NCBI GenBank assembly: GCA_963764725.1
Contig: CAVXTM010000018.1
Location: 160,001 to 224,000 of the forward strand
Direction: 5' to 3'
Length of the DNA stretch: 64,000 nucleotides
Origin: an uncultured Gammaproteobacteria bacterium
GTDB taxonomy: Bacteria; Pseudomonadota; Gammaproteobacteria; JACCXJ01
The notes under the pieces were generated by a model. The model made no database searches. It worked only from the letters and a program-made list of their open reading frames with translations, and had not been told where the DNA came from. Position 1 is the first letter of the stretch; each line of letters begins with the position of its first letter. Both the position numbers and the translations under genes were made by a program. Of this stretch, positions 1-64,000 are shown piece by piece.

Positions 1-624
1 TCCAATGGCGCGGTCCTAGCCGCAATCAAGCGCTCGCTTCCGGAGCGGCCGCTGCCCGATCTCTTCTGCTTCGCGCTGCTGGCCCGCTTCCCGGGTTATT
101 TCCCCACCTATTCCGCCGACATCGCCAAGCTGAACTATCTCACTTGGTGTATTCTCAAGGCCCACACCAATAACACCGCGGGCGAGGTGCGGCTAGATTC
201 CGCCGATCCGCGGGCCCGGCCCGCCGTCAATTTCCGTTATTTCGAAGAGGGGAACGACAAAGAGAGTAAGGATCTCGACTCGGTAGTCGAAGGCATCAAG
301 TTCGTGCGCAAGTTGACCGCGCCCTTGAGAGCGAAGGGTCTTATTGCCGAGGAAGAACTGCCGGGTGATAAAGCACAGTCGGACGATGAGCTTCGCGATT
401 ACGTGAGGTATCAATCCTGGGGACACCACGCCTCGTGCACTTGCCCGATTGGACGCGATAGCGATCCCATGGCGGTCCTCGATGGGAACTTCAAGGTGCG
501 GGGAACGCGAAGCCTTCGGGTCGTGGATGCGTCGATCTTCCCCCGAATCCCCGGATTTTTCATTGTCAGTTCGGTATATATGGCTGCAGAAAAGGCCGCC
601 GATGTGATCCTTAGGGAGGCTTAA
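1..624 (+). CDS. GMC oxidoreductase, C-terminal part (5' end outside window)
   Basis: Frame open from base 1; C-terminal GMC motifs WGHHASCTCPIG and LRVVDASIFP. Confidence 0.9.
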   Translation, partial: SNGAVLAAIKRSLPERPLPDLFCFALLARFPGYFPTYSADIAKLNYLTWCILKAHTNNTAGEVRLDSADPRARPAVNFRYFEEGNDKESKDLDSVVEGIKFVRKLTAPLRAKGLIAEEELPGDKAQSDDELRDYVRYQSWGHHASCTCPIGRDSDPMAVLDGNFKVRGTRSLRVVDASIFPRIPGFFIVSSVYMAAEKAADVILREA

Positions 625-696
625 ACCGCTTCGGAGACGCAGTATCAATAGGGTTTTGAGATTGTTTTGAACGGCTCATGCAAGTCAACTTGATTT

Positions 697-800
697 CGCC
701 ACCACGGGGTATGAAACCCGTGGGTCGACCGAAGGGTAGAGCTGCGCTTCTCCCCTTTGGAAACCCCATGGCTATAGATCCCGCGGCAAGACCGCGGGGA
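697..800 (+). repeat. Three-hairpin intergenic repeat (GGAAACCCC family), copy 1
   Basis: Core CTCCCCTTTGGAAACCCC flanked by hairpins; related copies at ~29982, ~49072 and 57415/59395. Confidence 0.85.
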
Positions 801-824
801 ATAAATTTTAAAGGAGGGAGGATC

Positions 825-2474
825 ATGAAACACATAACTGCTGTTTTTAAAAATTTGCTTATCGGTGTCACGGCCGGCATGCTGGTGCTGAGTGTGTCGT
901 TCGCCGCTGACCACAATGATCCAAACGCTATAAACTCGATATTCGCCGACATACCCGTGAGCGCGGCCGATCTTTACGATTTATTCGGCTTTCCTAGCGA
1001 CGACAAAGCGGGCGGCGAGAAGGTGGTCATCGCCCTTACCTTCGCCTCGGTACCAAAGACCGGCGTTTTCGACACCGACCTGCTCTACAGGATCCATTTC
1101 GACGCCGATCAGAGAGCCGCCTCGCCGCTTGGAGAGGAGCATAGCTTGGGCGCAATCATCAAATACGCAAAAGCGGTCGGCAAGAAATACCTCGAATTCA
1201 AACCCTCCGAGGTCAGGGTTACGTTCAATAAGCAGAATCAGGCCAAGGTTGATTTCATGGATTTCCCGGGCGGGGGCTTCTCGAACGTAGTAGAGACCAA
1301 CAAGGTGGTGACCCTCAAGTCACCGGATGGACACGCCATCAAGACGTTTATCGGCGGCAGGGATGATGCGTTCTTTAACGATCTGCCGGGATTCTTCCGG
1401 TCAATAAATTATGGGCCGCAATATTACCTTGTGCCCCACGCGATGACCGACAAGAGAGAATGGCCCATCCCGAAAACCCTCATTGAGCTGGACGGCAATA
1501 CCCTCTTTAACTTTGACAAGAGTAATCCCAACTGGGGGGTCACGGTCAAAAAAGACCTTCCCAAGGGCGCGCTCACGTGGAAGGGGAATAAATTCCTTAA
1601 GGATGCAAATGGGAATTTTCGGTTTGTCTATAGCGGGACAGACGCCCAAGCGGGCAGGAACGTGAATACCATCGTGCTCGAAATGCCATTGAAGTTCATC
1701 ACCAAAACCCCGGATAAGGAGAGGATCGTCAGAACCTGGGGGGAGAGTTGGGTTTTGAAAGCTTCAAGCAAAGCCGACTCCATCCCTGATGATGCATCCT
1801 ACTCTTTTATCAGCCGGGCATGGGCGGGGGCAACGTCCGCATCGGGATTCAACAATGACCTTACGAAATACAAGAAGGTGGATGTCGACGGGGTCCCGTT
1901 CTTGGATGCGGCGCTCAATGAGCGCGAGGACAAAAGACAGGTAGCCAACAATATTAAGTTCGCGCGCTATTACACCAAACGCTTCGGTCATCTCGGTTGG
2001 GGGTTTGGTCCCTCGATCAGCGCTTTGGGCCTTGGGAGTTGCTTTGACCACGGCGGTTCGCCTGTGTCCGTGGATAAAACCTATAAGCTCGCGCTGGAGG
2101 CGTTCCCGCGGGTTAAAAAATGCTTTTTTCAACGCGTGAACATGCCCGACGACTCATGGAATAAGAGTAGCTTGGACATCAAACCGCCGAAGACCTTTGA
2201 AATATTTATCCCCAATGTCGCGTCCATCGATATGGATACGACCGGCACCTGGCCCTTCGGGCGCAGGCTCGAAGATCAAGTGGCAACCCGGTTTCTGTCG
2301 CTGTTTCTGGACATGGAAAAGGGATGCGGCGGGAAAAAATGCAACCTGGAATCGCTAAGCGATCAGGCCCTGTGGGACAAAGCGCCCATCGTGCCGAAAA
2401 CGCCGCCGAACCCGCTCAAAAACGATAAGCCGTTCCTCGCTCAATTTCCCTATCTCGCGGATCCCTGGCCGTGA
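825..2474 (+). CDS. Secreted DUF4331-like protein
   Basis: RBS AAGGAGG before ATG 825; signal peptide; ADHxD..ADLYDLFGF, GRDDAFFND and PFGRRLED motifs. Confidence 0.65.
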   Translation: MKHITAVFKNLLIGVTAGMLVLSVSFAADHNDPNAINSIFADIPVSAADLYDLFGFPSDDKAGGEKVVIALTFASVPKTGVFDTDLLYRIHFDADQRAASPLGEEHSLGAIIKYAKAVGKKYLEFKPSEVRVTFNKQNQAKVDFMDFPGGGFSNVVETNKVVTLKSPDGHAIKTFIGGRDDAFFNDLPGFFRSINYGPQYYLVPHAMTDKREWPIPKTLIELDGNTLFNFDKSNPNWGVTVKKDLPKGALTWKGNKFLKDANGNFRFVYSGTDAQAGRNVNTIVLEMPLKFITKTPDKERIVRTWGESWVLKASSKADSIPDDASYSFISRAWAGATSASGFNNDLTKYKKVDVDGVPFLDAALNEREDKRQVANNIKFARYYTKRFGHLGWGFGPSISALGLGSCFDHGGSPVSVDKTYKLALEAFPRVKKCFFQRVNMPDDSWNKSSLDIKPPKTFEIFIPNVASIDMDTTGTWPFGRRLEDQVATRFLSLFLDMEKGCGGKKCNLESLSDQALWDKAPIVPKTPPNPLKNDKPFLAQFPYLADPWP

Positions 2475-2681
2475 GATAGAATTGAGATAGGATCGTTAGC
2501 GTATGCCAGCCACCCGCGCGCGGTGGCTGGCATACGCGCGCGAGACGTCACACTGCCTCGACATTTGGCCAGCCCTCGCGGTCACACCGAGCTTCTTACC
2601 AGATGCCGTCGTCCTCGACGACATCGGGCGGCCGGAGATAGATGTATCCCCGGAGCAAGGCATAGCGAAGGGGTCGAGAAT

Positions 2682-3864
2682 TCAGGTTCCTAGCCTGCCC
2701 ATCAAGTCACCGGCCCGAAACGGGCCCGGCTCGCGGATGAGGGCCCGCGCCGCATCTACCTGCTCCCACAGGTTCCAGAGCAGCACACCGCGCACCCGGC
2801 CCTCGCGCAGGTAATAGACCACGCCCTTGCGATAGGGCTCCTCCTGCCAATCCGCTATGAGCTCGAGGCTCGGATCCAGTTCGCCCACGGCTTCGTAGCC
2901 CAGGTCGAACAAATCGGAGTAGAAGAACGGCAAATGGTGATAGGGAACCGGTACCCCGGCCATCGCCCGCCCTGCCGCCCCGCCCATGGTATTGGCATTG
3001 TCTTCGTGCTCGACGCGCAAGTACTTGCCGAGATCGGAGTTATAGAAGCGGGCGACGTCGCCGGCGGCATAGATCTCCGGGGCGCTGGTGCGAAGACTCT
3101 CGTCGACGAGAATACCGTCGTCCACCTTGAGCCTCACCGCCTCCGCCAGACGGGTGTTCGGCTCGATGCCGATCCCGGCGACCACACCCTCCACTGCCAC
3201 CGTTTGGCCACTCTGCGTCCTGAGCATGCACCGCTGCCCGTCCGTCTCCAGACCGGTGACCGTGCTATTGGCGAGCACCTCGACGCCCCGCTGGCGGTAG
3301 TAGTCGGTCACAAAACGGGCGAGCCCAGGCGGAAAGATACCCTCACCGATATTCTCGCCCGCGAGGAACAGAACAACCTCCTTGTCGTTCATGGCGAGGG
3401 CCGCCGCGATCTCTGAGCCGATAAACCCGCCCCCAATGACAGCAAAGCGCCGGCCACGCTCGGTGAGGCTGCGGAGCGCGAGGTAATCCTGCAAGGTGCG
3501 GAAATACAGTATCTGGTCACCGCCAAACGGCAAGCGGCGGGGAACGCCACCCGTCGCGAGCAAGAGCTGTGTCATAGGTATACTCCGCGCCTTGATCGTC
3601 GATCACCCGCCGCTGTTGCGGATCCAGGCGCACGACTGTGCGCCCCAGGTGCAGCGACGCGTCGGTGGCGTCGGTGCGGCGCCAGATGCTGTCGATCGCT
3701 TTGCCCTTCCATAGGCCCTTGCTGAGCGGGGGGCGGTTGTAGGGCCGCTCGGTCTCCGTACCGACGAGCCCGATTGAGCCATCGCTGCCCGCCTCACGGA
3801 TCCCGCGGATAGCGGCGTCGGCGGTCATTCCACCCCCGACGATTAGATAGTGGTAGTGCGGCAT
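2682..3864 (-). CDS. FAD-dependent pyridine nucleotide-disulfide / ferredoxin reductase-like oxidoreductase, frameshifted near 3575
   Basis: IVGGG and RPPLSK in ORF 3517-3864; LLLATG, GGGFIG and AAGD in ORF 2682-3575. Confidence 0.85.
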
Positions 3865-3988
3865 AAGAGCCTCGCGACGCGAGCGCTGAGCGGGAAAGGG
3901 CTTAGCCTGGAGTGGGTGCGAGCAGCGCTCGATCCCCGCTTGCGCTAGATCCTGCCACTACTCCTGAGCGCCACGCCTGCCCGTTCGG

Positions 3989-4075
3989 TCAGTCGCAGCC
4001 GCGCAGCGAGTAGATGACGAGCAGGATCGGGATGGGCACACCCAGGAGCCACAACAGGATGTAACCACCCCTTCC
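3989..4075 (-). CDS. Small membrane peptide (GYILLWLLGVPIPILLVIYSLRGCD); start unclear, possibly frameshifted
   Basis: Manual translation gives an LLWLLGVPIP motif typical of tiny membrane proteins near csbD; RBS and ATG upstream at ~4154 are out of frame. Confidence 0.45.
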   Translation of the reverse strand, partial: GRGGYILLWLLGVPIPILLVIYSLRGCD

Positions 4076-4165
4076 TGTAACTTCATCGGCGTGGGATGCT
4101 TCATCGAGCGAAACCCTTACCGAGGCGTCTCAAGCATCCAACGCCCGTCATCATTATCTCCTCCT

Positions 4166-4315
4166 CTATGAGGCCTTTTTCATCTCTGTGCCGCAACAAC
4201 AGCGCGGAGGCGCCTCACCACCCCCGCCTGCCTTCGAGCCCTGCGTGACCTTCATTTCGCACCCGCAATTCGGGTTCGTGCAACGATACGTCTCACCTGT
4301 TGTCATAGCCACCAT
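4166..4315 (-). CDS. 49-aa Cys-rich metal-binding protein (metallothionein / desulforedoxin-like)
   Basis: RBS AGGAGG; translates to MVAMTTGETYRCTNPNCGCEMKVTQGSKAGGGGEAPPRCCCGTEMKKAS; too short for the ORF track. Confidence 0.75.
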   Translation of the reverse strand: MVAMTTGETYRCTNPNCGCEMKVTQGSKAGGGGEAPPRCCCGTEMKKAS

Positions 4316-4463
4316 CCACCTCCTGATTGAACGCCGCTTCTCGACTCGCGCCTACTATCGAGACTTTAGGACCTTACTTAAGGGCGATATCCGCCCTCCG
4401 AGGACGCACCGGCCACCTCGGAGGGCGCTGTTGACCTTGGTGCCTCTCAGAAGGCCTACCCAA

Positions 4464-4661
4464 TCACAGCTTTTGGATCCAGCTGTCTGCCTCCTCCTCG
4501 GCCTTTTCTTTCGTATAGCCATACTTGGCCTGCAGCCGGCCGACGAGCTCCTCGCGCTTACCTTCGATGACGTCGAGCTCATCATCGGTAATGTCACCCC
4601 ACATTTGCTGGGCCTTGCCCTTTAGCTGCTTCCAATTACCCTTGACTTGATCCCAGTTCAT
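4464..4661 (-). CDS. CsbD family general stress protein
   Basis: MNWDQVKGNWKQLKGK...WGDITDDEL...GKREELVGRLQ. Confidence 0.93.
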   Translation of the reverse strand: MNWDQVKGNWKQLKGKAQQMWGDITDDELDVIEGKREELVGRLQAKYGYTKEKAEEEADSWIQKL

Positions 4662-4960
4662 AGTCCGTCCTCCTGCTCAAAATGGTTGGTTCTGGTCGCG
4701 CCCCGGCTCAACCGGGGCACCCCAATTAAGGTCAAGCTGTGTGCCAGGACCGGCGTTATGGATAAATTGTCCTTGCTGCTGGACATAGCCCAGTTACTAC
4801 AGCGACTTGCTAGATAGGGCTAATCAGTAAAAAATGCCGATCGGCATATAAGATTATGCTAAGACATACTCACAGATGCAAGGCTCTTCCAATGCTAGAT
4901 GAGCCTGAAGGGAGGCCTGTTTCTAACACGAAGTGAGCCTGAACTAGGCACGGTAACTGT

Positions 4961-5428
4961 TCATGCTGGGAGGAGACTAAGTATGAACTTCCAATGCTTC
5001 GCCTCGACCGGCATCACCGAGAGCCGGTTTCCGCGTTTGAGGAGTGTTAGTCCCGAAAGCTCCGGGTAGCGTTTAAGCTCCACGAGCGTGATGATGCGCT
5101 TGAGCTTGCGTTCCAAACGGACTTCCACCATATACCAGCGCGGCGCCGTGGGAGAGCTCTCGGGATCGTAATGGTGGTCACGCGGATCAAAGGCCGTCGG
5201 ATCCGGGCGGCCGGCGCCGGTGATCTTCATGATCCCGACGATTCCGGGTTCGGCACAGCTCGAATGGTAAAAGAAAGCGAGATCTCCGGGGCGGATCTCG
5301 TCCCGAAGCATGTTACGGGCTTGATAATTACGCACGCCGTCCCAGCAGTCGGTTTGGCGCGGACGCGCGCGCAAATCGTCGACGCTGTAGGTTGACGGTT
5401 CGGATTTCATGAGCCAGTACCGGAGCAT
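4961..5428 (-). CDS. EVE domain protein
   Basis: YWLMKSEP, WDGVRNYQARN, FFYHSSC, RLSVMPV. Confidence 0.95.
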   Translation of the reverse strand: MLRYWLMKSEPSTYSVDDLRARPRQTDCWDGVRNYQARNMLRDEIRPGDLAFFYHSSCAEPGIVGIMKITGAGRPDPTAFDPRDHHYDPESSPTAPRWYMVEVRLERKLKRIITLVELKRYPELSGLTLLKRGNRLSVMPVEAKHWKFILSLLPA

Positions 5429-5443
5429 GGTTCAAAGAAGGGT

Positions 5444-5625
5444 GCTCTCCGCAGCGCCGTTACGGGCCTTCGACTTGAACCGAGGGTTCAAGAATGGAAC
5501 ATCGCGAGGCGAATCAGGCCTTCCGCTACGAGAGCGGACTGCTCAACATCGCCTACCGGTCAGTTCCTTTGGTTTCTTAATTAGGCTCAAGGATACCCGA
5601 CCCGTTGACGTACGCCGCAGAGAGC
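5444..5625 (-). ncRNA. ssrS: 6S RNA
   Basis: ~180 nt with complementary ends directly downstream of zapA; CCTTGAGCC and CTTGAACC..GGTTCAAG motifs. Confidence 0.9.
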
Positions 5626-5638
5626 GTCAACCATAAAT

Positions 5639-5959
5639 CTACGCTAGCACGCGCTCGCCGCCGGCAAGCACGTCAGTGATCTTCTTTTCTATTCTGCGCA
5701 TGAACGCATCCACGTTCTTAGTATACGCTTCGTGTTGGCGCTTGTGCTCCAACAGATCATGCGCGATGTTGAGAGCCGCCATGACCGCAATGCGCTCACT
5801 GCCACTCACCTTCCCGTGGTCGCGTAACTCGATCATCTTGCGATTGAGGAACTCGACACTATTGAATAAGGCTTCGCGTTCCTGATCATTACAGGCCACG
5901 AGATATTCTTTTTCCATAATCATCACACTTACCGGCCGGGGCTCTTCACTCATGTTCAA
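5639..5959 (-). CDS. zapA: Cell division protein ZapA
   Basis: EYLVAC...ERIAVMAALNIAHDLL; synteny. Confidence 0.93.
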   Translation of the reverse strand: MNMSEEPRPVSVMIMEKEYLVACNDQEREALFNSVEFLNRKMIELRDHGKVSGSERIAVMAALNIAHDLLEHKRQHEAYTKNVDAFMRRIEKKITDVLAGGERVLA

Positions 5960-6162
5960 GATTCCATCGCTCTTAGGCGCGTGATCATCGACTCCACCCG
6001 CGAGCGCGCGAGCTCGGTCTTTTCGATCAACGCTGCCCGCTCGGCCATGAGCCCGGAGCGTTGCGTTCGCAGGGCTTTATTCTCGCCACTCAATTGTTCG
6101 ATCGCACGGATTAGCTCTTCGACACGCATCTCAAGCGTCTCGATATCTAAAGATTCTTGCAC
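5956..6162 (-). CDS. TIGR02449 family coiled-coil protein (ZapB-like)
   Basis: LIEKTELARSRVESMITRLRAME; upstream of zapA. Confidence 0.85.
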   Translation of the reverse strand: MQESLDIETLEMRVEELIRAIEQLSGENKALRTQRSGLMAERAALIEKTELARSRVESMITRLRAMES

Positions 6163-6312
6163 TTGAATCGCCTTGCTGTCGTACCGCGTTCTGAGAATTC
6201 ACTATAGAGCGGCAGTCCACGGCGGTCAACAACATCGAATGAGGGTGTTTTCATGGGTTTTGCTCAAGTATCATTGGCGCATCTCTAGCACCGACAATAG
6301 GTCTGCAGACGG

Positions 6313-7632
6313 ATGGATAAGCGCGAGTTTATGCGGCGGCGAAAACGCCTGATGGATATGATGAATTCAAGCGGCATGGCGATCATACCGGCCGCGCCGA
6401 TACGGCACCGCAATGCCGATGTGGAGTTTCCCTACCGGCCGGACAGTAACTTTTTTTACTTGACGGGGTTCGCCGAACCGCAAGCCGTCGCGGTCTTGGT
6501 TCCCGATCGGCCGCAAGGGGAGTTCCTGCTCTTTTGCCGCGAACACGATCCGGCCTTGGAAGTTTGGCACGGACGCCACGCCGGGCTCGAAGGGGCCTGC
6601 GCCGACTTCGGGGCCGACGATGCCTTCCCGATCGGCGATCTGGACGACATCGTGCCGGGACTCTTGGAAAATCGGGAGCGGGTGTTTTACACCATGGGTT
6701 TCGATCCCGAATTCGACCAGCGTCTCATGGGCTGGGTGAACCAGGTCCGGGGCCGCTATCGCACCGGCGTTACCGCGCCGCAAGAATTCATTACCCTGAG
6801 CCATTTGTTGCACGAGATGCGTCTCTTCAAGAGCCCGCAGGAGATTCGCGTCATGCGTAAAGCGGCCGCCTTGGCGGCGGCCGCGCATTGTCGGGCTATG
6901 GAGGTCTGCCGCCCAGGTCTCAAGGAATACCAGGTCGAGGCGGCCTTGCTGCACGCATTCATGGAGGGCGGGAGCCGGTCTCCGGCGTACCCGTGCATCG
7001 TGGGCGGCGGGGCGAACGGCTGCATCCTGCACTACACGGAGAATTCGGACACGTTGAATGACGGCGACCTCGTGCTCATCGACGCCGGCGCCGAATATCA
7101 AGGCTACGCGAGCGATATCACGCGGACGTTTCCGGTAAACGGCCGCTTTACGCCCAACCAGCGTGCCGTCTACGAGGCGGTATTGGCGGCGCAGCAGGCG
7201 GCGATTCAGAAAATCGTTCCCGGCAACCATTGGAATGATCCCCACGAAGCGGCGATCCGGACCTTGACCAGGAGCCTGGTCGATCTCGGGATCTTGAAGG
7301 GACAGTTGACGCGCCTCATCAAGGATGCGGCCTACAAGCCGTTTTTCATGCACCGGACCGGGCACTGGCTGGGGATGGACGTGCATGATGTCGGCGATTA
7401 CAAGGTCGGCAACCAATGGCGCATGTTGGAGCCCGGCATGGCGCTCACCGTCGAACCGGGTCTGTATCTCAAGGCGGGGACAAAAGGCTTGGCCAAACGC
7501 TGGTGGAACATCGGCATCCGCATCGAAGACGATGTCCTGGTGACGCCCGAGGGTCATGAAGTCCTGAGCGCGGCGGCGCCCAAGACGGTGGCGGGGATCG
7601 AATCCATCATGCTACATGCTCGCGCCGCCTGA
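6313..7632 (+). CDS. pepP: Xaa-Pro aminopeptidase
   Basis: DAGAEY..ASDITRT, HRTGHWLGMDVHD, TVEPG, GIRIEDD. Confidence 0.96.
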   Translation: MDKREFMRRRKRLMDMMNSSGMAIIPAAPIRHRNADVEFPYRPDSNFFYLTGFAEPQAVAVLVPDRPQGEFLLFCREHDPALEVWHGRHAGLEGACADFGADDAFPIGDLDDIVPGLLENRERVFYTMGFDPEFDQRLMGWVNQVRGRYRTGVTAPQEFITLSHLLHEMRLFKSPQEIRVMRKAAALAAAAHCRAMEVCRPGLKEYQVEAALLHAFMEGGSRSPAYPCIVGGGANGCILHYTENSDTLNDGDLVLIDAGAEYQGYASDITRTFPVNGRFTPNQRAVYEAVLAAQQAAIQKIVPGNHWNDPHEAAIRTLTRSLVDLGILKGQLTRLIKDAAYKPFFMHRTGHWLGMDVHDVGDYKVGNQWRMLEPGMALTVEPGLYLKAGTKGLAKRWWNIGIRIEDDVLVTPEGHEVLSAAAPKTVAGIESIMLHARAA

Positions 7633-8842
7633 CTACGATCTGTTCATCATCGGCGGCGGGATGGTGGGCGCGAGTCTCGCATGCGCGCTGGCCGGGCAAC
7701 CGTTGAAAATCGGCCTGGTAGAGGCGGCGCCCTGGAAGACCCACGAGCCACCGAGCTATGACGATCGCGGCCTGGCCCTGTCGGCCGTCTCGCAAAGGAT
7801 CCTCGCCGGGATCGGGATCTGGCCGCAAATACAGGCGCATGCCACGCCGATCGAGCGTATCCATGTCTCCGACCAGGGGCATTTCGGGTTTGCCCGGTTC
7901 GATGCTCGGATGCTCGGATATGCAGCCTTCGGCCACGTGGTGGCCGGGCGCCAGCTCGGACAAGCCCTGCTATCGAAACTGGCCGCCCAAGAAAACGTCG
8001 ATCTCATCTCGCCCGGCCGCATTGAGGCCTTGAAAACCCAAGCTCACCATATGCTGGCGAGGGTGGTTGCAGGTGGGGTCGAGTGCGGCTTAAGCACACG
8101 GCTCCTGGTCGCCGCCGACGGGGGTGACTCGAACACACGCACGCTCCTTGGGGTGCGCAGCCGCGAGTTTGACTACCGCCAGACCGCCGTGGTCGCGAAC
8201 GTGTCCTTGGCCGCACCGCATCACAATACCGCCTACGAACGCTTTGGCCCGTCCGGACCCGTCGCGCTCTTACCTCTCGGGGGGCAGCGTTCGGTCGCGG
8301 TGTGCGTGGCGGGCAGCGAGGAGGCGAGCGAGCTCCTGGTCATGGAGGACACCGAGTTTACGGAGCGCTTGAGTGCGCGCATGGGGCATCGCATTGGACC
8401 TTTGCTCAAGGTAGGCAGGCGACGCGCTTATCCGCTTAGGTTGGTTCGTGCGCTCGATCAGGCCGGACCCCGCTTCGCGGTCATCGGCAACGCCGCGCAT
8501 GCGATCCACCCGAACGCAGCGCAAGGCCTGAATCTCGGCTTGCGCGACGTGGCCACGCTCGCGGAATGCGTCATCGATGCCTGCCGCGCCGGCGAGGACC
8601 CGGGGGCTTACCCGATGCTGCGCCGTTACGCCGAGATGAGACGAGCCGACCAGCGCCGCGTCATCGCGCTGAGTCACGGCTTGGCGCGGCTCTTCGGTAA
8701 CGATCTCTGTCCGCTCGTCATCGCGCGCGACTTGGCGATGTGCGCCATCGACATGATCCCGGCCCTTAAACGCGCACTGGTGCGGCGGGCCATGGGTCTC
8801 CGTGGGCCGTTGCCGCGGCTCGGGCGGGGCATACCGCTGTGA
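7616..8842 (+). CDS. ubiH: 2-octaprenyl-6-methoxyphenol hydroxylase
   Basis: GGGMVG, AYERF, GNAAHAIHPNAAQGLNLGLRD; pepP-ubiH synteny. Confidence 0.9.
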   Translation: MLAPPDYDLFIIGGGMVGASLACALAGQPLKIGLVEAAPWKTHEPPSYDDRGLALSAVSQRILAGIGIWPQIQAHATPIERIHVSDQGHFGFARFDARMLGYAAFGHVVAGRQLGQALLSKLAAQENVDLISPGRIEALKTQAHHMLARVVAGGVECGLSTRLLVAADGGDSNTRTLLGVRSREFDYRQTAVVANVSLAAPHHNTAYERFGPSGPVALLPLGGQRSVAVCVAGSEEASELLVMEDTEFTERLSARMGHRIGPLLKVGRRRAYPLRLVRALDQAGPRFAVIGNAAHAIHPNAAQGLNLGLRDVATLAECVIDACRAGEDPGAYPMLRRYAEMRRADQRRVIALSHGLARLFGNDLCPLVIARDLAMCAIDMIPALKRALVRRAMGLRGPLPRLGRGIPL

Positions 8843-8978
8843 GCGCAAGGCTAGGGGATCGCGAGGCGGACTTCGAGGTCGCCGTCATCGGCGGGGGTGT
8901 GGTCGGCGGAACCCTGGCGGCGATCCTGGGGGCGGCCGGATTAAGGGTCGCGCTCGTCGAGGCTAGCGAGACACCCTC
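8732..8978 (+). repeat. 247-bp direct repeat, copy 1 (ubiH 3' end plus ubiI 5' start)
   Basis: Identical to 13616-13862. Confidence 0.95.
8839..8978 (+). pseudogene. Truncated ubiI 5' duplicate
   Basis: Same as the first 140 nt of ORF 13723-14967, then diverges into island sequence. Confidence 0.9.
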
Positions 8979-9351
8979 CCTGGTAACCGCATAGCAACTC
9001 CTTTTGTTGTTGGAATGTTGAGTCAAAAAGAATAGCCGAAAGAGTGCCTATTTTTAAATCACTCCGACCCCTATCTGCTTTCAACAACAGTGCCATATCG
9101 CGGCGTCCTTAACCTAGTGCTATTGCACTCCGACCCCTATGTTCCCCTCGGGGAAGAAGCCTCGCGGCGAGCGGCAGAGCAGCGTTCCGCTCCCGAGACA
9201 CGACCGCAGCAGTCCGAGCGTCCGCCCGCCAACGACAATGCCGCGCAGCGGGAACATTCACAGCCTCGCGATCTCGATCGCGGGCGCGACCACTGCAGGT
9301 ATGAGCGGCGATGACCAGCCGCTATGTTCTGGCGGCTAAGCCGTCTCCTCG

Positions 9352-9384
9352 AAAAAACCCTCGGTGGACAATCACCGAGGGTTT
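9352..9384 (-). terminator. Intrinsic terminator-like hairpin
   Basis: AAACCCTCGGTG-gacaat-CACCGAGGGTTT with a T-tract on the minus strand. Confidence 0.6.
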
Positions 9385-10120
9385 AGGTCCTTGCGGTTGA
9401 TGACCGAAATGCCCGATCAAGAACACGCGTTTCGTGGAGGTAAGTACGTCACCACCTCACATGGGCAGTGACGGCCGTACGCTGCCCGTTCAATGAGCGT
9501 CTTATGCTTAGTTATCGAGACGCCCGTTGCATGTTACATGTTACAAGCCAAGTTGCACACACAAATCCCACAAGAATTTTGCTAGAAACGATGCTGCAAC
9601 GCGAAGAGAGAATTTGCCGACGAACGTCGAATCCAGGAAGTTGTTTATTATCCGTTCGTTTATGGACTCCGTTCGAATCTTACGGCAACGCTTATAAATT
9701 CCGAGAAGATTAATTGTTTCGGTCGTTTCTTCAATGCGAACGACGCGATTCAAGTTTCGATTTCCGTCACAAGCAGGACAGTTAGCATTTAATTTCCGCT
9801 TGGGGATCCGCCCCGATGCTTCGCTGCGCTTGCGACCAACTACAGAATAACGAGAAATTGATCTTGAAGTCGCGCCAGCCATACGGTTAACTTACCCCGT
9901 ACACCTGGCGGCTCAAGTCACGAGCCTTTCCGACAGTGTGCATATATCTATATGCTCCTTGTTTCTGGAGGCGCTGGTGGCTCCAACCGAGCTTGGCCGA
10001 AAGTGGGGCATCGAACCTATCCCTCCCGTCCACGGGTTGGCTTACCCGCGTTCCTCCATATGCGTCGAGTTTCGGTGAGACGGTTGCATACCTGGGTCCC
10101 ATACGTGAAGGAAAGCGGCT

Positions 10121-10549
10121 ATGGCAGCTACAGACGAACAGTTAGAACAGAAACAGTTGGAGATCGAACAGACATTCGTCGAGGCAGGCGTCAAACGTCT
10201 TCGACGCAAGGAAAGAGCTTCGGCAAGGAGAAGAGGGCGTGTGGCCACAAAGCTTGGACGTGATCTCATCCGGCACTGTTTCATTCAGCTTGAACGTGCA
10301 ATCAAGAACAAGCAACGCAATGTGCTCCAAGCGCGGAAGCTCCCTCGTGCCGCCCTCCCCTTGATTTCACTTAAACCAGGGAAGCTTGCATTCGTTTGCC
10401 TGTACGTCGCAGTGAGCGCGATGAGGGAGAGGGAAGTCCAACAAGGGCGATGGCCACCGCTAGCCCAACTCGCACGTGACATCGGCTGGCTCTGTCAACG
10501 CGAGTACAAACTAACGAGGCTTTGCCTCAGACCGCCAAGATATATTTAG
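10121..10549 (+). pseudogene. N-terminal domain of a T7-like single-subunit RNA polymerase, truncated at ~10515
   Basis: QLEIEQTFVEAGVKRLR, LKPGKLAFVCL and LARDIGWLCQRE align by eye with T7 RNAP QLALEHESYEMGEARFR, IKPEAVAYITI and VASAIGRAIEDE. Confidence 0.7.
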
Positions 10550-11117
10550 GTAGCGTGTAAGTTTGGTTTGGGGTAAGAAGGCTCCGGTCGAGCCTGCAGG
10601 GGCATGCCCTGAATAATTAAAGTACGAGCTCGAAGCTCAATGGGTCCGATGGACCCGTGGACGACCGGAGCCTGCCATGACACTACCACAAAGTGTGACC
10701 GAAGTTCTACGTGATCACGTGAGATTGGAGTGCGAGTCGATTGATCGGATGTACCTCAACGTCTACGTGCCGCAGTTACAGAGGGTCGGCGGGGTGGTGT
10801 GGTATCTGCGGGGGCATCTGGGCCAGAGGTTTGCCTCCACCGCGGCGGTGGCACCGAAGAGCGCGGCGTTTGTGGGGGCGATTGAGCAGTATGCCAAGCG
10901 CCACCGGATCGAGGTGGTAAGCTTCCAGAAAGGCCAACGCAAAGATGATATCACCCAGCAGTACCTGCACCGTTTTCGCCGAACCGAAGGTGTGCTGTAT
11001 ATCGGCAAGGCGCAGGAGAAGGCGCGGGTAATGCGTACCGCGCGGCGCCGATGCGCACGGAGCGGAATGACCTATCCGTGGATCGTAGAGTCCACGGCGA
11101 TGGTGAACCATTACTTT
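10511..11117 (+). mobile_element. Truncated putative Rep_trans-like mobile element (hairpin end, structured leader, N-terminal ORF fragment from 10677)
   Basis: ECESIDRMYLNVYVP...VNHYF parallels CCFDRIVITGTLP...CLHYYFY of ORF 52391-53953; shared end motif. Confidence 0.65.
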
Positions 11118-11119
11118 CG

Positions 11120-12294
11120 GTTGGCGTGGCAATCAGCTTTGCATTCGGTCATGCGTCGCGATTAGTGCTCACTTGGCGCGCTTTGAGGCTACTCGCGGCC
11201 GGGCGGTGTCGAAGAATGAGCGAGTCTGCGGGTCAGCATGACAGCAAGTTCTCGATACAGATGTTCTGATTTCGCGGTTATGTACGGGCGAAGACGCACA
11301 TGAAGCTGTCCTTTCGATTGTAGAGCGATGGCGCCGACTAGGCGGTCGCATATTAATGGCGGCGCAGTTCTAGAAGAGGCAGCCTACCATGCCTGGATCG
11401 CCGAAAAGGACTACAAAGAGGTAAGTCATTGGATTCCGGGGACGGAGCAGGAGCGGCATCGATACATCGAGAATGCCTTCGTCCGAGCATTTGCAAACGG
11501 AACTTGCAAGTCATCGCGCTCGACCTGGTGACTGGCGGCATTTCATGAGGCAATTTCGGGGTCAGGGCGAGCACGACTATACAAACCTTGCCGCCATACT
11601 TCGCCAAGAGTGGTCAATGGAAGTATTAACCCAACCTAGCTCGTCTGAGCAAGCACTGGAAACTGAGGTTCGGGAGTATCTCCAACAGAATATTCACAAC
11701 AAGATTCGGGAACGCACGGAGCGCCAAATAGACACTCGATAAGGCAAAAAGAGATGCACGGCTCTATGCTTCGATGATTCGCCAGCTTTCGCTACTGCTC
11801 GCCAACGACCCCGAATCGAGCTGTTTTCTTGTTAGTTCTGCGCGCCGGCTCGCTCATGTGGAGAATCGATTTAAGAAGTTGGGCGAGCACAGATTGTCGT
11901 TCCGATCTCTGGCGTTCTCTATCTGTTGTCACTGGTGCCTGGGGTGTCGGTTGGACTTTCCGCAATGCAGACCATCCTGTTCGAGGAGCGCCAGATTCGA
12001 TTCACGGATAGTCTTGAGCGCATGTTGATACGCGTTGTCCGAGATACTCCGGAATACCAGCTCGGCTGGGCGCGGCGCACGAGCCTTGTTCGCGAGTTTC
12101 GAACAAGGCTTGTCGAGAACGCGCGTCGAGCGGCGCGCATGGACCGGATCGAAAGATCGCGCGTGTTGCAGCATCGCGAGTCGTGCAAGGTGAAGATGTC
12201 CAACGTACGGCTGAGCTGCTTAGGGAATCCCTGGAAGCGATTGTTGCCGACACGACGACCGAAGAGGAGAACCGAAAGCTCCGAGGCCGAGTAG
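11120..12294 (+). pseudogene. Multiply frameshifted fragment of a large hypothetical protein with a PIN-like segment
   Basis: VLDTDVLISRLC, VLEEAAYHAWIA and NAFVRAF read across different frames. Confidence 0.4.
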
Positions 12295-12580
12295 CTGACC
12301 TCGAAAAGCAACTGGAGCTCATGAAGCGGAAATAAGGATGGTTGTGTCGTTCGGAGTCCGTTCGATGAGTTCGGGGTCAGAGTAAAATCTCGTTCATCCC
12401 GGGCTACTTTTCCGCCACCGTGGACCCGGTTTCCGGGGGAAACGAGTCTTGCAATGACTCATTGTCGAAGCCCGTTCCGGTGATTCTTCGACGCGTCAGC
12501 CGGCCATAGGCGGATGGGCATTGTTTCCCAGCGTCAGGCGAGAGCGTCAGGTCTTGCATTGACGCATTCGGCACTCCGCG

Positions 12581-13000
12581 TCATGAGTTCGCCACACGTT
12601 TACTGGCTTCGCGTGGTGTCACGATTTGTGTCTTCAGAAACTGTTTGAGGTTCAGCAGGTCGGGATCGCCCGAGACGATAAAGTCGGCGCTGGCCGCCAG
12701 CGCACAGGCCAGCACATGATCGTCATCCGGATCAGGGGATGTGGGTGAAATCTCCGCCGGAGTCACGATCGTCGTCAGTTCCGCATAACCCAGCACCAGC
12801 TCATCGATCGACAACGTTGAGGTTGCGACTGCGCGCGCGAACTTCTTGCGCGCCAGGATGCGAGCCAGTTCCGCCAGCAACGTCTTGCTGGTGAACAGTT
12901 CCACTTCACCGGCCTGCGCCGCCTCGATCAGTAGCGCCGGTGGCGCGCCCACCCACAACAGTCCCGAGGCGACCACATTGGTATCGAGCACCAGCCGCAC
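12581..13000 (-). CDS. PIN-domain toxin (putative TA component)
   Basis: RLVLDTNV...DPDDDHVLACAL...IVSGD.DLL. Confidence 0.9.
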   Translation of the reverse strand: MRLVLDTNVVASGLLWVGAPPALLIEAAQAGEVELFTSKTLLAELARILARKKFARAVATSTLSIDELVLGYAELTTIVTPAEISPTSPDPDDDHVLACALAASADFIVSGDPDLLNLKQFLKTQIVTPREASKRVANS

Positions 13001-13021
13001 GATGTGCTTGCGGTTCGTCGC

Positions 13022-13267
13022 TCAGCTGCCGGCCGCGCGCCGCTCTGCGCGATCGGCCTTGATCTCGGCGTTGATCTCTTCCATCGTCAGCGGTGGCACG
13101 CCCGCCGCTGCGATCTTCTTGCGTGCCCCGGTGAGCCGCTCGATACGGCGCGCCCGCACCGCCTCACGCAGCATCGCCTGCAACGCATTCGGCTCCAGCA
13201 GCCCCATGCGTGCCACTTCCTGCGCCAGCGCATCGGGCAGATCGAGTTTGACTTCCACCGTCGTCAT
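13022..13267 (-). CDS. Putative antitoxin
   Basis: 81-aa gene directly upstream of the PIN toxin. Confidence 0.7.
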   Translation of the reverse strand: MTTVEVKLDLPDALAQEVARMGLLEPNALQAMLREAVRARRIERLTGARKKIAAAGVPPLTMEEINAEIKADRAERRAAGS

Positions 13268-13615
13268 TCCGAATCTCCTACGCTCGCACGCGAATTAGAA
13301 TTTTAAAGGCCCTTTTTTCTCGGGAGCGAAGATACGACTGAACCTGTCAGGTGTCAAACACTGCCAGGAATCGTCGGTGTCCAGAAACTCGCCAGATCCT
13401 CATTGCTACGCGAAATGCGATCGACCTCGCCAAGACCCGCACCCGGAGGGCGCGAATGGCCCCGCTACAGAACTGAAATCTATCGGTATACTGTCGCCAA
13501 TCAAATCGTTTGAAATGTGGCGTTGGATTACTTCTCTTGCGACGATGAGCGTGGTCCGGCCCTGGAGCCCCAGCATATGGTAGCGCGGGTGGTCGCGGGT
13601 GGGGTCGAGCGCGAT

Positions 13616-13862
13616 TTGGCGATGTGCGCCATCGACATGATCCCGGCCCTTAAACGCGCACTGGTGCGGCGGGCCATGGGTCTCCGTGGGCCGTTGCCGC
13701 GGCTCGGGCGGGGCATACCGCTGTGAGCGCAAGGCTAGGGGATCGCGAGGCGGACTTCGAGGTCGCCGTCATCGGCGGGGGTGTGGTCGGCGGAACCCTG
13801 GCGGCGATCCTGGGGGCGGCCGGATTAAGGGTCGCGCTCGTCGAGGCTAGCGAGACACCCTC
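13616..13862 (+). repeat. 247-bp direct repeat, copy 2
   Basis: Identical to 8732-8978; preceded by a diverged internal ubiH fragment (HMVARVVAGGVE). Confidence 0.95.
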
Positions 13863-14967
13863 GGTGATATCCGCTGATCACAATATCGATGCGCGCGTGC
13901 TGGCTTTGACCCGCGCGTCGGAGCAGGTGCTCCGCGCCGTAGGCGCCTGGCAGCATATCATTGCCGAACCGCCCGGCGTGTTTCGCGCGATGCAGGTCTG
14001 GGACGCGGGTGGGGAGGGGCGCATTTATTTCGATAGCGCCGAGGTGGGCGAGCCTCTGCTCGGGCACATTGTTCGCAGCCAGGCGATCGAGGCCGCTCTG
14101 GATAGGGTGTTGCAGCATCTACCCCTGGTAAGCACTTACCGCGGCAGCGGTTTACAGAAGTTCGTGAGAGGCCGGGATAATCTCCAAATCGTGCTCGCGG
14201 ACGGATCGCAGTTGCGCCCAAAGTTATTGGTCGGGGCCGATGGCGGGGAGTCGACCGTGAGGACCTTGGCGGGGATCGCTCAAAGAGTGCATGATTACCG
14301 GCAGACGGCGCTCGTGTGTACGGCCATGACCGAGCAGCCGCATGGCGACACGGCGCGGCAACGCTTTCTAGCGGGTGGCCCGCTGGCGTTCCTGCCCTTG
14401 GCCAACCCAAATCGCTGCGCCATCGTCTGGTCGTTACCGCACGCCGAAGCGCAGAGGCTCATCGGCATGAGTGACGCCGAGTTCCGCCGCGCGCTCGAAG
14501 GCGGAATCGGCGTAGCGCTCGGAACCGTGACGGACAGCGGGCCGCGGCGCGCCTTTCCGCTCAGCCGCGCCCATGCCGAGCGCTACGTCGAGCCCCGTTT
14601 GGCCTTGATCGGCGATGCGGCGCACCGTATTCATCCGCTCGCAGGTCTGGGGGCCAATCTCGGCTTAATGGACGCCGCGACCCTGGCGGAGGTCGTGCTC
14701 GATGCCAAGGCCGCACGCCAGGATATCGGAGCGCTGCGCGTGCTCAGGCGTTACGAGCGCTGGCGCAAGGGCGAGAATCTCGCCATGATGTGGCTGATGG
14801 AGGGTTTCAACGAATTGTTCGGCTCGGACGCATTACCGCTGCGGATCCTGCGCAATGCGGGGCTCACGCTCACCAATGCCGCGGGGCCGGTGAAACGGCG
14901 GATCATGCGCCGGGCGATGGGCATCGAGGGTGATTTACCGCGGCTCGCCCTGACGGGGCACTGGTGA
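13723..14967 (+). CDS. ubiI: UbiH/UbiF/VisC family hydroxylase (UbiI-like)
   Basis: GGGVVG, ARQRFL, GDAAHRIHPLAG.GANLG, YERWRKGEN. Confidence 0.85.
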   Translation: MSARLGDREADFEVAVIGGGVVGGTLAAILGAAGLRVALVEASETPSVISADHNIDARVLALTRASEQVLRAVGAWQHIIAEPPGVFRAMQVWDAGGEGRIYFDSAEVGEPLLGHIVRSQAIEAALDRVLQHLPLVSTYRGSGLQKFVRGRDNLQIVLADGSQLRPKLLVGADGGESTVRTLAGIAQRVHDYRQTALVCTAMTEQPHGDTARQRFLAGGPLAFLPLANPNRCAIVWSLPHAEAQRLIGMSDAEFRRALEGGIGVALGTVTDSGPRRAFPLSRAHAERYVEPRLALIGDAAHRIHPLAGLGANLGLMDAATLAEVVLDAKAARQDIGALRVLRRYERWRKGENLAMMWLMEGFNELFGSDALPLRILRNAGLTLTNAAGPVKRRIMRRAMGIEGDLPRLALTGHW

Positions 14968-15360
14968 CGTGCGCCACGGAGGATGGTGGATCAGCTGCAC
15001 CAGGTTACCGTCCGGGTCCTCGCAATAGAAACTCCGCGCCCCGTCGCGATGCGTGCGTGGCGGGTGTTTGATGGGCACGCCCTGGGTCTGCAAATGCTGG
15101 TGCCAGGCATCGACAGCTTCCGGCGCGTCGAGAAGGAACCCGATATGGTCGAGGCGTTGGGGTCCGGCGGGGAGGTGGCCTGCGGCGGCACGATGCAAGG
15201 CCAGGTTGTCGTTCCCCGAGGAGAGATAGACGTTATCCTCATCGGGACGCCATTCGACGGACATGCCGAGCGACGCGGTGTAAAAGGACTCGCAGGCCTC
15301 GAGCTTGATGACATTGAGGGCCACATGATGGAGACCCTTGATGGGCGCAGGTGTTTTCAT
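14935..15360 (-). CDS. VOC / glyoxalase family protein
   Basis: LHHVAL, LDHIGF, SFYCEDPDGN. Confidence 0.9.
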   Translation of the reverse strand: MKTPAPIKGLHHVALNVIKLEACESFYTASLGMSVEWRPDEDNVYLSSGNDNLALHRAAAGHLPAGPQRLDHIGFLLDAPEAVDAWHQHLQTQGVPIKHPPRTHRDGARSFYCEDPDGNLVQLIHHPPWRTSPVPRQGEPR

Positions 15361-15480
15361 GTTATTCGATGACTTTTAAAAGCCGCATCAGTATAGCGAA
15401 ACCTTGTCACTGTCCGTGAACGACACCTTACGAGTAACCCGCACAGCGAATCGCGGACTAAGTTTAATAAGGGGGCGCGC

Positions 15481-16389
15481 ATGAACAATCAAGTACCGGA
15501 GACACTGTATGAAACCAATCTCGAAACCTTGCCGCTCATCGGGCGCGGCAAGGTTCGGGATATTTACGCGGTGGGCGACGCGCATCTCTTGATCGTGACC
15601 ACGGACCGCATATCGGCCTTCGATGTCGTGCTGCCCGATCCCATCCCTGGGAAGGGCGCGGTGCTGACGGCGCTCTCGCACTTCTGGTTTAACCGCTCGC
15701 GGCAAATCGTCAGCAACCACATTGCGTCCTTATCATTGGCGGAGGCCTTGACCGACCCGACCGAACGGCGCGCGCTCGAGGGCCGTGCGCTCGTGGTCCG
15801 GCGGCTGAAGCCCTTGCCGGTCGAGGCCATCGTGAGAGGCTACCTCATCGGTTCGGGATGGACGGATTATCAAAAGACCGGCGCCCTCTGCGGAATCGCC
15901 TTACCGCCCGGGTTGCGGCAGGCCGAGCGCTTGCCCGAGCCGATCTTCACCCCCTCGACCAAGGCAGAGCTGGGCCGGCACGATGAGAACATCAGCTTCG
16001 ACAGGACCGCGGATCTCATCGGGCGGGAGCTTGCCGAGCGCGTGCGCGAGATTTCCATCCGGCTTTACACCCACGCCGCCGACTACGCGCGCGGATGCGG
16101 CATCATCATCGCCGATACCAAATTCGAGTTCGGACTCGACGCGGAGGGGGATCTGGTTCTCATCGATGAGGCGCTGACGCCTGATTCCTCGCGCTTTTGG
16201 CCGGCCGATTCCTACGCGGTGGGCCAGAGCCCGCCGAGCTTCGACAAACAGTTTGTGCGCGATTACCTCGAGACGCTGGCCTGGGACAAGAAACCGCCCG
16301 CGCCGCGGTTGCCTCGGGAGATCATCGAAAAGACCGCAGCCAAATACCGCGAGGCGCAGTCGCGCCTAATCGACGGGGGAAACGCATGA
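15481..16389 (+). CDS. purC: SAICAR synthetase
   Basis: [36 protein letters not shown]. Confidence 0.97.
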
Positions 16390-16477
16390 GCGAGCGCGTA
16401 GCCGAGGCTTTGTGAGCTTTTCTCCGCAAGGGTCGGGGACGTGGCTGCCAGTCGCGCAACCCTAACTCGGAGAAACC

Positions 16478-18099
16478 ATGATGACCACAGCCCGGCAGCA
16501 TCCCTACCACCCGATCATCTACGTCCGCGGCTTCGCAGCCACTCAGGGCGAGATCGAGGAGACGGTGGCCGACCCTTACATGGGCTTCAACATCGGCTCG
16601 ACCAAGGCGCGCGTTGCCTGGACCGGCGACGTCAAGCGCTTCTACTTCGAGTCGCCGCTCGTGCGCTTGATGAGCGACCACGAGTACGAGGACGTCTTCG
16701 TGGACGGTGACGACCTGGTGGCGGCCGAGCGTGCCGACCACCCCGTTCCGTACCGCTGCATCATCATCTACCGCTACTACGACGAGGCCTCGAAGGACTT
16801 TGGCGACGGCAAGACGCCGCCGATCGAGCACTTCGCGAAGGGTCTGGGCGAGCTCATCCTGCGCCTGCGCGAGAAGATCTGCGCGAACAAGGACAACAAG
16901 ATGAGGCCTGCAGGACTTCCGCGTGCACCTCGTGGCCCACTCCATGGGCGGACTGGTCTGCCGCGCCTTCCTGCAGAATCCGAAGCTCGGCTCGGCGGAG
17001 GCGCGCGGCGCGGTGGACAAGTTCTTCACCTACGCCACGCCGCACAACGGCATCGACATGCGCATCGTGCGTAACGTGCCGGGCTGGCTCTCTTCGGCGA
17101 CATCAACAACTTCAATCGCGAGAAGATGGCCGAGTACCTCGATGTGCCCAAGGGCGACGATGTCTCGGTCGTGAAGAACTTCCCGCCGGAACGCATCTTC
17201 AACCTGGTCGGCACCAACCCGCGCGACTACACCGTGGCCGGCGGTATCTCGGCGTGGGCGGCGGGCGACGCGAGCGACGGGCTGGTGCGCATCGAGAACG
17301 CCACCACGCACGGGCCGGGCCCCGACGGCAAGGATGTGACTTCGCCGCGCGCCTTTGTGCACCGCAGCCACTCGGGCCACTACGGCATCGTGAATTCCGA
17401 GGAGGGCTACCAGAACCTCACGCGCTTCCTGTTCGGAGCGCTGCGCGTGGACGGCATCCTGGACATCGACGACATCACGCTGCCGGTGGAGGTGCAGAAG
17501 GCGCACGACGACGGCAAGACGGTGCGCGCGTCGTACCAGTTCGAGATCGCAGTCAGCGTGCGCGGCTGTCAGTGGCAGATGACGCGCCGCGAGGTGCGCG
17601 AGAACTCCGCGATCTTCCGCACCTACGACGAGCTGTTCCCGGGGAAGGACGGCACCAAGCGCGTGCCCGACCGCAGCCAAGAGCCCGCACCTGTTCTCCG
17701 TGTTCCTCGATCCGAACAAGAGCGTCAAGACCTCGAGGTCGGTCAGCTTCGCGTTCGACCTCAAGGTGCTCGTGCCCGACTACGAAGTGGACGGCTTCAT
17801 GTTCATGAACCGCCACTACGAGGGCGGCTTCATCCTGCGCGAGCTGATCCTGGTGGAGGCGTTCTCCGACGCAGCGGCACTCGGGCGGTTGGCGCATCAA
17901 GTACGGCTTTCAGGACATCAACCCCGGCAAGCCGGGCGTTAATGCGGTGACGCGCGCGCTCGGCGGAGTCGGCGGCGGCGGCGCGAAGGCAGATGCGGTC
18001 GCGGCCGTCCCCGGCCTCGCTTTCGATATCCCCATCGAGCAGAAAGCCCGCCCTGGCTTGCGGGGCACGCTACGGATCGAGGCCCGACCGTGGACCTGA
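16478..18099 (+). pseudogene. Alpha/beta-hydrolase (lipase-like) protein, several frameshifts
   Basis: IIYVRG, HLVAHSMGGL, TPHNG, SDGLV and HSG spread over consecutive frames. Confidence 0.75.
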
Positions 18100-18307
18100 G
18101 TAGTAAAGTAGTGCTTACGGCGACAAACACGCTTATTATTGAGTTCGCCCAGGACTAGAGCCGCCCTGAAGGTAGCCAATTGCTTGGCATCCTGTTTCGC
18201 GAGGTACTACCACCAATCGCCAAAATCGGGTAGCCAGGGGTGTTTAGCCCACGGGACACGGGAACCGGCGCGGTGCAAACGGCCCGGCGCGCCTCTCCGA
18301 GGAAGTC

Positions 18308-20084
18308 ATGAGCAAAGCGGCCATCAACCACAACTCGCAAAGCCGTTCGCTCCCCAAGGCCGCGACCGGCATCCAGGGACTCGACGAGATCACCGGCGGC
18401 GGGCTGCCGCGCGGCCGGCCCACGCTCGTCTGCGGCAGCGCCGGCTGCGGCAAGACGCTGCTCGCGATGGAGTTCCTCGTCCGCGGCGCCACCGAGTTCG
18501 GCGAGCCCGGCGTCTTCATGGCCTTCGAGGAGACCGCCGAGGAGCTGACCCAGAACGTCCGCTCGCTCGGCTTCGACCTGGACGACCTGGCCGCGCAGAA
18601 GAAGCTGCTGGTCGACTACGTCCACATCGAGCGCAGCGAGATCGAGGAGACCGGCGAGTACGACCTCGAAGGCCTGTTCATCCGCCTGGGCCACGCCATC
18701 GACTCGATCGGCGCCAAGCGCGTCGTGCTCGACACCATCGAGACGCTCTTCGGCGGCCTGTCCAACGCCGCCATCCTGCGCTCCGAGCTGCGCCGGCTGT
18801 TCCGCTGGCTCAAGGACAAGGGCGTCACGGCCGTCATCACCGGCGAGCGCGGCGACGGCACGCTCACCCGCCAGGGCCTGGAGGAGTACGTCTCCGACTG
18901 CGTCATCGTGCTCGACCACCGCGTCACCGAGCAGCTCTCGACCCGCCGGCTGCGCATCGTCAAGTACCGCGGCACGGCCCACGGCACCAACGAGTATCCC
19001 TTCCTGATCGACGAGAACGGCATCTCCGTCCTGCCGATCACCTCGCTGGGCCTGCAGCACGAGGCGTCCGACGAGCGGATCTCGACCGGCGTCCCGCGGC
19101 TCGACGCCATGCTCGGCGGCGCGGGGGTCTACCGCGGCAGCAGCGTGCTCATCTCCGGCACGGCGGGCACCGGCAAGACGAGCCTGGCCGCCCACTTCGC
19201 CGACGCCACCTGCCGGCGCGGCGAGCGCTGCCTGTACTTCGCCTTCGAGGAGTCGGAGAGCCAGATGGTCCGCAACATGCGCTCCATCGGCCTGGACCTG
19301 GCGCCCTGGCTCGAAGAAGGGCCTGCTGCGCTTCCACGCCACCCGCCCCACCGCCTACGGCCTGGAGATGCACCTGGCCACGCTCCACAAGCTGGTCAAC
19401 GAGTTCCAGCCCCGCGTGGTGATCGTGGACCCGATCACCACCTTCCTCAACGCCGGCACGTCCGTCGAGGCCGAGTCGATGCTGATGCGGCTGATCGACT
19501 TCCTCAAGGCCCAGCAGATCACCGCCCTGTTCACCAGCCTGACCCACGGCGGCAACGCCCTGGAGCAGAGCCAGGCCGGCATCTCGTCCCTCATCGACAC
19601 CTGGCTGTTGCTGCGCGACATCGAGCTGGGCGGCGAGCGCAACCGCGGCCTGTACATCCTGAAGTCGCGCGGCATGGCCCACTCCAACCAGATCCGCGAG
19701 TTCCTGCTGACCGACCACGGCGTCGAGCTGAAGGACGTGTACGTCGGGCCGGAAGGCGTGCTCACCGGGTCCATGCGCCTGGCCCAGGAGGCGCGCGAGC
19801 AGGCCGCCGCCCTGAGCCGCCAGCAGGAGATCGAGCGCCGCCAGCGCGACCTGGAGCGCAAGCGCCAGGCCCTGGAGGCCCAGATCGCCGCCCTGCGCGC
19901 GCAGTTCGAGGCGGAGCAGGACGAGCTGAAGCTGCTCATCGCCCAGGAACAGGCCGCCGCCGACCGCGCGGCGACAGAACCGGGAGGAGATGGCCCGCAG
20001 CCGCAAGGCCGACGTAGCCGGCCGAGACCCCGGGCAACCGCTCCCGTAGAACGACCCCTCAGGGAGGACGCAAATGAAGCGTGA
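18308..20084 (+). CDS. kaiC: Double-domain KaiC ATPase, frameshifted near 19315 and 19980
   Basis: GSAGCGKT, GTAGTGKT, EEYVSD, KYRGT.H, ISSLIDTW, KSRGMAH. Confidence 0.9.
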
Positions 20085-20468
20085 CTCGAACGAAGCCGCA
20101 GACCCTCGGCGACGCTGGCCGCCACCGCGGAAGCGGACCCGGACGTGTGGGAGCTGCGCCTGTACGTCGCCGGCAAGACGGCCAAGTCCGTCGCTGCCTT
20201 CGAGAACCTCACCAGGCTGTGCGAGGAGCACCTGCCCGGCAAGTACAAGATCGAAGTGGTGGACCTGCTGGTCCACCCGCAGCTGGCCAAGGGCGACCAG
20301 ATCGTCGCCATCCCCACCCTGGTCCGCAAGCTGCCCGAGCCGATCCGCAAGGTGATCGGCGACCTGTCCAACGTGGAGCGCACCCTGGTGGGGCTGCAGC
20401 TGCGCCCCGCCAAGCCTAACGGGGCGTCCGCGGAACGACCAACGAGACGCGAGAAGGCACGGCCATGA
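20074..20468 (+). CDS. kaiB: KaiB, 5' part frameshifted
   Basis: WELRLYVAG...IEVVDLL...[20 protein letters not shown]. Confidence 0.92.
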
Positions 20469-22906
20469 CCACCCTGACCATCGACCAACTGCTGCGGGAG
20501 AACGAGGACTTGCGCCGCCGGCTGGAGGAGGCCGAGGATGCCCTCCGCGCTCTCCGTGCCGGCGAGGTGGATGCCGTCCTCGTCGAGGCCGAGCGCGAGC
20601 AGGTCTACACCCTGGAGACGGCCGACAAGCCCTATCGGCTGCTGGTCGAGCAGATGCCCCACGCCGCGGCGACGCTCACCGCCGACGGCGACGATCATCT
20701 ACTGCAACCGCCGCTTCGCCGAGCTGCTCAGGCGGCCGCTGCACTCATTGCTCGGCAAGCCGATCGACGACTTCGTCGCCCCCGACAGCCGGCCGCTTCT
20801 CGAAGGCCCTGCTGCGCGACGGCCAAGCCGCCGAGGTCCAGGGGGAGGTCGTCCTGCAGCGGGCTGACGGCACGCCGGTGCCGGTCTACCTCGGCGTCAG
20901 CGCCTTGCAGGAAGGCGCCCTCGGGTTGTGCCTGATGGTCACCGACCTGACCGAGCAACGGCACTACCAGGAGTTGCAGCGCACCCAGGCGGCCCTGCGC
21001 GAAAGCGAGCGCCGCTTGCGCGAAATGATTGACGCGCTCCCTGTGGCAATCTACACCACCGACGTCCAGGGCCGGCTCACGCACTTCAATCCGGCAGCGG
21101 TCGAATTTTCCGGCCGCGTGCCGGAGCTGGGCTCTCGATTCTTGGTGCGTGACCTGGAAACTGTATCAGCCCCGACGGCACGCCGCTGCCGCACGATGAA
21201 TGCGCTATGGCCCTGGCCCTCAAGGAAGGCCGGGCTGTCCGCGGCACGGAAACCATCGCCGAGCGTCCCGACGGCAAGCGCGTCTGGTTCATGCCCTACC
21301 CGACGCCGCTGCGCGATGCCGAAGGCCGGGTCGTCGGGGGCATCAACATGCTGCTCGACATCACCGAACGCAAGCAGGGCGAGCGCGCTGCTGCATTGCT
21401 GTCTTCCATTGTCGATTCCTCCGAGGACGCGATCGTCAGCAAAGACCTCAACGGCATCATCACCAGTTGGAACAAAAGCGCGGAGCGGCTGTTCGGCTAC
21501 TCGGCTGAGGAAGCGATCGGGCAGTCCATCACCATGCTTATTCCCGCGAACCGGCGCGGCGAAGAGGCTGAAATTCTGGACCGCCTCAGGCGGGGCGAGC
21601 GCGTGGATCATTTCGATACGATCCGCATCCGCAAGGATCGTTCTCCGGTTCCGATTTCCCTCACAATTTCTCCGATCAGAGACTCCGTAGGGCGCATCAT
21701 CGGCGCATCGAAAATCGCCCGCGATATCACCTCGCGCAAAGAGATGGAGGCGGCCCTGAAGGAGGCCGACCGCCGCAAGGACGAGTTTCTGGCGACGCTG
21801 GCCCACGAGCTGCGCAACCCGCTGGCCCCGATCCGCAACGCCGTGCAAATCCTCATGGCCAAAGGCCCGCCCGACCCGGAACTGCAATGGGCCCGCGGCG
21901 TGATCGACCGCCAGGTGCAGCAGATGGCCCGGCTGCTCGACGACCTGCTCGACGTCTCCCGCATCTCCCGCAACACGACTGGAGCTCCGCAAGGAGCGGG
22001 TCGACCTGGCCGCGGTGGTGGAGGCCGCCCTGGAGACCAGCCGCCCGCTCATCGAGGCCGGCGGCCACGAACTCACCGTCACTCTGCCGCCCGAGCCGAT
22101 CCACCTGGACGCCGACCCGGTGCGGCTGGCCCAGGTGTTCGCCAACCTGCTCAACAACGCCGCCAAGTACACCGAGGAGGGCGGTCGCATCTGGCTCGAC
22201 CGCCGAGCGGCAGGGGAGCGACGTGATCGTGTCGGTCAAGGACAACGGCATCGGCATCGCCGCCGAGATGCTGCCGCGCATCTTCGAGATTTTCTCGCAG
22301 TCGAATCCGGCGCTGGTGCGGTCGCAGGGCGGACTCGGCATCGGCCTGTCGCTGGTCAAGGGGCTGGTCGAGCTGCACGGCGGGAGCATCGAGGCCCGCA
22401 GCGACGGGCCGGGCCAGGGAAGCGAGTTCGTCGTCCGCCTGCCGGTCGCCGTGGAGACGCTTATCCAGGAACCGGCGCGGCCGGGCGAGGACGAACAGCC
22501 AAAGCCCGTGACCACGCGCCGCATCCTGATCGTGGACGACAACCGGGACAGTGCCGACAGCCTGGCGATGCTCTTGAAGATCATGGGCAACGAGGTCGGC
22601 ACGGCCTACGACGGCGAGCAGGCCGTCGAAGCGGCCGGGGCGTTGCGACCCGACGTGGTGCTGCTCGACATCGGGATGCCGAAGCTGAACGGCTACGACG
22701 CCTGCCGCCGCATCCGGGAACAGCCGTGGGGCCAGGGGATGTTCCTCATCGCCCTGACCGGCTGGGGCCAGGAGGAAGACCGCCGCCGCACCGAAGAGGC
22801 CGGTTTCGATCAGCACATCGTCAAGCCCGTGGACCCCGCCGCCCTCATGAAGTTGCTGGCTTCTTTGTCCGCGGAGCAGGGAGGCCGGCTAACCAGTAAG
22901 GATTGA
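20465..22906 (+). CDS. Multi-PAS hybrid histidine kinase with receiver domain, several frameshifts
   Basis: Three PAS segments, [42 protein letters not shown]. Confidence 0.88.
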
Positions 22907-23110
22907 GACGACCATGAATGGTCGTTTCAATCTAATTCTAATTTTCAAGAAGCCCAATCACGTCTTCCCTATTTCACGTTATGCGAGATAGGAGATTTGA
23001 AGCGCTCTTGTCAGACGAATGACGGCATCACGACTTTCGTCGCCATAAAGGCAGGAAGCACCCCAGCTCCACAGGAATACGGCCGTCCCATTCCCGCGCT
23101 TGCGTACTGC

Positions 23111-23764
23111 TTAGCTGTTTTTCCAGTGCGGCGGTAGGGTTCGGGCGAAATAAGGGAGGGCTTCGATGCGGCCCATCCAGGCCGTGAGCTTGGGCCCGAC
23201 GAGGGTACGGATCGCAAGGACTGGATCTTTGAGGTCGGCCCGCAGCGCCAGTGCTATCATGGGATAAAGCGTGAAATCGGCCGCGCTCAGCACCCCGGTG
23301 AGAAAATCGCCGCGGATCTCGCGCTCGAAATGCCCGAGCTCGGCCGCAAGCTTGCCGCGGCCGTCTGCGATCAGCGCGCGATCCCACTCTTCCTCGGCTT
23401 CGTGAAAAATCTCCCGCAGCATCCGCCCCATGGCCATGCCGAGATACCAGTCGGTCTCTTGGATGAACCGGCGGACGAGGGCTCGCTCGCGCGCGTCGTC
23501 CGGGAATAATCGACCCCGGCCGGCAACGGGATAGCGTTCGTCGAGGTATTCGAGAATGGCCACGGACTCATAAAGGACAAAACCGCTCTCGACCAGGACC
23601 GGTACCTTTTGCCTGGGATTGAGTCGGGTAAATTCCTCTGCCTTGAGATCCCCGGCCGAAAACGAGAGCATTTTCAGCTCATAGGGGAGTTGTTTGTGTT
23701 CGAGGCCAAGCCATACCCGCCAAGCGGGAGGTGAGCCGGAACCGCAATAAAACATCATGGACAT
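23111..23764 (-). CDS. Glutathione S-transferase family protein
   Basis: LNPRQKVPVL...ESVAILEYL. Confidence 0.92.
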   Translation of the reverse strand: MSMMFYCGSGSPPAWRVWLGLEHKQLPYELKMLSFSAGDLKAEEFTRLNPRQKVPVLVESGFVLYESVAILEYLDERYPVAGRGRLFPDDARERALVRRFIQETDWYLGMAMGRMLREIFHEAEEEWDRALIADGRGKLAAELGHFEREIRGDFLTGVLSAADFTLYPMIALALRADLKDPVLAIRTLVGPKLTAWMGRIEALPYFARTLPPHWKNS

Positions 23765-23866
23765 TAAGGCCTCCCGAACGTATCGAGCGCCAGCGTTAAG
23801 CCGTTACCGATCGTGAACCATAGAGCCCACGCGGGTCATGACGCGATTCTCTGTTAGTATTTTACC

Positions 23867-24838
23867 ATGGACTTAAACGACCGGCGGATCCTGGTCACCG
23901 GCGCCCTCGGGCAGATCGGCTCGGAGCTCGTTCCAGCGTTGAGAGCGCGCGTGGGTCCCGATCGGGTCGTGGCCTCGGATATCCGCATGCCGCGTCCGGA
24001 CTCGCCCCTCGGTGAAGGCCTTTTCGAGCATGTCGACTGCACCGAGCTACGCCAGATCGAGGACGTCGTGCGCCGTCACGATATCGGGGCAATTTATCAT
24101 CTAGCCGGGGTCCTTTCGGCCGTGGGGGAGGACTGGCCGCACGTCGCGTGGGATGTCAACCTGGGCGGTCTCTATCGCATCCTGGAGGTCGCGCGGCAGA
24201 ACCGCTGTGTGCTTTTCTTCCCGAGCTCCATCGGGGTTTTCGGCCCGACGACACCGCGCGAGCGCACCCCGCAGGATACGCTCCAGCGGCCGCAGACGAT
24301 GTATGGGATCACGAAAGTCACTGGCGAGCTATTGTGTGATTACTACGCCCGGCGCTTCGGCGTCGATACGCGCGGCCTGCGGCTTCCGGGCATTATTTCC
24401 TACGTCGCCCCTCCGGGCGGAGGCACCACCGACTATGCGGTGGAGATCTTCCATCACGCCATCCGTTACCGCCGGTATACGTGTTTTCTGCGCGCCGATA
24501 CGCGTCTCGACATGATGTACATGCCCGATACGCTGCGTGCGATCATCGCGCTGATGGAGGCCGATCCAGCGCGTTTGCACCACCGGAATGCCTTCAACAT
24601 CACCGCCATGAGCATCACGCCTGCGGAGCTGGCGCAGGCAATTCGCCGCCATGTCCCGGAGTTCGTGATCGACTATAGGATCGATCCCGTGCGCCAGGCC
24701 ATCGCCGATTCCTGGCCGCGATCGCTCGACGACAGCGCCGCGCGGGCGCAATGGGGCTGGGCGCCGGCCTATGACCTCGAGGCGATGACGGCCGACATGC
24801 TCGAGCGGTTAGCCGAGCGGCTGGGCAACGAACTCTGA
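23867..24838 (+). CDS. SDR-type L-threonine 3-dehydrogenase (NAD-dependent epimerase family)
   Basis: TGALGQIG, YGITK, PGGGTTDYAV; adjacent to kbl. Confidence 0.88.
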   Translation: MDLNDRRILVTGALGQIGSELVPALRARVGPDRVVASDIRMPRPDSPLGEGLFEHVDCTELRQIEDVVRRHDIGAIYHLAGVLSAVGEDWPHVAWDVNLGGLYRILEVARQNRCVLFFPSSIGVFGPTTPRERTPQDTLQRPQTMYGITKVTGELLCDYYARRFGVDTRGLRLPGIISYVAPPGGGTTDYAVEIFHHAIRYRRYTCFLRADTRLDMMYMPDTLRAIIALMEADPARLHHRNAFNITAMSITPAELAQAIRRHVPEFVIDYRIDPVRQAIADSWPRSLDDSAARAQWGWAPAYDLEAMTADMLERLAERLGNEL

Positions 24839-24848
24839 GACTATCGGT

Positions 24849-26078
24849 ATGCCGCTTGACCGCATTAGACACCGGCTGGCCCAGGAGATCGCCCAGATCG
24901 ACGCGAGAGGCACCGCCAAACGGCGCGAGCCGGTCATTACCCAGGTTCTCCGCGCGCACGGCGCCCGTGGCCCGCGATACCTGATCGAGGGTGAGGGCGA
25001 GCGGCCGTTTATCCGCATGAATTCGAATAGCTACCTCGGCATGGCTTTGCGCGAAGAGGTGATCGCGGCCGAGGAGCACGCCGTGCGCGCATTCGGCGCC
25101 GGGCCTGGGGCTGTACGGTTTATCAGCGGCACCTACGCGCCGCATGTGGAGCTTGAGCGGCGGCTCGCGGCATTTCACGGGCGCGAGGCCGCGCTCGTGT
25201 TCAGCTCAGCCTATGCTACGGTCATGGGCGTCCTGCCGGTCTTGGTCACGCCGGACACCGCGATCATCAGCGATGCGCTCAACCACAATTGCATCATCAA
25301 CGCCGCGCGCCTCGCGCAGCCCAAGGAGAAACACGTCTATGCGCATCTCGATATGGCGGCGCTCGAAGACTGTCTTACGCGGGCGGCGGGTTGCGAGAGG
25401 ATCCTCGTGGTAACCGATGGGATCTTCAGCATGCGCGGCGATCACGCGCCGCTGGGGGATATCAAGAAGATTGCGGCGCGCTTCGACGCCCGCTTCAAGG
25501 AGGGCGCGCTCATGATTGTCGATGACTCGCACGGCGTGGGCGCAATCGGGGCCGCGGGTCGAGGCACCGAGGAGCACACCGGCTCGGGTCCGGTAGATCT
25601 CCTGATCGCGACGCTCGGCAAGGCGTTTGGCGTGAACGGCGGTTACGTGGCCGGTGAGCGTGTGCTCATCGATTACCTGCGCGAGAAAGCACCTTTGTAT
25701 ATCTACTCGAACCCGATCACACCGGGCGAGGCGGCCGCGGCCGTGAAGGCCTTGGATATCGTGGACAGCCCGGTGGGTCGGGACCTGCTGGCAGAACTGC
25801 GGCGATTGACGCTGCGCTTCCGGCAAGCGCTGACGCACCTTGGTTACGAGACCCTCGCGGGCGAGCACCCGGTCGTGCCGCTGCTCTTGCGCGATACCGC
25901 GCGCACCCGGACGATGGTTCAGTATTTGAAGACCCATGGGGTCTTGGCCACCGGTCTTTCCTACCCGGTCGTGCCGCAGGGCGAGGAGGAGATCCGGTTC
26001 CAGATCTCGGCGGATCACACCGAGGGCGACATCGACGAGGTCCTCGCAATCCTGGGCGGGTTCCCGGGGCGAGTTTGA
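24849..26078 (+). CDS. kbl: Glycine C-acetyltransferase (class II aminotransferase)
   Basis: SNSYLG, AVRFISGT, DGIFSM, DDSH, TLGKAFG. Confidence 0.8.
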   Translation: MPLDRIRHRLAQEIAQIDARGTAKRREPVITQVLRAHGARGPRYLIEGEGERPFIRMNSNSYLGMALREEVIAAEEHAVRAFGAGPGAVRFISGTYAPHVELERRLAAFHGREAALVFSSAYATVMGVLPVLVTPDTAIISDALNHNCIINAARLAQPKEKHVYAHLDMAALEDCLTRAAGCERILVVTDGIFSMRGDHAPLGDIKKIAARFDARFKEGALMIVDDSHGVGAIGAAGRGTEEHTGSGPVDLLIATLGKAFGVNGGYVAGERVLIDYLREKAPLYIYSNPITPGEAAAAVKALDIVDSPVGRDLLAELRRLTLRFRQALTHLGYETLAGEHPVVPLLLRDTARTRTMVQYLKTHGVLATGLSYPVVPQGEEEIRFQISADHTEGDIDEVLAILGGFPGRV

Positions 26079-26108
26079 AGTGTGGTTGGCACGCGACGAG
26101 GCGTCTAA

Positions 26109-26235
26109 GGAAGCTCTGCAAAAGTGTCGCGAGCAAGTCCAGATGCGCGAAGACGCGGGGAGCGGTCCAGGGACGGCCGCGCTTTGAGGAGCGAGGAAAG
26201 CAGATGGGCTGCGCAGTAACTTTTGCAGAGCTTCC
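26109..26235. mobile_element. MITE with GGAAGCTCTGCAAAAGT terminal inverted repeats, TAA duplication
   Basis: 17-bp TIRs flanked by TAA; relative at 37971. Confidence 0.8.
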
Positions 26236-26248
26236 TAACTAAGGCGCC

Positions 26249-27368
26249 GTGACCGCCGCACTATCACTCTATCTGGACCTGGTCCGGTTTGTCGCCGCAA
26301 CCGTGGTGCTGCTTTCCCATTTCGCCTACACGCGGATCTCGGGCGGCGAGTATTTGATAATGCGGCGCTTCGGCGCCGATGCCGTTATCGTGTTCTTCGT
26401 CCTCTCGGGCTATGTCATCGCCTACGTTTCCACGGAACGGGAACGCACGCCGGGCGAGTACGCGATTAACCGCTGCGCCCGGCTGTATTCTGTGGTATTC
26501 CCGGCCTTGATCGCCACCGTGATTCTCGATCAGATGGGGCGCATCCTCGATCCTGCCCTTTACGCTGGTTGGTGGTATAAGGACAGCGAAGCGCTTTGGC
26601 GTTTCTTCGCGAACCTCTTGTTCGTTAACGAGTTGTGGTTTACATCGATTCGCCCGTTCAGCAACGGCCCATACTGGTCGCTAGGCTATGAGTTCTGGTA
26701 CTACGTTCTCTTCGGGGCGTCCTTTTATTACGGCGGACGTACCCGCGCCGTGCTTGTGGCTCTCATCGCGCTCGTCGCTGGCCCGAAGATCCTGGTGCTT
26801 CTGCCCGCCTGGCTCATCGGCGTATGGACTTACCGCTTCAATCGCAGCAGGCAGGTCTCCATCTCCATCGGTTGGGTATTGTTTCTATTACCTATACTGA
26901 TATACGGTTTTATAAAGGCATCCGAGATTGATAGCGCGGCCCGCATGGCAACTATGGCCGTCATAGGCCCGGCGTTCGTGATGTCAAAGCTTAAGCATTC
27001 GGACGAGTTTCTGATCGACACTATCTATGCGGTCCTGGTGGCGCTCAACTTCATCGGTATGCGCGCGATTTCCCATTCCCTGGATCGGATCCCCCCTTGG
27101 ATCGAACAAGCGATCCGCTTATTGGGCGGGTCTTACCTTTTCGATCTATCTATTGCACTATCCCGCCCTGCATTTTTTTGCCGCCCTTTACGGCGGGGAG
27201 CGTTCCGAGCCGCTAATGCAGATCTTGATCCTCTCCTCGACGTTTGCGACGATCGTCCTCATCGGGGGATTCACCGAACGGAAAAAACACCTCTTGCGCC
27301 GCGTACTCGATAGAATTGCCCGAGCATTATCGCCCAGGCTACATCGGCGGCTTGACGATTGGCCTTGA
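26249..27368 (+). CDS. Acyltransferase-3 (OafA-like) membrane protein, frameshift near 27120
   Basis: LDLVR, AVIVFFVLSGYVI, WSLGYEFWYY; TFSIYLLHYP in the next frame. Confidence 0.85.
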
Positions 27369-28134
27369 CATCGTGGACACGAAAATAACGCACGCCGGCA
27401 GCGACGCCTAAAGCGGTCGTCGCGCAGGTGGCGCCGACAAGCTCGCCCGGGGTTTGTTCCGCACACACCGCGCCCATGAATCGCTTGCGGCTGGCGCCGA
27501 GCAACACGGCGTAACCGCTAGCGGCGAACGCGCCCAGATCGGCGAGCAGGGCGAGGTTGTGGACTTTGGTCTTACCGAATCCGATCCCTGGATCGATGAT
27601 GATGCGCTCGCGCTCGACCCCGGCGCTTTCCGCCAGCCGAGCGCGCTCGATGAGAAACGCCCGTACCTCCCCGAGCACATCCTGATAGTGAGGATCCGTT
27701 TGCATCGTAAGCGGCGTGCCCTGCATGTGCATCAGCACCAGTGCAACCCTACGCTCGGCGGCCAACGCGAACATCTCAGGGTCGTCACGGCCCGCGGATA
27801 TATCGTTGATGATCGTGGCGCCGGCCTCTAGCGCCGCGACCGCCACCTCGACGAGCGTCGTATCGATGCTGATCGCCACCTGATCAGGTAAGGCTTGGCG
27901 CAATCGCCGGATCACCTCACGGGTGCGCCCGATTTGCTCCGCCGCGCCGACGGGCTCCGCGCCCGGGCGCGTTGATTCGCCGCCGACATCGATAACATCC
28001 GCCCCTTCGGCGGCAATACGGCAAGCATGGCGCACCGCCGAGTCCGCATCGGCGTATGCCCCGCCGTCCGAGAAGCTATCCGGCGTGAGGTTCAAGATCC
28101 CCACGATAGCCGGGCGTTCCTGTCGCGAGGTCAT
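27271..28134 (-). CDS. folP: Dihydropteroate synthase
   Basis: GILNLTPDSFSDGG, GGESTRPG, DPGIGFGK, SRKRF, RVHDV. Confidence 0.96.
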   Translation of the reverse strand: MTSRQERPAIVGILNLTPDSFSDGGAYADADSAVRHACRIAAEGADVIDVGGESTRPGAEPVGAAEQIGRTREVIRRLRQALPDQVAISIDTTLVEVAVAALEAGATIINDISAGRDDPEMFALAAERRVALVLMHMQGTPLTMQTDPHYQDVLGEVRAFLIERARLAESAGVERERIIIDPGIGFGKTKVHNLALLADLGAFAASGYAVLLGASRKRFMGAVCAEQTPGELVGATCATTALGVAAGVRYFRVHDVKANRQAADVAWAIMLGQFYRVRGARGVFSVR

Positions 28135-28622
28135 GCGTTCGGGCCGGATTCGGGGACCTTGCGGATCCTGAGCCGGTATAACACCGGCGACACCGCGATT
28201 TCCAAGAGATAAAACAACATGACGATGATCGCCACATCGAGAACCTTAAGGTCTAAGTAGGGGATTGCGACCAAGGCCGGAAAGAAGGCTTCCGGGATCT
28301 GGTCGAGACCGGTCACCGGGCTGCTCGATGCGACACCCATGCGCCGTTTGATGAAGCTCGAAAATAAATCACCGAGCATCGCCGCCGCGGCGAAGCAGGC
28401 GCCGAAGCCGGCCGAGAGGCCCAGAGCCGCAGCTGCCGCGATGCTCATGAGAAACGAGGCGAGGAGCCCGCGCACGGTTTTCGTGCTGCCGAAAATCGGC
28501 GCGCCGTCGATGAATGTCTTGCCGCCATCGAGCGGCCGGTTAAAGCGCTCGCCGAGCAGTCCCTGCGCGACGATCGGCGCCCCGTTCGCCACGCCCAAGA
28601 GGATCAAAACCTGTAATATCAT
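28131..28622 (-). CDS. CDP-archaeol synthase (CarS/DUF46)-like membrane protein
   Basis: ANGAP, PLDGG, KTVRG, GDLFSSFIKRR, LDQ. Confidence 0.8.
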   Translation of the reverse strand: MILQVLILLGVANGAPIVAQGLLGERFNRPLDGGKTFIDGAPIFGSTKTVRGLLASFLMSIAAAAALGLSAGFGACFAAAAMLGDLFSSFIKRRMGVASSSPVTGLDQIPEAFFPALVAIPYLDLKVLDVAIIVMLFYLLEIAVSPVLYRLRIRKVPESGPNA

Positions 28623-29060
28623 TGTCGTCTCGCCGCCGACCGTCGACCGCTGCGAGAAAGCGTCATCTTATTGCAAACGTGGACCCATAGGAATAGGTGG
28701 ACATAATACTTACATTCCCATTTCACATGGGCTAAGCTTTTCCAGTCTCGCATGACGATTCCCTCCTTATCCCTCGGGGCTTACGTTGGGAGGAATCGTC
28801 TCTTTTCTACCCCACAAACGGCATAGCCTTTTCACGTCCCGCCGGCAAAGCCGGTGGTTTACTGAGAAACTAATTATAGAGGCAATACAACCTTGTCGGT
28901 TAATCCCGAGGTGCCAAGTTGGTTGTCCGAGCAGGCCAAAACGCACCGGGCTTTAACCGATTGCGGCGCAGGGTTAAGCGAGTGAAAATGCTGCAGCGCA
29001 TAACCGCCGGCAGAGCGCGAACGGTGACTTTGTGTGAGGGTAGTTGTAGTGGTGACTGAC

Positions 29061-29351
29061 CCAAGGACGCTACAACGAAAACTGAACGACGCAGGCACCA
29101 CGTTTAACGCGGTCGTCGAAGACACGCGCCGAGAGCTGGCCCAACGGTACCTTAAGCAACCCGATCTCGCGATAAGCGAGATCGCTTATTTACTCGGTTT
29201 TTCGGAAACGGGCAACTTTTCGCGGGCTTTCAAGCGATGGGCCGGCGCCTCTCCGAGTGATTACCGCTCGCAGGGGCTGGGTGACTACGAAAGCGAGCGC
29301 ACGGAAGCCAATCAGGGAGTAACACGCGAAACGCCGCCTGGTGTTGTTTAG
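29061..29351 (+). pseudogene. AraC-type HTH C-terminal fragment
   Basis: PRTLQRKL...EIAYLLGFSE..NFSRAFKRW; no N-terminal domain. Confidence 0.8.
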
Positions 29352-29506
29352 CTTGAAGGGTGTAGCCCCGTAGGTGATTTCCCGTAGCCGGCTTGAGACG
29401 TAACGAGGGTTTCATTATCCTGGTAGCGATTGGCTCGGACTTTCATTGGTAATCCAACAAGCGAGAGCCGTGCAAAACATGGCCTACTCACTCGGGGAAA
29501 TCTGTT

Positions 29507-29896
29507 ATGGAATCGAAAATACCTAAATCGAAAATACCTTCAATCGACCGTCTCACCCCCGCCAAGCTTCTCTGGGGAATATTGATAATCACTCTGATTG
29601 GGGCGGTAACCATAATTTTGCAAACTAGCGGACGGCAGAAGGCCACCGACGCCTTCATGCTGACGACCAAGCACCTGAAGGAAAACGCCGCGGCGGAGTG
29701 TCCCATCGCCATAAGACAGTTCCTCAAATCGGAACTTGGTACTGCGGACTACATGATCAGCGATGGCAGTACGAGTGTGACCTTGCAATGGAAAAACCCC
29801 GCTGGCGGTGAATTCACTGCGATCGATTGCACTTATATCCTGGATCGGGGCATCGTAAGCCTGGTGATTGACGGCAAGACCGTCGCCTCCAAATAG
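29507..29896 (+). CDS. Hypothetical membrane-anchored protein
   Basis: 129-aa ORF with one TM helix and a Cys pair. Confidence 0.55.
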   Translation: MESKIPKSKIPSIDRLTPAKLLWGILIITLIGAVTIILQTSGRQKATDAFMLTTKHLKENAAAECPIAIRQFLKSELGTADYMISDGSTSVTLQWKNPAGGEFTAIDCTYILDRGIVSLVIDGKTVASK

Positions 29897-29981
29897 GCCC
29901 GTGCGGCGTGCCGCCGGCAGCGCGTGCGGCGCCGCCGAACCCGAGTCAACGGCCCAGGAAGCCCGTTACCTCGCCGCTCGG

Positions 29982-30080
29982 GCGGCGGGGTATGAACCCC
30001 GCCCTTGACCAAAGGGGAGAGTTGCACTACTCCCCTTTGGAAACCCCAATGCTAGAGTGCCCGCCGTAAACGGCGGGGTA
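29982..30080 (+). repeat. Three-hairpin GGAAACCCC repeat, copy 2
   Basis: GGCGGGG..CCCCGCC / AAAGGGGAG..CTCCCCTTT / CCCGCCG..CGGCGGG. Confidence 0.85.
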
Positions 30081-30086
30081 TTCAGA

Positions 30087-31856
30087 ATGAAGCCAGAAAA
30101 CCAGTTTTCGCTCCTGCGCGAGCGGCGTTTCGTTCCGTTCTTCTGGACCCAGTTCCTGGGCGCCTTCAATGACAACGTCTATAAGAACGCTCTCGTCATC
30201 ATGTTCGCCTTTCAGGTAACTTCGCTCAGCGCTCAAGATGCCAACGCGCTCATCAACCTCAGCGCCGCCATTTTCATCCTGCCCTTTTTTTTGTTTTCGG
30301 CGACCAGCGGGCAGATCGCGGACAAATACGAAAAATCCCGCCTTATTCGCTATACGGTTTTGCTCGAGGTTGGCCTCATGATCCTGGGTTCGGCCGGATT
30401 CTACCTCGGAAGCTTGGGCTTGCTGCTGTTCGCCTTGTTCCTAGGCGGGGTTCAATCGACGCTTTTCGGCCCGGTCAAGTATGCCTATTTGCCTCAGCAC
30501 TTGAAATCCGAAGAGCTTGTGGGCGGTAACGGCTTGGTCGAGATGGGCACCTTCGTCGCAATTCTGCTCGGCACCTTGCTCGGCGGGATACTCATCAGCG
30601 TGGCGACCTGGGGCAAGACCCTGGTATCGATCGCCACCGTGAGTACCGCCCTTCTAGCCTATGCGGTCAGCCGCCACATCCCGGTTACACCCGCGCCCGA
30701 TCCGCAGCTCACTATCCGCTGGAACCCGGTGACGGCCACCCGCGATACTCTGCGCTTCGCGCGCCACAATCTAACCGTGTTTTTATCGATCCTCGGGATC
30801 TCGTGGTTTTGGTTTTATGGGGCGACGTTTCTGTCGCAGTTCCCGAATTTCGCTAAAGAGGTCCTCGGCGGGGATGAGTCTGTCGTCACCTTGCTGCTCG
30901 CGCTTTTTTCGATCGGCATCGGGACCGGTTCCTTGCTCTGCGAGCGTATGTCCGGACGCGGCCTCGAGCTTGGTCTCGTACCGCTCGGCTCCATCGGGCT
31001 CACGCTATTCGCCGTCGATCTCTATTTCGCCTCCCGAGGTTTCGCGCAGCCATCCACGCTCGAGTGGACTGCGTTTATCGCGCGCCCCGAGGCTTGGCGC
31101 GTGGTGCTTGACCTGGTACTGCTCGGCGTCTTCGGGGGCTTTTACACCGTGCCTTTGTATGCGCTTATTCAAGCGCGCAGCGATCCCACCCACCGTTCCC
31201 GCATCATCGCCGGCAACAACATCCTCAACGCGCTCTTCATGGTCCTCTCGGCCGGATTCGCCATCGGACTCGGCCAGGCCGGTTTCACGGTCGCACAGGT
31301 CCTACTGCTTACCGGGATCGTTAACGCCTTCGTCGCGCTTTACATCTACACTTTGGTCCCGGAATTTCTCCTGCGCTTTATCGTCTGGCTGCTGGTTCAC
31401 TCCGTGTTCCCGATCAGGAAAACGGGACTGGAACACATTCCTCAAGCCGGAGCCGCGCTGCTCCGCTGCGAATCCGGCGGGATCGTGGACGCGCTTATCA
31501 TTGCCGCCGCCGTGCGCCGGCCGATCCGGTTTGTGGTCGCGGAGCGCTGGCTGCGCGCGCCGCTCATAGGCTTTCTCCTTCGCAGCGGCGGTGCCATTGC
31601 CCTGCCCGCGGACCCGGTGCAACCGCAGTTCGAGCAGGAGATAGCCGCAGCGCTCGCAGGCGGCGATCTGCTCTGCGTTTTCACCAATCCACAGGGTTCC
31701 GAACTTGTCCGTCCACTGGCCAAAATCCCCGTCATTAGGTTGGCGCTCCGAGACCGCTCCGGGATCCAATCCCGGCCACGGGGTTGGCGGGCGCTGTTTA
31801 ATACCATCGAGCTTTCAGCGTCGCCGCCCGTCGCCGCGAATGATAAAGTGAGTTAG
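30087..31856 (+). CDS. LplT-like MFS transporter with degenerate acyltransferase C-terminal domain
   Basis: QFLGAFNDN, FGPVKY, RSRIIAGNNI. Confidence 0.88.
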   Translation: MKPENQFSLLRERRFVPFFWTQFLGAFNDNVYKNALVIMFAFQVTSLSAQDANALINLSAAIFILPFFLFSATSGQIADKYEKSRLIRYTVLLEVGLMILGSAGFYLGSLGLLLFALFLGGVQSTLFGPVKYAYLPQHLKSEELVGGNGLVEMGTFVAILLGTLLGGILISVATWGKTLVSIATVSTALLAYAVSRHIPVTPAPDPQLTIRWNPVTATRDTLRFARHNLTVFLSILGISWFWFYGATFLSQFPNFAKEVLGGDESVVTLLLALFSIGIGTGSLLCERMSGRGLELGLVPLGSIGLTLFAVDLYFASRGFAQPSTLEWTAFIARPEAWRVVLDLVLLGVFGGFYTVPLYALIQARSDPTHRSRIIAGNNILNALFMVLSAGFAIGLGQAGFTVAQVLLLTGIVNAFVALYIYTLVPEFLLRFIVWLLVHSVFPIRKTGLEHIPQAGAALLRCESGGIVDALIIAAAVRRPIRFVVAERWLRAPLIGFLLRSGGAIALPADPVQPQFEQEIAAALAGGDLLCVFTNPQGSELVRPLAKIPVIRLALRDRSGIQSRPRGWRALFNTIELSASPPVAANDKVS

Positions 31857-31863
31857 ATAGCCA
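31836..31863 (+). repeat. 28-bp direct repeat (attL-like)
   Basis: GCGAATGATAAAGTGAGTTAGATAGCCA, identical at 36203-36230. Confidence 0.9.
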
Positions 31864-32047
31864 TAAAGTATGGGTCTTCAGCAAAATTTGTGGCCCAACT
31901 CGGTGGACATGGGAACGCTGCGGCGCGCGTTGTCTGAGCCCCTGGACTGCGTGATGGGCGAGCGCAGCTAGGCCCCGACAATCGGCCGGTCTCTCTGTTG
32001 CTGTATGGAAGCGCACAAACCGCCTTGAGTGCCTTTAGCATGAGATA

Positions 32048-32893
32048 GTGTCACTAGAAGAAATGGCTATGTCCTCGAGCCCGCAGGCCGTTTACGGTGT
32101 TCGAAGCAACGGCGTTGTCCGTCCTCCGCTTAAGTGGGCCGGAGGCAAGCGCTGGCAACTCCCGCACCTTGTCCACTACTGGGCTCGCAATCGCCATCGG
32201 CGCTTGGTCGAACCGTTCTGTGGAGGACTGGCTGTGACCCTGGGCCTCATGCCCAATCGGGCGCTCCTCAACGACGTCAATCCGCATCTGATCAATTTCT
32301 ACCGCTGGCTAAAGCGAGGGCTGTCGGTCAACCTGCGGCAGGAAAACAACAGCACCACGTACTACTCGTACCGGCAGGAGTTTAACCGGCTGTTGTCTGG
32401 CGGCCAGAGCCATAGTGCCGAAGCGGCCGCTCTTTTCTATTACCTGAATAGGACGGGCTATAATGGCCTTTGCCGGTTTAATCGCGCCGGCGAGTTTAAC
32501 GTTCCCTTTGGTCGCTATAAGAGAATTAATTACAGAACCGCATTTGTCGAATACATAGATGTCTTCAAGGACTGGGAGTTCATGACAGGGCACTTCTCAC
32601 GCATGTCACTGGATCCAACCGATTTCGTCTACGCGGATCCACCCTACGACGTTGAGTTTCGGCAGTATTCAAAGGACGGCTTCGGCTGGGAAGAGCAGGT
32701 CGAGACCGCCGAATGGCTAGCCAAGCATCCCGGCCCCGTCGTTCTATCAAACCAAGCGACGAAGCGAATCAAGAGTCTTTACCGGGAGCTTGGCTACACA
32801 CTGAGGTTTCTCGAAGCACCTCGCAGGATCAGCTGCACCGGTGACCGAACGCCCGCACGGGAAGTGCTAGCGATCCGGAACCTGCCTGAATGA
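32048..32893 (+). CDS. Dam/D12-class N6-adenine DNA methyltransferase
   Basis: PPLKWAGGK, EPFCGG, YNGLCR, NVPFG, DPPY. Confidence 0.95.
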   Translation: MSLEEMAMSSSPQAVYGVRSNGVVRPPLKWAGGKRWQLPHLVHYWARNRHRRLVEPFCGGLAVTLGLMPNRALLNDVNPHLINFYRWLKRGLSVNLRQENNSTTYYSYRQEFNRLLSGGQSHSAEAAALFYYLNRTGYNGLCRFNRAGEFNVPFGRYKRINYRTAFVEYIDVFKDWEFMTGHFSRMSLDPTDFVYADPPYDVEFRQYSKDGFGWEEQVETAEWLAKHPGPVVLSNQATKRIKSLYRELGYTLRFLEAPRRISCTGDRTPAREVLAIRNLPE

Positions 32894-33306
32894 GTTCCCG
32901 GAACACGCGCACCGGCGGCGTCCTTGAGCGCATGGTCCTTCCTGCCTTGGATCATGGCGGATACTCATATCGCGTGCAGATCAAGCTTGGCGAACGTCTG
33001 GGTTGCGGAAGCCACTTCGTGGACGCGGTTATCGAGAAGGACGGCCGAAAGTTTCTCGTGTCAGTGAAATGGCAACAGGTTTCAGGAACTGCGGAGCAGA
33101 AAGTGCCGTTCGAGGTCATTTGTCTCATCGAGGCGTTGGAGAACGCGAGCTACGAAAAGGCGTACATCGTACTCGGTGGCGAAGGCTGGAAGCTCAGGAA
33201 CTTCTATGTGAGCGGTGGGCTCTCGAAGTACCTGAGGGACGCCGATAGGATTCACATTGTAACGCTTGAGTGGTTCGTGGCGAAGGCGAATCAAGGGAAG
33301 CTCTAA
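32890..33306 (+). CDS. Small PD-(D/E)XK nuclease (putative restriction endonuclease)
   Basis: VD...SVKWQQVSGTAEQK; overlaps the methylase stop. Confidence 0.75.
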   Translation: MSSRNTRTGGVLERMVLPALDHGGYSYRVQIKLGERLGCGSHFVDAVIEKDGRKFLVSVKWQQVSGTAEQKVPFEVICLIEALENASYEKAYIVLGGEGWKLRNFYVSGGLSKYLRDADRIHIVTLEWFVAKANQGKL

Positions 33307-34121
33307 ATGCCGTCCGACCTTCCCCAACGAAAGGCGCTCAAATTTCTAACCGACCGCCTGCAGTCCCAAGAGCCCTTCACAAAGCAGGACTTCGGGCATG
33401 CTACCGGGTGTGGAGTGGATCAACGCTTGACACGCATTGGTCGAAGCATTTCAAGCCCTTCGTCGTCGTAATCGGCGGTGGCCGGTACCGCGTCAGCGAG
33501 GGGTTCCGGCCATTCGCTAATTGGAGGAAGTTTCAGCGGCACGTCACGCAGACGCGGCCGGTTGCAGCGGACTATACGCGGCTCGCTTACGACAACGTGG
33601 TCATGTACGAATTCTTTATGCCGTTAACGAACGAGACGGCACTACGCACCACACTGGATGCCCTGTTCTTCAAAGATAACATCATCTCGAAACTACGGGC
33701 CATTGGCGCGGAGAAGCTCTCTCAGCATTTGAGCATCAAGGATGGAGAGGCCGCGGAAAAGTATTTCGAGCGGATCTGCGACTGGATTGATTCGCACTTT
33801 GTAGGCTACTCCGTCTATCACGTTGACGGCCGTTTTCGAGCGTCAAAGCTGGCAACCAGGGAACAGGTCGCCGAGATCGAGAAGAAGGGTCAGCGTTACC
33901 TCGTTAACGAAACCACCGCGGTCTCGCGTTTCATCTTCCCCTGCGCGGACAATGGCGAGGCGGAGCTGGTCAGATACTTCTTCGATGCCCTTTTCGTCCA
34001 GACCATCATTCAACTAATCAACGCCGAGGATGAAGTCTGGATGGTGGAAAGCGGCATGAAGAATCGAGTCCACATCTGGCGGGTTCCCGGCGGCAACGAC
34101 GACGGAAATGACCTACTATGA
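33307..34121 (+). CDS. Hypothetical protein with putative N-terminal HTH, frameshift near 33410
   Basis: ATG 33307 gives MPSDLPQRKALKFL...FTKQDFGHATG, joining the WSGSTLDTHWSK frame. Confidence 0.6.
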
Positions 34122-34402
34122 CGGCCCGAGACTGGCTGCGCGAGAATGGCTACGAGGATATTGCGGGTCGGATCGACGTGGTCATGACGGAGCTCGAAGC
34201 GCGGGGTAGCAAGCAGCGACGAAACTGGTGGGACGTCCTGGCAGGCGGCGTCAACGGAAGGCCACTCGTTGTCTCAGGACGGGAGTTTCCGGTGCTACAG
34301 GTCGCGCAGCGGCGGCAAGGCAAGCCCTTGACCCCGAACGCAATCAGCCGCAACCCGAACGAGCATCCTCCCGACCCGCGCCCAATCCGATGGAAGCGCT
34401 AA
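34118..34402 (+). CDS. Hypothetical protein
   Basis: 94 aa, ATGA-coupled to the upstream gene; WLRENGY, RRNWW motifs. Confidence 0.65.
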   Translation: MTARDWLRENGYEDIAGRIDVVMTELEARGSKQRRNWWDVLAGGVNGRPLVVSGREFPVLQVAQRRQGKPLTPNAISRNPNEHPPDPRPIRWKR

Positions 34403-34637
34403 GCTGGACCCGAACTGCCTCCGACTACGGCGATACATACCATAAGTGGGGATCTGGCGGGCAGGAGAGTTCACGCGGGACAAAGGCTGTTTTCCTTACG
34501 CTTGCTGTTGCCATGTTGACAACCACGAAATCGACTTGGTGCTTGCCCGCCACGCTTCACGGAGGCGGAGCTGGACTTCATCATCAATTACGGACATCAA
34601 ATATCGCATGGGCCGAAGCGCAGAGGAGAACGAATGA
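34400..34637 (+). pseudogene. C-terminal relic of a type IIG-like restriction-modification enzyme
   Basis: IDLVLARH..FTEAELDFIINY.DIKYRMG across frameshifts. Confidence 0.6.
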
Positions 34638-35197
34638 AGCTTCCGAACGTGGAAGCGGCCGTGGTTTCGGAGGATAAGATCACCGGTTATCTGCTTTCGG
34701 CGACACACCGGGACGGCCGTCACAAGGCGGCGTTCTTCCTCGGCTTAGGCTTTACTGCCGACGCCTGGCGGACGGTGGCTACCGCCTTACTGAAGCACGC
34801 AGCAGACCACGAGGTCGCCAAGGTCGAGAGCACGCCCTTTGGAACCCGATACGTCGTGGAAGGTACAATAGAAACGCCGTATGGGCGAACGCCGGGCATT
34901 CGTTCGGTGTGGTTTCTGGAGACCGGTCAGAACGTACCACGTTTTGTCACAGCTATCCAATCAGAGGTGCAGACGATGATTAAAGAACTGGACACGGTGG
35001 TGTTAACCGAGGATTTACCGGAGCACGGTCTGAAACAGGGTGACCTGGGGACCGTCGTTCTGATCCATGGAGCAGGGGGGTATGAGGTCGAGTTCATGAC
35101 GCTGGACGGCCAGACGCTGACGGTGGTTTCGCTGTTTCCTCATCAGGTGCGTCCCGTAGGGCGAGGCGAGATCGCTCAGGCACGCGCGGTGGCCTAA
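34634..35197 (+). CDS. DUF6883-like plus DUF4926-like TA-type pair, read as one fused ORF
   Basis: KITGYLLS..H..GRHKA.FF...PRFVTA, then MIKELDTVVL...GTVV...YEVEF. Confidence 0.7.
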   Translation: MKLPNVEAAVVSEDKITGYLLSATHRDGRHKAAFFLGLGFTADAWRTVATALLKHAADHEVAKVESTPFGTRYVVEGTIETPYGRTPGIRSVWFLETGQNVPRFVTAIQSEVQTMIKELDTVVLTEDLPEHGLKQGDLGTVVLIHGAGGYEVEFMTLDGQTLTVVSLFPHQVRPVGRGEIAQARAVA

Positions 35198-35237
35198 AGC
35201 GTCGCACAAGGCGCGACCGGAGCATGCGAGGCAAACT

Positions 35238-35454
35238 ATGAAATTACACGGTGACCAAGAAGCCGATGCGCTTTATCTGCGTTTGGACGAGTCGAAGATC
35301 GTCGAGTCAGAGGAGGTATCGCCGGGCGTCGTGCTGGATTTCAATGCGGATAAATCAGGTGGGTGTTGAAATCCTATACCTATCCAGGCGAGCTCCCCGC
35401 CCGGAACTCGGAAAGCTGGTTTTTGAGACCACGCCCACCGTGGCAGTGAGGTAG
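35238..35454 (+). pseudogene. DUF2283 family protein, frameshifted
   Basis: DQEADALYLRL...EEVSPGVVLDFN / VGVEIL. Confidence 0.7.
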
Positions 35455-35575
35455 TGCAACCCTGTGCGCGCGGGATCGCTCGCGCAAGAGTCCGGTCTCC
35501 TGCGCAGTGACTACAACGGTGTCACAACCGGGCGCGCAATGCGCCCCCGGTGACAAGGCTATCATCAAGTTTCCC

Positions 35576-36172
35576 ATGGCTGCGGTCGAAGCGGAGACGA
35601 TCACGCCCTCGGATGCGCGCTGGCCGAGGTCCTTGAACGAGAGGCTGGGCGGCTCCGCGCCATCGGCTTTGCAGACCATCGGTCCGGTGGCGCTTCTCGC
35701 CGCCCGCAAGACTGCGCTCTTCTGCTCCGCCCGCACGCCCGGGGATGCCATCCTGCGCGCCCACGACACCGCTCGGCGCATGCGCGATGAAAGCGTGACG
35801 GTCATGAGCGGGTTTCATTCGCCGATCGAGAAGGACTGCCTGCGCATCCTTCTGCGGGGCACACAACCGATCATCGTCTGCCCTGCCCGCGCCATTGAGG
35901 GAATGCGGATCCCGCCCGAATGTCGCGCCGCCTTCGAGGCGGATCGGCTACTCTTCCTCTCCCCCTTCATCGAGCAACCCGAACGCGTCACCCAGGGATC
36001 GGCGATGCGCCGCAACGAGCTCGTTGGGGCCCTGGCCGACGAAGTATTCATCGCTCATATCGCTCCGGGCGGCGAGACCGAGCGCATCGCGGAACTGCTG
36101 GCGCGATGGCGCGTTCCGGTCATGCGGTCTTCGCTTCGCGATCCGCCCATTGCGACCTTAAGAAAGTCATAG
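35576..36172 (+). CDS. DprA-like / SLOG domain protein
   Basis: ALFCS, SGFHSPIEKDCL, RRNELVGALAD. Confidence 0.75.
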   Translation: MAAVEAETITPSDARWPRSLNERLGGSAPSALQTIGPVALLAARKTALFCSARTPGDAILRAHDTARRMRDESVTVMSGFHSPIEKDCLRILLRGTQPIIVCPARAIEGMRIPPECRAAFEADRLLFLSPFIEQPERVTQGSAMRRNELVGALADEVFIAHIAPGGETERIAELLARWRVPVMRSSLRDPPIATLRKS

Positions 36173-36202
36173 GAAGGTCGCCGCGCCAGGATTTATGCAC
36201 AA

Positions 36203-36230
36203 GCGAATGATAAAGTGAGTTAGATAGCCA
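36203..36230 (+). repeat. 28-bp direct repeat (attR-like)
   Basis: Identical to 31836-31863. Confidence 0.9.
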
Positions 36231-36258
36231 AAAGTATCAGCCTGATCCTTACTCTACA

Positions 36259-36918
36259 ATGCAAAACCATCTCACTATTCACGAAACCCGTGTCATCGGC
36301 GCCTTGCTGGAAAAGGAGATCACCACCCCCGAGCAGTATCCGCTCTCGCTCAACGCGCTTACCAACGCCTGTAACCAGAAGAGCAACCGCGATCCGGTGC
36401 TTGATCTCGATGAGGCAACGGTACAACAAACGCTCGACGGGCTCATCAAGAAGCACTTGGTAAGTGAGAAAACAGGGTTTGGGAGCCGGGTTACGAAATA
36501 CCAACATCGATTCTGTAATACGGCGTTCGGTGCTTTAAGATTATCAGCACAGGAGCTTGCCATCATCGCCGAGTTGCTGTTGCGCGGCCCGCAGACGCCC
36601 GGTGAACTGCGCACGCGTGCGGGGCGGCTGGGCAAGTTCAATGACGTGCAAGAAGTTGAAGCTGCCCTAAAAAGCTTGATCGAGCGGGAGGATGGGCCTT
36701 TCGTTGTGCAGCTTGCGCGCGAAGCCGGGAGAAGAGAATCTCGTTACGCCCACCTGTTGAGTGGGGAGGTGCAAGCAGCGGAGAGCGCTGCCGGCCCGGA
36801 TACGGAAGTCAGTCTCACGCGTACGGACCACGATCGTCTGTCGGAGCTCGAACAGCAGATCGCAGCGTTGCGGCAAGAGCTCAGTGAGATCAGGGCCTTG
36901 CTTGAGCGCCCGACATGA
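36259..36918 (+). CDS. yceH: YceH / DUF480 family protein
   Basis: [40 protein letters not shown]. Confidence 0.92.
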
Positions 36919-37961
36919 GGGATACCAATTTGGCCATCGTGCCGGAAACGCAAGACACCAATACTGCTCCGTATCGGCGGCTGACTCCCGATTGCATGCT
37001 CGATGCATTGAATAGCGTGGGCTTGCGAAGTGACGGACGTCTGCTGGCGCTCAACAGCTACGAGAACCGCGTCTACCAGGTTGGCATGGAAGAGGGGATG
37101 CCCGTGGTGGTGAAATTTTACCGTCCTGGGCGTTGGAGCGATGCGGCGATCCTTGAAGAACACGCCTTCGTGCAGGAATTAGTCGAGCGCGAGATCCCGG
37201 TGGTGGCGCCGCTGGCGACCAAACCTTCCGGCGTGGCGCATCCCGCAACCACATTGCACACCTTCGGCGAATTCCGATTTACGCTTTATCCTCGCCAAGG
37301 CGGCCGTTCACCGGAGCTAGATGCTCGCAACACCCTGGCCTGGATGGGGCGCTTTATCGGCCGAATTCACGCGGTCGGCACGTTACGGCCGTTCGTCGCA
37401 CGACCGGCATTGAATGTTGTCAGCTTTGGTGAGGAACCTAGCGAGTTCCTGCTCGCGCACGACTTTATCCCGCCGGATCTCGCGAGCGCCTATCGGACCG
37501 TGGTCGCTCAAGCGCTAGACGGCGTGCGGCATTGCTTTAACCGCGCTGGTGAAATCAGGGCACTGCGGCTACATGGTGACTGCTACGCCGGTAACGTGCT
37601 TTGGACCGAGGGTGGACCGCATTTCGTCGATTTCGACGATAGCCGCATGGGCCCTGCGATGCAGGACCTGTGGATGTTACTCTCCGGAGAGCCGCTTGCG
37701 ATGGCGCGGCAGTTGAGCGACGTCCTGAGCGGCTATGAGGATTTCTTCGAGTTTGATCGCCGCGAGCTGCATCTCCTAGAGCCGTTGCGCACATTGCGCT
37801 TGATCCATTACTCCGCGTGGATCGCCCGGCGTTGGGAAGACCCAGCCTTTCCTGCCGCATTTCCGTGGTTCAATACCCAGCGTTACTGGCAGGATCGAAT
37901 ACTCGAGTTGCGCGAACAAATCGCTGTCATGAACGAGCAACCCATCGCGTTATCGAACTGA
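36915..37961 (+). CDS. srkA: Stress-response Ser/Thr kinase SrkA (YihE/RdoA)
   Basis: [34 protein letters not shown]. Confidence 0.94.
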
Positions 37962-37970
37962 ATCGGCTAA

Positions 37971-38115
37971 GGAAGCTCTGCAAAAGTGTTATGAGCATGG
38001 CCCATATGCGCGAAGCCGCGGAGCGAGTCGCGAGACATATCAGGTAGATAGGCGAGTGACGAGCGAGCACGCGACAATGCAGATGGGCGGCGCAATAGCT
38101 TTTGCAGCGCTTCGC
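37971..38115. mobile_element. MITE, relative of 26109-26235
   Basis: GGAAGCTCTGCAAAAG ... CTTTTGCAGCGCTTCGC flanked by TAA. Confidence 0.75.
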
Positions 38116-38120
38116 TAACG

Positions 38121-39065
38121 ATGCGCATTGTGTCGCTTCTGCCTGCTGCTACCGAGATCGTGGGCGCCCTGGGCTTGATGGATTCCCTCGTCGGGGTATC
38201 GCACGAGTGTGACTATCCGGCGGCGGCAAACGACAAGCCACGGGTGACGCATTGTGCCATCCACCAAAAGCACTTGCCGAGCGCTGAAGTAAACCACTGG
38301 GTACACGAGACGCTCGCCGCGACAGGTTCCCTCTATACCCTGAACGAGGCGCTGCTTCGAGAGCTGCGCCCTGAGATCATCGTGACCCAACGCCTCTGTG
38401 ATGTCTGTGCGGTTGGATATGGTTCGGTCGCGACTTTCGCCCGGTCACTGCCGGAGCCATCGCAGGTGGTAAACCTGGAGCCCGCCGGTCTTGCGGATAT
38501 TTTTGGGGATATCCGCAAGGTAGCCGCGGCGCTTGGGGTAACCGAGCGCGGTGAGGCTGTGGTGAGCGCGCTGCAAACACGGGTAGAGCAGGTACGTGTT
38601 CGCGCTACGAAAACAAGCGATCGGCCCCGCTGCTTTCTGATGGAGTGGATCGACCCGCCATTCTGCAGCGGCCATTGGGGTCCGGAGCTCGTGGAGATCG
38701 CCGGGGGTGAGGAGATCCTCGGTAAAAAGGGGGAAGCCTCAAGACGCATCCTCTGGGAGAGCGTGCGCGAGGCGCAGCCCGAAGTCCTGATAATCGCGTG
38801 CTGTGGCTGCACCGTGGCACGCACTTTAGATGATTTGCCTCGCTTGCAACGTGCAGCCGGGTGGGAGGGATTGCCCGCGGTTCGAAGCGGCCGGGTCTAT
38901 GTCGTCGATGGGTCCGCTTATTTCAGCCGACCCGGCCCGCGCATCGTCGACTCCTTAGAAATCCTGGCGGCCTGCCTTCATCCGGCCCAGTTTCCCGAGG
39001 CGCGCGCCAGGTACCCAGAGGCGGTGGTACGCATCGCCGCGGGTGGGCAGGTGGCAGCCTGGTGA
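38121..39065 (+). CDS. Cobalamin / Fe-type periplasmic-binding-like protein (BtuF-like)
   Basis: MRIVSLLPAATE, SHECDYP, QRLCDVCAV, FSRPGPRIVDSLE. Confidence 0.88.
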   Translation: MRIVSLLPAATEIVGALGLMDSLVGVSHECDYPAAANDKPRVTHCAIHQKHLPSAEVNHWVHETLAATGSLYTLNEALLRELRPEIIVTQRLCDVCAVGYGSVATFARSLPEPSQVVNLEPAGLADIFGDIRKVAAALGVTERGEAVVSALQTRVEQVRVRATKTSDRPRCFLMEWIDPPFCSGHWGPELVEIAGGEEILGKKGEASRRILWESVREAQPEVLIIACCGCTVARTLDDLPRLQRAAGWEGLPAVRSGRVYVVDGSAYFSRPGPRIVDSLEILAACLHPAQFPEARARYPEAVVRIAAGGQVAAW

Positions 39066-39169
39066 TGGCGCATCTGTAGCACTGGTCGCTTGAAGCAGTG
39101 GCAAGAACAGCGCCTATGCGGAACCTCTAAAAATACCCTCTCCCACTGGGAGAGCAACCGTGTTCAAAG

Positions 39170-40300
<1,131 letters not shown>

Positions 40301-40722
40301 TTCATTAATTTCTACAAAATAGAACATACAAGGGTTAGGGTGAGGGATGTAAATAATTGATTTTAATACCCTCATCCCAACCTTCTCCCGAAGGGAGAAG
40401 GAGACTTTGAATTATTAGAGGTTTCCTATGCTTTACGTGTGCTTCGCGGAGGCGACGGCATCGAGGTCGTCGCGGCTTGCCGACCGCGGTCAGCCCCGAG
40501 TCAGGAAGGGTCGCTACTCACTTGTTGCCTGAAGACTTGATCGAGGCCGTGCCCTGCGGATCGAGCAGGGGCGGTTTATTGGTGGGGGGAATTGGGTGTG
40601 GTAAGAACTCCCTCGGCTGCATTCCTTGGTATTGTGGAGTTCCCAATCAAGCGGTTATATGATGACCGCCGTGATTTATACAGCAATCCGTTCATTGGGT
40701 TAGACACCGGCTTAGACATCTA

Positions 40723-41076
40723 TTGCCAAACGTAGATTCCATCCTTCAGCAACTCGATGAAAACCATGACATCAAGGAAGTCCGGGCCGGTATCGCTGAT
40801 CTAATCGAACACCATCTCCAAGCAATGAAGAGTTCCCTTGGCTATTGGGAGAAGGCCCACTTCGCCAACGCTATTGCCTCTCTTGCATGGAATATCAATT
40901 CCCGCCAGCAACCGACCACTGCTTGGCTACGGCTATGTCTCGTTAACGTTGAAAAGGCGCTAGTTCCTGCCAATCAACGAAACGAGAACTACACGCCACG
41001 AGATAAGCAGCTTGAAGCCCTTACGTATGAACAACTCATCGAAAACATCAACTCGTTGCGCCAAATGGGTTGCTAA
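40723..41076 (+). CDS. Cassette-borne hypothetical protein
   Basis: Low-GC ORF whose stop lies in the attC inverse core TGCTAAC. Confidence 0.65.
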   Translation: MPNVDSILQQLDENHDIKEVRAGIADLIEHHLQAMKSSLGYWEKAHFANAIASLAWNINSRQQPTTAWLRLCLVNVEKALVPANQRNENYTPRDKQLEALTYEQLIENINSLRQMGC

Positions 41077-41166
41077 CCCGCCGCTCAACGGGACCGCCCA
41101 AAAGCTGCGCTTTTGGGTTCTCTCCGCGCTACGCGCTCCGGCGGCCGGTTAGCTAGCACGCTATGT
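41071..41166 (+). other. attC site
   Basis: TGCTAAC ... imperfect palindrome ... GGTTAGCTAGCAC-GCTATGT (degenerate core). Confidence 0.75.
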
Positions 41167-41208
41167 GTCTTCGATACCGGTTCACAATCAAGACTCCGAG
41201 GGATCGTC

Positions 41209-41512
41209 ATGAACGCGATAAGAGCACTTTCTGTCGCTGCACTGCTATTACCGTTCCAGTCCTTTGCTTGCTCTTTCGATACCGATTGCGGCGTCGGAAG
41301 CAAATGCATCAAGAGTCCAGGACAGATCCATGGCTTTTTGTGCTGGCGGTATGAATCCCGGCAACACCTATGATCGAAGGCCCGTCCGAGATCCGCTGGA
41401 CATTAATAGATCTGCTGGCAATACCTGTAGCTTCGATACGGATTGTGGGCCTGGCTCAATTTGCCTAAAGGAATCTAGATACATAAAGGGCGTCTGTGTG
41501 CGTGGACGTTAG
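41209..41512 (+). CDS. Small secreted Cys-rich repeat protein, frameshift in a T-run near 41340
   Basis: Signal peptide; two CSFDTDCGxGSxCxK repeats. Confidence 0.65.
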
Positions 41513-41524
41513 CACATAAGACGA

Positions 41525-41648
41525 GCGGAATTAGGGGACAGACCACGATATATTTGTCTACGCATCGCAGCAGGTGCGCTATTGGTATCGATATATCGTG
41601 GTCTGTCCCCTAATTCCCCTAATTCCTAATTCTAATTCCTAATTCCGC
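41525..41648. repeat. GGGGACAGACC-type REP doublet with tandem CCTAATT tail
   Basis: AATTAGGGGACAGACCACGATATAT ... ATATATCGTGGTCTGTCCCCTAATT; second copy at ~42777. Confidence 0.8.
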
Positions 41649-42010
41649 TGCGGTGGTACGCATCGCCGCGGGTGGGCAGGTGGCCGCACTGGTGATGGCG
41701 GGCACGAGGTACTGGTCGCTAGAAGCAGTGGCAAGAATAGCGTCTACGCTTTGCGTGTGCTTCGCGAAGATGACGGCATTGAGGTTGTGGAGGCTTGCCG
41801 GCGGTCAACCCCGAGTCGGGAAGGATCGCTACGCACGCGTTGCGCGAAGACTAGATCGACGCCGTGCCCGCGGATCGAGCAGGGGCGGTTTATTGGCGGG
41901 GGGAATTGGGTGTGTTAAAAACTCCCTCGGGTGCAGTCCTTAGCGTTGTGGAGTTCCCAATTAAGCGGTTATATGATGACTGCCGTGATTATGCATCAAT
42001 CCGTTGATTG

Positions 42011-42058
42011 GGTTAGACACCGGATTAGACACAGATTGGTGTCGGATTCTAGTTGGGC
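42011..42058 (+). other. Putative attI-like site
   Basis: Direct repeats TTAGACAC upstream of core GTTGGGC, which complements GCCCAAC of the next cassette's attC. Confidence 0.55.
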
Positions 42059-42075
42059 CTGTAGGGAGAGAGTGA

Positions 42076-42558
42076 ATGCAAATTGAACTTTCCGCGCTGA
42101 TCGCTGGGTTCATTGGCCTTCTGTTGGCGTGGGTCTTCCCGGTGGGTTGGCTTGTACAGCGCGTCAAAAAGGGCATAGCTCTTCCCCCTCCATCGGATGC
42201 ACTCAAAGAGAAGTGGACTGCTTTAACCACAGATCCAGATGAAGATAACAGCGGAGCTATCCTCGGTAAGCTTGAGCTTGTGCTCTTCTACTTGGCTTTT
42301 TGGATGGCTGCGCAAGAAATCATAGCGGGATGGTTCGCGCTAAAGGTTGCGTCAAAATGGGAAGCTTGGGGCACAACGGGACGGCTACCTGAGTCGCTAG
42401 ATGGAGTAGATGATCTCAGTTACATGATTTCAAGACGTCGCTGGGCGTCACAGCGGCTCATGTCATTCCTCGTCGGCACCATAGCCAACGTGCTTGCTGC
42501 GTTTGGAGGGTTCATCATTGCCAAGAATGTTGTGGCGCCGCTTCTCAGTTGCTTCTAA
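42076..42558 (+). CDS. Cassette-borne membrane protein
   Basis: GAILGKLE, WFALKVASKW, FLVGTIAN; followed by attC. Confidence 0.7.
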   Translation: MQIELSALIAGFIGLLLAWVFPVGWLVQRVKKGIALPPPSDALKEKWTALTTDPDEDNSGAILGKLELVLFYLAFWMAAQEIIAGWFALKVASKWEAWGTTGRLPESLDGVDDLSYMISRRRWASQRLMSFLVGTIANVLAAFGGFIIAKNVVAPLLSCF

Positions 42559-42566
42559 TGGATATG

Positions 42567-42638
42567 GCCCAACAATGCGCTCCAGCCGACTGCTCGACCG
42601 CTGCGCGGTTTCGCGTCGGCTGAGCTTGGTCGTTAGGG
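42567..42638 (+). other. attC site
   Basis: GCCCAAC-AATGCGCTCCAGCCGAC ... GTCGGCTGAGCTTGGTC-GTTAGGG. Confidence 0.88.
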
Positions 42639-42776
42639 CTCGCGACTATGCCGCTGGCTGAAGAAATTCCGCTCGGCGAATTGCCCGAGGGAGTGATTGA
42701 AGCTGCCTCGAAGGATCTTGCGAAGTATTGCGTGGGATTCGTACGCGTCGAGGATACGCCACGAAGGCAGGATGCC

Positions 42777-42904
42777 GCGGAATTAGGGGACAGACCACGA
42801 TATATTTGTCTATGCGTCGCAGCAGGTGCGCTATTGGTCGATATATCCCCTAATTCCGGCGGATACCTCAGGGTCTGTCCCCTCATTTCTCCCTGATTTC
42901 TCCG
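42777..42904. repeat. GGGGACAGACC REP, degenerate copy truncating a cassette ORF (starts 42648)
   Basis: Near-identical to 41525-41600. Confidence 0.75.
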
Positions 42905-42941
42905 TTATGCCCCACTACCCTGACACGCTATACTTGACATC

Positions 42942-43181
42942 ATGAACACGGTCATTGAGCTAGAGAAACAGATATTGGCTCTCCCCGCTGCTGAGCGGGA
43001 GCAACTTGCAGTAGTCGCTTGGGAGAGTTTAGTTGGTGATCCAAGCGTGGCTGGCAATCGCAAGATCGACCCAGAGGGCATCAAGACTGCTGCACAACGC
43101 GATGCAGAGATTGAGGCTGGCGCAGTTCAACCCATTGGTCAGGCTGAGTTCTTGCGGCGCACCGGTGGCATCTCGGAATGA
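42942..43181 (+). CDS. Addiction-module antitoxin
   Basis: LALPAAEREQL..AWESL; upstream of a RelE/ParE toxin. Confidence 0.75.
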   Translation: MNTVIELEKQILALPAAEREQLAVVAWESLVGDPSVAGNRKIDPEGIKTAAQRDAEIEAGAVQPIGQAEFLRRTGGISE

Positions 43182-43471
43182 GGGTTGAATATCACCCTCT
43201 CACCGTATTCGATCTCAATGACGCCGTCGTGTACTACAACCAGCAACGTCCTGGCCTTGGTGAGGAGTTTCGGTCCGAGGTGTATGCGGCCATTGCACGC
43301 ATTCGCGCAAATTCATCCCACTACGCCGTTGTCGAGCACGATATTCGCCGCTGCTTCGTGCACCGCTTCCCATACGCTGTCTTGTTCCGCTTTATTAACG
43401 AAGAGGTCATTCGCATACTGATCATTCGCCATCACCGTCGTCATCCAAGCTTTGGCCTTGGTCGCCGATAG
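43178..43471 (+). CDS. RelE/ParE family toxin
   Basis: YYNQQRPGLGEEF...RFPYAVLF...HHRRHP. Confidence 0.88.
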   Translation: MRVEYHPLTVFDLNDAVVYYNQQRPGLGEEFRSEVYAAIARIRANSSHYAVVEHDIRRCFVHRFPYAVLFRFINEEVIRILIIRHHRRHPSFGLGRR

Positions 43472-43587
43472 TGAGCGGTCGGGGAGGTGTGTGTGTTTTA
43501 CGATGTTGCAGGCTCGACCGTTGAGGTATTGGCGATCGTGCCCAAGTCGGAGGCAACCACATGGCTCGCCCAGTTCGGAAGTCCCAA

Positions 43588-43830
43588 GTGAAGGAAGTCC
43601 CTCTGTCCGAGATCAAGAACGACCTGTCTCGCTTTCTGCGTGAAGCCGAGATACAGGAAATCGTCATCACGCGCCACGGCAAACCGGCCGGGGTGCTCAT
43701 CGGTTTTGAGACGGAGGACGACTGGTTTGATTACCGGTTCGAGAACGACCCGCGGTTCTTGCAGCGGGTCGAGCAAGCACGCCAAAGCCTGCGCGCCGGT
43801 CGAGGCATCAAATTGCGAGACGTGAAGTGA
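43588..43830 (+). CDS. Phd/YefM antitoxin (preceded by a RelE C-terminal relic at ~43490-43590)
   Basis: EIKNDLSRFL...IVITRHGKPAGVL. Confidence 0.88.
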   Translation: MKEVPLSEIKNDLSRFLREAEIQEIVITRHGKPAGVLIGFETEDDWFDYRFENDPRFLQRVEQARQSLRAGRGIKLRDVK

Positions 43831-43837
43831 TAGCGCG

Positions 43838-43906
43838 CTCTAACCGCGCGGTCGAAAGCGACGCGCGGCAAGAGCGGCCACACGCGCTTCACGACGAGCG
43901 TTGGCC
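43838..43906 (+). other. attC site
   Basis: CTCTAAC ... GAAAGCGACGCG ... CGCGCTTCACGACGAGC-GTTGGCC. Confidence 0.75.
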
Positions 43907-44570
43907 AGAGCTGAAGGCCGCGGTGCAGTGCCAGTGAACACTCTTCGGCTAACTTGCAGGGGAATCAGCAGAGGCGCCTCTTCTAATGATCTTATCGTGG
44001 TAGGCATGGCAACGCTGGAGATCGCCAGATAGGTGCTCCTAGCCGAGCCGCGTGGCCGTCAGAATCAAGGTCACCCCGAGCGGTGGACGAATGCGGTTTT
44101 TCACGGAGCGGAATCAAGCCGAGAGTGTGTTGCGCATGAGCCGCTTCGCTAGGCTATCTCCGCCGTATCGGAACGATTCGTCAATCCGGCGCCGAAGAAG
44201 GCGCGCGGTCACGAAGCGGGCGCCACACCGACCAAGTTCCAGTACCGAAGATCGTCGATGCGGGTGTTGTGGCGCGCCGCGAGCTCGCACAGCGATTCAC
44301 GCGAATAGCGGAGCGGAAGTGTCCCATGTCCCTATCGCGCGGGCCGAACAATGCCATTAGGGCCGGTACGGTCACGATGAGCCGCCCGCCCGGGCGGGTG
44401 AGCGGCCCAATAGTTTATAGTCTGCGACACGCGTACTGACGAAACCTACGGTCCTCGTTCTTCCAAGGTTTTCGTTCCCGGATAACGGTACCGCGAATGG
44501 ACTCGCACTTGCGTCTCCTGCTGGCAAGGGGGAGGATGGATGAGCGACACGGTGTTTCGCCGAGGTCTCG

Positions 44571-45596
44571 ATGCCCGCCAATCTTACACCCGAGTACAAG
44601 GCCGCGGAGGCCGCGTTTCGCCAAGCCCGCGATCCGCGGGAGCGGTTGGAGCGGCTGCGGGAGATGCTCCGCACAATCCCCAAGCACAAAGGCACCGACC
44701 ACCTTCAGGGGGATATCAAGCGCCGAATCAAGGAACTGTCCGAAGAGATCGAAGGGCCAAAGAAGGGCGGGGCGCGCGGCGGACCGGTGCTGGTCATCCG
44801 GCCCGAAGGCGCCGCGCAGATAGCATTGATTGGGCCGCCGAATGCGGGGAAATCCTCGCTGCACGCGCGCCTCACGGGCTCAGAGGCGCGCGTCGGGCCC
44901 TATCCCTTCACGACCGAGTATCCCGAGCCGGGCATGATGCCTTACGAAGATATTCACTTTCAGCTCGTGGATCTGCCCGCCATATCACCTGATCATCGCG
45001 CGCCGTGGCTTGCCAATACGTTGGAAACGGCCGATGCGTGCCTGCTGGTCGTGGATGTCGGCGAGCCGGATTGCGTCGAACGCATGGAAGCCCTGCACGC
45101 CGTCCTGCGCGAGAAGCGCGTGACGCTGACCGCTCGCTGGGAGCACGGCGCGGAATCGCTAAACACCGCCGCGGAGGCCGATGAGGACCCGTTCGCGCTA
45201 TGGCTTCCCGCGCTCATCCTCGCGAACAAGGCAGAGCGCATCGCCGATGTCGAGGCTGAGCTTGAGGCGTTTCTCGAGCTGACCGGCTTTGGCTATTCCG
45301 CGCTCGCGGTCTCCGCAGAGACGGGCCAGGGGCTCGGCGAGATCGGGCCGTGGCTGTTTCGCAGTCTCGGCATCGTCCGCGTCTACACCAAGGCGCCGGG
45401 CCGTCCCGCGGACAAAGGCCGGCCGTTCACGCTGCGCCGCGGCCAGACTGTGGAGGATGTCGCGCGGCTCGTCCATCGGGACATCGCGCACACGCTTAAA
45501 TACGCGCGCGTCTGGGGCTCCTCGGGGTTCGACGGACAGCACGTGGGGCGTGACCATCCGGTGAGGGATGGCGATCTCATCGAGTTACACACATGA
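44571..45596 (+). CDS. DRG/Obg-like GTPase with TGS domain
   Basis: MPANLTPEY, PKHKGT, GPPNAGKS, YPFTT, DLP, ANK, RVYTK. Confidence 0.9.
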   Translation: MPANLTPEYKAAEAAFRQARDPRERLERLREMLRTIPKHKGTDHLQGDIKRRIKELSEEIEGPKKGGARGGPVLVIRPEGAAQIALIGPPNAGKSSLHARLTGSEARVGPYPFTTEYPEPGMMPYEDIHFQLVDLPAISPDHRAPWLANTLETADACLLVVDVGEPDCVERMEALHAVLREKRVTLTARWEHGAESLNTAAEADEDPFALWLPALILANKAERIADVEAELEAFLELTGFGYSALAVSAETGQGLGEIGPWLFRSLGIVRVYTKAPGRPADKGRPFTLRRGQTVEDVARLVHRDIAHTLKYARVWGSSGFDGQHVGRDHPVRDGDLIELHT

Positions 45597-45723
45597 CAGC
45601 GCGGGCCCACCGCGTGCGAGTGGATCCCGTGCATTCCCTGTACGGAATGGCGGTATATAATAACTGGGACGACTTGACTATGCCGGATCGATGAGCGCAT
45701 TACTAGCATTCTTGGCCATCTGA

Positions 45724-46512
45724 ATGAACATTCAACTGACAGGCAAACGAGCGCTCGTCTGCGGAAGCAGCCAAGGGATTGGCAAGGCCATCGCTATCGA
45801 GTTGTCCCGACTCGGAGCCAGCGTAACCCTCTTCGCGCGTGATCGCGCGCGGCTCAATGAGGCAAAAGCCGCGCTCGCCATCGATCAGAATCGGCACCAT
45901 CATGTGCTGGTCGCCGATTTCAACCGGCCCGATGATCTGAAAGCGGCGCTCGCAGGCTACCTTCCTAAAACCGATCCCGTGCATATTCTGGTGAATAATA
46001 GCGGCGGGCCTCCACCCGGCGCGGCCTATCAAGCGGCACCCGAGGCCTACCTCGCTGCATTTTCACAGCACCTGCTCTGTAATCAGATCCTGGTGCAAGC
46101 GCTGCTGGAAGGCATGAAAGCCGCCGGCTATGGCCGCATCGTGAATATCATCTCGACCTCGGTGAAACAACCGATTCCCGGTCTTGGAGTCTCCAACACC
46201 GTGCGCGGCGCGGTCGCAAGCTGGGCCAAGACTCTGGCCGGCGAGCTCGGTCCTTTCGGCATCACCGTCAATAATGTCTTGCCGGGTTCGACGCGCACCG
46301 GCCGTCTGGCCGCGATCCTGGAAACGAAAGCGCGCGAATACCACCAAGCGCTGGCCGAGATCGAGGCGGCGGAAATGGCATCGATCCCGCTCCGGCGTTT
46401 CGCCGAGCCGCACGAGATCGCTTCGGCGGTCGCGTTTCTGTGCTCGCCGGCCGCCGCTTACATTACCGGGATCAACTTGCCGGTCGACGGCGGCCGCACT
46501 CAGAGCTTGTGA
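45724..46512 (+). CDS. SDR family oxidoreductase
   Basis: GSSQGIG, NNSGGPP, VDGG. Confidence 0.92.
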   Translation: MNIQLTGKRALVCGSSQGIGKAIAIELSRLGASVTLFARDRARLNEAKAALAIDQNRHHHVLVADFNRPDDLKAALAGYLPKTDPVHILVNNSGGPPPGAAYQAAPEAYLAAFSQHLLCNQILVQALLEGMKAAGYGRIVNIISTSVKQPIPGLGVSNTVRGAVASWAKTLAGELGPFGITVNNVLPGSTRTGRLAAILETKAREYHQALAEIEAAEMASIPLRRFAEPHEIASAVAFLCSPAAAYITGINLPVDGGRTQSL

Positions 46513-46654
46513 AAAAATCTACTGCGCTCGGGATCTCGCGTTCTGGCGGTGCTCGGAATCCTCATGTATTTCAACATACACTCCGGTTCCTGTGCTCCGG
46601 CGGAACGCGACTTCCCTTCGCTCGCGACGATTTTTTCAGAACCTCTCAGTGTCT

Positions 46655-48106
46655 ATGAATATGTTAGAGCGAATCGCCAATTACATCGACGGCCGGCTCG
46701 AAGCGCCCCGCTCCGGCGGTTATATCGATAACATCGAACCCGCCACCGGGCAGGTCTACTCCCTGACCCCGGATTCCGATTCGGCGGATCTCGAACAGGC
46801 GATGACGGCTGCCAGTCGCGCGTTTCCTGAGTGGTCGGCCTTGTCCGCCGAGGAACGCGCCCGGCTCTTGCTCGGCATCGCCGACCGTATCGAAGCGGAG
46901 ACGGAGCCGCTCGCCCGGGCCGAGAGCATCGACACCGGCAAGCCTATCAGCCTGGCCAGGCAGGTCGATATTCCCCGGGCGGTGGCGAATATGCGGTTCT
47001 TCGCCCATGCCATCACCCAGTTTGCGAGTGAAGCCCACAGCATGGGTGCGCTCGCCATCAACTACACCTTGCGGCACGCTTTGGGCGTGGTGGCATGCAT
47101 CTCGCCCTGGAACCTGCCGCTTTATATTTTGACCTGGAAGATCGCGCCGGCTCTCGCGAGCGGCAACTGTGTCATCGCTAAGCCGTCGGAAGTCACGCCG
47201 ATGACAGCGTATTTGCTCGCGCGGATCTGCATCGACCTAGGCTTGCCGAGAGGCGTCTTGAATATCCTTCACGGCGCGGGCCCGCGCATCGGCCGCGCGC
47301 TAGTCGCACACCCCAGGATCAAGGCGATTTCATTTACCGGCGGGACCCGGACCGGGGCAGAGATCGCACGCACCGCGGCGCCCCAGTTCAAAAAACTCTC
47401 ACTCGAGCTCGGGGGCAAGAACCCGACCTTGGTATTCGCCGATTGCGACTGGGATGCGACGCTCGCGACCACGGTGCGCGCCGCGTTCTCGAACCAGGGA
47501 CAGATCTGTTTGTGCGGCTCGCGCATCTTCGTCGAGCAGCCGATCTATGATCGCTTCCGGAGCGATTTCCTGGCCCGCACCGAAGCCTTGGAACTGGGCG
47601 ATCCGCTCGATGAGAAGACCCAGCAAGGCGCGCTCGTGTCCGAGTTACACCTGCACAAGGTGCTTTCCGCGATAGAGCTCGGCCAGCAAGAAGGCGGCAC
47701 GATCCTCGTCGGCGGTCACCGCGTGACGGTGCCGGGACGCTGCGCAGAGGGTTATTTCGTCAAGCCGACGGTATTCGAAGATTTGCCCTTCGATTGCCGC
47801 ACCAATCAGGAGGAGATCTTTGGCCCGGTCGCCACCTTGATTCCGTTCGAGGGCGAAACGCAAGTGCTAGAATATGCAAACAGCACCGAGTATGGCTTGG
47901 CGGCAACGGTTTGGAGCCGCGATGTGCAGCGCTGCCACCGCGTCGCTCAGCAGCTTGAGGCCGGGGTGGTGTGGATCAATACCTGGCTGGTGCGGGATCT
48001 GCGTACGCCTTTCGGCGGGACGAAACACTCCGGCGTCGGCCGCGAAGGGGGCGTGGAGGCCCTGCGCTTTTTTACCGAAACCAAGAACGTGTGCATAAAG
48101 CTGTAG
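46655..48106 (+). CDS. Aldehyde dehydrogenase, probable 2-aminomuconate semialdehyde dehydrogenase
   Basis: PWNLP, FTGGT, ELGGKN, GQICLCGSR, EEIFGP, RDLRTPFGG; gene context. Confidence 0.88.
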   Translation: MNMLERIANYIDGRLEAPRSGGYIDNIEPATGQVYSLTPDSDSADLEQAMTAASRAFPEWSALSAEERARLLLGIADRIEAETEPLARAESIDTGKPISLARQVDIPRAVANMRFFAHAITQFASEAHSMGALAINYTLRHALGVVACISPWNLPLYILTWKIAPALASGNCVIAKPSEVTPMTAYLLARICIDLGLPRGVLNILHGAGPRIGRALVAHPRIKAISFTGGTRTGAEIARTAAPQFKKLSLELGGKNPTLVFADCDWDATLATTVRAAFSNQGQICLCGSRIFVEQPIYDRFRSDFLARTEALELGDPLDEKTQQGALVSELHLHKVLSAIELGQQEGGTILVGGHRVTVPGRCAEGYFVKPTVFEDLPFDCRTNQEEIFGPVATLIPFEGETQVLEYANSTEYGLAATVWSRDVQRCHRVAQQLEAGVVWINTWLVRDLRTPFGGTKHSGVGREGGVEALRFFTETKNVCIKL

Positions 48107-48107
48107 A

Positions 48108-48524
48108 ATGTCTCATGCCATCGTCTCGCGAAACGCCCCCGAGCCGGTCGGACCCTATCCTCATGCACGCCGCGTGGGAAGTTTGCTATTCCTCTCGGGC
48201 ATCGGCCCCCGCCGACGCGGGAACCCGACCATCCCCGGCGTCACGCTCGATGCCAACGGAAATATCGTTGACTACGACATCGAGATCCAATGCCGTGCGG
48301 TGTTCGAGAATGTCAGAACCGTGCTCGACGAGGCTGGTTCAAGCTGGGATCGCCTGGTCGATGTCACGGTGTTTCTGACCGATCTCAAACGTGATTTCGA
48401 GACCTATAATCGCGTGTACGCGCAGTATTTCACGGACCACGGGCCTTGCCGCACCACCGTAGAGGTGAGCCGCCTGCCGACTCCGATCGCCATCGAGGTG
48501 AAATGCATCGCGACCATCGATTAG
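48108..48524 (+). CDS. RidA family protein, probable 2-aminomuconate deaminase
   Basis: [25 protein letters not shown]. Confidence 0.88.
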
Positions 48525-48541
48525 ATCCGCCGGAGACCTCC

Positions 48542-49063
48542 ATGCAACGACTTTCACCTCCGATTAATTTCCAGCGCTGGATCGACGCGCACCGCGAGAT
48601 CTTTAAGCCTCCGGTTTGCAACAAGCAGGTGTTCGAGGAAGGCGACTTCATCGTCATGGTTGTCGGCGGCCCCAATAATCGCAAGGACTACCACGTCGAT
48701 GAAGGGCCGGAGTTCTTCTACCAGCTTGAAGGCGACATGCTGCTCAAAACGATCCAAGACGGCATGGTAGTCGATATCGCGATTCGCCAAGGCGAAATCT
48801 TTCTGCTGCCGCCCAAGGTTCCTCATTCTCCACAACGCTACGCCAACACCGTCGGCCTCGTCATCGAGCGTAAGCGCCTCCCCCACGAGCAAGACGGACT
48901 GCAATGGTATTGCGACCACTGCCACGCGCTCCTATACGAAGAGTTCTTTCAGCTACGCAACATCGAGAAAGATTTCCCGCCCGTCTTCGAGCGCTTTTTT
49001 TCCAGCGAAAAACATAGGACCTGCGCGCGTTGCGGCGCGGTGATGGCGACGCCCGGGAGGTGA
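48542..49063 (+). CDS. nbaC: 3-hydroxyanthranilate 3,4-dioxygenase
   Basis: KPPVCNK, VGGPN.RKDYH..EGPEFF, VPHSPQR, two CxxC. Confidence 0.95.
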
Positions 49064-49071
49064 AAATATTT

Positions 49072-49162
49072 CGCCTGGGGCATCCCCCAGGCGACCAAGT
49101 GAGAGTTGCACTACTCCCCTTTGGAAACCCCAATGCTAAGGTTCCCGCGCAAGCGGCGGGTT
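49072..49162 (+). repeat. Three-hairpin GGAAACCCC repeat, copy 3
   Basis: CGCCTGGGG..CCCCAGGCG, GACC, CTCCCCTTTGGAAACCCC, hairpin. Confidence 0.8.
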
Positions 49163-49182
49163 ACTAATGAGTGAACCGGTTC

Positions 49183-50193
49183 ATGCTCAAGATCGACATC
49201 CATACGCACATCTTGCCTCCGCGTTGGCCTGATCTTAAAGAGCGCTACGGTTACGGAGGTTTTATACGGCTTGAGCATACCCGTTGCGGGCATGCGCGCC
49301 TGCTGAGGAACGGCGAGGTCTTTCGCGAGATCGGGGAGAATTGCTGGGACCCGGAGGCGCGGCTGCGCGAGTGCGAGGTCAGCGGGGTGGATGTGCAGGT
49401 GCTGTCCACGGTACCGGTGATGTTCAGTTACTGGGCGAAGCCGGAGCATACCCTTGACCTCTGCCGTCTTCTCAACGATCACATCGCCGGTGTGGTCGAA
49501 GCCCACTCTAAGCGTTTCGTTGGTCTCGGGAGCGTGCCGCTGCAGGACCCCGAGCTTGCCATCGAGGAGATGAAACGATGCATGCGCGAGTTGCGGCTGG
49601 CCGGGATCGAGATCGGTTCGCATGTCAATAGTTGGAACCTGGATGACGCACATCTGTTTCCAGTCTTCGAAGCGGCGCAAGCGCTCGGGGCCGCCGTATT
49701 CGTGCACCCTTGGGACATGCTGGGCAAAGAGCGCATGCCCAAGTATTGGCTTCCCTGGCTGGTGGGCATGCCGGCCGAAACCTCGCTCGCGATCTGCTCC
49801 ATGATCTTCGGCGGTGTCCTGGAAAGATTACCAGGCTTACGGGTGGCCTTCGCCCACGGCGGCGGCGCCTTTCCGGCGACCATTGGTCGCATCGAGCACG
49901 GCTACAAGGTGCGGCCCGATCTCTGTGCCGCGGACATTCCACATAGTCCCCGCGCCTACTTGTCACGCATCTACTTGGATTCGCTGGTGCATGATCCGCG
50001 CATGTTGCGCTACTTGATCGACCTCATGGGAGCCGAGCGCATCGCACTAGGATCGGACTATCCGTTCCCGCTCGGCGAGGTCGAACCGGGGAAGCTCATC
50101 GAGTCGGCCGGATTGGATGCAGAGACAAACGCGCGCCTGCTGCACGGCACCGCGTTGGAATGGCTCGATCTCCCCAAGGACAGGTTCGGTTGA
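49183..50193 (+). CDS. nbaD: ACMS decarboxylase (amidohydrolase)
   Basis: IDIHTH, FVHPWDM, WLVGMPAET, AHGGG, GSDYPFPLGE. Confidence 0.9.
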   Translation: MLKIDIHTHILPPRWPDLKERYGYGGFIRLEHTRCGHARLLRNGEVFREIGENCWDPEARLRECEVSGVDVQVLSTVPVMFSYWAKPEHTLDLCRLLNDHIAGVVEAHSKRFVGLGSVPLQDPELAIEEMKRCMRELRLAGIEIGSHVNSWNLDDAHLFPVFEAAQALGAAVFVHPWDMLGKERMPKYWLPWLVGMPAETSLAICSMIFGGVLERLPGLRVAFAHGGGAFPATIGRIEHGYKVRPDLCAADIPHSPRAYLSRIYLDSLVHDPRMLRYLIDLMGAERIALGSDYPFPLGEVEPGKLIESAGLDAETNARLLHGTALEWLDLPKDRFG

Positions 50194-51014
50194 TGGACAT
50201 GCGCATCACCTTGAGCGGCCAACGCTATAGGGTCAAACTCGATAGCCCAATAAGCCTCGCGATACCGCTCGCTTTCGGCGGCGCGCAGCCGAGCTTCTTC
50301 GGCGCGCCTCGGGCGAGCGCGGCGCCGCTCGCGATCGGGGGCTTCGTGGGTGACATCACCCAGGGCGGGAGTTGCAACGTCGCCGAGTTGCGGCTCGTGC
50401 CCCATTGCAACGGCACTCACACCGAATCGGTGGGCCATATCGTGCGTGAAGCGATGCCGATCGCCGCCTGTTTGACGCGAACGCTCATTCCGACCCGCGT
50501 CATCACCGTTACCCCCTCTGCAGCCGATGGGACCCAAGATCGATATATACCCGCCACAGAGAGCGATGATTGGCTCATCACCCGCGACGCATTGGAATTC
50601 GCGCTGCGCGATCTCGAGAGCGATGAGATCCAAGCATTGGCCATGCGTACCCTGCCCAACGATGAATCGAAGAAAAACCGGCGTTACGGGGACGCGTGCC
50701 GGCCGCCGTTTTTCTCCCTCGAGGCCATGCAAACGCTCATCGACCGCGGCGTGGAGCATGTGCTCGTAGACCTTCCCTCACTCGACAAGATGCATGACGA
50801 GGGGCGCTTGACCAATCATCACTTATTCTGGAACGTCCCCGCGGAAGGTCATGCGCTAACGGCTGAGACCAAGATTTTTAAGACAATCACCGAGATGATC
50901 TTCGTGCCCAATGAGGTACGAGATGGATGTTACCTGCTCGACCTCCAGGTACCCGCGTTTATGAGCGATGCCGCGCCGTCGAGGCCGGTGATCTATCCCT
51001 TGGAGCCGGCATGA
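50193..51014 (+). CDS. Cyclase family protein (kynurenine formamidase-like)
   Basis: PHCNGTHTE, DLPSLD, TITE, DAAPSRP. Confidence 0.85.
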   Translation: MDMRITLSGQRYRVKLDSPISLAIPLAFGGAQPSFFGAPRASAAPLAIGGFVGDITQGGSCNVAELRLVPHCNGTHTESVGHIVREAMPIAACLTRTLIPTRVITVTPSAADGTQDRYIPATESDDWLITRDALEFALRDLESDEIQALAMRTLPNDESKKNRRYGDACRPPFFSLEAMQTLIDRGVEHVLVDLPSLDKMHDEGRLTNHHLFWNVPAEGHALTAETKIFKTITEMIFVPNEVRDGCYLLDLQVPAFMSDAAPSRPVIYPLEPA

Positions 51015-51295
51015 CGGTATTGGAAATCCACGCCCTTAATGGGGAGACGGACATCGATCCAACCCCGGCACGAAAGCTCATCGAGCACGGCCGGCTACTG
51101 CGGCGGAAGGAGGATCTGAAGGGCGCGGAAGAAGGAGAGAGTGTCTCTCGAAGCGGTTGCTAGGCAAACATTAGCCGGCCACCATCCAATGACAGGGCGG
51201 GTTGGGCGTCGCTTTTTGCGCCGTAACTCGCCAAGCCGTTGGCCGCAGGCCGACTCTTCAACGTGCTTGCCAGCCCGCATTCCAAGGAGACGCGC
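50935..51295 (+). repeat. Diverged ~350-bp direct repeat, copy 1 (cyclase 3' end plus downstream)
   Basis: Matches 54128-54462. Confidence 0.85.
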
Positions 51296-51362
51296 TAACC
51301 CGCTGCCGGACGAAGCGCAGCGTAGTGGGCAGTCCTAGCTAGAGTTGATGCGATAGTTAGGC
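51291..51362 (-). other. attC site (truncated) downstream of higBA
   Basis: Minus strand GCCTAAC...GGTTAGCGCG; the cassette begins with GTTAGGT at 52057. Confidence 0.65.
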
Positions 51363-51371
51363 TTCAAGGCT

Positions 51372-51680
51372 CTACGCCGCGAGTTCTTGGAGAACTTCGG
51401 GATGGCGCTCGGCGATCTTGAGCAGAGTTTTCGCCGCCCCAGACGGTTTACGCCGGCCTTGCTCCCAGTCTTGCAAGGTGCGAACCGAGACCCCAAGGAG
51501 TGCAGCAAATGCAGGCTGCGATAATCCGGATGCAATCCGTGCCCGTGCTACTTCAGAGACACCCGGTTGGTGCGTGCGGCCACGAGCCTCAGCCTTCATT
51601 TCTCGCACGGAAGCGAGCAGTTCGGCCCCGATATCGCGCTTGGCATCGCGCGTATTCAATTCACGTTCGGTCTTAGGCAT
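51372..51680 (-). CDS. HigA-like HTH antitoxin
   Basis: LSQPAFAALLGVSVRTLQDWEQGRR. Confidence 0.9.
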   Translation of the reverse strand: MPKTERELNTRDAKRDIGAELLASVREMKAEARGRTHQPGVSEVARARIASGLSQPAFAALLGVSVRTLQDWEQGRRKPSGAAKTLLKIAERHPEVLQELAA

Positions 51681-51987
51681 TTTCGATTTCCTCCTTGATC
51701 CGGCGAAGCACATGTGAGGGGATGTTCTCTCTCGCACTCTTGCCATAGATCAACAGCAACCAGATTTCACCACGGGTGAGGCGATTGAAGTAGATAACCC
51801 TCACCCCGCCTCGCTTGCCACGGCCAGCGTAACTCCAGCGCACCTTGCGCACGCCGCCGGAACCAGGAACAACGTCACCGGCTTCGGGATTGGCTGCGAT
51901 ATAGGAGGCGAAGGTACTACGTTCCTCCTCGCTCCAGTAGTCGGCGGCTAGGCGCGAAAATGTTGGAGTTTCGATGACAGTGTACAA
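51673..51987 (-). CDS. RelE/HigB-2-like toxin
   Basis: GDVVPGSGGVRKVRW...GKRGGVRVIY. Confidence 0.9.
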   Translation of the reverse strand: MYTVIETPTFSRLAADYWSEEERSTFASYIAANPEAGDVVPGSGGVRKVRWSYAGRGKRGGVRVIYFNRLTRGEIWLLLIYGKSARENIPSHVLRRIKEEIENA

Positions 51988-51989
51988 AC

Positions 51990-52024
51990 GCCTAAATGTA
52001 CGGCATTGCCGTATCACCGTCAAT
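51990..52024 (-). promoter_or_regulatory. Sigma70-like promoter with palindromic operator for higBA
   Basis: TTGACG-N17-TACATT overlapping TACGGCAATGCCGTA. Confidence 0.65.
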
Positions 52025-52084
52025 GTCGGGTGACAGCCTCCTTACCGCAAACCTAACGCTTGAATGTCAGCGGGCGCCGGCCCA

Positions 52085-52297
52085 TCACGAAGCCGCAGCT
52101 TTCATTCGAGCCCCGGCCTCTTCCAGAAAGGCCACAACCTGCTCGCGCGTTACAGTTGGGAACCCCTCTAGGAAGTCGTCAATTGACTCACCGCCCGCCA
52201 GCTAGTCGAGAAGGGTCTGCACGGGGACACGGGTACCGGCAAACACGGGGGTGCCTCCCATAATGTCAGGCGCGCAGGTGACCAGTGGTACCATCAT
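52085..52297 (-). pseudogene. DUF433 protein with in-frame stop
   Basis: DIMGGTPVFAGTRVPVQTLLD*LAGGESIDDFLEGFP. Confidence 0.85.
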
Positions 52298-52311
52298 GGG
52301 GAGTAGCGTAA

Positions 52312-54034
52312 TCCCGAATCAGGCATAGGAGCAAGGTTAATATCTCTTAGTCCCTTATCCATGAAATCTTGTGCAAAAAAGCAAAGAGTGTCATGCATGA
52401 GCGGTATTGAGAGCAGGCATGACCACATACTCTCGGATAGCGAGTGCGCTGCTGAGCACACGACGACCGAATGTCGTGAGGTAGTACTTGTAGCGATGTC
52501 CAATCTTTTTGATGAGGCCATGGGTGCGCAAGCGTTTCAACCAGTAGGAGGCACGGCCGGTGGAGAGATCCCGGAGATGGGCTCGGAGATCGGAGGCGCG
52601 AAAGCCGCTGATGTTCCACTCCCCGCGGGCGAGGGTAATAAAAAGGCTATGATCTTCACCGAGGAAGAGATTGAAGCCCCGATAGGAGCGGTCTTTCTCT
52701 CGTACAGGTTTGGCCATTTTGTCGATGGCGTGCAGAGCTGCATTGGGGTTATCGATGCTGGCCATGAAGCTGAGATAGCGTTCATTGGCAGCATGCATCA
52801 GCTCTCGCAGATCGGGGAGGCTATAGATGTTTTTTCGCAGGGGTGCGAGTTTGAATTGCTTGCGCCCATTGCGTTGTTCCACCCAACGGTGGTGTTTGAA
52901 GAAGGAGACATCGTTGGCGGTGCATTCCACCCGAGCCATGAGACTGAATTTATCGTAGAGCTTGAGGCTTGCTGGTCCCATATGATGGCGGATGCGTGTA
53001 CCCTGAATGCGGGTGTGAAAATCGTTACCGGCCTCCCCGCTGAAGGCCGAGGTGAGTTTGCGTCCCAAGAAGGTGGCGACGTGTTCTGCCTTGAGGGCAT
53101 GCACGGCGGTACGCACGATGGCTTGATAGAGGGGTTGGAAATCGGCTTGGCGGTGGAAGATGACATCGGTCGAGAAAGCCAGGGCCAGGGAGTGGCCCTG
53201 CTTGGCGCGCCGAGGATGCAACTCCACCTGCATGAAGCTCCAGTGATAACCAGCGCGAAACTGACCCAAGATAGGACAGAAGCTTTTCGCCCATCGGTCC
53301 AAACGCCGATGCAAGCCTTTGGGATCGAGGCTATCGGCAAGCGCCTGAGCCTGTTGGGGATCGCCGATGGACAAGAAGGCATTATCGGCGCGCTCAAAGG
53401 CGATCCCTGTCTTGGTCAGTCGTTGGGCTAACCAGTGATGGCCGTTCAAATAGACCTGCAGGCGAAACGGTGCCCAGGTGGGTACTCGGACATAACAGAG
53501 CCCGAAGATCTCATCGATGAAATAGAAGTAATAATGCAAACACTTGCCCGGGGTAGACTTCAAACGGGTCGTATGCTGAAGCTTGTCATGCCAGGGGCGA
53601 TACGAAGGACAGGCCTCCATCGCCGAGAAGATATGCACCAGCCCCGGGTGCTCACCGCGCAAAGCCAAAATCGCTTTGATCCGTTCTTCTTTACGAAACG
53701 CCTTGTAATGACGGATGAATTCAATTTCCAACGAAGCCTCAGCGGCCAGCCGCTCGGCATGGGTCCGAAGCGCCTCGCGCAGCGGTTCTGCCCAGCGGGG
53801 ATAGTCAAACAGACGCATACCCCGGACACCCAAATACCGGGCCATAGCCTCGGCATGGGCGATCTCCGGAAGCGTGCCAGTGATCACGATGCGGTCAAAG
53901 CAACAAAGCACCGCGGCGATCTTCTCTTGATGGCGTTCAACAAAGGAGTTCATGGCGACGACCCATCTCAGTTCTTATTGCCCATCCGCCAGAATAGTAC
54001 ATTCAACACCTTGGTTCCGGCTATGCCGGGTTAG
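52312..54034 (-). mobile_element. Putative Rep_trans-like mobile element with hairpin end
   Basis: Single 520-aa ORF; upstream end CTAAC-CCGGC-ATA-GCCGG-AA-CCAAG; degenerate inverted copy at 52312-52336. Confidence 0.65.
52391..53953 (-). CDS. Putative rolling-circle-type transposase (Rep_trans-like core plus C-terminal wHTH)
   Basis: QVE[15-aa insertion]FSTD, KLYDK, RVE motifs; C-terminal wHTH (LKRLRTHGLIKKIGHRYKYYLT). Confidence 0.6.
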   Translation of the reverse strand: MNSFVERHQEKIAAVLCCFDRIVITGTLPEIAHAEAMARYLGVRGMRLFDYPRWAEPLREALRTHAERLAAEASLEIEFIRHYKAFRKEERIKAILALRGEHPGLVHIFSAMEACPSYRPWHDKLQHTTRLKSTPGKCLHYYFYFIDEIFGLCYVRVPTWAPFRLQVYLNGHHWLAQRLTKTGIAFERADNAFLSIGDPQQAQALADSLDPKGLHRRLDRWAKSFCPILGQFRAGYHWSFMQVELHPRRAKQGHSLALAFSTDVIFHRQADFQPLYQAIVRTAVHALKAEHVATFLGRKLTSAFSGEAGNDFHTRIQGTRIRHHMGPASLKLYDKFSLMARVECTANDVSFFKHHRWVEQRNGRKQFKLAPLRKNIYSLPDLRELMHAANERYLSFMASIDNPNAALHAIDKMAKPVREKDRSYRGFNLFLGEDHSLFITLARGEWNISGFRASDLRAHLRDLSTGRASYWLKRLRTHGLIKKIGHRYKYYLTTFGRRVLSSALAIREYVVMPALNTAHA

Positions 54035-54105
54035 GGTAAGTAGCCTCTGTTACCAGAAGCCTCCGCACAAACCCGGACGTACAGTTTTTCCCGCATCCGG
54101 TTCCT
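54035..54105 (-). other. Group II intron 3' fragment (domains V-VI)
   Basis: GAACCGGATGCGGGAAAAACTGTACGTCCGGGTTT followed by GTGCGGAGGCTTCTGGTAACAGAGGCTACTTACCC. Confidence 0.8.
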
Positions 54106-54127
54106 CGGTTTTACTCGCTTTCGCGCT

Positions 54128-54462
54128 TGCTCGATCTCCAGGTACCCGCGTTTATGAGCGATGCCGCGCCGTCCAGGCCGGTGATTTATCCCTTGGAACC
54201 GGCATGAGGACATTGGAAATCCACGCCCTTAATGGGGAGAAGGCCATCGATCCAACCTCGGCTCGGAAGCTCATCGAACACTGCGGCTACTGGCGGCGCA
54301 ACCAGGAGCTGAAGGGCGCGAAAGAAGCTGCGAAGCCCTGGACGGCCACCATCCAATGTAGGGCGGGTTGGGCGTCGCTTTTTGCGCCGTAACCCGCCAA
54401 GCCGTCGGCCGCAGGCCGACTCTTGAATGTCCTTGCCAGCCCAAATTCTAAGGTGACGCGCT
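54128..54462 (+). repeat. Diverged direct repeat, copy 2
   Basis: Matches 50935-51295. Confidence 0.85.
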
Positions 54463-54516
54463 CCGCGCGTTGGATCGGTGCGTTACGGCGTACAAAGCAC
54501 GCCTAACGCACGCTAC
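54358..54516. repeat. GTAG-type REP doublet (REPIN-like)
   Basis: GTAGGGCGGGTT..AACCCGCC ... GGTGCGTTACGGCG..CGCCTAACGCACGCTAC; partial copies at ~51192 and 56650-56769. Confidence 0.75.
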
Positions 54517-55042
54517 ATTTACTTACTTGATGAACATGCGCCAAAGCTCAATAAACTTTTCGTAATTTATTAACATGCTGACTATTGTAACCAAAGTAAC
54601 TACTATGGTTAAGATTAGCATTCTGTTTTGGGGCGCGATCTTGACACTACACCGACACGATACGAACCTGAGGAAAATAGACTACCAGGCACTCCTTTCA
54701 ATATTTTCAACCAGCTCGTTGCCCTTCTTTATATTTGGAAATAGTTTCTTTAAACCACCACTTAAGCGGTCAATATCTTCTAACTCGAAAACCTCGATTA
54801 ACACTAACTCTCGGTACCTGAGCTCTGTACCTTCTGGAGCTCGGCTGCTGGCATAACACCGCTCAGACCATTTTCTTTGGTGCTCCCTGGTGAGTTGTAA
54901 GCTATATATTAGTCCTCCCTGAAATCTCGGTAACATCTCCGCCCAATCAAGATACTTCTTGGCGAGGAAAGGTTTTATCTTTCTTAATGACAACAAATTC
55001 AATGCCTCGTGTTCTAGATCTCGCAGATCACGCTGCTTACGA

Positions 55043-55114
55043 GCCTACCGAGCGCGAGTTGAGGGGCGAAGCCGCAAGCGCAGCGCCGCGGCGCCGCTCG
55101 AACGAGAGTTGGAC
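55043..55114 (-). other. attC site
   Basis: Minus strand GTCCAAC-TCTCGTTCGAGCGG ... CCCCTCAACTCGCGCTC-GGTAGGC. Confidence 0.7.
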
Positions 55115-55331
55115 GGCGCGCAGCGCCGGACAACTTGACGTGAGACAACTCGCGCTCCGTTGGTTCGCGCGCTTAGCACCCTCACGGTCGCGGCCATCAA
55201 AACCTGTGATCCTATCCATGCTCATCTCCCGTTCTAAAGGCCATGGCCCCGGCGCTGCGCGCCGACCAAACAACAAAAGGTTTACCGGGCGCGACGCTAG
55301 GAGCGCTCCAGTGCAGCGCCTGGTGGAGACG

Positions 55332-55544
55332 TTAAAGATCCTGGGGCCTCAGCCCTGTGCGCTTTCCGATCCGAGCCAGCATTCGCGGCCCAATCTCGTC
55401 GCTGTCGTGAAATGCGAAAACGAAATCCTGAAACCCCGGCTTGGCTAGGGTTCGGTGAGACCCGGACGATCGCGTCTCGACCCAGCCGATTCGCTCTAGC
55501 GCTGCGAGAACTCGCTTGGCCTTCGTGCTCGGCCATTGAGTCAT
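55332..55544 (-). CDS. HicA family toxin
   Basis: LERIGW...SGSHRTL...FAFH...IGPRML. Confidence 0.88.
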   Translation of the reverse strand: MTQWPSTKAKRVLAALERIGWVETRSSGSHRTLAKPGFQDFVFAFHDSDEIGPRMLARIGKRTGLRPQDL

Positions 55545-55747
55545 GCAGCGGCGAACGTAATATGAATCGGTTCAACCGGCTGCTCTCCATGCTCGATTCG
55601 GTCCGCAATTACGCGCAGGGCCAACGCTTCCGCTTGTGCAATCGCTTCTTCACGGCTCTGTCCATACTTCAGTACACCGGGAATCTCAGAAACTTCAGCG
55701 ATCCATCGGCCGTCTTCTTCCCGCTCCGTCTCTACCGTGAATATCAT
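55541..55747 (-). CDS. HicB family antitoxin
   Basis: EREEDGRWIAEV.EIPGV..YG.SREEAI. Confidence 0.9.
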   Translation of the reverse strand: MIFTVETEREEDGRWIAEVSEIPGVLKYGQSREEAIAQAEALALRVIADRIEHGEQPVEPIHITFAAA

Positions 55748-55947
55748 TAACCATACCTCTTATGTTCTTTTTACGTCCAACAGAGCGCGAGTTGAGCGGC
55801 GCCCTTGAATACACTTCAACCGCAAAGTCATAACCCAAACCCACCTCACACCCTTCGTAATACTCGATGGTGGACAAACTCAGCCTCTGCCTCCGGGTGG
55901 ACCATGTATTTCACGTCGCGAGTCTGTTCCAGATTCTTTTGAATACT

Positions 55948-56163
55948 TCATCTCCCCCCGTATGGAAAGCGATGGACGATAGCCCGACGGATGAGTCCAC
56001 GCACGCGAGGAAACTGCTGTGGCCCAGCTCGGACTTGCTCCAACTTGGAATCGACCACCGCCATAAACTCCGCACCCAAGCCGGAACGCTGTTCCTCATG
56101 CCACTGAAACGCTTCAGCGAGATCATCAAGCGCTTCAGGCCGGAAAATGATTGCCAGGCTCAC
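55948..56163 (-). CDS. RelE/ParE toxin, C-terminus probably disrupted
   Basis: FRPEALDDL...GLGAEF...HRFPY. Confidence 0.75.
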   Translation of the reverse strand: MSLAIIFRPEALDDLAEAFQWHEEQRSGLGAEFMAVVDSKLEQVRAGPQQFPRVRGLIRRAIVHRFPYGGR

Positions 56164-56381
56164 GCGCCACCGAGGATACGGCGCTTGACCTCCTCCCAGG
56201 GAATACCTTCAGAAGGATTGGCCTGATATGCTGCGATGCGCCGATCAAGCTCCTCAGCCTGCCACGGCAACAGTTCAACTTGCTCGGGGTGCTCCGCAAC
56301 GCTATCCCAAATAGCTTCGACGATGCGAATGCGTTCCTGAACGGGAAGGTTTAGGACTTCAGAGAGATTGATAGCGCTCAT
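56160..56381 (-). CDS. Addiction-module antitoxin (TIGR02574-like)
   Basis: LPVQERIRIVEAIWDS...ELDRR...WEEVK. Confidence 0.88.
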   Translation of the reverse strand: MSAINLSEVLNLPVQERIRIVEAIWDSVAEHPEQVELLPWQAEELDRRIAAYQANPSEGIPWEEVKRRILGGA

Positions 56382-57070
56382 ATGGCTCCCGATATACCAG
56401 TTTGTTTCTAATCGGTAATTATAACCGCTAACGCAGCGCGAGTTGAGGCGCTCCTTGACGGGGAGAAAGACGAAATCTTTCGATCGAGTCAGAGGGGCGA
56501 AGCCGCAAGCGCAGCGCTGCGGCTCCGCTCTGGGTTTTGTTCCTCAACCCCGCCCATCGCGCTTGAGCGTACCGTTGGCCGACGGGTTCAATACCGGATT
56601 GGGTCGAGTCTCCCTGGTCCGCCGAAGCATTGACAGCCGCGCGAACGGACAAAAGCCGTCGGCCGCAGGCCGACTTTTCAACGTGCTTGCCAGCCCGAAT
56701 TCCAAGGTGACGCGCTGCGCGTCGGATCGGTGCGTTACGGCGTAAAAAGCACGCCTAACGCACCCTACATCCACTACGATTTCTGGCTGCGTTTTGTGAC
56801 GACGAGGCCTGGCAGCAAGGTAGCCCCCCCGTATGCAGCGCAGCGGAGAACGGGGAATGCGGTGCGCAAGCTGTTTCCCGAATTCCGGTCACTCCATCCA
56901 GGCTTTCATGTCGACAGCGCCGGCGGAAGAGGCCGCACGTTTCGCTATGATTTTCCCAGCGATCTAATCACGCCGCCGTCCGGAGAAGCCTCGATCGAAT
57001 CCTTAAAATCGCCTTAGGAGCCGTCGATTAGTATCTCAACTGAAACCTATGTAGGCTAAGTATTAGCTAA

Positions 57071-57346
<276 letters not shown>

Positions 57347-57444
57347 TGCGTGCGCTTAAAAAATACCCGGTAACACCGCCAGAGCGTATCGCAGTCCGAG
57401 CGTCATTAAACGCGTACCCCGCGGTCTTGCCGCGGGTACCTTAG

Positions 57445-59394
57445 CCCGATCTTCTTGATGATTTTATCTCTATCCATATGAGTAGATTAATATAAAAGCT
57501 TTATTGTGCCTCATTGTGTACCCATGTATAGTTGGCATATAGGCTTGTTTATCAGCGTTGTACGTGGTACAGTGCGTGGCCATGTACGTGGAGAAAGTCC
57601 CCAACCGTAACTCCCCACCGGCCATTCTCCTGCGGGAGTCCTACCGCGAGGGCAAGCGCGTCCTCAAACGTACCCTCGCCAACCTCACCGACTGGCCCGC
57701 ACACCTCGTCGAGGGCCTGCGTACCCTCCTTCAGGGAGGCACGGTCATCAAACACTTCGAGGAGAGCTTCGACATCGTCCGCTCACTGCCGCATGGACAT
57801 GTCGCCGCCGTGCTCGGCACGCTCCGTAAGCTTGGGCTGGAGAAGCTCATCGCCCCCAAGCGATCTCCAGAACGGGATCGTGTCGTCGCGATGATCGTCG
57901 CGCGTCTGCTCGATCCCCGATCGAAGCTCGCCACCGCGCGCGGCTTCGGGGAAGAGAGCGCCGCAACGAGCTTGGGGGAAGCGCTCGAGGTCGAATCAGC
58001 GCAAGCCGAAGACTTGTACGCCGCGATGGATTGGCTGCAAGCACGGCAGGGAGAGATCGAAAGGACAATCGCCGAGCAACATCTCCACGACGGCGCGCTC
58101 GTGCTCTACGATGTGAGCTCTACCTATTTTGAAGGTCAGTGCTGTCCACTCGCCCGCTTGGGCTATTCCCGTGACGGGAAGCAAGATAAACTGCAGATCG
58201 TCTTTGGTCTTTTATGCAATCGCGAAGGCTGTCCCATCGCCGTGGAGGTTTTCGAGGGCAATACCGCCGATCCGAAGACGCTCGGGGCCCAAATCGAGAA
58301 GCTGCGCACGCGCTTTGGGCTGACGCGGATCGTGTTGGTGGGTGATCGGGGGATGATGACCGAAGCGCGGATCCGAGAGGACCTCAAGCCCCTCGAAGGC
58401 GTGGATTGGATCACGGCGTTGCGGGCACCGGCTATCCGTGCGTTGGTCGAGGCGAAAGATATCCAGCTCTCGATTTTCGATGCGCAGGACTTGGCCGAGA
58501 TCACCAGTTCCGCCTATCCCGCTGAACGACTCATCGTCTGTAAGAATCCCCTCTTGGCCGAAGCACGCGCGCAACAACGCGAGTCGCTCTTACAGGCCAC
58601 CGAGCGCGAACTTAATCAGATCGTCGCCGCTACCCAAAGAGCCCAACGTGCCTTGAAAGGTCAAGCGCAGATCGGGCTGCGGGTGGGCAAAGTCATCGGC
58701 CGATTCAAGATGGCTAAGCATTTTAAGCTTGCTATCTCCGAGGAGCGTTTTGCCTATGAGCGCGATACCCAGCGCATCCACGAGGAAGCCGCGCTCGATG
58801 GGATCTACGTCCTCCGTACGAGTGTGCCCAAAGAGATGCTTGAGAGCGCGCAGACCGTACGTGCCTATAAGGATCTCGCGCATGTCGAACGGGCCTTCCG
58901 TAGCTACAAAAGCGTCGATCTGAAAGTCCGGCCTATCTACCACTACCTCGCCGATCGCGTCCGTGCGCATGTCTTCCTCTGCATGCTGGCCTATTACCTG
59001 GAGTGGCATCTGCGCAAGGCGCTTGCACCACTGCTCTTTGACGATGACGATAAACCGAGCGCCGATAAACAACGTGCCTCCATCGTTGCCCCGGCGAAAG
59101 TCTCCCCCAAGGCCGAACAGAAGGCCCACACGCGACGCACCGAAGAGGGTCTCCCGGTGCACAGCTTCCAAACACTTTTGGCCGATCTCGCCACCATCAC
59201 CAAGAACCGTATTCAACCCAAACTCCAAGGCGCAGCGCCCTTCGATCAGATCACTCGGCCCACCACCTTACAACGCCATGCCTTCAAACTCCTGGGCGTA
59301 AAAGTGTAACGATGTACCCAGTAGCAGAATTATGATTTTTTAATTTACTATGTATTATCATGGCATTACGCTGAGACTCCGAAAGAAGATCGGG
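57445..59394 (+). mobile_element. IS1634-family insertion sequence, 1950 bp
   Basis: 12-bp TIR CCCGATCTTCTT / AAGAAGATCGGG; TTAG duplicated at 57441-57444 and 59395-59398. Confidence 0.92.
57582..59309 (+). CDS. IS1634 family DDE transposase
   Basis: LRESYRE, LYDVSSTYFEG, GYSRD, VGDRGM, YK.L..VERAFR, RAHVFLCMLAY. Confidence 0.95.
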   Translation: MYVEKVPNRNSPPAILLRESYREGKRVLKRTLANLTDWPAHLVEGLRTLLQGGTVIKHFEESFDIVRSLPHGHVAAVLGTLRKLGLEKLIAPKRSPERDRVVAMIVARLLDPRSKLATARGFGEESAATSLGEALEVESAQAEDLYAAMDWLQARQGEIERTIAEQHLHDGALVLYDVSSTYFEGQCCPLARLGYSRDGKQDKLQIVFGLLCNREGCPIAVEVFEGNTADPKTLGAQIEKLRTRFGLTRIVLVGDRGMMTEARIREDLKPLEGVDWITALRAPAIRALVEAKDIQLSIFDAQDLAEITSSAYPAERLIVCKNPLLAEARAQQRESLLQATERELNQIVAATQRAQRALKGQAQIGLRVGKVIGRFKMAKHFKLAISEERFAYERDTQRIHEEAALDGIYVLRTSVPKEMLESAQTVRAYKDLAHVERAFRSYKSVDLKVRPIYHYLADRVRAHVFLCMLAYYLEWHLRKALAPLLFDDDDKPSADKQRASIVAPAKVSPKAEQKAHTRRTEEGLPVHSFQTLLADLATITKNRIQPKLQGAAPFDQITRPTTLQRHAFKLLGVKV

Positions 59395-59467
59395 TTAGCG
59401 ATGGGGTTTCCAAAGGGAAGAAGCGCAGCTCTCCCCTTTGGTCAAGGGCGGGGTTCATACCCCGCCC
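59395..59467 (-). repeat. Three-hairpin GGAAACCCC repeat, copy 4 (other part at 57415-57444), split by IS1634
   Basis: Rejoined flanks match copies 1-3 in reverse complement. Confidence 0.85.
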
Positions 59468-59482
59468 GCGAAGTATATTAGT

Positions 59483-60223
59483 TTACTGCTGATTTTCCAC
59501 GCCAAGCTCCTCCTCGCTTAAGTCAGTCGCTTCGTAGCTCTTGTGGCGGATGTCCCTGCCCTCCACCAGATAGATGATGCTTTCACAAATATTACTGGCG
59601 TGGTCGCCGATCCGCTCGAGCGATTTCACCGCCCAGGCCGTATCCAGAACGCGCGTGATGCTGCGCGGGTCTTCCATCATGTAGGTAATCAACTGGCGCA
59701 TGATGGCGTCGTATTCGAGATCCACGTTATGGTCTTTGCGCGCTATCCCCAGGGCCACTTGAGCATCCATTCGCGCTAATGCATCGAGCGCATCATGGAG
59801 ATTTGCTTGCACGTGTTTGCCCATGTGCAGGACCCCCACGTAATAGGCTTTCGGGCCCTCTGTTTCCGTCAAGCGTATGACCACACGCGCGATCTTCTTG
59901 GACTCATCACCGACGCGTTCTAGGTCAGTGATGATTCGTGTGATGGCGAGCACGAGCCTCAAGTCGCTGGCTGCGGGTTGCCGGCGCGCCAGGATCTCCG
60001 CGCAGGCCCGGTCGATCGCGACCTCCATGGCATTGACTTTAAAGTCATTGCTGGCCGCGATCTCGGCCAATCCCGGGTTCCCTTGAACCAGCGCCTCTAT
60101 CGCTTTTTTCAGGTGTTCTTCGACCATCCCCCCCATTTCCAAGACGCGCGCCCGAACGTCTTCGAGCTCGTTATCGAACTGATGGGAGATGTGTTGCGGG
60201 AGTTTCGTCGCGGTCATCGGCAC
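59483..60223 (-). CDS. phoU: Phosphate signalling protein PhoU
   Basis: RRQPAASDLR, DLERVGD, MMEDPRSI, ERIGDHA. Confidence 0.97.
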   Translation of the reverse strand: MPMTATKLPQHISHQFDNELEDVRARVLEMGGMVEEHLKKAIEALVQGNPGLAEIAASNDFKVNAMEVAIDRACAEILARRQPAASDLRLVLAITRIITDLERVGDESKKIARVVIRLTETEGPKAYYVGVLHMGKHVQANLHDALDALARMDAQVALGIARKDHNVDLEYDAIMRQLITYMMEDPRSITRVLDTAWAVKSLERIGDHASNICESIIYLVEGRDIRHKSYEATDLSEEELGVENQQ

Positions 60224-60271
60224 GGCCTCTGAAGTGAGTGGATATTACATCGTTCTACGCACGGCGACGGA

Positions 60272-61159
60272 TTAACCATAACGGCCGGTAATGTAGTCCT
60301 CGGTCTGTTTCTTCTTGGGATTGGTAAAGATCACCTTCGTGTCGTCGAACTCGATGAGATCGCCGACATACATGAGCGCCGTATAATCGGAGACCCGTGC
60401 CGCCTGCTGCATGTTGTGCGTGACGATGACGATCGTGTACTGCGACTTCAGCTCGTACATCAAATCTTCAATTTTCAAGGTCGAGAGCGGATCCAAGGCC
60501 GAGGCGGGTTCATCCAACAATAATACTTCGGGCTCGATGGCGATCGCGCGCGCGATGACCAAGCGTTGTTGCTGTCCGCCGGAAAGGGCCATGGCGCTTT
60601 CGTTCAACCTATCTTTCACCTCATCCCAAAGCGCCGCGGCCCTGAGCGAGCGTTCCACGGCCTGATCGAGGGCGCGCCTTTTGTTGATGCCCTGAAGCCG
60701 CAGGCCGTAAGCGACGTTTTCATAGACCGATTTCGGAAAAGGATTGGGCTTTTGAAACACCATGCCGATGCGGCGCCTGAGATCGGCCACATTGACGTCC
60801 GGATCATAGATATTCTTGCTCTGCAAATGGATGGCCCCTTCGATGCGCACGCTGTCGTAGAGATCGTTCATGCGGTTGAAACAACGCAGCAAGGTCGACT
60901 TTCCGCAGCCGCTGGGGCCGATAAAAGCTGTCACCTGGCGCTCCGGGATCGACATCGTGATCGCGTTGAGCGCGCGTTTTTCCCCATAGTAGAGATTGAG
61001 CCCCTCGACGCCCAGGCATTCCTTGACATCCGTCTCGGGTGCCGCCTCGGGCTCGTGGCGTTGCAAGAGCTTCGGGTCGAACCCGTGAGTAAGCCCCGAG
61101 GGAGCGGTCCGCCGCTCATCGGCTGTGTCCATAGTCTCCACCTCAATATTCCGCGGCAC
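60272..61159 (-). CDS. pstB: Phosphate ABC transporter ATPase
   Basis: [37 protein letters not shown]. Confidence 0.97.
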
Positions 61160-62777
61160 GGTACTTTTCCCGCAAGCGGTTCCGGATCCGGATCGCCGTC
61201 AGATTCAGTGCCACGATGACGAGCACGAGCAACAGTGCCGTAGCATAAACGAGCGGCCTCGCCGCCTCGACATTGGGGCTTTGAAAGCCCACATCATAAA
61301 TATGAAAACCGAGGTGCATGATCTTACGGTCGAGATGAAGAAAGGGGAAGTTTCCATCCAAGCCGAGTGAGGGAGCCAGTTTCACCACCCCCACCATCAT
61401 GAGCGGGGCTACCTCGCCGGCCGCCCGCGCAACGGCCAAGATCAAGCCGGTCATGATCGCGGGGCTGGCCATCGGCAGCACGATGCGCCAGAGGGTTTCG
61501 GCCTTGGTTGCCCCCAGGGCATAACTGCCCTCACGGAAGGCGCTCGGGATGCGCGCCAAACCTTCCTCGGTCGCGACAATGACGACCGGGACCGTAAGCA
61601 GCGCCAGTGTCACCGAGGTCCACAGCAAGCCCCCCGTACCGAATGTCGGGGCCGGAAGGGCTTCGGGGAAAAATAACCTATCGATGGATCCGCCCACGAA
61701 ATAAACGAAGAACCCCAGACCGAACACACCGTAAACGATGGATGGGACGCCCGCGAGATTGTTCACCGCGATGCGGATGATGCGCGTGAACAGCCCCTGC
61801 TTGGCGTATTCGCGAAGATAGACCGCCGCCACCACTCCGAACGGCGTCACGACGATGGCCATGATCAAGACCATCAATACGGTGCCGAAGATCGCCGGGA
61901 AGATACCGCCTTCGGTATTCGCCTCGCGCGGATCGTCTCCCACAAACTCACCGATTTTCTCCATATAATGCCCTAGCTTCTCGGCGACGCTCATGCTATT
62001 GGGCTGATACACCCGAATGACCTTGGCCACGGGAAGCTTCACCTCTTGTCCGCCGGCGATGCGCACTACGATGCCGTCCCGGCGGATGTCCTCATTAAGC
62101 TTCGCCAGATCGCCGTTCAAGCGCTCGTATTCGGCTTCCAAAGCTTTTTGAGAATCACGAATGGCCGCGAAAGACGCCGGGTCCTTAACACCGTCGAGCT
62201 CGAGGCGGCGCTGGCGCAAACGCAGCTTTTCCATTTCATAATTGACTCCGCCGATGAGGTCCTTCTCGATATGGCTGATCTGTGCCTTAAGCTCATGCCT
62301 GCGTCCGAGCCGCGCGCGTAGCTCGGCGATCGGATCGCCTGCGGACACGACCCGCCGTCCGCCCTCCTCCACGCCCGCCAAGTAACCGTAGAGATTGCCC
62401 CATTCCTCGCGTTCGACGGCAATGATCTCGCGCGGATATTCGATGCCGGTGATCCCGCGTTCGGCGACCCACCGAAAGTCAAGCCCGTAGATGTCCCGGT
62501 TCCCGAGTTTCATCAGGACCTGCGGCTCGCCCCCGGACGCTAGCTCAGCGTCGGTTTTTAGTTCCCGGTCAACCATCTCGCCGATCAGAACCTCGCGAGC
62601 GCCATCCGCGCCGCGGTAATCGATTTCAGCAATCCTAGCGGGCCAAAAATGGGTGAGACCGTGTACGGCGATGAGGTATAGGAGACCGAAGACCGCGACC
62701 AAACACAGGCTCACCGCGCCCGCCGACAGCCACACCCAGGGACCGCCGCTGTCAATCCAGGCGCGTAAGGACTTCAT
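61143..62777 (-). CDS. pstA: Phosphate ABC permease PstA (long form)
   Basis: [35 protein letters not shown]. Confidence 0.95.
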
Positions 62778-62802
62778 CTCTCGAAATACCGCCGTTCCGC
62801 GT

Positions 62803-64000
62803 TCATAGATCGCTGTATTTCGATCGGAGCCGCTGGCGCACCAATTCCGCAACCGTGTTGGAGACAAAGGTCACGGCAAACAGCGCCAGCGCGGCCAAAA
62901 ATAATACGCGGTAATGCGTGCTGTTCACTTCGGATTCCGGCATCTCGACGGCGATGTTGGCGGACATGGCCCGGAAGCCCTGAAAGAGATTGAAGTCCAT
63001 GATCGGCGTATTTCCGGTCGCCATAAGCACGATCATGGTCTCGCCGACCACCCGCCCCATCCCGATCATCAAGGCGGAGAAAATTCCGGGACTGGCCATG
63101 AGCAACACCACCCGCATCAGCGTTTGCCAGGGCGTCGCGCCGAGAGCGAGCGATCCCAAAGTGAGATGCCGCGGAACGCTAAAAATAGCATCTTCGCTGA
63201 TGGAGAAGATCGGCGGGATCACGGCCACTCCCATCGCGATTCCGACCACGAGCGAATTGCGCTGGTCAAAGGCCAACCCCAGCTCACGGCCCAGCCACTC
63301 ACGCATATTGCCGTCGAACAAAAGCCCTTCCAGGGGTTCGCTCAGTCCCATCGACAGCATAATCGACAAGGCGATGACTGGCATGAGCATGGCCGCCTCC
63401 CAGCCCTCGGGAATCGCTTGGCGCCAACGCGCGGGGAGTTGTGTCCACAGCCACGCGGATAAGATCATCGCGAGCGGCGTCATCAGTAGCGCGGCAAAGA
63501 CGCCGGGAAGATTCTGCTCCACCAGCGGCGCTAACCAAAGGCCGGCCAGAAAGCCCAGGACCACGGTGGGGAGTGCGCCCATGATCTCGACGGTCGGTTT
63601 GACCATCTCGCGCATGGCCGGGGCCATGAAGTAGCCCGTATACACCGCCCCCATCACCGCGATCGGGATCGCGAACAGCATCGCGTAGAACGACGCCTTG
63701 AGAGTCCCGTAGGCCAGCGGCGTGAGGCTGAATTTGGGCTCGAAATCGCCGGCCGCCGAGGATGACTGCCAAATAAACTCCGGTCGCTGTCGGCTCTCAT
63801 ACCACACCTTCCCCCACAACGAGCTCCAGGATACCTCGGGGTGCTCGTTGTGAACGGTATATAAGCGCAAAACCTGCGCGTGGTCGAGCGTCATCAGAGC
63901 GTCGGCCCGCGGTGATATCGCCACATGGCTCAGCGGTTGGCCGGAGGGGTCGGTCACCAACAGCGTCCGGTGCGCGGTCGTATGGTAGAGACCGATGCTC
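62803..64000 (-). CDS. pstC: Phosphate ABC permease PstC (long form; 5' end outside window)
   Basis: FEPKFSLTPL, LPTVVLG, GETMIVLMATGN. Confidence 0.92.
   Translation of the reverse strand, partial: SIGLYHTTAHRTLLVTDPSGQPLSHVAISPRADALMTLDHAQVLRLYTVHNEHPEVSWSSLWGKVWYESRQRPEFIWQSSSAAGDFEPKFSLTPLAYGTLKASFYAMLFAIPIAVMGAVYTGYFMAPAMREMVKPTVEIMGALPTVVLGFLAGLWLAPLVEQNLPGVFAALLMTPLAMILSAWLWTQLPARWRQAIPEGWEAAMLMPVIALSIMLSMGLSEPLEGLLFDGNMREWLGRELGLAFDQRNSLVVGIAMGVAVIPPIFSISEDAIFSVPRHLTLGSLALGATPWQTLMRVVLLMASPGIFSALMIGMGRVVGETMIVLMATGNTPIMDFNLFQGFRAMSANIAVEMPESEVNSTHYRVLFLAALALFAVTFVSNTVAELVRQRLRSKYSDL

What the first reader, a model, noticed from the sequence alone, without database searches (positions are those of the whole stretch)
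10511..10539. Shared end motif of two distant elements: CTAAC + 5-bp stem/3-nt loop + CCAAG
Upstream of ORF 10677 the sequence is CTAAC-GAGGC-TTT-GCCTC-AGACCG-CCAAG. Upstream of ORF 53953 (minus strand, 54034-54010) it is CTAAC-CCGGC-ATA-GCCGG-AA-CCAAG. The stems differ in sequence but both pair, and both motifs sit exactly where a host feature is cut (the RNAP gene and a group II intron 3' end). Inference: this is the nick or origin end of the element, with a CTA(A) target.
Basis: partly seen in the sequence, partly recalled or inferred. Interest (0 to 1): 0.8.

Follow-up and report, generated by a model that had tools for sequence, protein, structure and literature searches.

The report
Hairpin end of unnamed insertion sequences
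The shared CTAAC-plus-hairpin motif is the true left end of two distant members of a very widespread, unannotated family of jumping genes, whose single protein looks like a rolling-circle plasmid nicking enzyme rather than any known transposase.

Summary
CTAAC followed by a perfect 5-bp stem and 3-nt loop occurs twice in the window, at the two reported sites; 0.09 are expected by chance.

Both sites are exact left ends of mobile elements.
- Element B (52347-54034, minus strand) has about 10 copies in this genome, all starting at CCTAAC and ending at ACTAA.
- Element A (10511-11115) is a 605-bp stump. A 98%-identical full copy elsewhere begins at the same CTAAC.

The two ORFs are about 25% identical and belong to one large family: 7,489 clusters at 50% identity, no Pfam or NCBIfam hit, named "hypothetical" or "MarR/ArsR".

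The hairpin is kept through compensatory changes. There are no terminal inverted repeats.

The protein models as a TBP-like saddle plus a winged helix. Among 48,161 solved chains its best matches are TBPs and the two Rep_trans rolling-circle initiators. It carries Rep_trans-like YxK and RxE motifs. The element ends carry CTAA, the conserved CT'AA nick site of Rep_trans/MOBT enzymes.

Best reading, confidence about 0.6: a new insertion sequence family moved by a Rep_trans-like tyrosine nuclease. The shared CCAAG tail is not conserved across the family.

The parts
10511..10539 (+). Left end (LE) of element A: CT|AAC, then 5-bp stem GAGGC/GCCTC with loop TTT, then AGACCGCCAAG. Proposed nick between 10512 and 10513.
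   Evidence: Sequence read. Homology to the 98%-identical full copy L096 starts exactly at 10511. The motif is conserved in 57 of 80 clade-A loci.
10511..11115 (+). Element A, a truncated stump: 605 bp of a 1,820-bp element, single copy in this genome.
   Evidence: blastn places L096:246-849 on window 10511-11115 at 98%. The region has one match in the own genome.
10677..11165 (+). Truncated ORF of element A. Only residues 1-147 (to 11117) are homologous to the roughly 535-aa family protein. The break falls inside the conserved HYYFY motif.
   Evidence: 73% identity to the Burkholderia sp. SFA1 plasmid protein over residues 1-147.
10121..10549 (+). N-terminal fragment of a T7-type single-subunit RNA polymerase gene, interrupted at the LE of element A.
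   Evidence: Pfam RPOL_N, E 8.7e-6, 25.8 bits (below the 30.1 cut-off), profile positions 1-134 of 334. No PF00940 match in the genome.
52347..54034 (-). Element B, a full copy: 1,688 bp counted from CTAAC to ACTAA, one of about 10 copies in the genome.
   Evidence: Own-genome matches end at these bases. Contigs of other runs diverge at 52347 and at 54034/54035.
54010..54034 (-). LE of element B: CT|AAC, then stem CCGGC/GCCGG with loop ATA, then AACCAAG. Proposed nick between 54033 and 54032.
   Evidence: Compensatory changes in the stem across 53 distinct ends.
52391..53953 (-). ORF of element B (520 aa, P0001): a TBP-like two-repeat domain (about residues 1-405) plus a C-terminal winged helix (406-520). 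Putative transposase.
53175..53219 (-). 45-bp in-frame insert in the ORF, directly after invariant E244. It is a copy of a short repeat scattered through this genome.
   Evidence: Absent from the 92-94% identical copies L006-L008. About 25 other copies in the genome. A contig of run X5 skips 53174 to 53220.
52347..52400 (-). Right end (RE) of element B: an imperfect hairpin followed by ...GGATAAGGGACT|AA.
   Evidence: All 11 of 11 REs in the genome end in ACTAA. Fold -6 kcal/mol, z -2.2. The RE consensus TAAGGGACT is kept in relatives.
54030..54105 (-). Group II intron domain V/VI-like stretch that supplies the CCT in front of the LE of element B.
   Evidence: Rfam RF00029, 30.4 bits (gathering score 40), E 0.0032. 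No D1-D4 family matched at E up to 1.

Best explanation
The motif is the left end of an insertion sequence family that has no name in Pfam or NCBIfam. The window holds two distant members: element B, intact and recently active, and element A, a 605-bp stump.

Anatomy (shown):
- Elements are 1.65-1.8 kb and carry one ORF of about 505-535 aa.
- They have no terminal inverted repeats.
- The left end reads (C)CT-AAC followed at once by a GC-rich 5-bp hairpin.
- The right end reads ...AAGGGACT-AA in clade B and ...AAGGAATCT-AG in clade A.

Mechanism (inferred):
- The protein is a tyrosine nicking-joining enzyme of the Rep_trans type, with a TBP-like fold. Candidate active-site residues are Y333 in K-x-Y-D-K, with D20, E244 and R341-x-E343. 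The C-terminal winged helix would bind the hairpin.
- It nicks one strand at CT|AA at both ends.
- It joins the right end to the left end, giving a circle with a single CTAA.
- It re-inserts the circle at a CCT|AA site (CT|AG in clade A) without duplicating the target.
- This is a single-strand 'peel and paste' or rolling-circle route like that of the IS200/IS605 and IS91 families, but driven by a different enzyme superfamily.
For: ENDS
- Own genome: 9 of 10 LEs read CCTAAC with varied bases in front, and 11 of 11 REs read ACTAA.
- Contigs from other runs diverge at 52347 and 54034/54035.
- L096 fixes the start of element A at 10511.

ONE FAMILY
- P0001 and ORF A hit the same plasmid genes. 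P0001 matches at 25-26% over 94% of its length, E 1e-24; ORF A matches at 73%.

CONSERVATION
- In 63 distinct clade-B ends the bases are CTAAC 48, CCAAC 11 and other 4, with C in front in 62 of 63.
- In 57 clade-A ends they are CTAAC 50, CTAGC 6 and GTAGC 1.
- Hairpin: 96.2% of cells pair against 75.4% in shuffles, and the two outer pairs change on both sides (CG/GC/UA; CG/AU/UA/GC). 0 of 500 shuffles reach the observed score.
- Rhodococcus copies use GGGGC/GCCCC.

NO TERMINAL INVERTED REPEATS
- P = 0.50 and 0.77.

NOT A 4-BP DUPLICATION
- In clade A, 21 of 25 loci with both ends have different tetranucleotides: CTAA/CTAG in 19 and CTAA/CTAC in 2.
- In clade B the two bases after RE ...ACT are AA in 55 of 70 loci that I read. 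The rest are AT 5, AC 5, AG 3, GC 1 and TA 1, and they differ among near-identical copies (L022, L016, L094).
- Three pairs of otherwise identical 28-nt LEs differ only in CT versus CC.
- Together these fit a nick after CT, with flank-derived bases on the outside.

SINGLE CTAA
- RE-CTAA-LE is seen in L049 and RE-CTAG-LE in L158.
- The paralogous empty site reads CAAGTTCCAC-CTAA-CAGCGCC.

PROTEIN
- AF2 models: pLDDT 92 (full length) and 90 (N-domain).
- The C-terminal domain is a MarR/PadR-type winged helix, Z 9-10.
- N-domain against 48,161 chains: only 19 reach Z >= 5. Ranks 1-7 are five TBP chains plus RepDE 4cwc_A (Z 7.2, 179 aa, rmsd 4.8) and pSTK1 Rep 4cij_A (Z 6.4, 189 aa).
- BFVD hits include the Inoviridae Rep_trans protein A0A345MNV4, probability 0.94.
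- Invariant K331-x-Y333-D-K335 and R341-x-E343 lie on adjacent strands, with D20 on strand 1 and Q242-x-E244. These match the order of the Rep_trans motifs N', RxD, YxK and W/LxRxE, with the catalytic Tyr on a beta-strand (PMC5714925, passages).
- A Rep_trans protein from this phylum reads RIYDK...WTRFE.

PUBLISHED PARALLELS
- The archaeal Rep-Arvir family has the same layout, a TBP-fold domain followed by a MarR-like winged helix, and acts on a hairpin (PMC13107129, abstract and section 26).
- The nick site of MOBT relaxases and of Rep_trans origins is a conserved CT'AA at a GC-rich hairpin (PMC9371924, passages).
Against: - No sequence-level link to Rep_trans or DUF7845. Pfam gives nothing at E up to 10 for 40 N-domains. 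hhalign probability is 0.2 in two tries.
- The fold scores are middling: Z 6.4-8.7, which the tool says is common for models without a clear match. TBPs, which are not enzymes, score above the Rep proteins.
- I could not superpose residues, so the equivalence of Y333, D20, E244 and E343 with RepDE Y191, D46, D142 and E214 is pattern matching.
- In Rep_trans and MOBT systems CT'AA lies in the hairpin loop. Here it lies 1 nt 5' of the stem.
- No strand bias of the copies against GC skew: 9 of 13 positive.
- No circle junction was seen in the four runs laid. L049 and L158 could be tandem copies.
- The recently amplified copies carry a 15-aa insert next to the proposed motif-I glutamate.
- One copy (C10) has TG, not CT, before AAC.
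- Sequence alone cannot tell a 2-3 bp duplication (TA/CTA) from a shared nick site.
Confidence: 0.6

Rival explanations
1. The element is an ordinary cut-and-paste or copy-out/paste-in insertion sequence. Its still unrecognised transposase duplicates a short specific target (TA or CTA within CCTAA/CTAG). The hairpin is simply a palindromic double-stranded binding site for a dimer of the winged-helix domain.
For: CTA is present at both ends. It appears once in the junction contigs L049 and L158 and once in the empty paralog, which is the pattern that circle junctions of copy-out elements also give. A palindrome read by a dimer would also show mirrored changes. YTAR-type targets are recalled for the IS5 and IS701 families (recall, no call).
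Against: There are no terminal inverted repeats, P 0.5 and 0.77. No DDE or RNase H-like domain was found in Pfam or NCBIfam, and none is visible in the model: ranks 1-7 are TBP-fold chains. 11 of 63 clade-B ends have CC rather than CT at the LE while the RE keeps CT, which breaks a CTA or TA duplication. A 13-bp palindrome with half-sites 8 bp apart is short for a winged-helix dimer (inference).
Confidence: 0.2
2. The ends recombine through a CTA core by conservative site-specific recombination. The enzyme would be either the element's protein using unknown chemistry or a host recombinase recruited by it, so the protein would be only a DNA-binding specificity factor.
For: A single core is shared by the LE, the RE, the junction and the empty site. 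Databases name the protein a MarR/ArsR regulator. The only domain with a confident match is the DNA-binding winged helix, Z 9-10.
Against: The family spans many phyla with the same ends (titles; plasmids), which is hard to square with dependence on one host recombinase. About 400 residues with invariant Tyr, Asp, Glu, Lys and Arg on a saddle sheet are more than a specificity factor needs. No recombinase gene lies in the element, which has a single ORF.
Confidence: 0.08
3. The hairpin works as RNA: a 5'-leader stem that stabilises or regulates the transposase mRNA. Its place at the element tip would be incidental.
For: It lies 56-150 nt upstream of the start codon on the coding strand. Covariation cannot tell RNA from DNA. 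Clade A has a further conserved, paired leader between the hairpin and the ATG, visible in the window and in L014.
Against: The stem starts 5 nt from the element boundary in every clade, so a promoter inside the element could hardly transcribe it. The stem is short (-4 to -5.5 kcal/mol as DNA) and has no U-tract. The adjacent CTAAC is as conserved as the stem.
Confidence: 0.07

Closest known systems
Rep_trans rolling-circle initiators and MOBT relaxases (PF02486: pT181 RepC/RepD, pSTK1 Rep, ICEBs1 NicK, RelSt3)
   Same: Two-repeat TBP-like fold: 4cwc_A Z 7.2 and 4cij_A Z 6.4, ranks 5 and 7 of 48,161. A Tyr on a beta-strand in Y-x-K, followed by h-x-R-x-E on the next strand, and an N-terminal Asp (against PMC5714925). 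An extra HTH domain. A CT'AA nick site at a GC-rich hairpin (PMC9371924).
   Different: No detectable sequence homology. The catalytic domain is about 400 aa against about 200-270. CTAA sits beside the hairpin, not in its loop. The gene sits in a 1.7-kb multicopy chromosomal element with two defined ends, not in a plasmid, phage or ICE.
Rep-Arvir (DUF7845 plus MarR-like winged helix; RepSNJ2 of archaeal pleolipoviruses)
   Same: Same domain order, a TBP-fold catalytic domain followed by a MarR-like winged helix. Same pattern of weak structure hits: giant-virus TBPs plus Inoviridae A0A345MNV4 (against section 26 of PMC13107129). A hairpin DNA site. An HYY motif also occurs here (H140-Y141-Y142).
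   Different: Bacterial rather than archaeal. No PF25227 match. A transposable element rather than a viral or plasmid replicon. No third C-terminal domain.
IS200/IS605 family (Y1 HUH TnpA; IS608, ISDra2)
   Same: No terminal inverted repeats, hairpins near the ends, strict short target next to the LE, apparently no target duplication, and an RE-LE junction with nothing extra. The comparison features are from established knowledge of that family (recall).
   Different: The protein is 505 aa with no HUH domain. The hairpin touches the cleavage motif instead of lying 10-20 nt away. No orientation bias was seen in 13 copies.
IS91/ISCR/Helitron rolling-circle transposons (Y2 HUH)
   Same: Asymmetric ends with hairpins and a tetranucleotide at the insertion point. 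An IS91-family element in this same genome ends in ...TAAC and shares one CTAA with an RE of element B.
   Different: A different enzyme: the IS91-type protein in this genome has the HPHIH motif and zinc ribbon, and P0001 has neither. No evidence here for read-through or one-ended products.

Membership tests
Rep_trans / MOBT (PF02486) | Significant match to the family profile | tested here: not met
   Pfam gave no hit at E <= 0.1 for P0001, and 0 of 40 N-domains hit at E <= 10. hhalign against 8 Rep_trans proteins gave probability 0.2. Those 8 proteins do match 4cij and 4cwc.
Rep_trans / MOBT (PF02486) | Catalytic domain with a two-repeat TBP-like fold | tested here: met
   4cwc_A Z 7.2, rmsd 4.8, 179 aa; 4cij_A Z 6.4, 189 aa; TBPs Z 7.5-8.7. 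Only 19 of 48,161 chains reach Z >= 5. These Z values are in the tool's 'middling' range.
Rep_trans / MOBT (PF02486) | Motifs N' (D), I (RxD), III (YxK, Tyr on a strand) and IV (W/LxRxE), in that order | tested here: inconclusive
   D20, Q242-x-E244, Y333-D-K335 and V/M-x-R341-x-E343 are invariant or nearly so and lie on strands. No residue-level superposition was possible.
Rep_trans / MOBT (PF02486) | Nick site CT'AA at a GC-rich hairpin | tested here: inconclusive
   CTAA is at the LE and RE of clade B; clade A has CTAA at the LE and CTAG at the RE. It lies next to the GC-rich stem, not in its loop. Cleavage itself was not observed.
Rep_trans / MOBT (PF02486) | Mg/Mn-dependent nicking with a 5'-phosphotyrosine link | not testable with these tools
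   Needs biochemistry.
Rep-Arvir (DUF7845, PF25227) | PF25227 match, and a TBP-fold domain followed by a MarR-like winged helix | tested here: inconclusive
   No profile match. The architecture is met.
IS200/IS605 | Y1 HUH transposase (Y1_Tnp) | tested here: not met
   No Pfam or NCBIfam hit. The fold is TBP-like.
IS200/IS605 | Hairpin ends, no inverted repeats, no target duplication | tested here: inconclusive
   The LE hairpin covaries. The RE hairpin is imperfect. No inverted repeats. A duplication of CT(A) cannot be excluded.
IS91 / ISCR | Y2 HUH transposase with zinc ribbon | tested here: not met
   No hit. A true IS91-type protein from the same genome looks different.
IS5 / IS701-type DDE elements with a YTAR duplication | DDE domain, terminal inverted repeats, identical 4-bp direct repeats | tested here: not met
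   No DDE family. No inverted repeats. In 21 of 25 clade-A loci the two tetranucleotides differ.

The most novel reading that the evidence does not exclude
This would be the first insertion sequence family whose transposase is a Rep_trans/TBP-fold tyrosine nuclease. It would be a third, independent enzyme solution for single-strand or rolling-circle transposition, after HUH-Y1 and HUH-Y2. It would use the ancient CT'AA nick site of pT181-type plasmids, filamentous phages and ICE relaxases. It is present in thousands of variants across at least a dozen bacterial phyla, yet is annotated everywhere as 'hypothetical' or 'MarR/ArsR regulator'.
Probability: 0.5. Interest if true: 0.88.

Novelty: new variant of a known kind. 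Interest (0 to 1): 0.8.

Why it matters
If the reading is right, several things follow.

- **Annotation.** A very common bacterial gene family, now labelled as a transcription regulator, is really a transposase. It counts 7,489 clusters at 50% identity and often sits on 1.6-2 kb contigs that break assemblies. Annotation pipelines and insertion sequence catalogues miss a whole family.
- **Evolution.** Rep_trans enzymes would join HUH enzymes in having given rise to plasmid replication, conjugation and transposition. That bears on how rolling-circle replicons and transposons are related.
- **Bench test.** The element is small, with one protein, a 5-nt site and a 13-nt hairpin. Single-strand cleavage and joining can be tested directly with oligonucleotides, and the system might be useful as a sequence-specific ssDNA joining tool.
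- **This window.** It explains two gene disruptions and shows that element B has been active recently.

Tried and rejected
- **Whole-protein Foldseek against PDB and N-domain Foldseek against PDB.** Nothing at E <= 0.001. TBPs led the N-domain list at E about 1e-2.
- **Whole-protein VIA search.** The list was filled by winged-helix proteins, so I folded and searched the N-domain alone.
- **Profile comparisons with Rep_trans.** Not significant. Pfam at E <= 10 gave only scattered chance families.
- **PDB sequence search with the family profile.** Only weak MarR hits.
- **ESM Atlas.** Only 'hypothetical protein' clusters, one of them with HTH_5 in 12% of members.
- **Empty sites in relatives.** Searching L002 with 800-bp flanks in 30 relatives found no flank match outside the own genome. 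That result, and the statement that the 45-bp repeat and fragments like element B occur in genomes of the same genus and family, rest partly on genomes flagged unpublished: G001, G002, G005, G007-G010, G012, G014.
- **Sequencing runs.** All 24 runs are kept as contigs. The four laid gave boundaries and the 45-bp skip, but no circle junction and no precise excision.
- **Strand bias against GC skew.** 9 of 13 copies are positive, which is not informative.
- **Automated reading of the right ends.** It mis-placed about 10 of 71. The RE counts I give come from my reading of the printout: 70 of 80 loci were readable. The 10 dropped are L025 and L053 (the CT itself differs), L029 (a duplicate of L027), and L035, L042, L050, L054, L055, L058 and L087 (broken ORF, contig end or unclear).
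- **A reading I abandoned.** I first took the CCAAC left ends as lineage-specific. I dropped this after seeing three pairs of otherwise identical ends that differ only there.
- **Literature.** No paper found describes this family or a Rep_trans-type transposase. The library lacks most subscription journals, I could not consult ISfinder, and supplements are closed; the DUF7845 alignment of PMC13107129 might have allowed a better profile test.
- **Papers read.** PMC13107129: abstract and outline, found passages, and section 26. PMC5714925 and PMC9371924: found passages only. The pT181 nick-site sequence and the IS608 and IS91 details are recalled, not checked.
Full report
**1. The observation**

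Both strings are in the window as written. CTAAC followed at once by a perfect 5-bp stem with a 3-nt loop occurs twice on the two strands of the 64-kb window, at exactly the two reported places. In 300 first-order Markov simulations the mean was 0.093, and 1 of 300 reached two. In the whole 4.2-Mb assembly there are 13 such sites, and 10 of them are ends of the two elements described below. As single-stranded DNA the stems are modest: -4.0 and about -5.4 kcal/mol, z about -2.

**2. Both motifs are element boundaries**

*Element B.*
- The stretch around ORF 52391-53953 (minus strand) is repeated in the genome. Full copies match from 1-2 bases before CTAAC to ACTAA.
- A scan of the laid genome found 10 left ends. 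Nine read CCTAAC with unrelated DNA in front; one reads ATGAAC. It also found 11 right ends, all ...GGATAAGGGACTAA followed by unrelated DNA.
- Contigs of four public runs diverge from the window exactly at 52347 (three runs) and at 54035 or 54034 (three runs). One flank has G instead of C before CTAAC. Several of these flanks equal other copies in this genome, so they are not independent samples.

*Element A.*
- It is single-copy here.
- A metagenome contig (L096) holds a 98%-identical 1,820-bp copy in a different context. Its similarity to the window begins at 10511, the C of CTAAC, and ends at 11115.
- The window copy is therefore a 605-bp left-end stump. Its ORF is homologous only through residue 147.

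*The interrupted features.*
- Upstream of element A is an N-terminal fragment of a T7-type RNA polymerase. It matches RPOL_N positions 1-134 of 334 at 25.8 bits, below the cut-off. No catalytic domain was found in the genome (whose controls were also silent).
- In front of element B is a group II intron D5-D6-like stretch, below Rfam's gathering score (30.4 against 40 bits).

**3. One family, very large, unannotated**

- BLASTP of the two window ORFs against each other is not significant.
- Both nevertheless hit the same plasmid genes. ORF A matches at 73% over residues 1-147. P0001 matches at 25-26% over 94% of its length with E about 1e-24, and the Burkholderia protein finds both window loci.
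- P0001 has no Pfam or NCBIfam family. The only traces are two sub-threshold winged-helix hits at its C-terminus.
- In the 90%-clustered collection, 7,825 of the 8,000 scored candidates match at E <= 0.001. None of the 120 listed has a Pfam domain. Those with a name are called 'hypothetical protein' or 'MarR family transcriptional regulator'. Most sit on contigs of 1.6-2.5 kb.
- In the 50%-clustered library, 7,489 representatives match at E <= 0.001, and 687 at E <= 1e-30.
- The record titles of 80 GTDB loci name the following groups:
  - Gammaproteobacteria and delta-proteobacterial groups;
  - Acidobacteriota, Nitrospirota, Planctomycetota and Armatimonadota;
  - Gemmatimonadota, Rokubacteria, Actinomycetes and Kiritimatiellia;
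  - Cloacimonadota and a Parcubacteria bin.
- Plasmid hits are in Burkholderia, Paraburkholderia, Caballeronia, Rhodococcus and Mycobacterium.
- Many genomes hold several near-identical copies.

**4. The ends across the family**

*Clade B* (relatives of P0001, 50-70% identity).
- 68 of 80 loci have the hairpin and AACCAA[AG] within 260 nt upstream of the ORF. The 12 misses include loci with only 10-18 nt of upstream sequence and N-terminally truncated genes.
- Among 63 distinct ends the five bases before the stem are CTAAC 48, CCAAC 11, CTAAG 2, CTACG 1 and CTACC 1. The base in front is C in 62 of 63; the exception is a junction contig.

*Clade A* (relatives of ORF A, 59-98% identity).
- 57 of 80 loci match, reading CTAAC 50, CTAGC 6 and GTAGC 1. 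The base in front is random: t 18, a 14, g 13, c 12.
- Of the 23 misses, about nine have too little upstream sequence. About eleven show no motif in the stretch I printed.

*The stem.*
- It is CCGGC/GCCGG in most of clade B. Variants are CTGGC/GCCAG, GCGG/CCGC and TCGGC/GCCGA.
- It is GAGGC/GCCTC in clade A and GGGGC/GCCCC in Rhodococcus plasmids.
- On 53 distinct ends, 96.2% of cells pair against 75.4% in shuffles. The two outer pairs change on both sides in 27 sequences each. No shuffle of 500 reaches the observed covariation, and slid registers fall to 19-44% paired. Relatedness inflates such figures, but at least five independent pair types are seen.
- The loop varies freely.

*Downstream of the stem.* Only ACC-R-A is shared.

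*Right ends.*
- In clade B the RE is ...TAAGGGACT followed by two bases. By my reading these are AA in 55 of 70 loci, AT in 5, AC in 5, AG in 3, GC in 1 and TA in 1.
- In clade A the RE is ...TCAAGGA(A/C)TCT followed by AG in 32 of 35 and AC in 3 of 35.

*Symmetry.* The two ends are not inverted repeats of each other, P 0.50 and 0.77.

**5. What the ends say about the reaction**

- A 4-bp target duplication is excluded for clade A: 21 of 25 loci with both ends have different tetranucleotides.
- In clade B the two bases after ...ACT differ among otherwise near-identical copies in one genome (L022 against L019-L021, L016 against L017-L018, L094 against L092 and L095).
- The base before AAC at the left end (T or C) differs between otherwise identical ends (L028/L031, L067/L059, L041/L065).
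- The simplest reading is that the element proper runs from AAC-hairpin to ...ACT. On this reading the bases outside it, (C)C[T/C] on the left and AA or AN on the right, come from the target.
- Two contigs show a right end joined to a left end through a single CTAA (L049) or CTAG (L158).
- One paralogous site in this genome reads CAAGTTCCAC-CTAA-CAGCGCC where the C10 copy has its right end (...GGGACTAA-CAGCGCC).
- All of this fits cleavage at CT|AA at both ends, joining of ...ACT to AAC..., and insertion at CCT|AA without duplication.
- It does not prove it. A 2-3 bp duplication of TA or CTA gives nearly the same pictures, apart from the CC left ends.

**6. The protein**

- AlphaFold2 on 60 diverse relatives gives a confident model: pLDDT 92, pTM 0.82. 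The only disordered stretch is 243-254, which is the 15-aa insert of this copy.
- Residues 406-520 are a MarR/PadR/HxlR-type winged helix, Z 9-10.
- The N-terminal roughly 400 residues, refolded alone from the insert-free copy L007 with clade A rows added (pLDDT 90), were aligned to 48,161 representative chains. Only 19 reach Z 5. The first seven are:
  - TBP of Sulfolobus, Z 8.7, 174 aa;
  - the TBPs of 7o4i, 5fur and 6e24, Z 8.1, 7.9 and 7.5;
  - RepDE 4cwc_A, Z 7.2, 179 aa, rmsd 4.8;
  - the TBP of 6cnb, Z 6.7;
  - pSTK1 Rep 4cij_A, Z 6.4, 189 aa.
- My set of 8 Rep_trans proteins from this phylum matches only three PDB sequences at E <= 0.01: 4cij, 4cwc and 4cwe. The first two are the Rep entries listed.
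- Foldseek against viral models gives giant-virus TBPs and Inoviridae replication proteins. Among them is A0A345MNV4 (probability 0.94, E 9.9e-3). That is the same pair of hit types reported for the archaeal Rep-Arvir protein (PMC13107129, section 26).
- These scores are in the range the tool calls middling, and sequence profiles see nothing.
- At motif level the invariant residues fall into the published Rep_trans order. In that order, N' is Asp, I is RxD, II is T/SxY/ExG, III is YxK with the Tyr in a beta-sheet, and IV is W/LxRxE (PMC5714925). Here the counterparts are:
  - D20 on strand 1;
  - Q242-x-E244-x-x-x-D on a strand;
  - T-x-x-x-G;
  - K331-x-Y333-D-K335 on a strand;
  - h-x-R341-x-E343 on the next strand.
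- One bona fide Rep_trans protein reads ...CRIYDKAKE...FWTRFELQF.
- A second invariant cluster (E113, H140-Y-Y142-F-Y144) sits in the first repeat. It recalls the KHYYM motif of RepSNJ2. Its role is open.

**7. The link with the nick site**

MOBT relaxases and Rep_trans initiators nick at a conserved CT'AA in the loop of a GC-rich hairpin and stay bound to the 5' end. The specific binding site of pT181-type Reps is an inverted repeat immediately downstream of the nick (PMC9371924, passages). The insertion sequence ends have CT-AA followed after one base by a GC-rich inverted repeat. This is a third, independent line pointing the same way as the fold and the motifs. The geometry differs, because the CTAA lies beside the stem and not in the loop.

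**8. Proposed mechanism, with what is shown and what is inferred**

Shown:
- exact ends, and asymmetric ends without inverted repeats;
- a conserved, covarying terminal hairpin;
- CT(A) at both ends and once in junctions;
- a single ORF;
- recent amplification here, with five full copies at 99% identity or more.

Inferred:
- the winged helix or the saddle binds the LE hairpin;
- Y333 cuts CT|AA and binds the 5' A of the element;
- the 3'-OH at ...ACT of the right end attacks that link, releasing a single-stranded circle, and the donor is resealed to CCTAA;
- the reverse reactions insert the circle at CCT|AA.

Whether replication accompanies this (a rolling circle) or not (peel and paste) cannot be told. 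I found no orientation bias against GC skew: 9 of 13 copies are positive.

**9. Verdict**

What lies behind it is a widespread insertion sequence family that current annotation does not recognise. Its enzyme is most likely of the Rep_trans/TBP-fold kind, with confidence about 0.6 for the enzyme and the nick model, and above 0.95 for 'true end of a mobile element'. I found no paper describing it. I could not consult ISfinder.

Noticed in passing
window 53175-53219 (-); also about 25 other places in the genome: A 45-bp repeat (TTGCATCC...CTGGCT) is inserted in frame in the transposase gene of all recently amplified copies of element B, directly after invariant E244. It is absent from the older copies L006-L008. 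The same short repeat is scattered through this genome and through genomes of the same genus and family; part of that evidence comes from genomes flagged unpublished.
   Followed up: partly
window about 22889-22955 (+); G000 C9:5975, C7:102552, C10:130601, C10:136655, C15:168868: An IS91-family element of about 2.5 kb carries a Y2 HUH transposase with an HPHIH motif and a tyrosine integrase. One end reads (C)TAACCAGTAAGGATTGAGACGACCATGG... and forms a hairpin. At C13 its end shares a single CTAA with the right end of a copy of element B. The window holds a diverged copy of that end.
   Followed up: partly
G000 C10:265770-268366 (locus L007): An odd copy of element B. Its AAC-hairpin abuts the tip of a 5'-truncated IS4-like fragment (...CCTAACTATG) instead of CCT. 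The DNA outside the composite is contiguous in a paralog as CAAGTTCCAC-CT-AACAGCGCC. This is the only copy in the genome with an intact, insert-free 505-aa ORF.
   Followed up: partly
L037:1094-1150; L101, L156, L164-L166 (upstream regions): Some relatives carry a reverse-complement copy of the left-end motif 20-40 nt inside the element. Together the two copies could form a long hairpin.
   Followed up: no
window 10540-10676 (+) and L014:2373-2500: The clade-A leader between the hairpin and the ATG is conserved between the window and a Burkholderia plasmid. It contains paired segments (GGCTCCGGTCGAGCC ... GGGTCCG..GACCC ... CCGGAGCC). It may be a structured 5' leader.
   Followed up: no
window 5442-5626 (-): A 6S RNA gene: Rfam RF00013, 73.7 bits, full length.
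   Followed up: no
L096:2066-2851: In the metagenome contig with the full element A, the right flank is an IS91-like hairpin end interrupted by a group II intron whose reverse-transcriptase ORF begins at about 2655. Mobile elements are nested around CTAA sites.
   Followed up: no
window 10121-10549 (+): A T7-type RNA polymerase N-terminal fragment sits in a bacterial chromosome that has no detectable polymerase catalytic domain. It is probably a relic of a phage or plasmid gene.
   Followed up: partly

What the first reader, a model, noticed from the sequence alone, without database searches (positions are those of the whole stretch)
52312..54034. Candidate new transposon class: Rep_trans-like nuclease plus wHTH with hairpin ends
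Seen: the 520-aa ORF has E-x3-D (QVE..FSTD once the insert is removed), KLYDK and RVE in order, followed by a C-terminal winged helix. It sits alone between a hairpin end and a degenerate inverted copy, among cassettes and away from any plasmid or phage genes. Established: D-x3-D, Y-x-K and R-x-E form the catalytic layout of Rep_trans rolling-circle initiators (pT181 RepC type). Inference: this is a stand-alone mobile element using a non-HUH, non-DDE tyrosine nickase. Automatic annotation would likely call it a MarR/HTH regulator. I do not know a named IS family for it.
Basis: partly seen in the sequence, partly recalled or inferred. Interest (0 to 1): 0.85.

Follow-up and report, generated by a model that had tools for sequence, protein, structure and literature searches.

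The report
New hairpin-ended insertion sequence family
A 1.7-kb jumping gene that sits in about a dozen copies in this genome and in bacteria of many phyla is annotated as a MarR-type regulator, but it encodes a transposase unlike any catalogued one, so it probably defines a new insertion-sequence family and possibly a new chemical class of transposase.

Summary
The 520-aa ORF (52391-53953, minus strand) is real. It is the only gene of a 1.69-kb repeat unit (52347-54035). The genome holds 5 full copies, 3 variant copies and several broken ones.

Relatives are very numerous: 7489 clusters at 50% identity. They occur in many phyla, mostly as 1.64-1.73 kb single-gene repeats that are multicopy within a genome.

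No Pfam, NCBIfam, PHROG or PDB sequence match exists except a weak C-terminal winged helix. NCBI names the protein MarR or ArsR regulator.

The ends are asymmetric. The 5' end is CTAACC followed by a CCGG-N5-CCGG hairpin and GAACCAAA, nearly invariant across phyla with two compensatory stem changes. The 3' end is GGTAAGGNA.

Two empty sites and 37 insertions show insertion immediately 5' of C|CTA(A/G), with no target duplication.

The invariant residues are D20, E244, K-x-Y333-x-K and R341-x-E343. They lie in the order of the Rep_trans motifs, but every sequence and profile test against Rep_trans was non-significant.

Verdict: a new insertion-sequence family is well supported. A tyrosine nickase mechanism is plausible. 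Rep_trans ancestry is unproven.

The parts
52347..54035 (-). Repeat unit shared by all copies of the insertion sequence (1689 bp). The segment actually inserted is most likely 52351-54034.
   Evidence: blastn and junction alignments of the copies; empty sites
52347..52350 (-). CTAA on the gene strand (TTAG as written). This is the target-derived tetranucleotide that abuts the 3' end.
   Evidence: Present once in both empty sites. Its fourth base varies among otherwise identical copies.
52351..52360 (-). 3' terminal motif GGATAAGGGA (family consensus GGTAAGGNA)
   Evidence: Conserved in the family-wide 3' ends
52368..52386 (-). 3' subterminal hairpin just after the stop codon (6-bp stem with one bulge, A6/T6 loop). 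It could be a terminator or an end structure.
   Evidence: strand folding z -2.2 to -2.5. A hairpin at this position appears in only part of 37 lineages; mean z -0.75, 11 of 37 below -1.5.
52391..53953 (-). 520-aa ORF, the putative transposase. The family norm is about 505 aa; this copy carries a 15-aa insert.
52424..52636 (-). C-terminal winged helix-turn-helix (about aa 440-510)
   Evidence: Weak Pfam, PHROG and PDB matches to wHTH/MarR families
52925..52963 (-). K331-x-Y333-x-K335 ... R341-x-E343: the candidate catalytic tyrosine hairpin
   Evidence: Invariant in 63 of 63 aligned relatives and in 3 of 3 distant plasmid homologues
53165..53224 (-). Q-x-E244 ... [insert] ... F-S-T-D263. E244 is invariant; D263 is conserved in at least 90% of relatives but lost in distant ones.
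53177..53221 (.). 45-bp REP-like hairpin repeat inserted in frame into the ORF
   Evidence: Absent from copies C10, C13 and C16. Skipped by contigs of 3 of 4 laid runs. 14-18 stand-alone copies in the genome.
53891..53896 (-). D20-R21, an invariant N-terminal acidic motif (C-F-D-R)
54010..54016 (-). AACCAAG, part of the conserved GAACCAAA(CAGG) box 3' of the hairpin
   Evidence: Invariant A20-A25 columns of alignment A5
54017..54029 (-). 5' subterminal hairpin CCGGC-ATA-GCCGG (gene strand)
   Evidence: 96% of cells paired in 20 lineages, 2 pairs with compensatory double changes, variable loop
54029..54035 (-). CCTAACC at the 5' end. The first C (54035) is target-derived; CTAACC is carried by the element.
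   Evidence: Clean empty and filled pair. The -1 base is C in 36 of 37 insertions and A at a head-to-tail junction.

Best explanation
This is one copy of an unclassified insertion-sequence family. The element is about 1.65-1.7 kb and has a single gene.

Shown:
- It is multicopy and has discrete boundaries.
- Its two ends are different from each other.
- The 5' end is CTAACC, then a CCGG-N5-CCGG hairpin, then GAACCAAA. The 3' end is GGTAAGGNA.
- It inserts immediately 5' of the target C|CTA(A/G) and makes no target duplication.

Inferred:
- The 505-520 aa protein is the transposase.
- Its C-terminal winged helix binds the conserved subterminal box and hairpin.
- Its N-terminal 440 aa form a metal-dependent tyrosine nuclease. 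Y333 sits in K-x-Y-x-K on a beta-hairpin facing R341-x-E343. D20, E244 and E343 are the candidate acidic ligands.
- This nuclease nicks one strand at N|C(T/C)AA at both element boundaries and at the target. It then moves a single strand, either by rolling-circle or by peel-and-paste transposition, as the HUH elements IS91 and IS200/IS605 do, but with a non-HUH enzyme.
- The fold may be the TBP-like Rep_trans fold. That sub-claim is the weakest step.
- This particular copy carries a 15-aa REP-derived insert between E244 and the following strand. It may be mobilised in trans by the one intact insert-less copy.
For: Mobility in the own genome. There are 25 protein matches. Four are intact ORFs at 99-100% identity, one is an intact 95% variant, and one is a 52% paralogue with the same ends.

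Mobility elsewhere. In 10 other genomes, 2-5 copies each share units of 1644-1734 bp. One pair instead shares 3900 bp.

Sole gene. About 80 nt lie upstream and 45 nt downstream of the ORF, and the 5' end motif occurs only at IS copies in the own genome.

Target, first empty site. Ten intact copies of a group II intron read ...ACC|CTAG.... The two interrupted copies read ...ACC|CTAACC...IS...AAGAGA|CTAG....

Target, second empty site. A paralogous region reads ...CAC|CTAA..., while the filled copy reads ...GGGA|CTAA....

No target duplication. Six of 37 insertions (5 lineages) start with CCA but are followed by CTA. The fourth base after the 3' CTA differs among 100%-identical copies.

The -1 base comes from the target. 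It is C in 36 of 37 insertions and A where a copy abuts another element's 3' end.

Hairpin. 96% of cells are paired, 2 pairs show compensatory changes, and 3 of 500 shuffles do as well. The DNA ends are far better conserved than the roughly 50%-identical proteins.

Catalytic candidates. D20, R21, E244, K331, Y333, K335, R341 and E343 are kept in 63 of 63 relatives and in 3 of 3 plasmid homologues at 23-48% identity.

Order of invariants. In 10 Rep_trans proteins the invariant residues run R-x-D-x3-D, F, G, Y-x-K, W-x-R-x-E, which is the same order. The published motif list is in passages of PMC5714925. The best local hhalign alignment puts G...YDK...RxE in register with the Rep_trans motifs.

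Precedents. Rep-Arvir initiators pair a Rep_trans-like domain with a MarR-like winged helix, and their kinship to Rep_trans was invisible to sequence methods (passages of PMC13107129). IS91 likewise has no inverted repeats and makes no direct repeats (passages of PMC5714925).

One composite. The copy on contig C10 has a precise 3' end and a precise target site, but it carries 956 bp of foreign DNA beyond a disrupted hairpin end. This is what a missed termination would give.
Against: No statistical support for Rep_trans.
- Pfam hmmscan found nothing at E up to 1 in 63 members, or up to 10 in 10 members.
- The PF02486, PF25227 and PF05144 models found no IS copy in the own genome at E up to 10.
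- hhalign gave probability below 1% and E 0.08-0.59.
- hmmsearch with --max gave 3.4-5.4 bits at best, against -1.0 to 0.2 for reversed controls.

Details that do not fit the Rep_trans motifs.
- The spacer between Y-x-K and R-x-E is 5 aa, not about 12.
- The E of motif III (Y-x-K-x-x-E) is absent.
- The second acidic residue of 'E-x3-D' is not universal.

No fold was obtained.

No circle junction or ssDNA evidence was found. One head-to-tail junction exists among 80 loci, but it joins a short remnant, not a full copy.

In one genome, copies 9.5 and 12 kb apart lie in opposite orientation. This argues against the strict replication-strand bias that I recall for IS608 and ISDra2.

The strand that is nicked is not determined.

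The C10 composite can also be explained by an insertion followed by a 31-bp deletion.

The 3' hairpin is not universal.
Confidence: 0.55

Rival explanations
1. The element moves as a double-stranded circle by conservative site-specific recombination. A new kind of recombinase exchanges strands within a 2-3 nt core (C-T-A or T-A) shared by the circle junction (...GGGA-CTA-ACC...) and the target C-CTA-R. No single-stranded intermediate is involved.
For: The element's first three bases (CTA) equal the first three bases of the target-derived 3' flank in 31 of 37 insertions. The two ends are asymmetric, as att sites are. A conserved Y, R and K are available. Copies lie in both orientations close together. 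One head-to-tail junction with a single CTAA was seen.
Against: In 6 of 37 insertions the 5' triplet is CCA while the 3' flank is CTA, so a 3-nt identical core is not required. No similarity to tyrosine, serine or DEDD recombinases was found in Pfam or NCBIfam. The conserved hairpin with compensatory changes suggests recognition of unpaired DNA.
Confidence: 0.2
2. The protein is a tyrosine or other nickase of a fold unrelated to Rep_trans. On this view the D / E / G / Y-x-K / R-x-E collinearity is convergence or chance.
For: All profile and HMM comparisons with Rep_trans were non-significant. Motif spacings differ, and two further invariant tyrosines (Y142, Y144) have no Rep_trans counterpart.
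Against: Seven invariant positions fall in the same order in both families. Rep-Arvir shows that true Rep_trans relatives can be undetectable by sequence and carry the same MarR-like winged helix.
Confidence: 0.25
3. It is a very diverged DDE (RNase H-fold) cut-and-paste transposase that makes a 3-bp CTA target duplication at a strict C-CTA target.
For: Most copies are flanked by CTA on both sides (31 of 37). Several acidic residues are invariant (D20, E113, E244, E343) and there is a D-N-x-F motif at 190-193.
Against: Six of 37 insertions have CCA on the left and CTA on the right. There are no terminal inverted repeats beyond a 7-nt offset match. No DDE family matches in Pfam or NCBIfam. E113 is lost in one distant homologue.
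Confidence: 0.07
4. The ORF is a DNA-binding regulator or passenger, and the element is mobilised in trans by another enzyme, for example the resident IS91-family or another nickase.
For: The only recognisable domain is a winged helix. An IS91-family element with a similar NTAA target lives in the same genome.
Against: The ORF and the ends travel together across many phyla as the only content of the repeat. About 440 aa outside the winged helix carry invariant D, E, Y, K and R residues. No ORF-less derivatives exist in the own genome.
Confidence: 0.04

Closest known systems
IS91 / ISCR family (HUH Y2 rolling-circle transposons)
   Same: Both have a single transposase gene and no terminal inverted repeats. 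Neither makes direct repeats. Both have a specific tetranucleotide target abutting one end and two different ends. Adjacent DNA may be co-mobilised when an end is missed: there is one composite here, and the general property is described in passages of PMC5714925.
   Different: There is no HUH motif and no Y2_Tnp or zinc-finger match. The protein carries a C-terminal winged helix. The target here is C|CTAR. A genuine IS91-family element, with an integrase, sits in the same genome and is unrelated in sequence.
IS200/IS605 family (HUH Y1 peel-and-paste transposons)
   Same: Both have subterminal hairpins and sequence-specific insertion next to a short target without duplication. In both, the element's end sequence resembles the target.
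   Different: There is no Y1_Tnp match. The protein is about 3 times larger. Only the 5' hairpin is universal. The target lies 3' of the insertion point on the gene strand. No strict orientation bias is seen in one 7-copy genome.
Rep_trans initiators and MOBT relaxases (PF02486: pT181 RepC/RepD, CTXphi RstA, ICEBs1 NicK)
   Same: The invariant residues follow the same order: N-terminal D, acidic strand, G, Y-x-K, R-x-E (motif list in passages of PMC5714925). The tyrosine lies in a segment with a beta-strand pattern. The substrate carries a hairpin.
   Different: No significant sequence or profile similarity was found. The catalytic region here is larger, at 440 aa. The function is transposition, not replication or conjugation. 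No Rep_trans-type transposase turned up in eight literature searches.
Rep-Arvir (DUF7845, PF25227) archaeal rolling-circle initiators
   Same: The architecture is the same: a large N-terminal nuclease domain followed by a MarR-like winged helix. Both are annotated as regulators, act on a hairpin, and are related to Rep_trans only at the structural level if at all (passages of PMC13107129).
   Different: The PF25227 model finds nothing in this genome at E up to 10. Rep-Arvir proteins are archaeal replication proteins of viruses and plasmids, not insertion sequences. Their tyrosine motif differs.

Membership tests
Rep_trans (PF02486) | Match to the family HMM at or above the curated cut-off | tested here: not met
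   hmmscan found no hit at E up to 1 in 63 members and up to 10 in 10 members. A genome search with PF02486 at E up to 10 hit no IS copy.
Rep_trans (PF02486) | Profile-profile similarity to bona fide members | tested here: not met
   hhalign against 10 and against 30 non-redundant Rep_trans proteins gave probability below 1% and E 0.08-0.59. hmmsearch scores were no better than reversed controls by a meaningful margin.
Rep_trans (PF02486) | Motifs N' (D), I (RxD), II (T/SxY/ExG), III (YxKxxE), IV (W/LxRxE) in order | tested here: inconclusive
   D20, Q-x-E244, G318, K-x-Y333-x-K335 and R341-x-E343 are invariant or nearly so and collinear. However, the R of motif I, the E of motif III and the W/L of motif IV are absent, and the spacings differ.
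Rep_trans (PF02486) | TBP-like fold with the catalytic tyrosine on a beta-strand and three acidic metal ligands | not testable with these tools
The Atlas holds no model.
Rep_trans (PF02486) | Strand-specific nicking with a 5'-phosphotyrosine link | not testable with these tools
   This needs biochemistry.
IS91 / ISCR | HUH Y2 transposase | tested here: not met
   No Pfam or NCBIfam match. No conserved H-U-H in alignment A1.
IS91 / ISCR | No inverted repeats, no direct repeats, tetranucleotide target next to one end | tested here: met
IS200/IS605 | HUH Y1 TnpA | tested here: not met
   No Pfam or NCBIfam match
IS200/IS605 | Subterminal hairpins at both ends | tested here: inconclusive
   The 5' hairpin is conserved with covariation. 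The 3' hairpin is present in only part of 37 lineages.
IS110 | DEDD transposase with a serine domain | tested here: not met
   No Pfam or NCBIfam match
IS5 group (YTAR target) | DDE_Tnp_1 transposase, terminal inverted repeats, 4-bp YTAR duplication | tested here: not met
   No DDE match. The fourth base differs between the two sides, and 6 of 37 insertions have CCA against CTA.
MarR / ArsR transcriptional regulators | A protein of about 150 aa made of one winged helix with dimerisation helices, encoded as a single-copy gene | tested here: not met
   Only aa 440-510 resemble a winged helix, and below the curated cut-offs. The protein is 505-520 aa, multicopy and mobile.

The most novel reading that the evidence does not exclude
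This is the founding member of the first transposon family driven by a Rep_trans / TBP-fold tyrosine nuclease. That would be a transposase class independent of the DDE, HUH, tyrosine-recombinase, serine-recombinase, DEDD and Cas1 classes. It would be widespread across bacterial phyla yet hidden as 'MarR regulators'. It would link the rolling-circle initiators of plasmids, filamentous phages and ICEs (and archaeal Rep-Arvir) to insertion sequences, just as HUH Reps are linked to IS91 and IS200.
Probability: 0.35. Interest if true: 0.92.

Novelty: new variant of a known kind. Interest (0 to 1): 0.8.

Why it matters
Insertion sequences are classified by their transposase chemistry, and the list of chemistries has been short and stable.

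Here a family with thousands of members in many phyla escapes Pfam, NCBIfam and the IS-based naming rules of genome annotation. It is therefore counted as a regulator, and its insertions are missed in mobilome and pseudogene analyses.

Its strict short target (C|CTAR), its lack of a duplication, its compact size and its nearly invariant 30-nt end make it attractive for two purposes. It could become a site-directed single-strand DNA insertion tool. It is also a tractable model for a possibly new nuclease class.

If the Rep_trans link holds, both known kinds of rolling-circle initiator would have given rise to transposons.

Tried and rejected
The Atlas did not hold the window protein. For the stored homologue P0057 it had no model, and its feature neighbours were only unnamed 'hypothetical protein' clusters.

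Longer fused forms. None were found among proteins of 911-2600 aa. This is weak evidence.

Internal repeat. hhalign between the N-terminal half and the core found nothing.

Empty sites in relatives. The flanks of two copies were searched in 30 relatives and in 5 same-genus genomes. The flanks are not conserved at the DNA level.

ORF continuity across virtual junctions was uninformative, because most copies are intergenic.

Metagenome pattern scans. A scan for the window copy's left flank and a scan for a natural head-to-tail junction found 0 matches each. I draw no conclusion from this.

Sequencing runs. Twenty runs held 0.20-0.28 of the sampled words of a 6.5-kb query, which is about the IS share. 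In the four runs laid, no contig was listed as bridging the insertion site. One 771-nt contig of X4 ended its fit at 52349 with 24 further letters that I could not see. No empty site could be read from it.

RNAalifold gave no consensus structure for the 3' end.

Rfam found nothing in 44000-64000.

Rejected models.
- Target CCTAA on the 5' side with an element-borne 3' CTAA. Both empty sites keep their own CTAA or CTAG at the 3' junction.
- A 4-bp duplication. The fourth base differs between the two sides.
- A 3-bp duplication. Six of 37 insertions have CCA against CTA.

Rows dropped. Of the 80 loci, only 29 passed both end-motif patterns with enough flank. Eight own-genome copies were added, and one duplicate was removed. 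The 3' CTA count (37 of 37) is partly forced by the pattern used. In one search, deviant 3' ends were seen in L056 (CTG), L118 (CTT), L049 (ATA) and L078.

Supplements of the two papers were not seen.
Full report
WHAT IS THERE

The ORF at 52391-53953 (minus strand, 520 aa) is real. I aligned the window against other places in the same genome that encode the same protein. The shared DNA runs from 52347 to 54035 and stops sharply on both sides.

The genome is 4.2 Mb in 19 contigs. It holds:
- five full-length copies at 99.1-100% DNA identity (contigs C1, C5, C9, C15 and the window copy on C18);
- three 93-97% variants (C10, C13, C16);
- two copies interrupted by other insertions (C11, C18);
- truncated pieces;
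- one 52%-identical paralogue with the same kind of ends.

Four of the near-identical copies and the C10 variant have intact ORFs. So this is an insertion sequence, about 35 nt shorter on the left than the finding stated.

THE PROTEIN FAMILY

A word-indexed search returned 7825 relatives among 8000 scored candidates. The best 120 are 500-513 aa long and none has a precomputed Pfam domain. Most lie on contigs of 1.6-2.5 kb, as repeats do in short-read assemblies. The few names given are 'MarR family transcriptional regulator' or 'hypothetical protein'.

An exhaustive phmmer search found 7489 clusters at 50% identity with E up to 1e-3.

Pfam, NCBIfam, PHROGs and PDB sequence searches matched only a weak winged helix at about aa 440-510. 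On plasmids the protein is called 'ArsR family' or 'hypothetical'. No fused longer forms were found (weak evidence).

In a 63-sequence alignment reaching down to 28% identity, the invariant residues are D20, R21, G104, E113, Y142, Y144, G151, P162, N170, L175, N191, E244, K331, Y333, R341 and E343. D263, G318 and K335 are conserved in at least 90%.

Three plasmid homologues were then added: two from Mycobacterium, which gave 23.2% identity in the best tblastn match, and one from Paraburkholderia at 48%. Across these, D20, R21, N170, N191, E244, K-x-Y-x-K and R-x-E remain. D263, E113, Y142 and Y144 do not all remain.

THE 15-AA 'INSERT'

The window copy and all its near-identical siblings carry 45 bp (53177-53221) between E244 and F-S-T-D. 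The C10, C13 and C16 variants lack these 45 bp exactly. Contigs of three of the four laid public runs also skip them.

The 45 bp are a REP-like hairpin repeat. It has 14 (blastn) to 18 (blastn-short) stand-alone copies in this genome and many copies in every one of 14 family relatives (this rests partly on unpublished genomes).

The insert-bearing lineage is the one that has multiplied recently. The only intact insert-less ORF is the C10 variant.

THE ELEMENT ACROSS BACTERIA

Of these, 509 were confirmed relatives and the best 80 were kept. They come from Gammaproteobacteria, Desulfobacterota, Acidobacteriota, Nitrospirota, Planctomycetota, Armatimonadota, Gemmatimonadota, Chloroflexota, Actinomycetota and others.

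In 10 genomes with 2-5 loci each, the copies share units of 1644-1734 bp that contain only this ORF. One pair instead shares 3900 bp, because both copies sit inside a group II intron.

The proteins are only about 50% identical between phyla, yet the DNA ends are nearly the same:
- 5' end: CC(T/C)AACC, then CGG-N5-CCG, then GAACCAAA(CAGG);
- 3' end: GGTAAG(G/A)NA, followed by CTA.

The 5' stem is paired in 96% of cells over 20 distinct lineages. Two stem pairs each show a double compensatory change (C:G to T:A), and the loop varies freely. Only 3 of 500 column shuffles do as well, and slid registers pair in 2-40% of cells.

By folding energy alone the hairpin is unremarkable (z -1.7 to -1.8). 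A second hairpin just after the stop codon is found at a constant position in some lineages but not all (mean z -0.75; 11 of 37 below -1.5).

The two ends share only CCTAACC against CCTTACC, offset by a few bases. There are no real terminal inverted repeats.

TARGET AND JUNCTIONS

Two empty sites were found.

1. In genome G328 the element sits inside a group II intron (Rfam matches). Ten intact intron copies read ...ACC CTAG CGG.... The two interrupted copies read ...ACC CTAACC-hairpin on the left and ...GGTAAGAGA CTAG CGG... on the right.

2. In the own genome, a paralogous region on C5 reads ...CAC CTAA CAG.... The filled C10 locus reads ...GGGA CTAA CAG... on the right.

So the CTA(A/G) next to the 3' end belongs to the target, and the C before the 5' CTAACC is also target-derived.

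Among 37 distinct insertions:
- the -1 base is C in 36; the exception is A, where a copy abuts the 3' end of another element head to tail;
- the fourth base after CTA is A in 30, G in 4, T in 2 and C in 1, and it differs among 100%-identical copies;
- six insertions (5 lineages) begin with CCA but are followed by CTA.

A 4-bp or 3-bp target duplication is therefore excluded.

The simplest reading is that a segment C(T/C)AACC...GGTAAGGNA is placed immediately 5' of C|CTAR. The element's first bases imitate the target. One search used motif patterns, and only 29 of the 80 loci passed them. Deviant 3' ends exist.

A COMPOSITE COPY

In the C10 copy the 5' end is disrupted. The first 2-3 bases of the element are replaced by the end of a 984-bp repeat that is a fragment of an IS4-like gene (by the look of its translation; not tested against Pfam). 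The inserted block carries 956 bp of that repeat. Its far end is joined exactly at the C|CTAA target site.

This is what a rolling-circle element gives when its terminating end is lost. The general property is described in passages of PMC5714925. If so, the transferred strand would be the bottom strand, running from the gene-distal end to the hairpin end.

An insertion followed by a 31-bp deletion explains the composite as well. I treat it as a hint only.

IS IT REP_TRANS-LIKE?

I fetched 10 Rep_trans genes from 301 genomes of the same phylum (9 genomes had a match). I enlarged the set to 30 non-redundant proteins.

Their invariant residues are R-x-D-x3-D, F, G, Y-x-K and W-x-R-x-E. The published motif list is N' D; I RxD; II T/SxY/ExG; III YxKxxE; IV W/LxRxE, with the tyrosine on a beta-strand and three acidic metal ligands (passages of PMC5714925; ligands D46, D142 and E214 in a legend of PMC13107129).

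The new family has D20, Q-x-E244(-x3-D), F266, G318, K-x-Y333-x-K335 and R341-x-E343 in the same order. The best local hhalign alignment places G...YDK...RxE in register with the Rep_trans motifs.

No test is significant, however:
- hhalign gave probability below 1% and E 0.08-0.59;
- hmmsearch --max gave 3.4-5.4 bits at best, against -1.0 to 0.2 for reversed controls;
- the Pfam models PF02486, PF05144 and PF25227 hit no IS copy at E up to 10.

The Rep-Arvir paper shows that a true Rep_trans relative can be invisible to sequence methods. It also shows that such a relative can carry a MarR-like winged helix and be annotated as a regulator. The negative result therefore does not refute the idea, but nothing I could run confirms it either.

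HOW IT MOST LIKELY WORKS

Shown: a compact, target-specific element that makes no duplication, has asymmetric ends and a conserved hairpin, and whose single protein is unrelated to known transposases.

Inferred: the protein is the transposase. Its winged helix reads the conserved 5' box and hairpin. Y333, helped by a metal site formed by D20, E244 and E343, nicks one strand at N|C(T/C)AA at both boundaries and at the target. A single strand is then transferred, as in IS91 or IS200/IS605.

I put about 0.55 on this nickase model. Within it, I put about 0.35 on Rep_trans ancestry.

Rivals:
- a double-stranded circle with short-core recombination (0.2);
- a nickase of an unrelated fold (0.25; this overlaps with the main model);
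- a diverged DDE enzyme (0.07);
- a passenger regulator mobilised in trans (0.04).

Opposite orientations of copies 9.5 and 12 kb apart in a 7-copy genome argue against a strict replication-strand bias.

NOVELTY

Eight full-text searches found no Rep_trans-type or otherwise matching transposase or IS family. One abstract lists only the HUH groups as Rep-mobilised transposons (the Replitrons preprint, listing). NCBIfam's IS models do not recognise the protein.

I conclude that this is an unclassified IS family: a new variant of a known kind of element, and possibly a new transposase class.

Noticed in passing
window 53177-53221; also G000 C1:2656-2703, C10:131161-131204, C18:697033-697079 and others: A 45-bp REP-like hairpin repeat (about 43-48 nt). 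It has 14-18 stand-alone copies in this genome and many in all 14 family relatives. It is inserted in frame inside the transposase gene between two T-T dinucleotides. The lineage that carries the insert is the one that multiplied.
   Followed up: partly
G000 C11:177653-180499 and C18:264423-267500: Two IS copies are themselves interrupted. One carries 1154 bp inserted inside the REP-like insert. The other carries about 1.38 kb with an 8-bp duplication of element positions 1011-1018.
   Followed up: no
window about 22893-22936 (G000 C18:182893-182936); G000 C7:102556-104850, C13:48572 downwards: An IS91-family element (Y2 HUH transposase plus a tyrosine-recombinase gene, judged from the translations). 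Its gene-distal end always follows NTAA: CTAA 3 times, ATAA 3 times and GTAA once among 7 copies. One copy abuts the 3' CTAA of the new IS.
   Followed up: partly
G000 C9:6183-7166, C14:15741-16724, C12:57079-58042, C10:265770-266724: A 984-bp repeat that encodes a fragment of an IS4-like transposase (by eye). In C9 it is inserted into the IS91-like element without a duplication. Its right end contains CCTAAC.
   Followed up: partly
L122-L131, L051, L053, L130 (genome G328): A group II intron (Rfam RF02003 and RF00029) with at least 13 full copies and about 20 internally deleted ORF-less derivatives. The new IS is inserted near the intron's 5' end in two copies. In L130 the intron is inserted into an IS copy just after GAACCAA.
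   Followed up: partly
L074:158-200: A 29-nt remnant of an IS 3' end lies directly before the 5' end of a full copy, with a single CTAA between them. It is either a used right-junction target or a relic of a tandem or circle junction.
   Followed up: partly
window 50935-51296, 54128-54523, 55035-55099, 55768-55803, 56419-56775: Repeated units of 36-200 nt spaced 0.65-3.2 kb apart, with small gene pairs between them that look like toxin-antitoxin modules (HigB/HigA-, HicA/HicB- and ParE-like by eye). This fits a cassette array. I did not test the repeats as attC sites.
   Followed up: no
L094-L096 (Sedimentisphaerales genome): In this lineage the shared unit carries an extra CTAATAC before the 5' CTAACC and about 40 extra nt, including a hairpin, after the 3' CTAATAC. 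The boundaries may have shifted, or flanking DNA may have been captured.
   Followed up: no
L132:2483-5903 (Mycobacterium riyadhense plasmid): Two distant homologues (the first gave 23.2% identity in the tblastn match) lie in tandem next to IS4-family transposase genes. The second has lost E113, Y142 and Y144 but keeps D20, E244, K-x-Y-x-K and R-x-E.
   Followed up: partly
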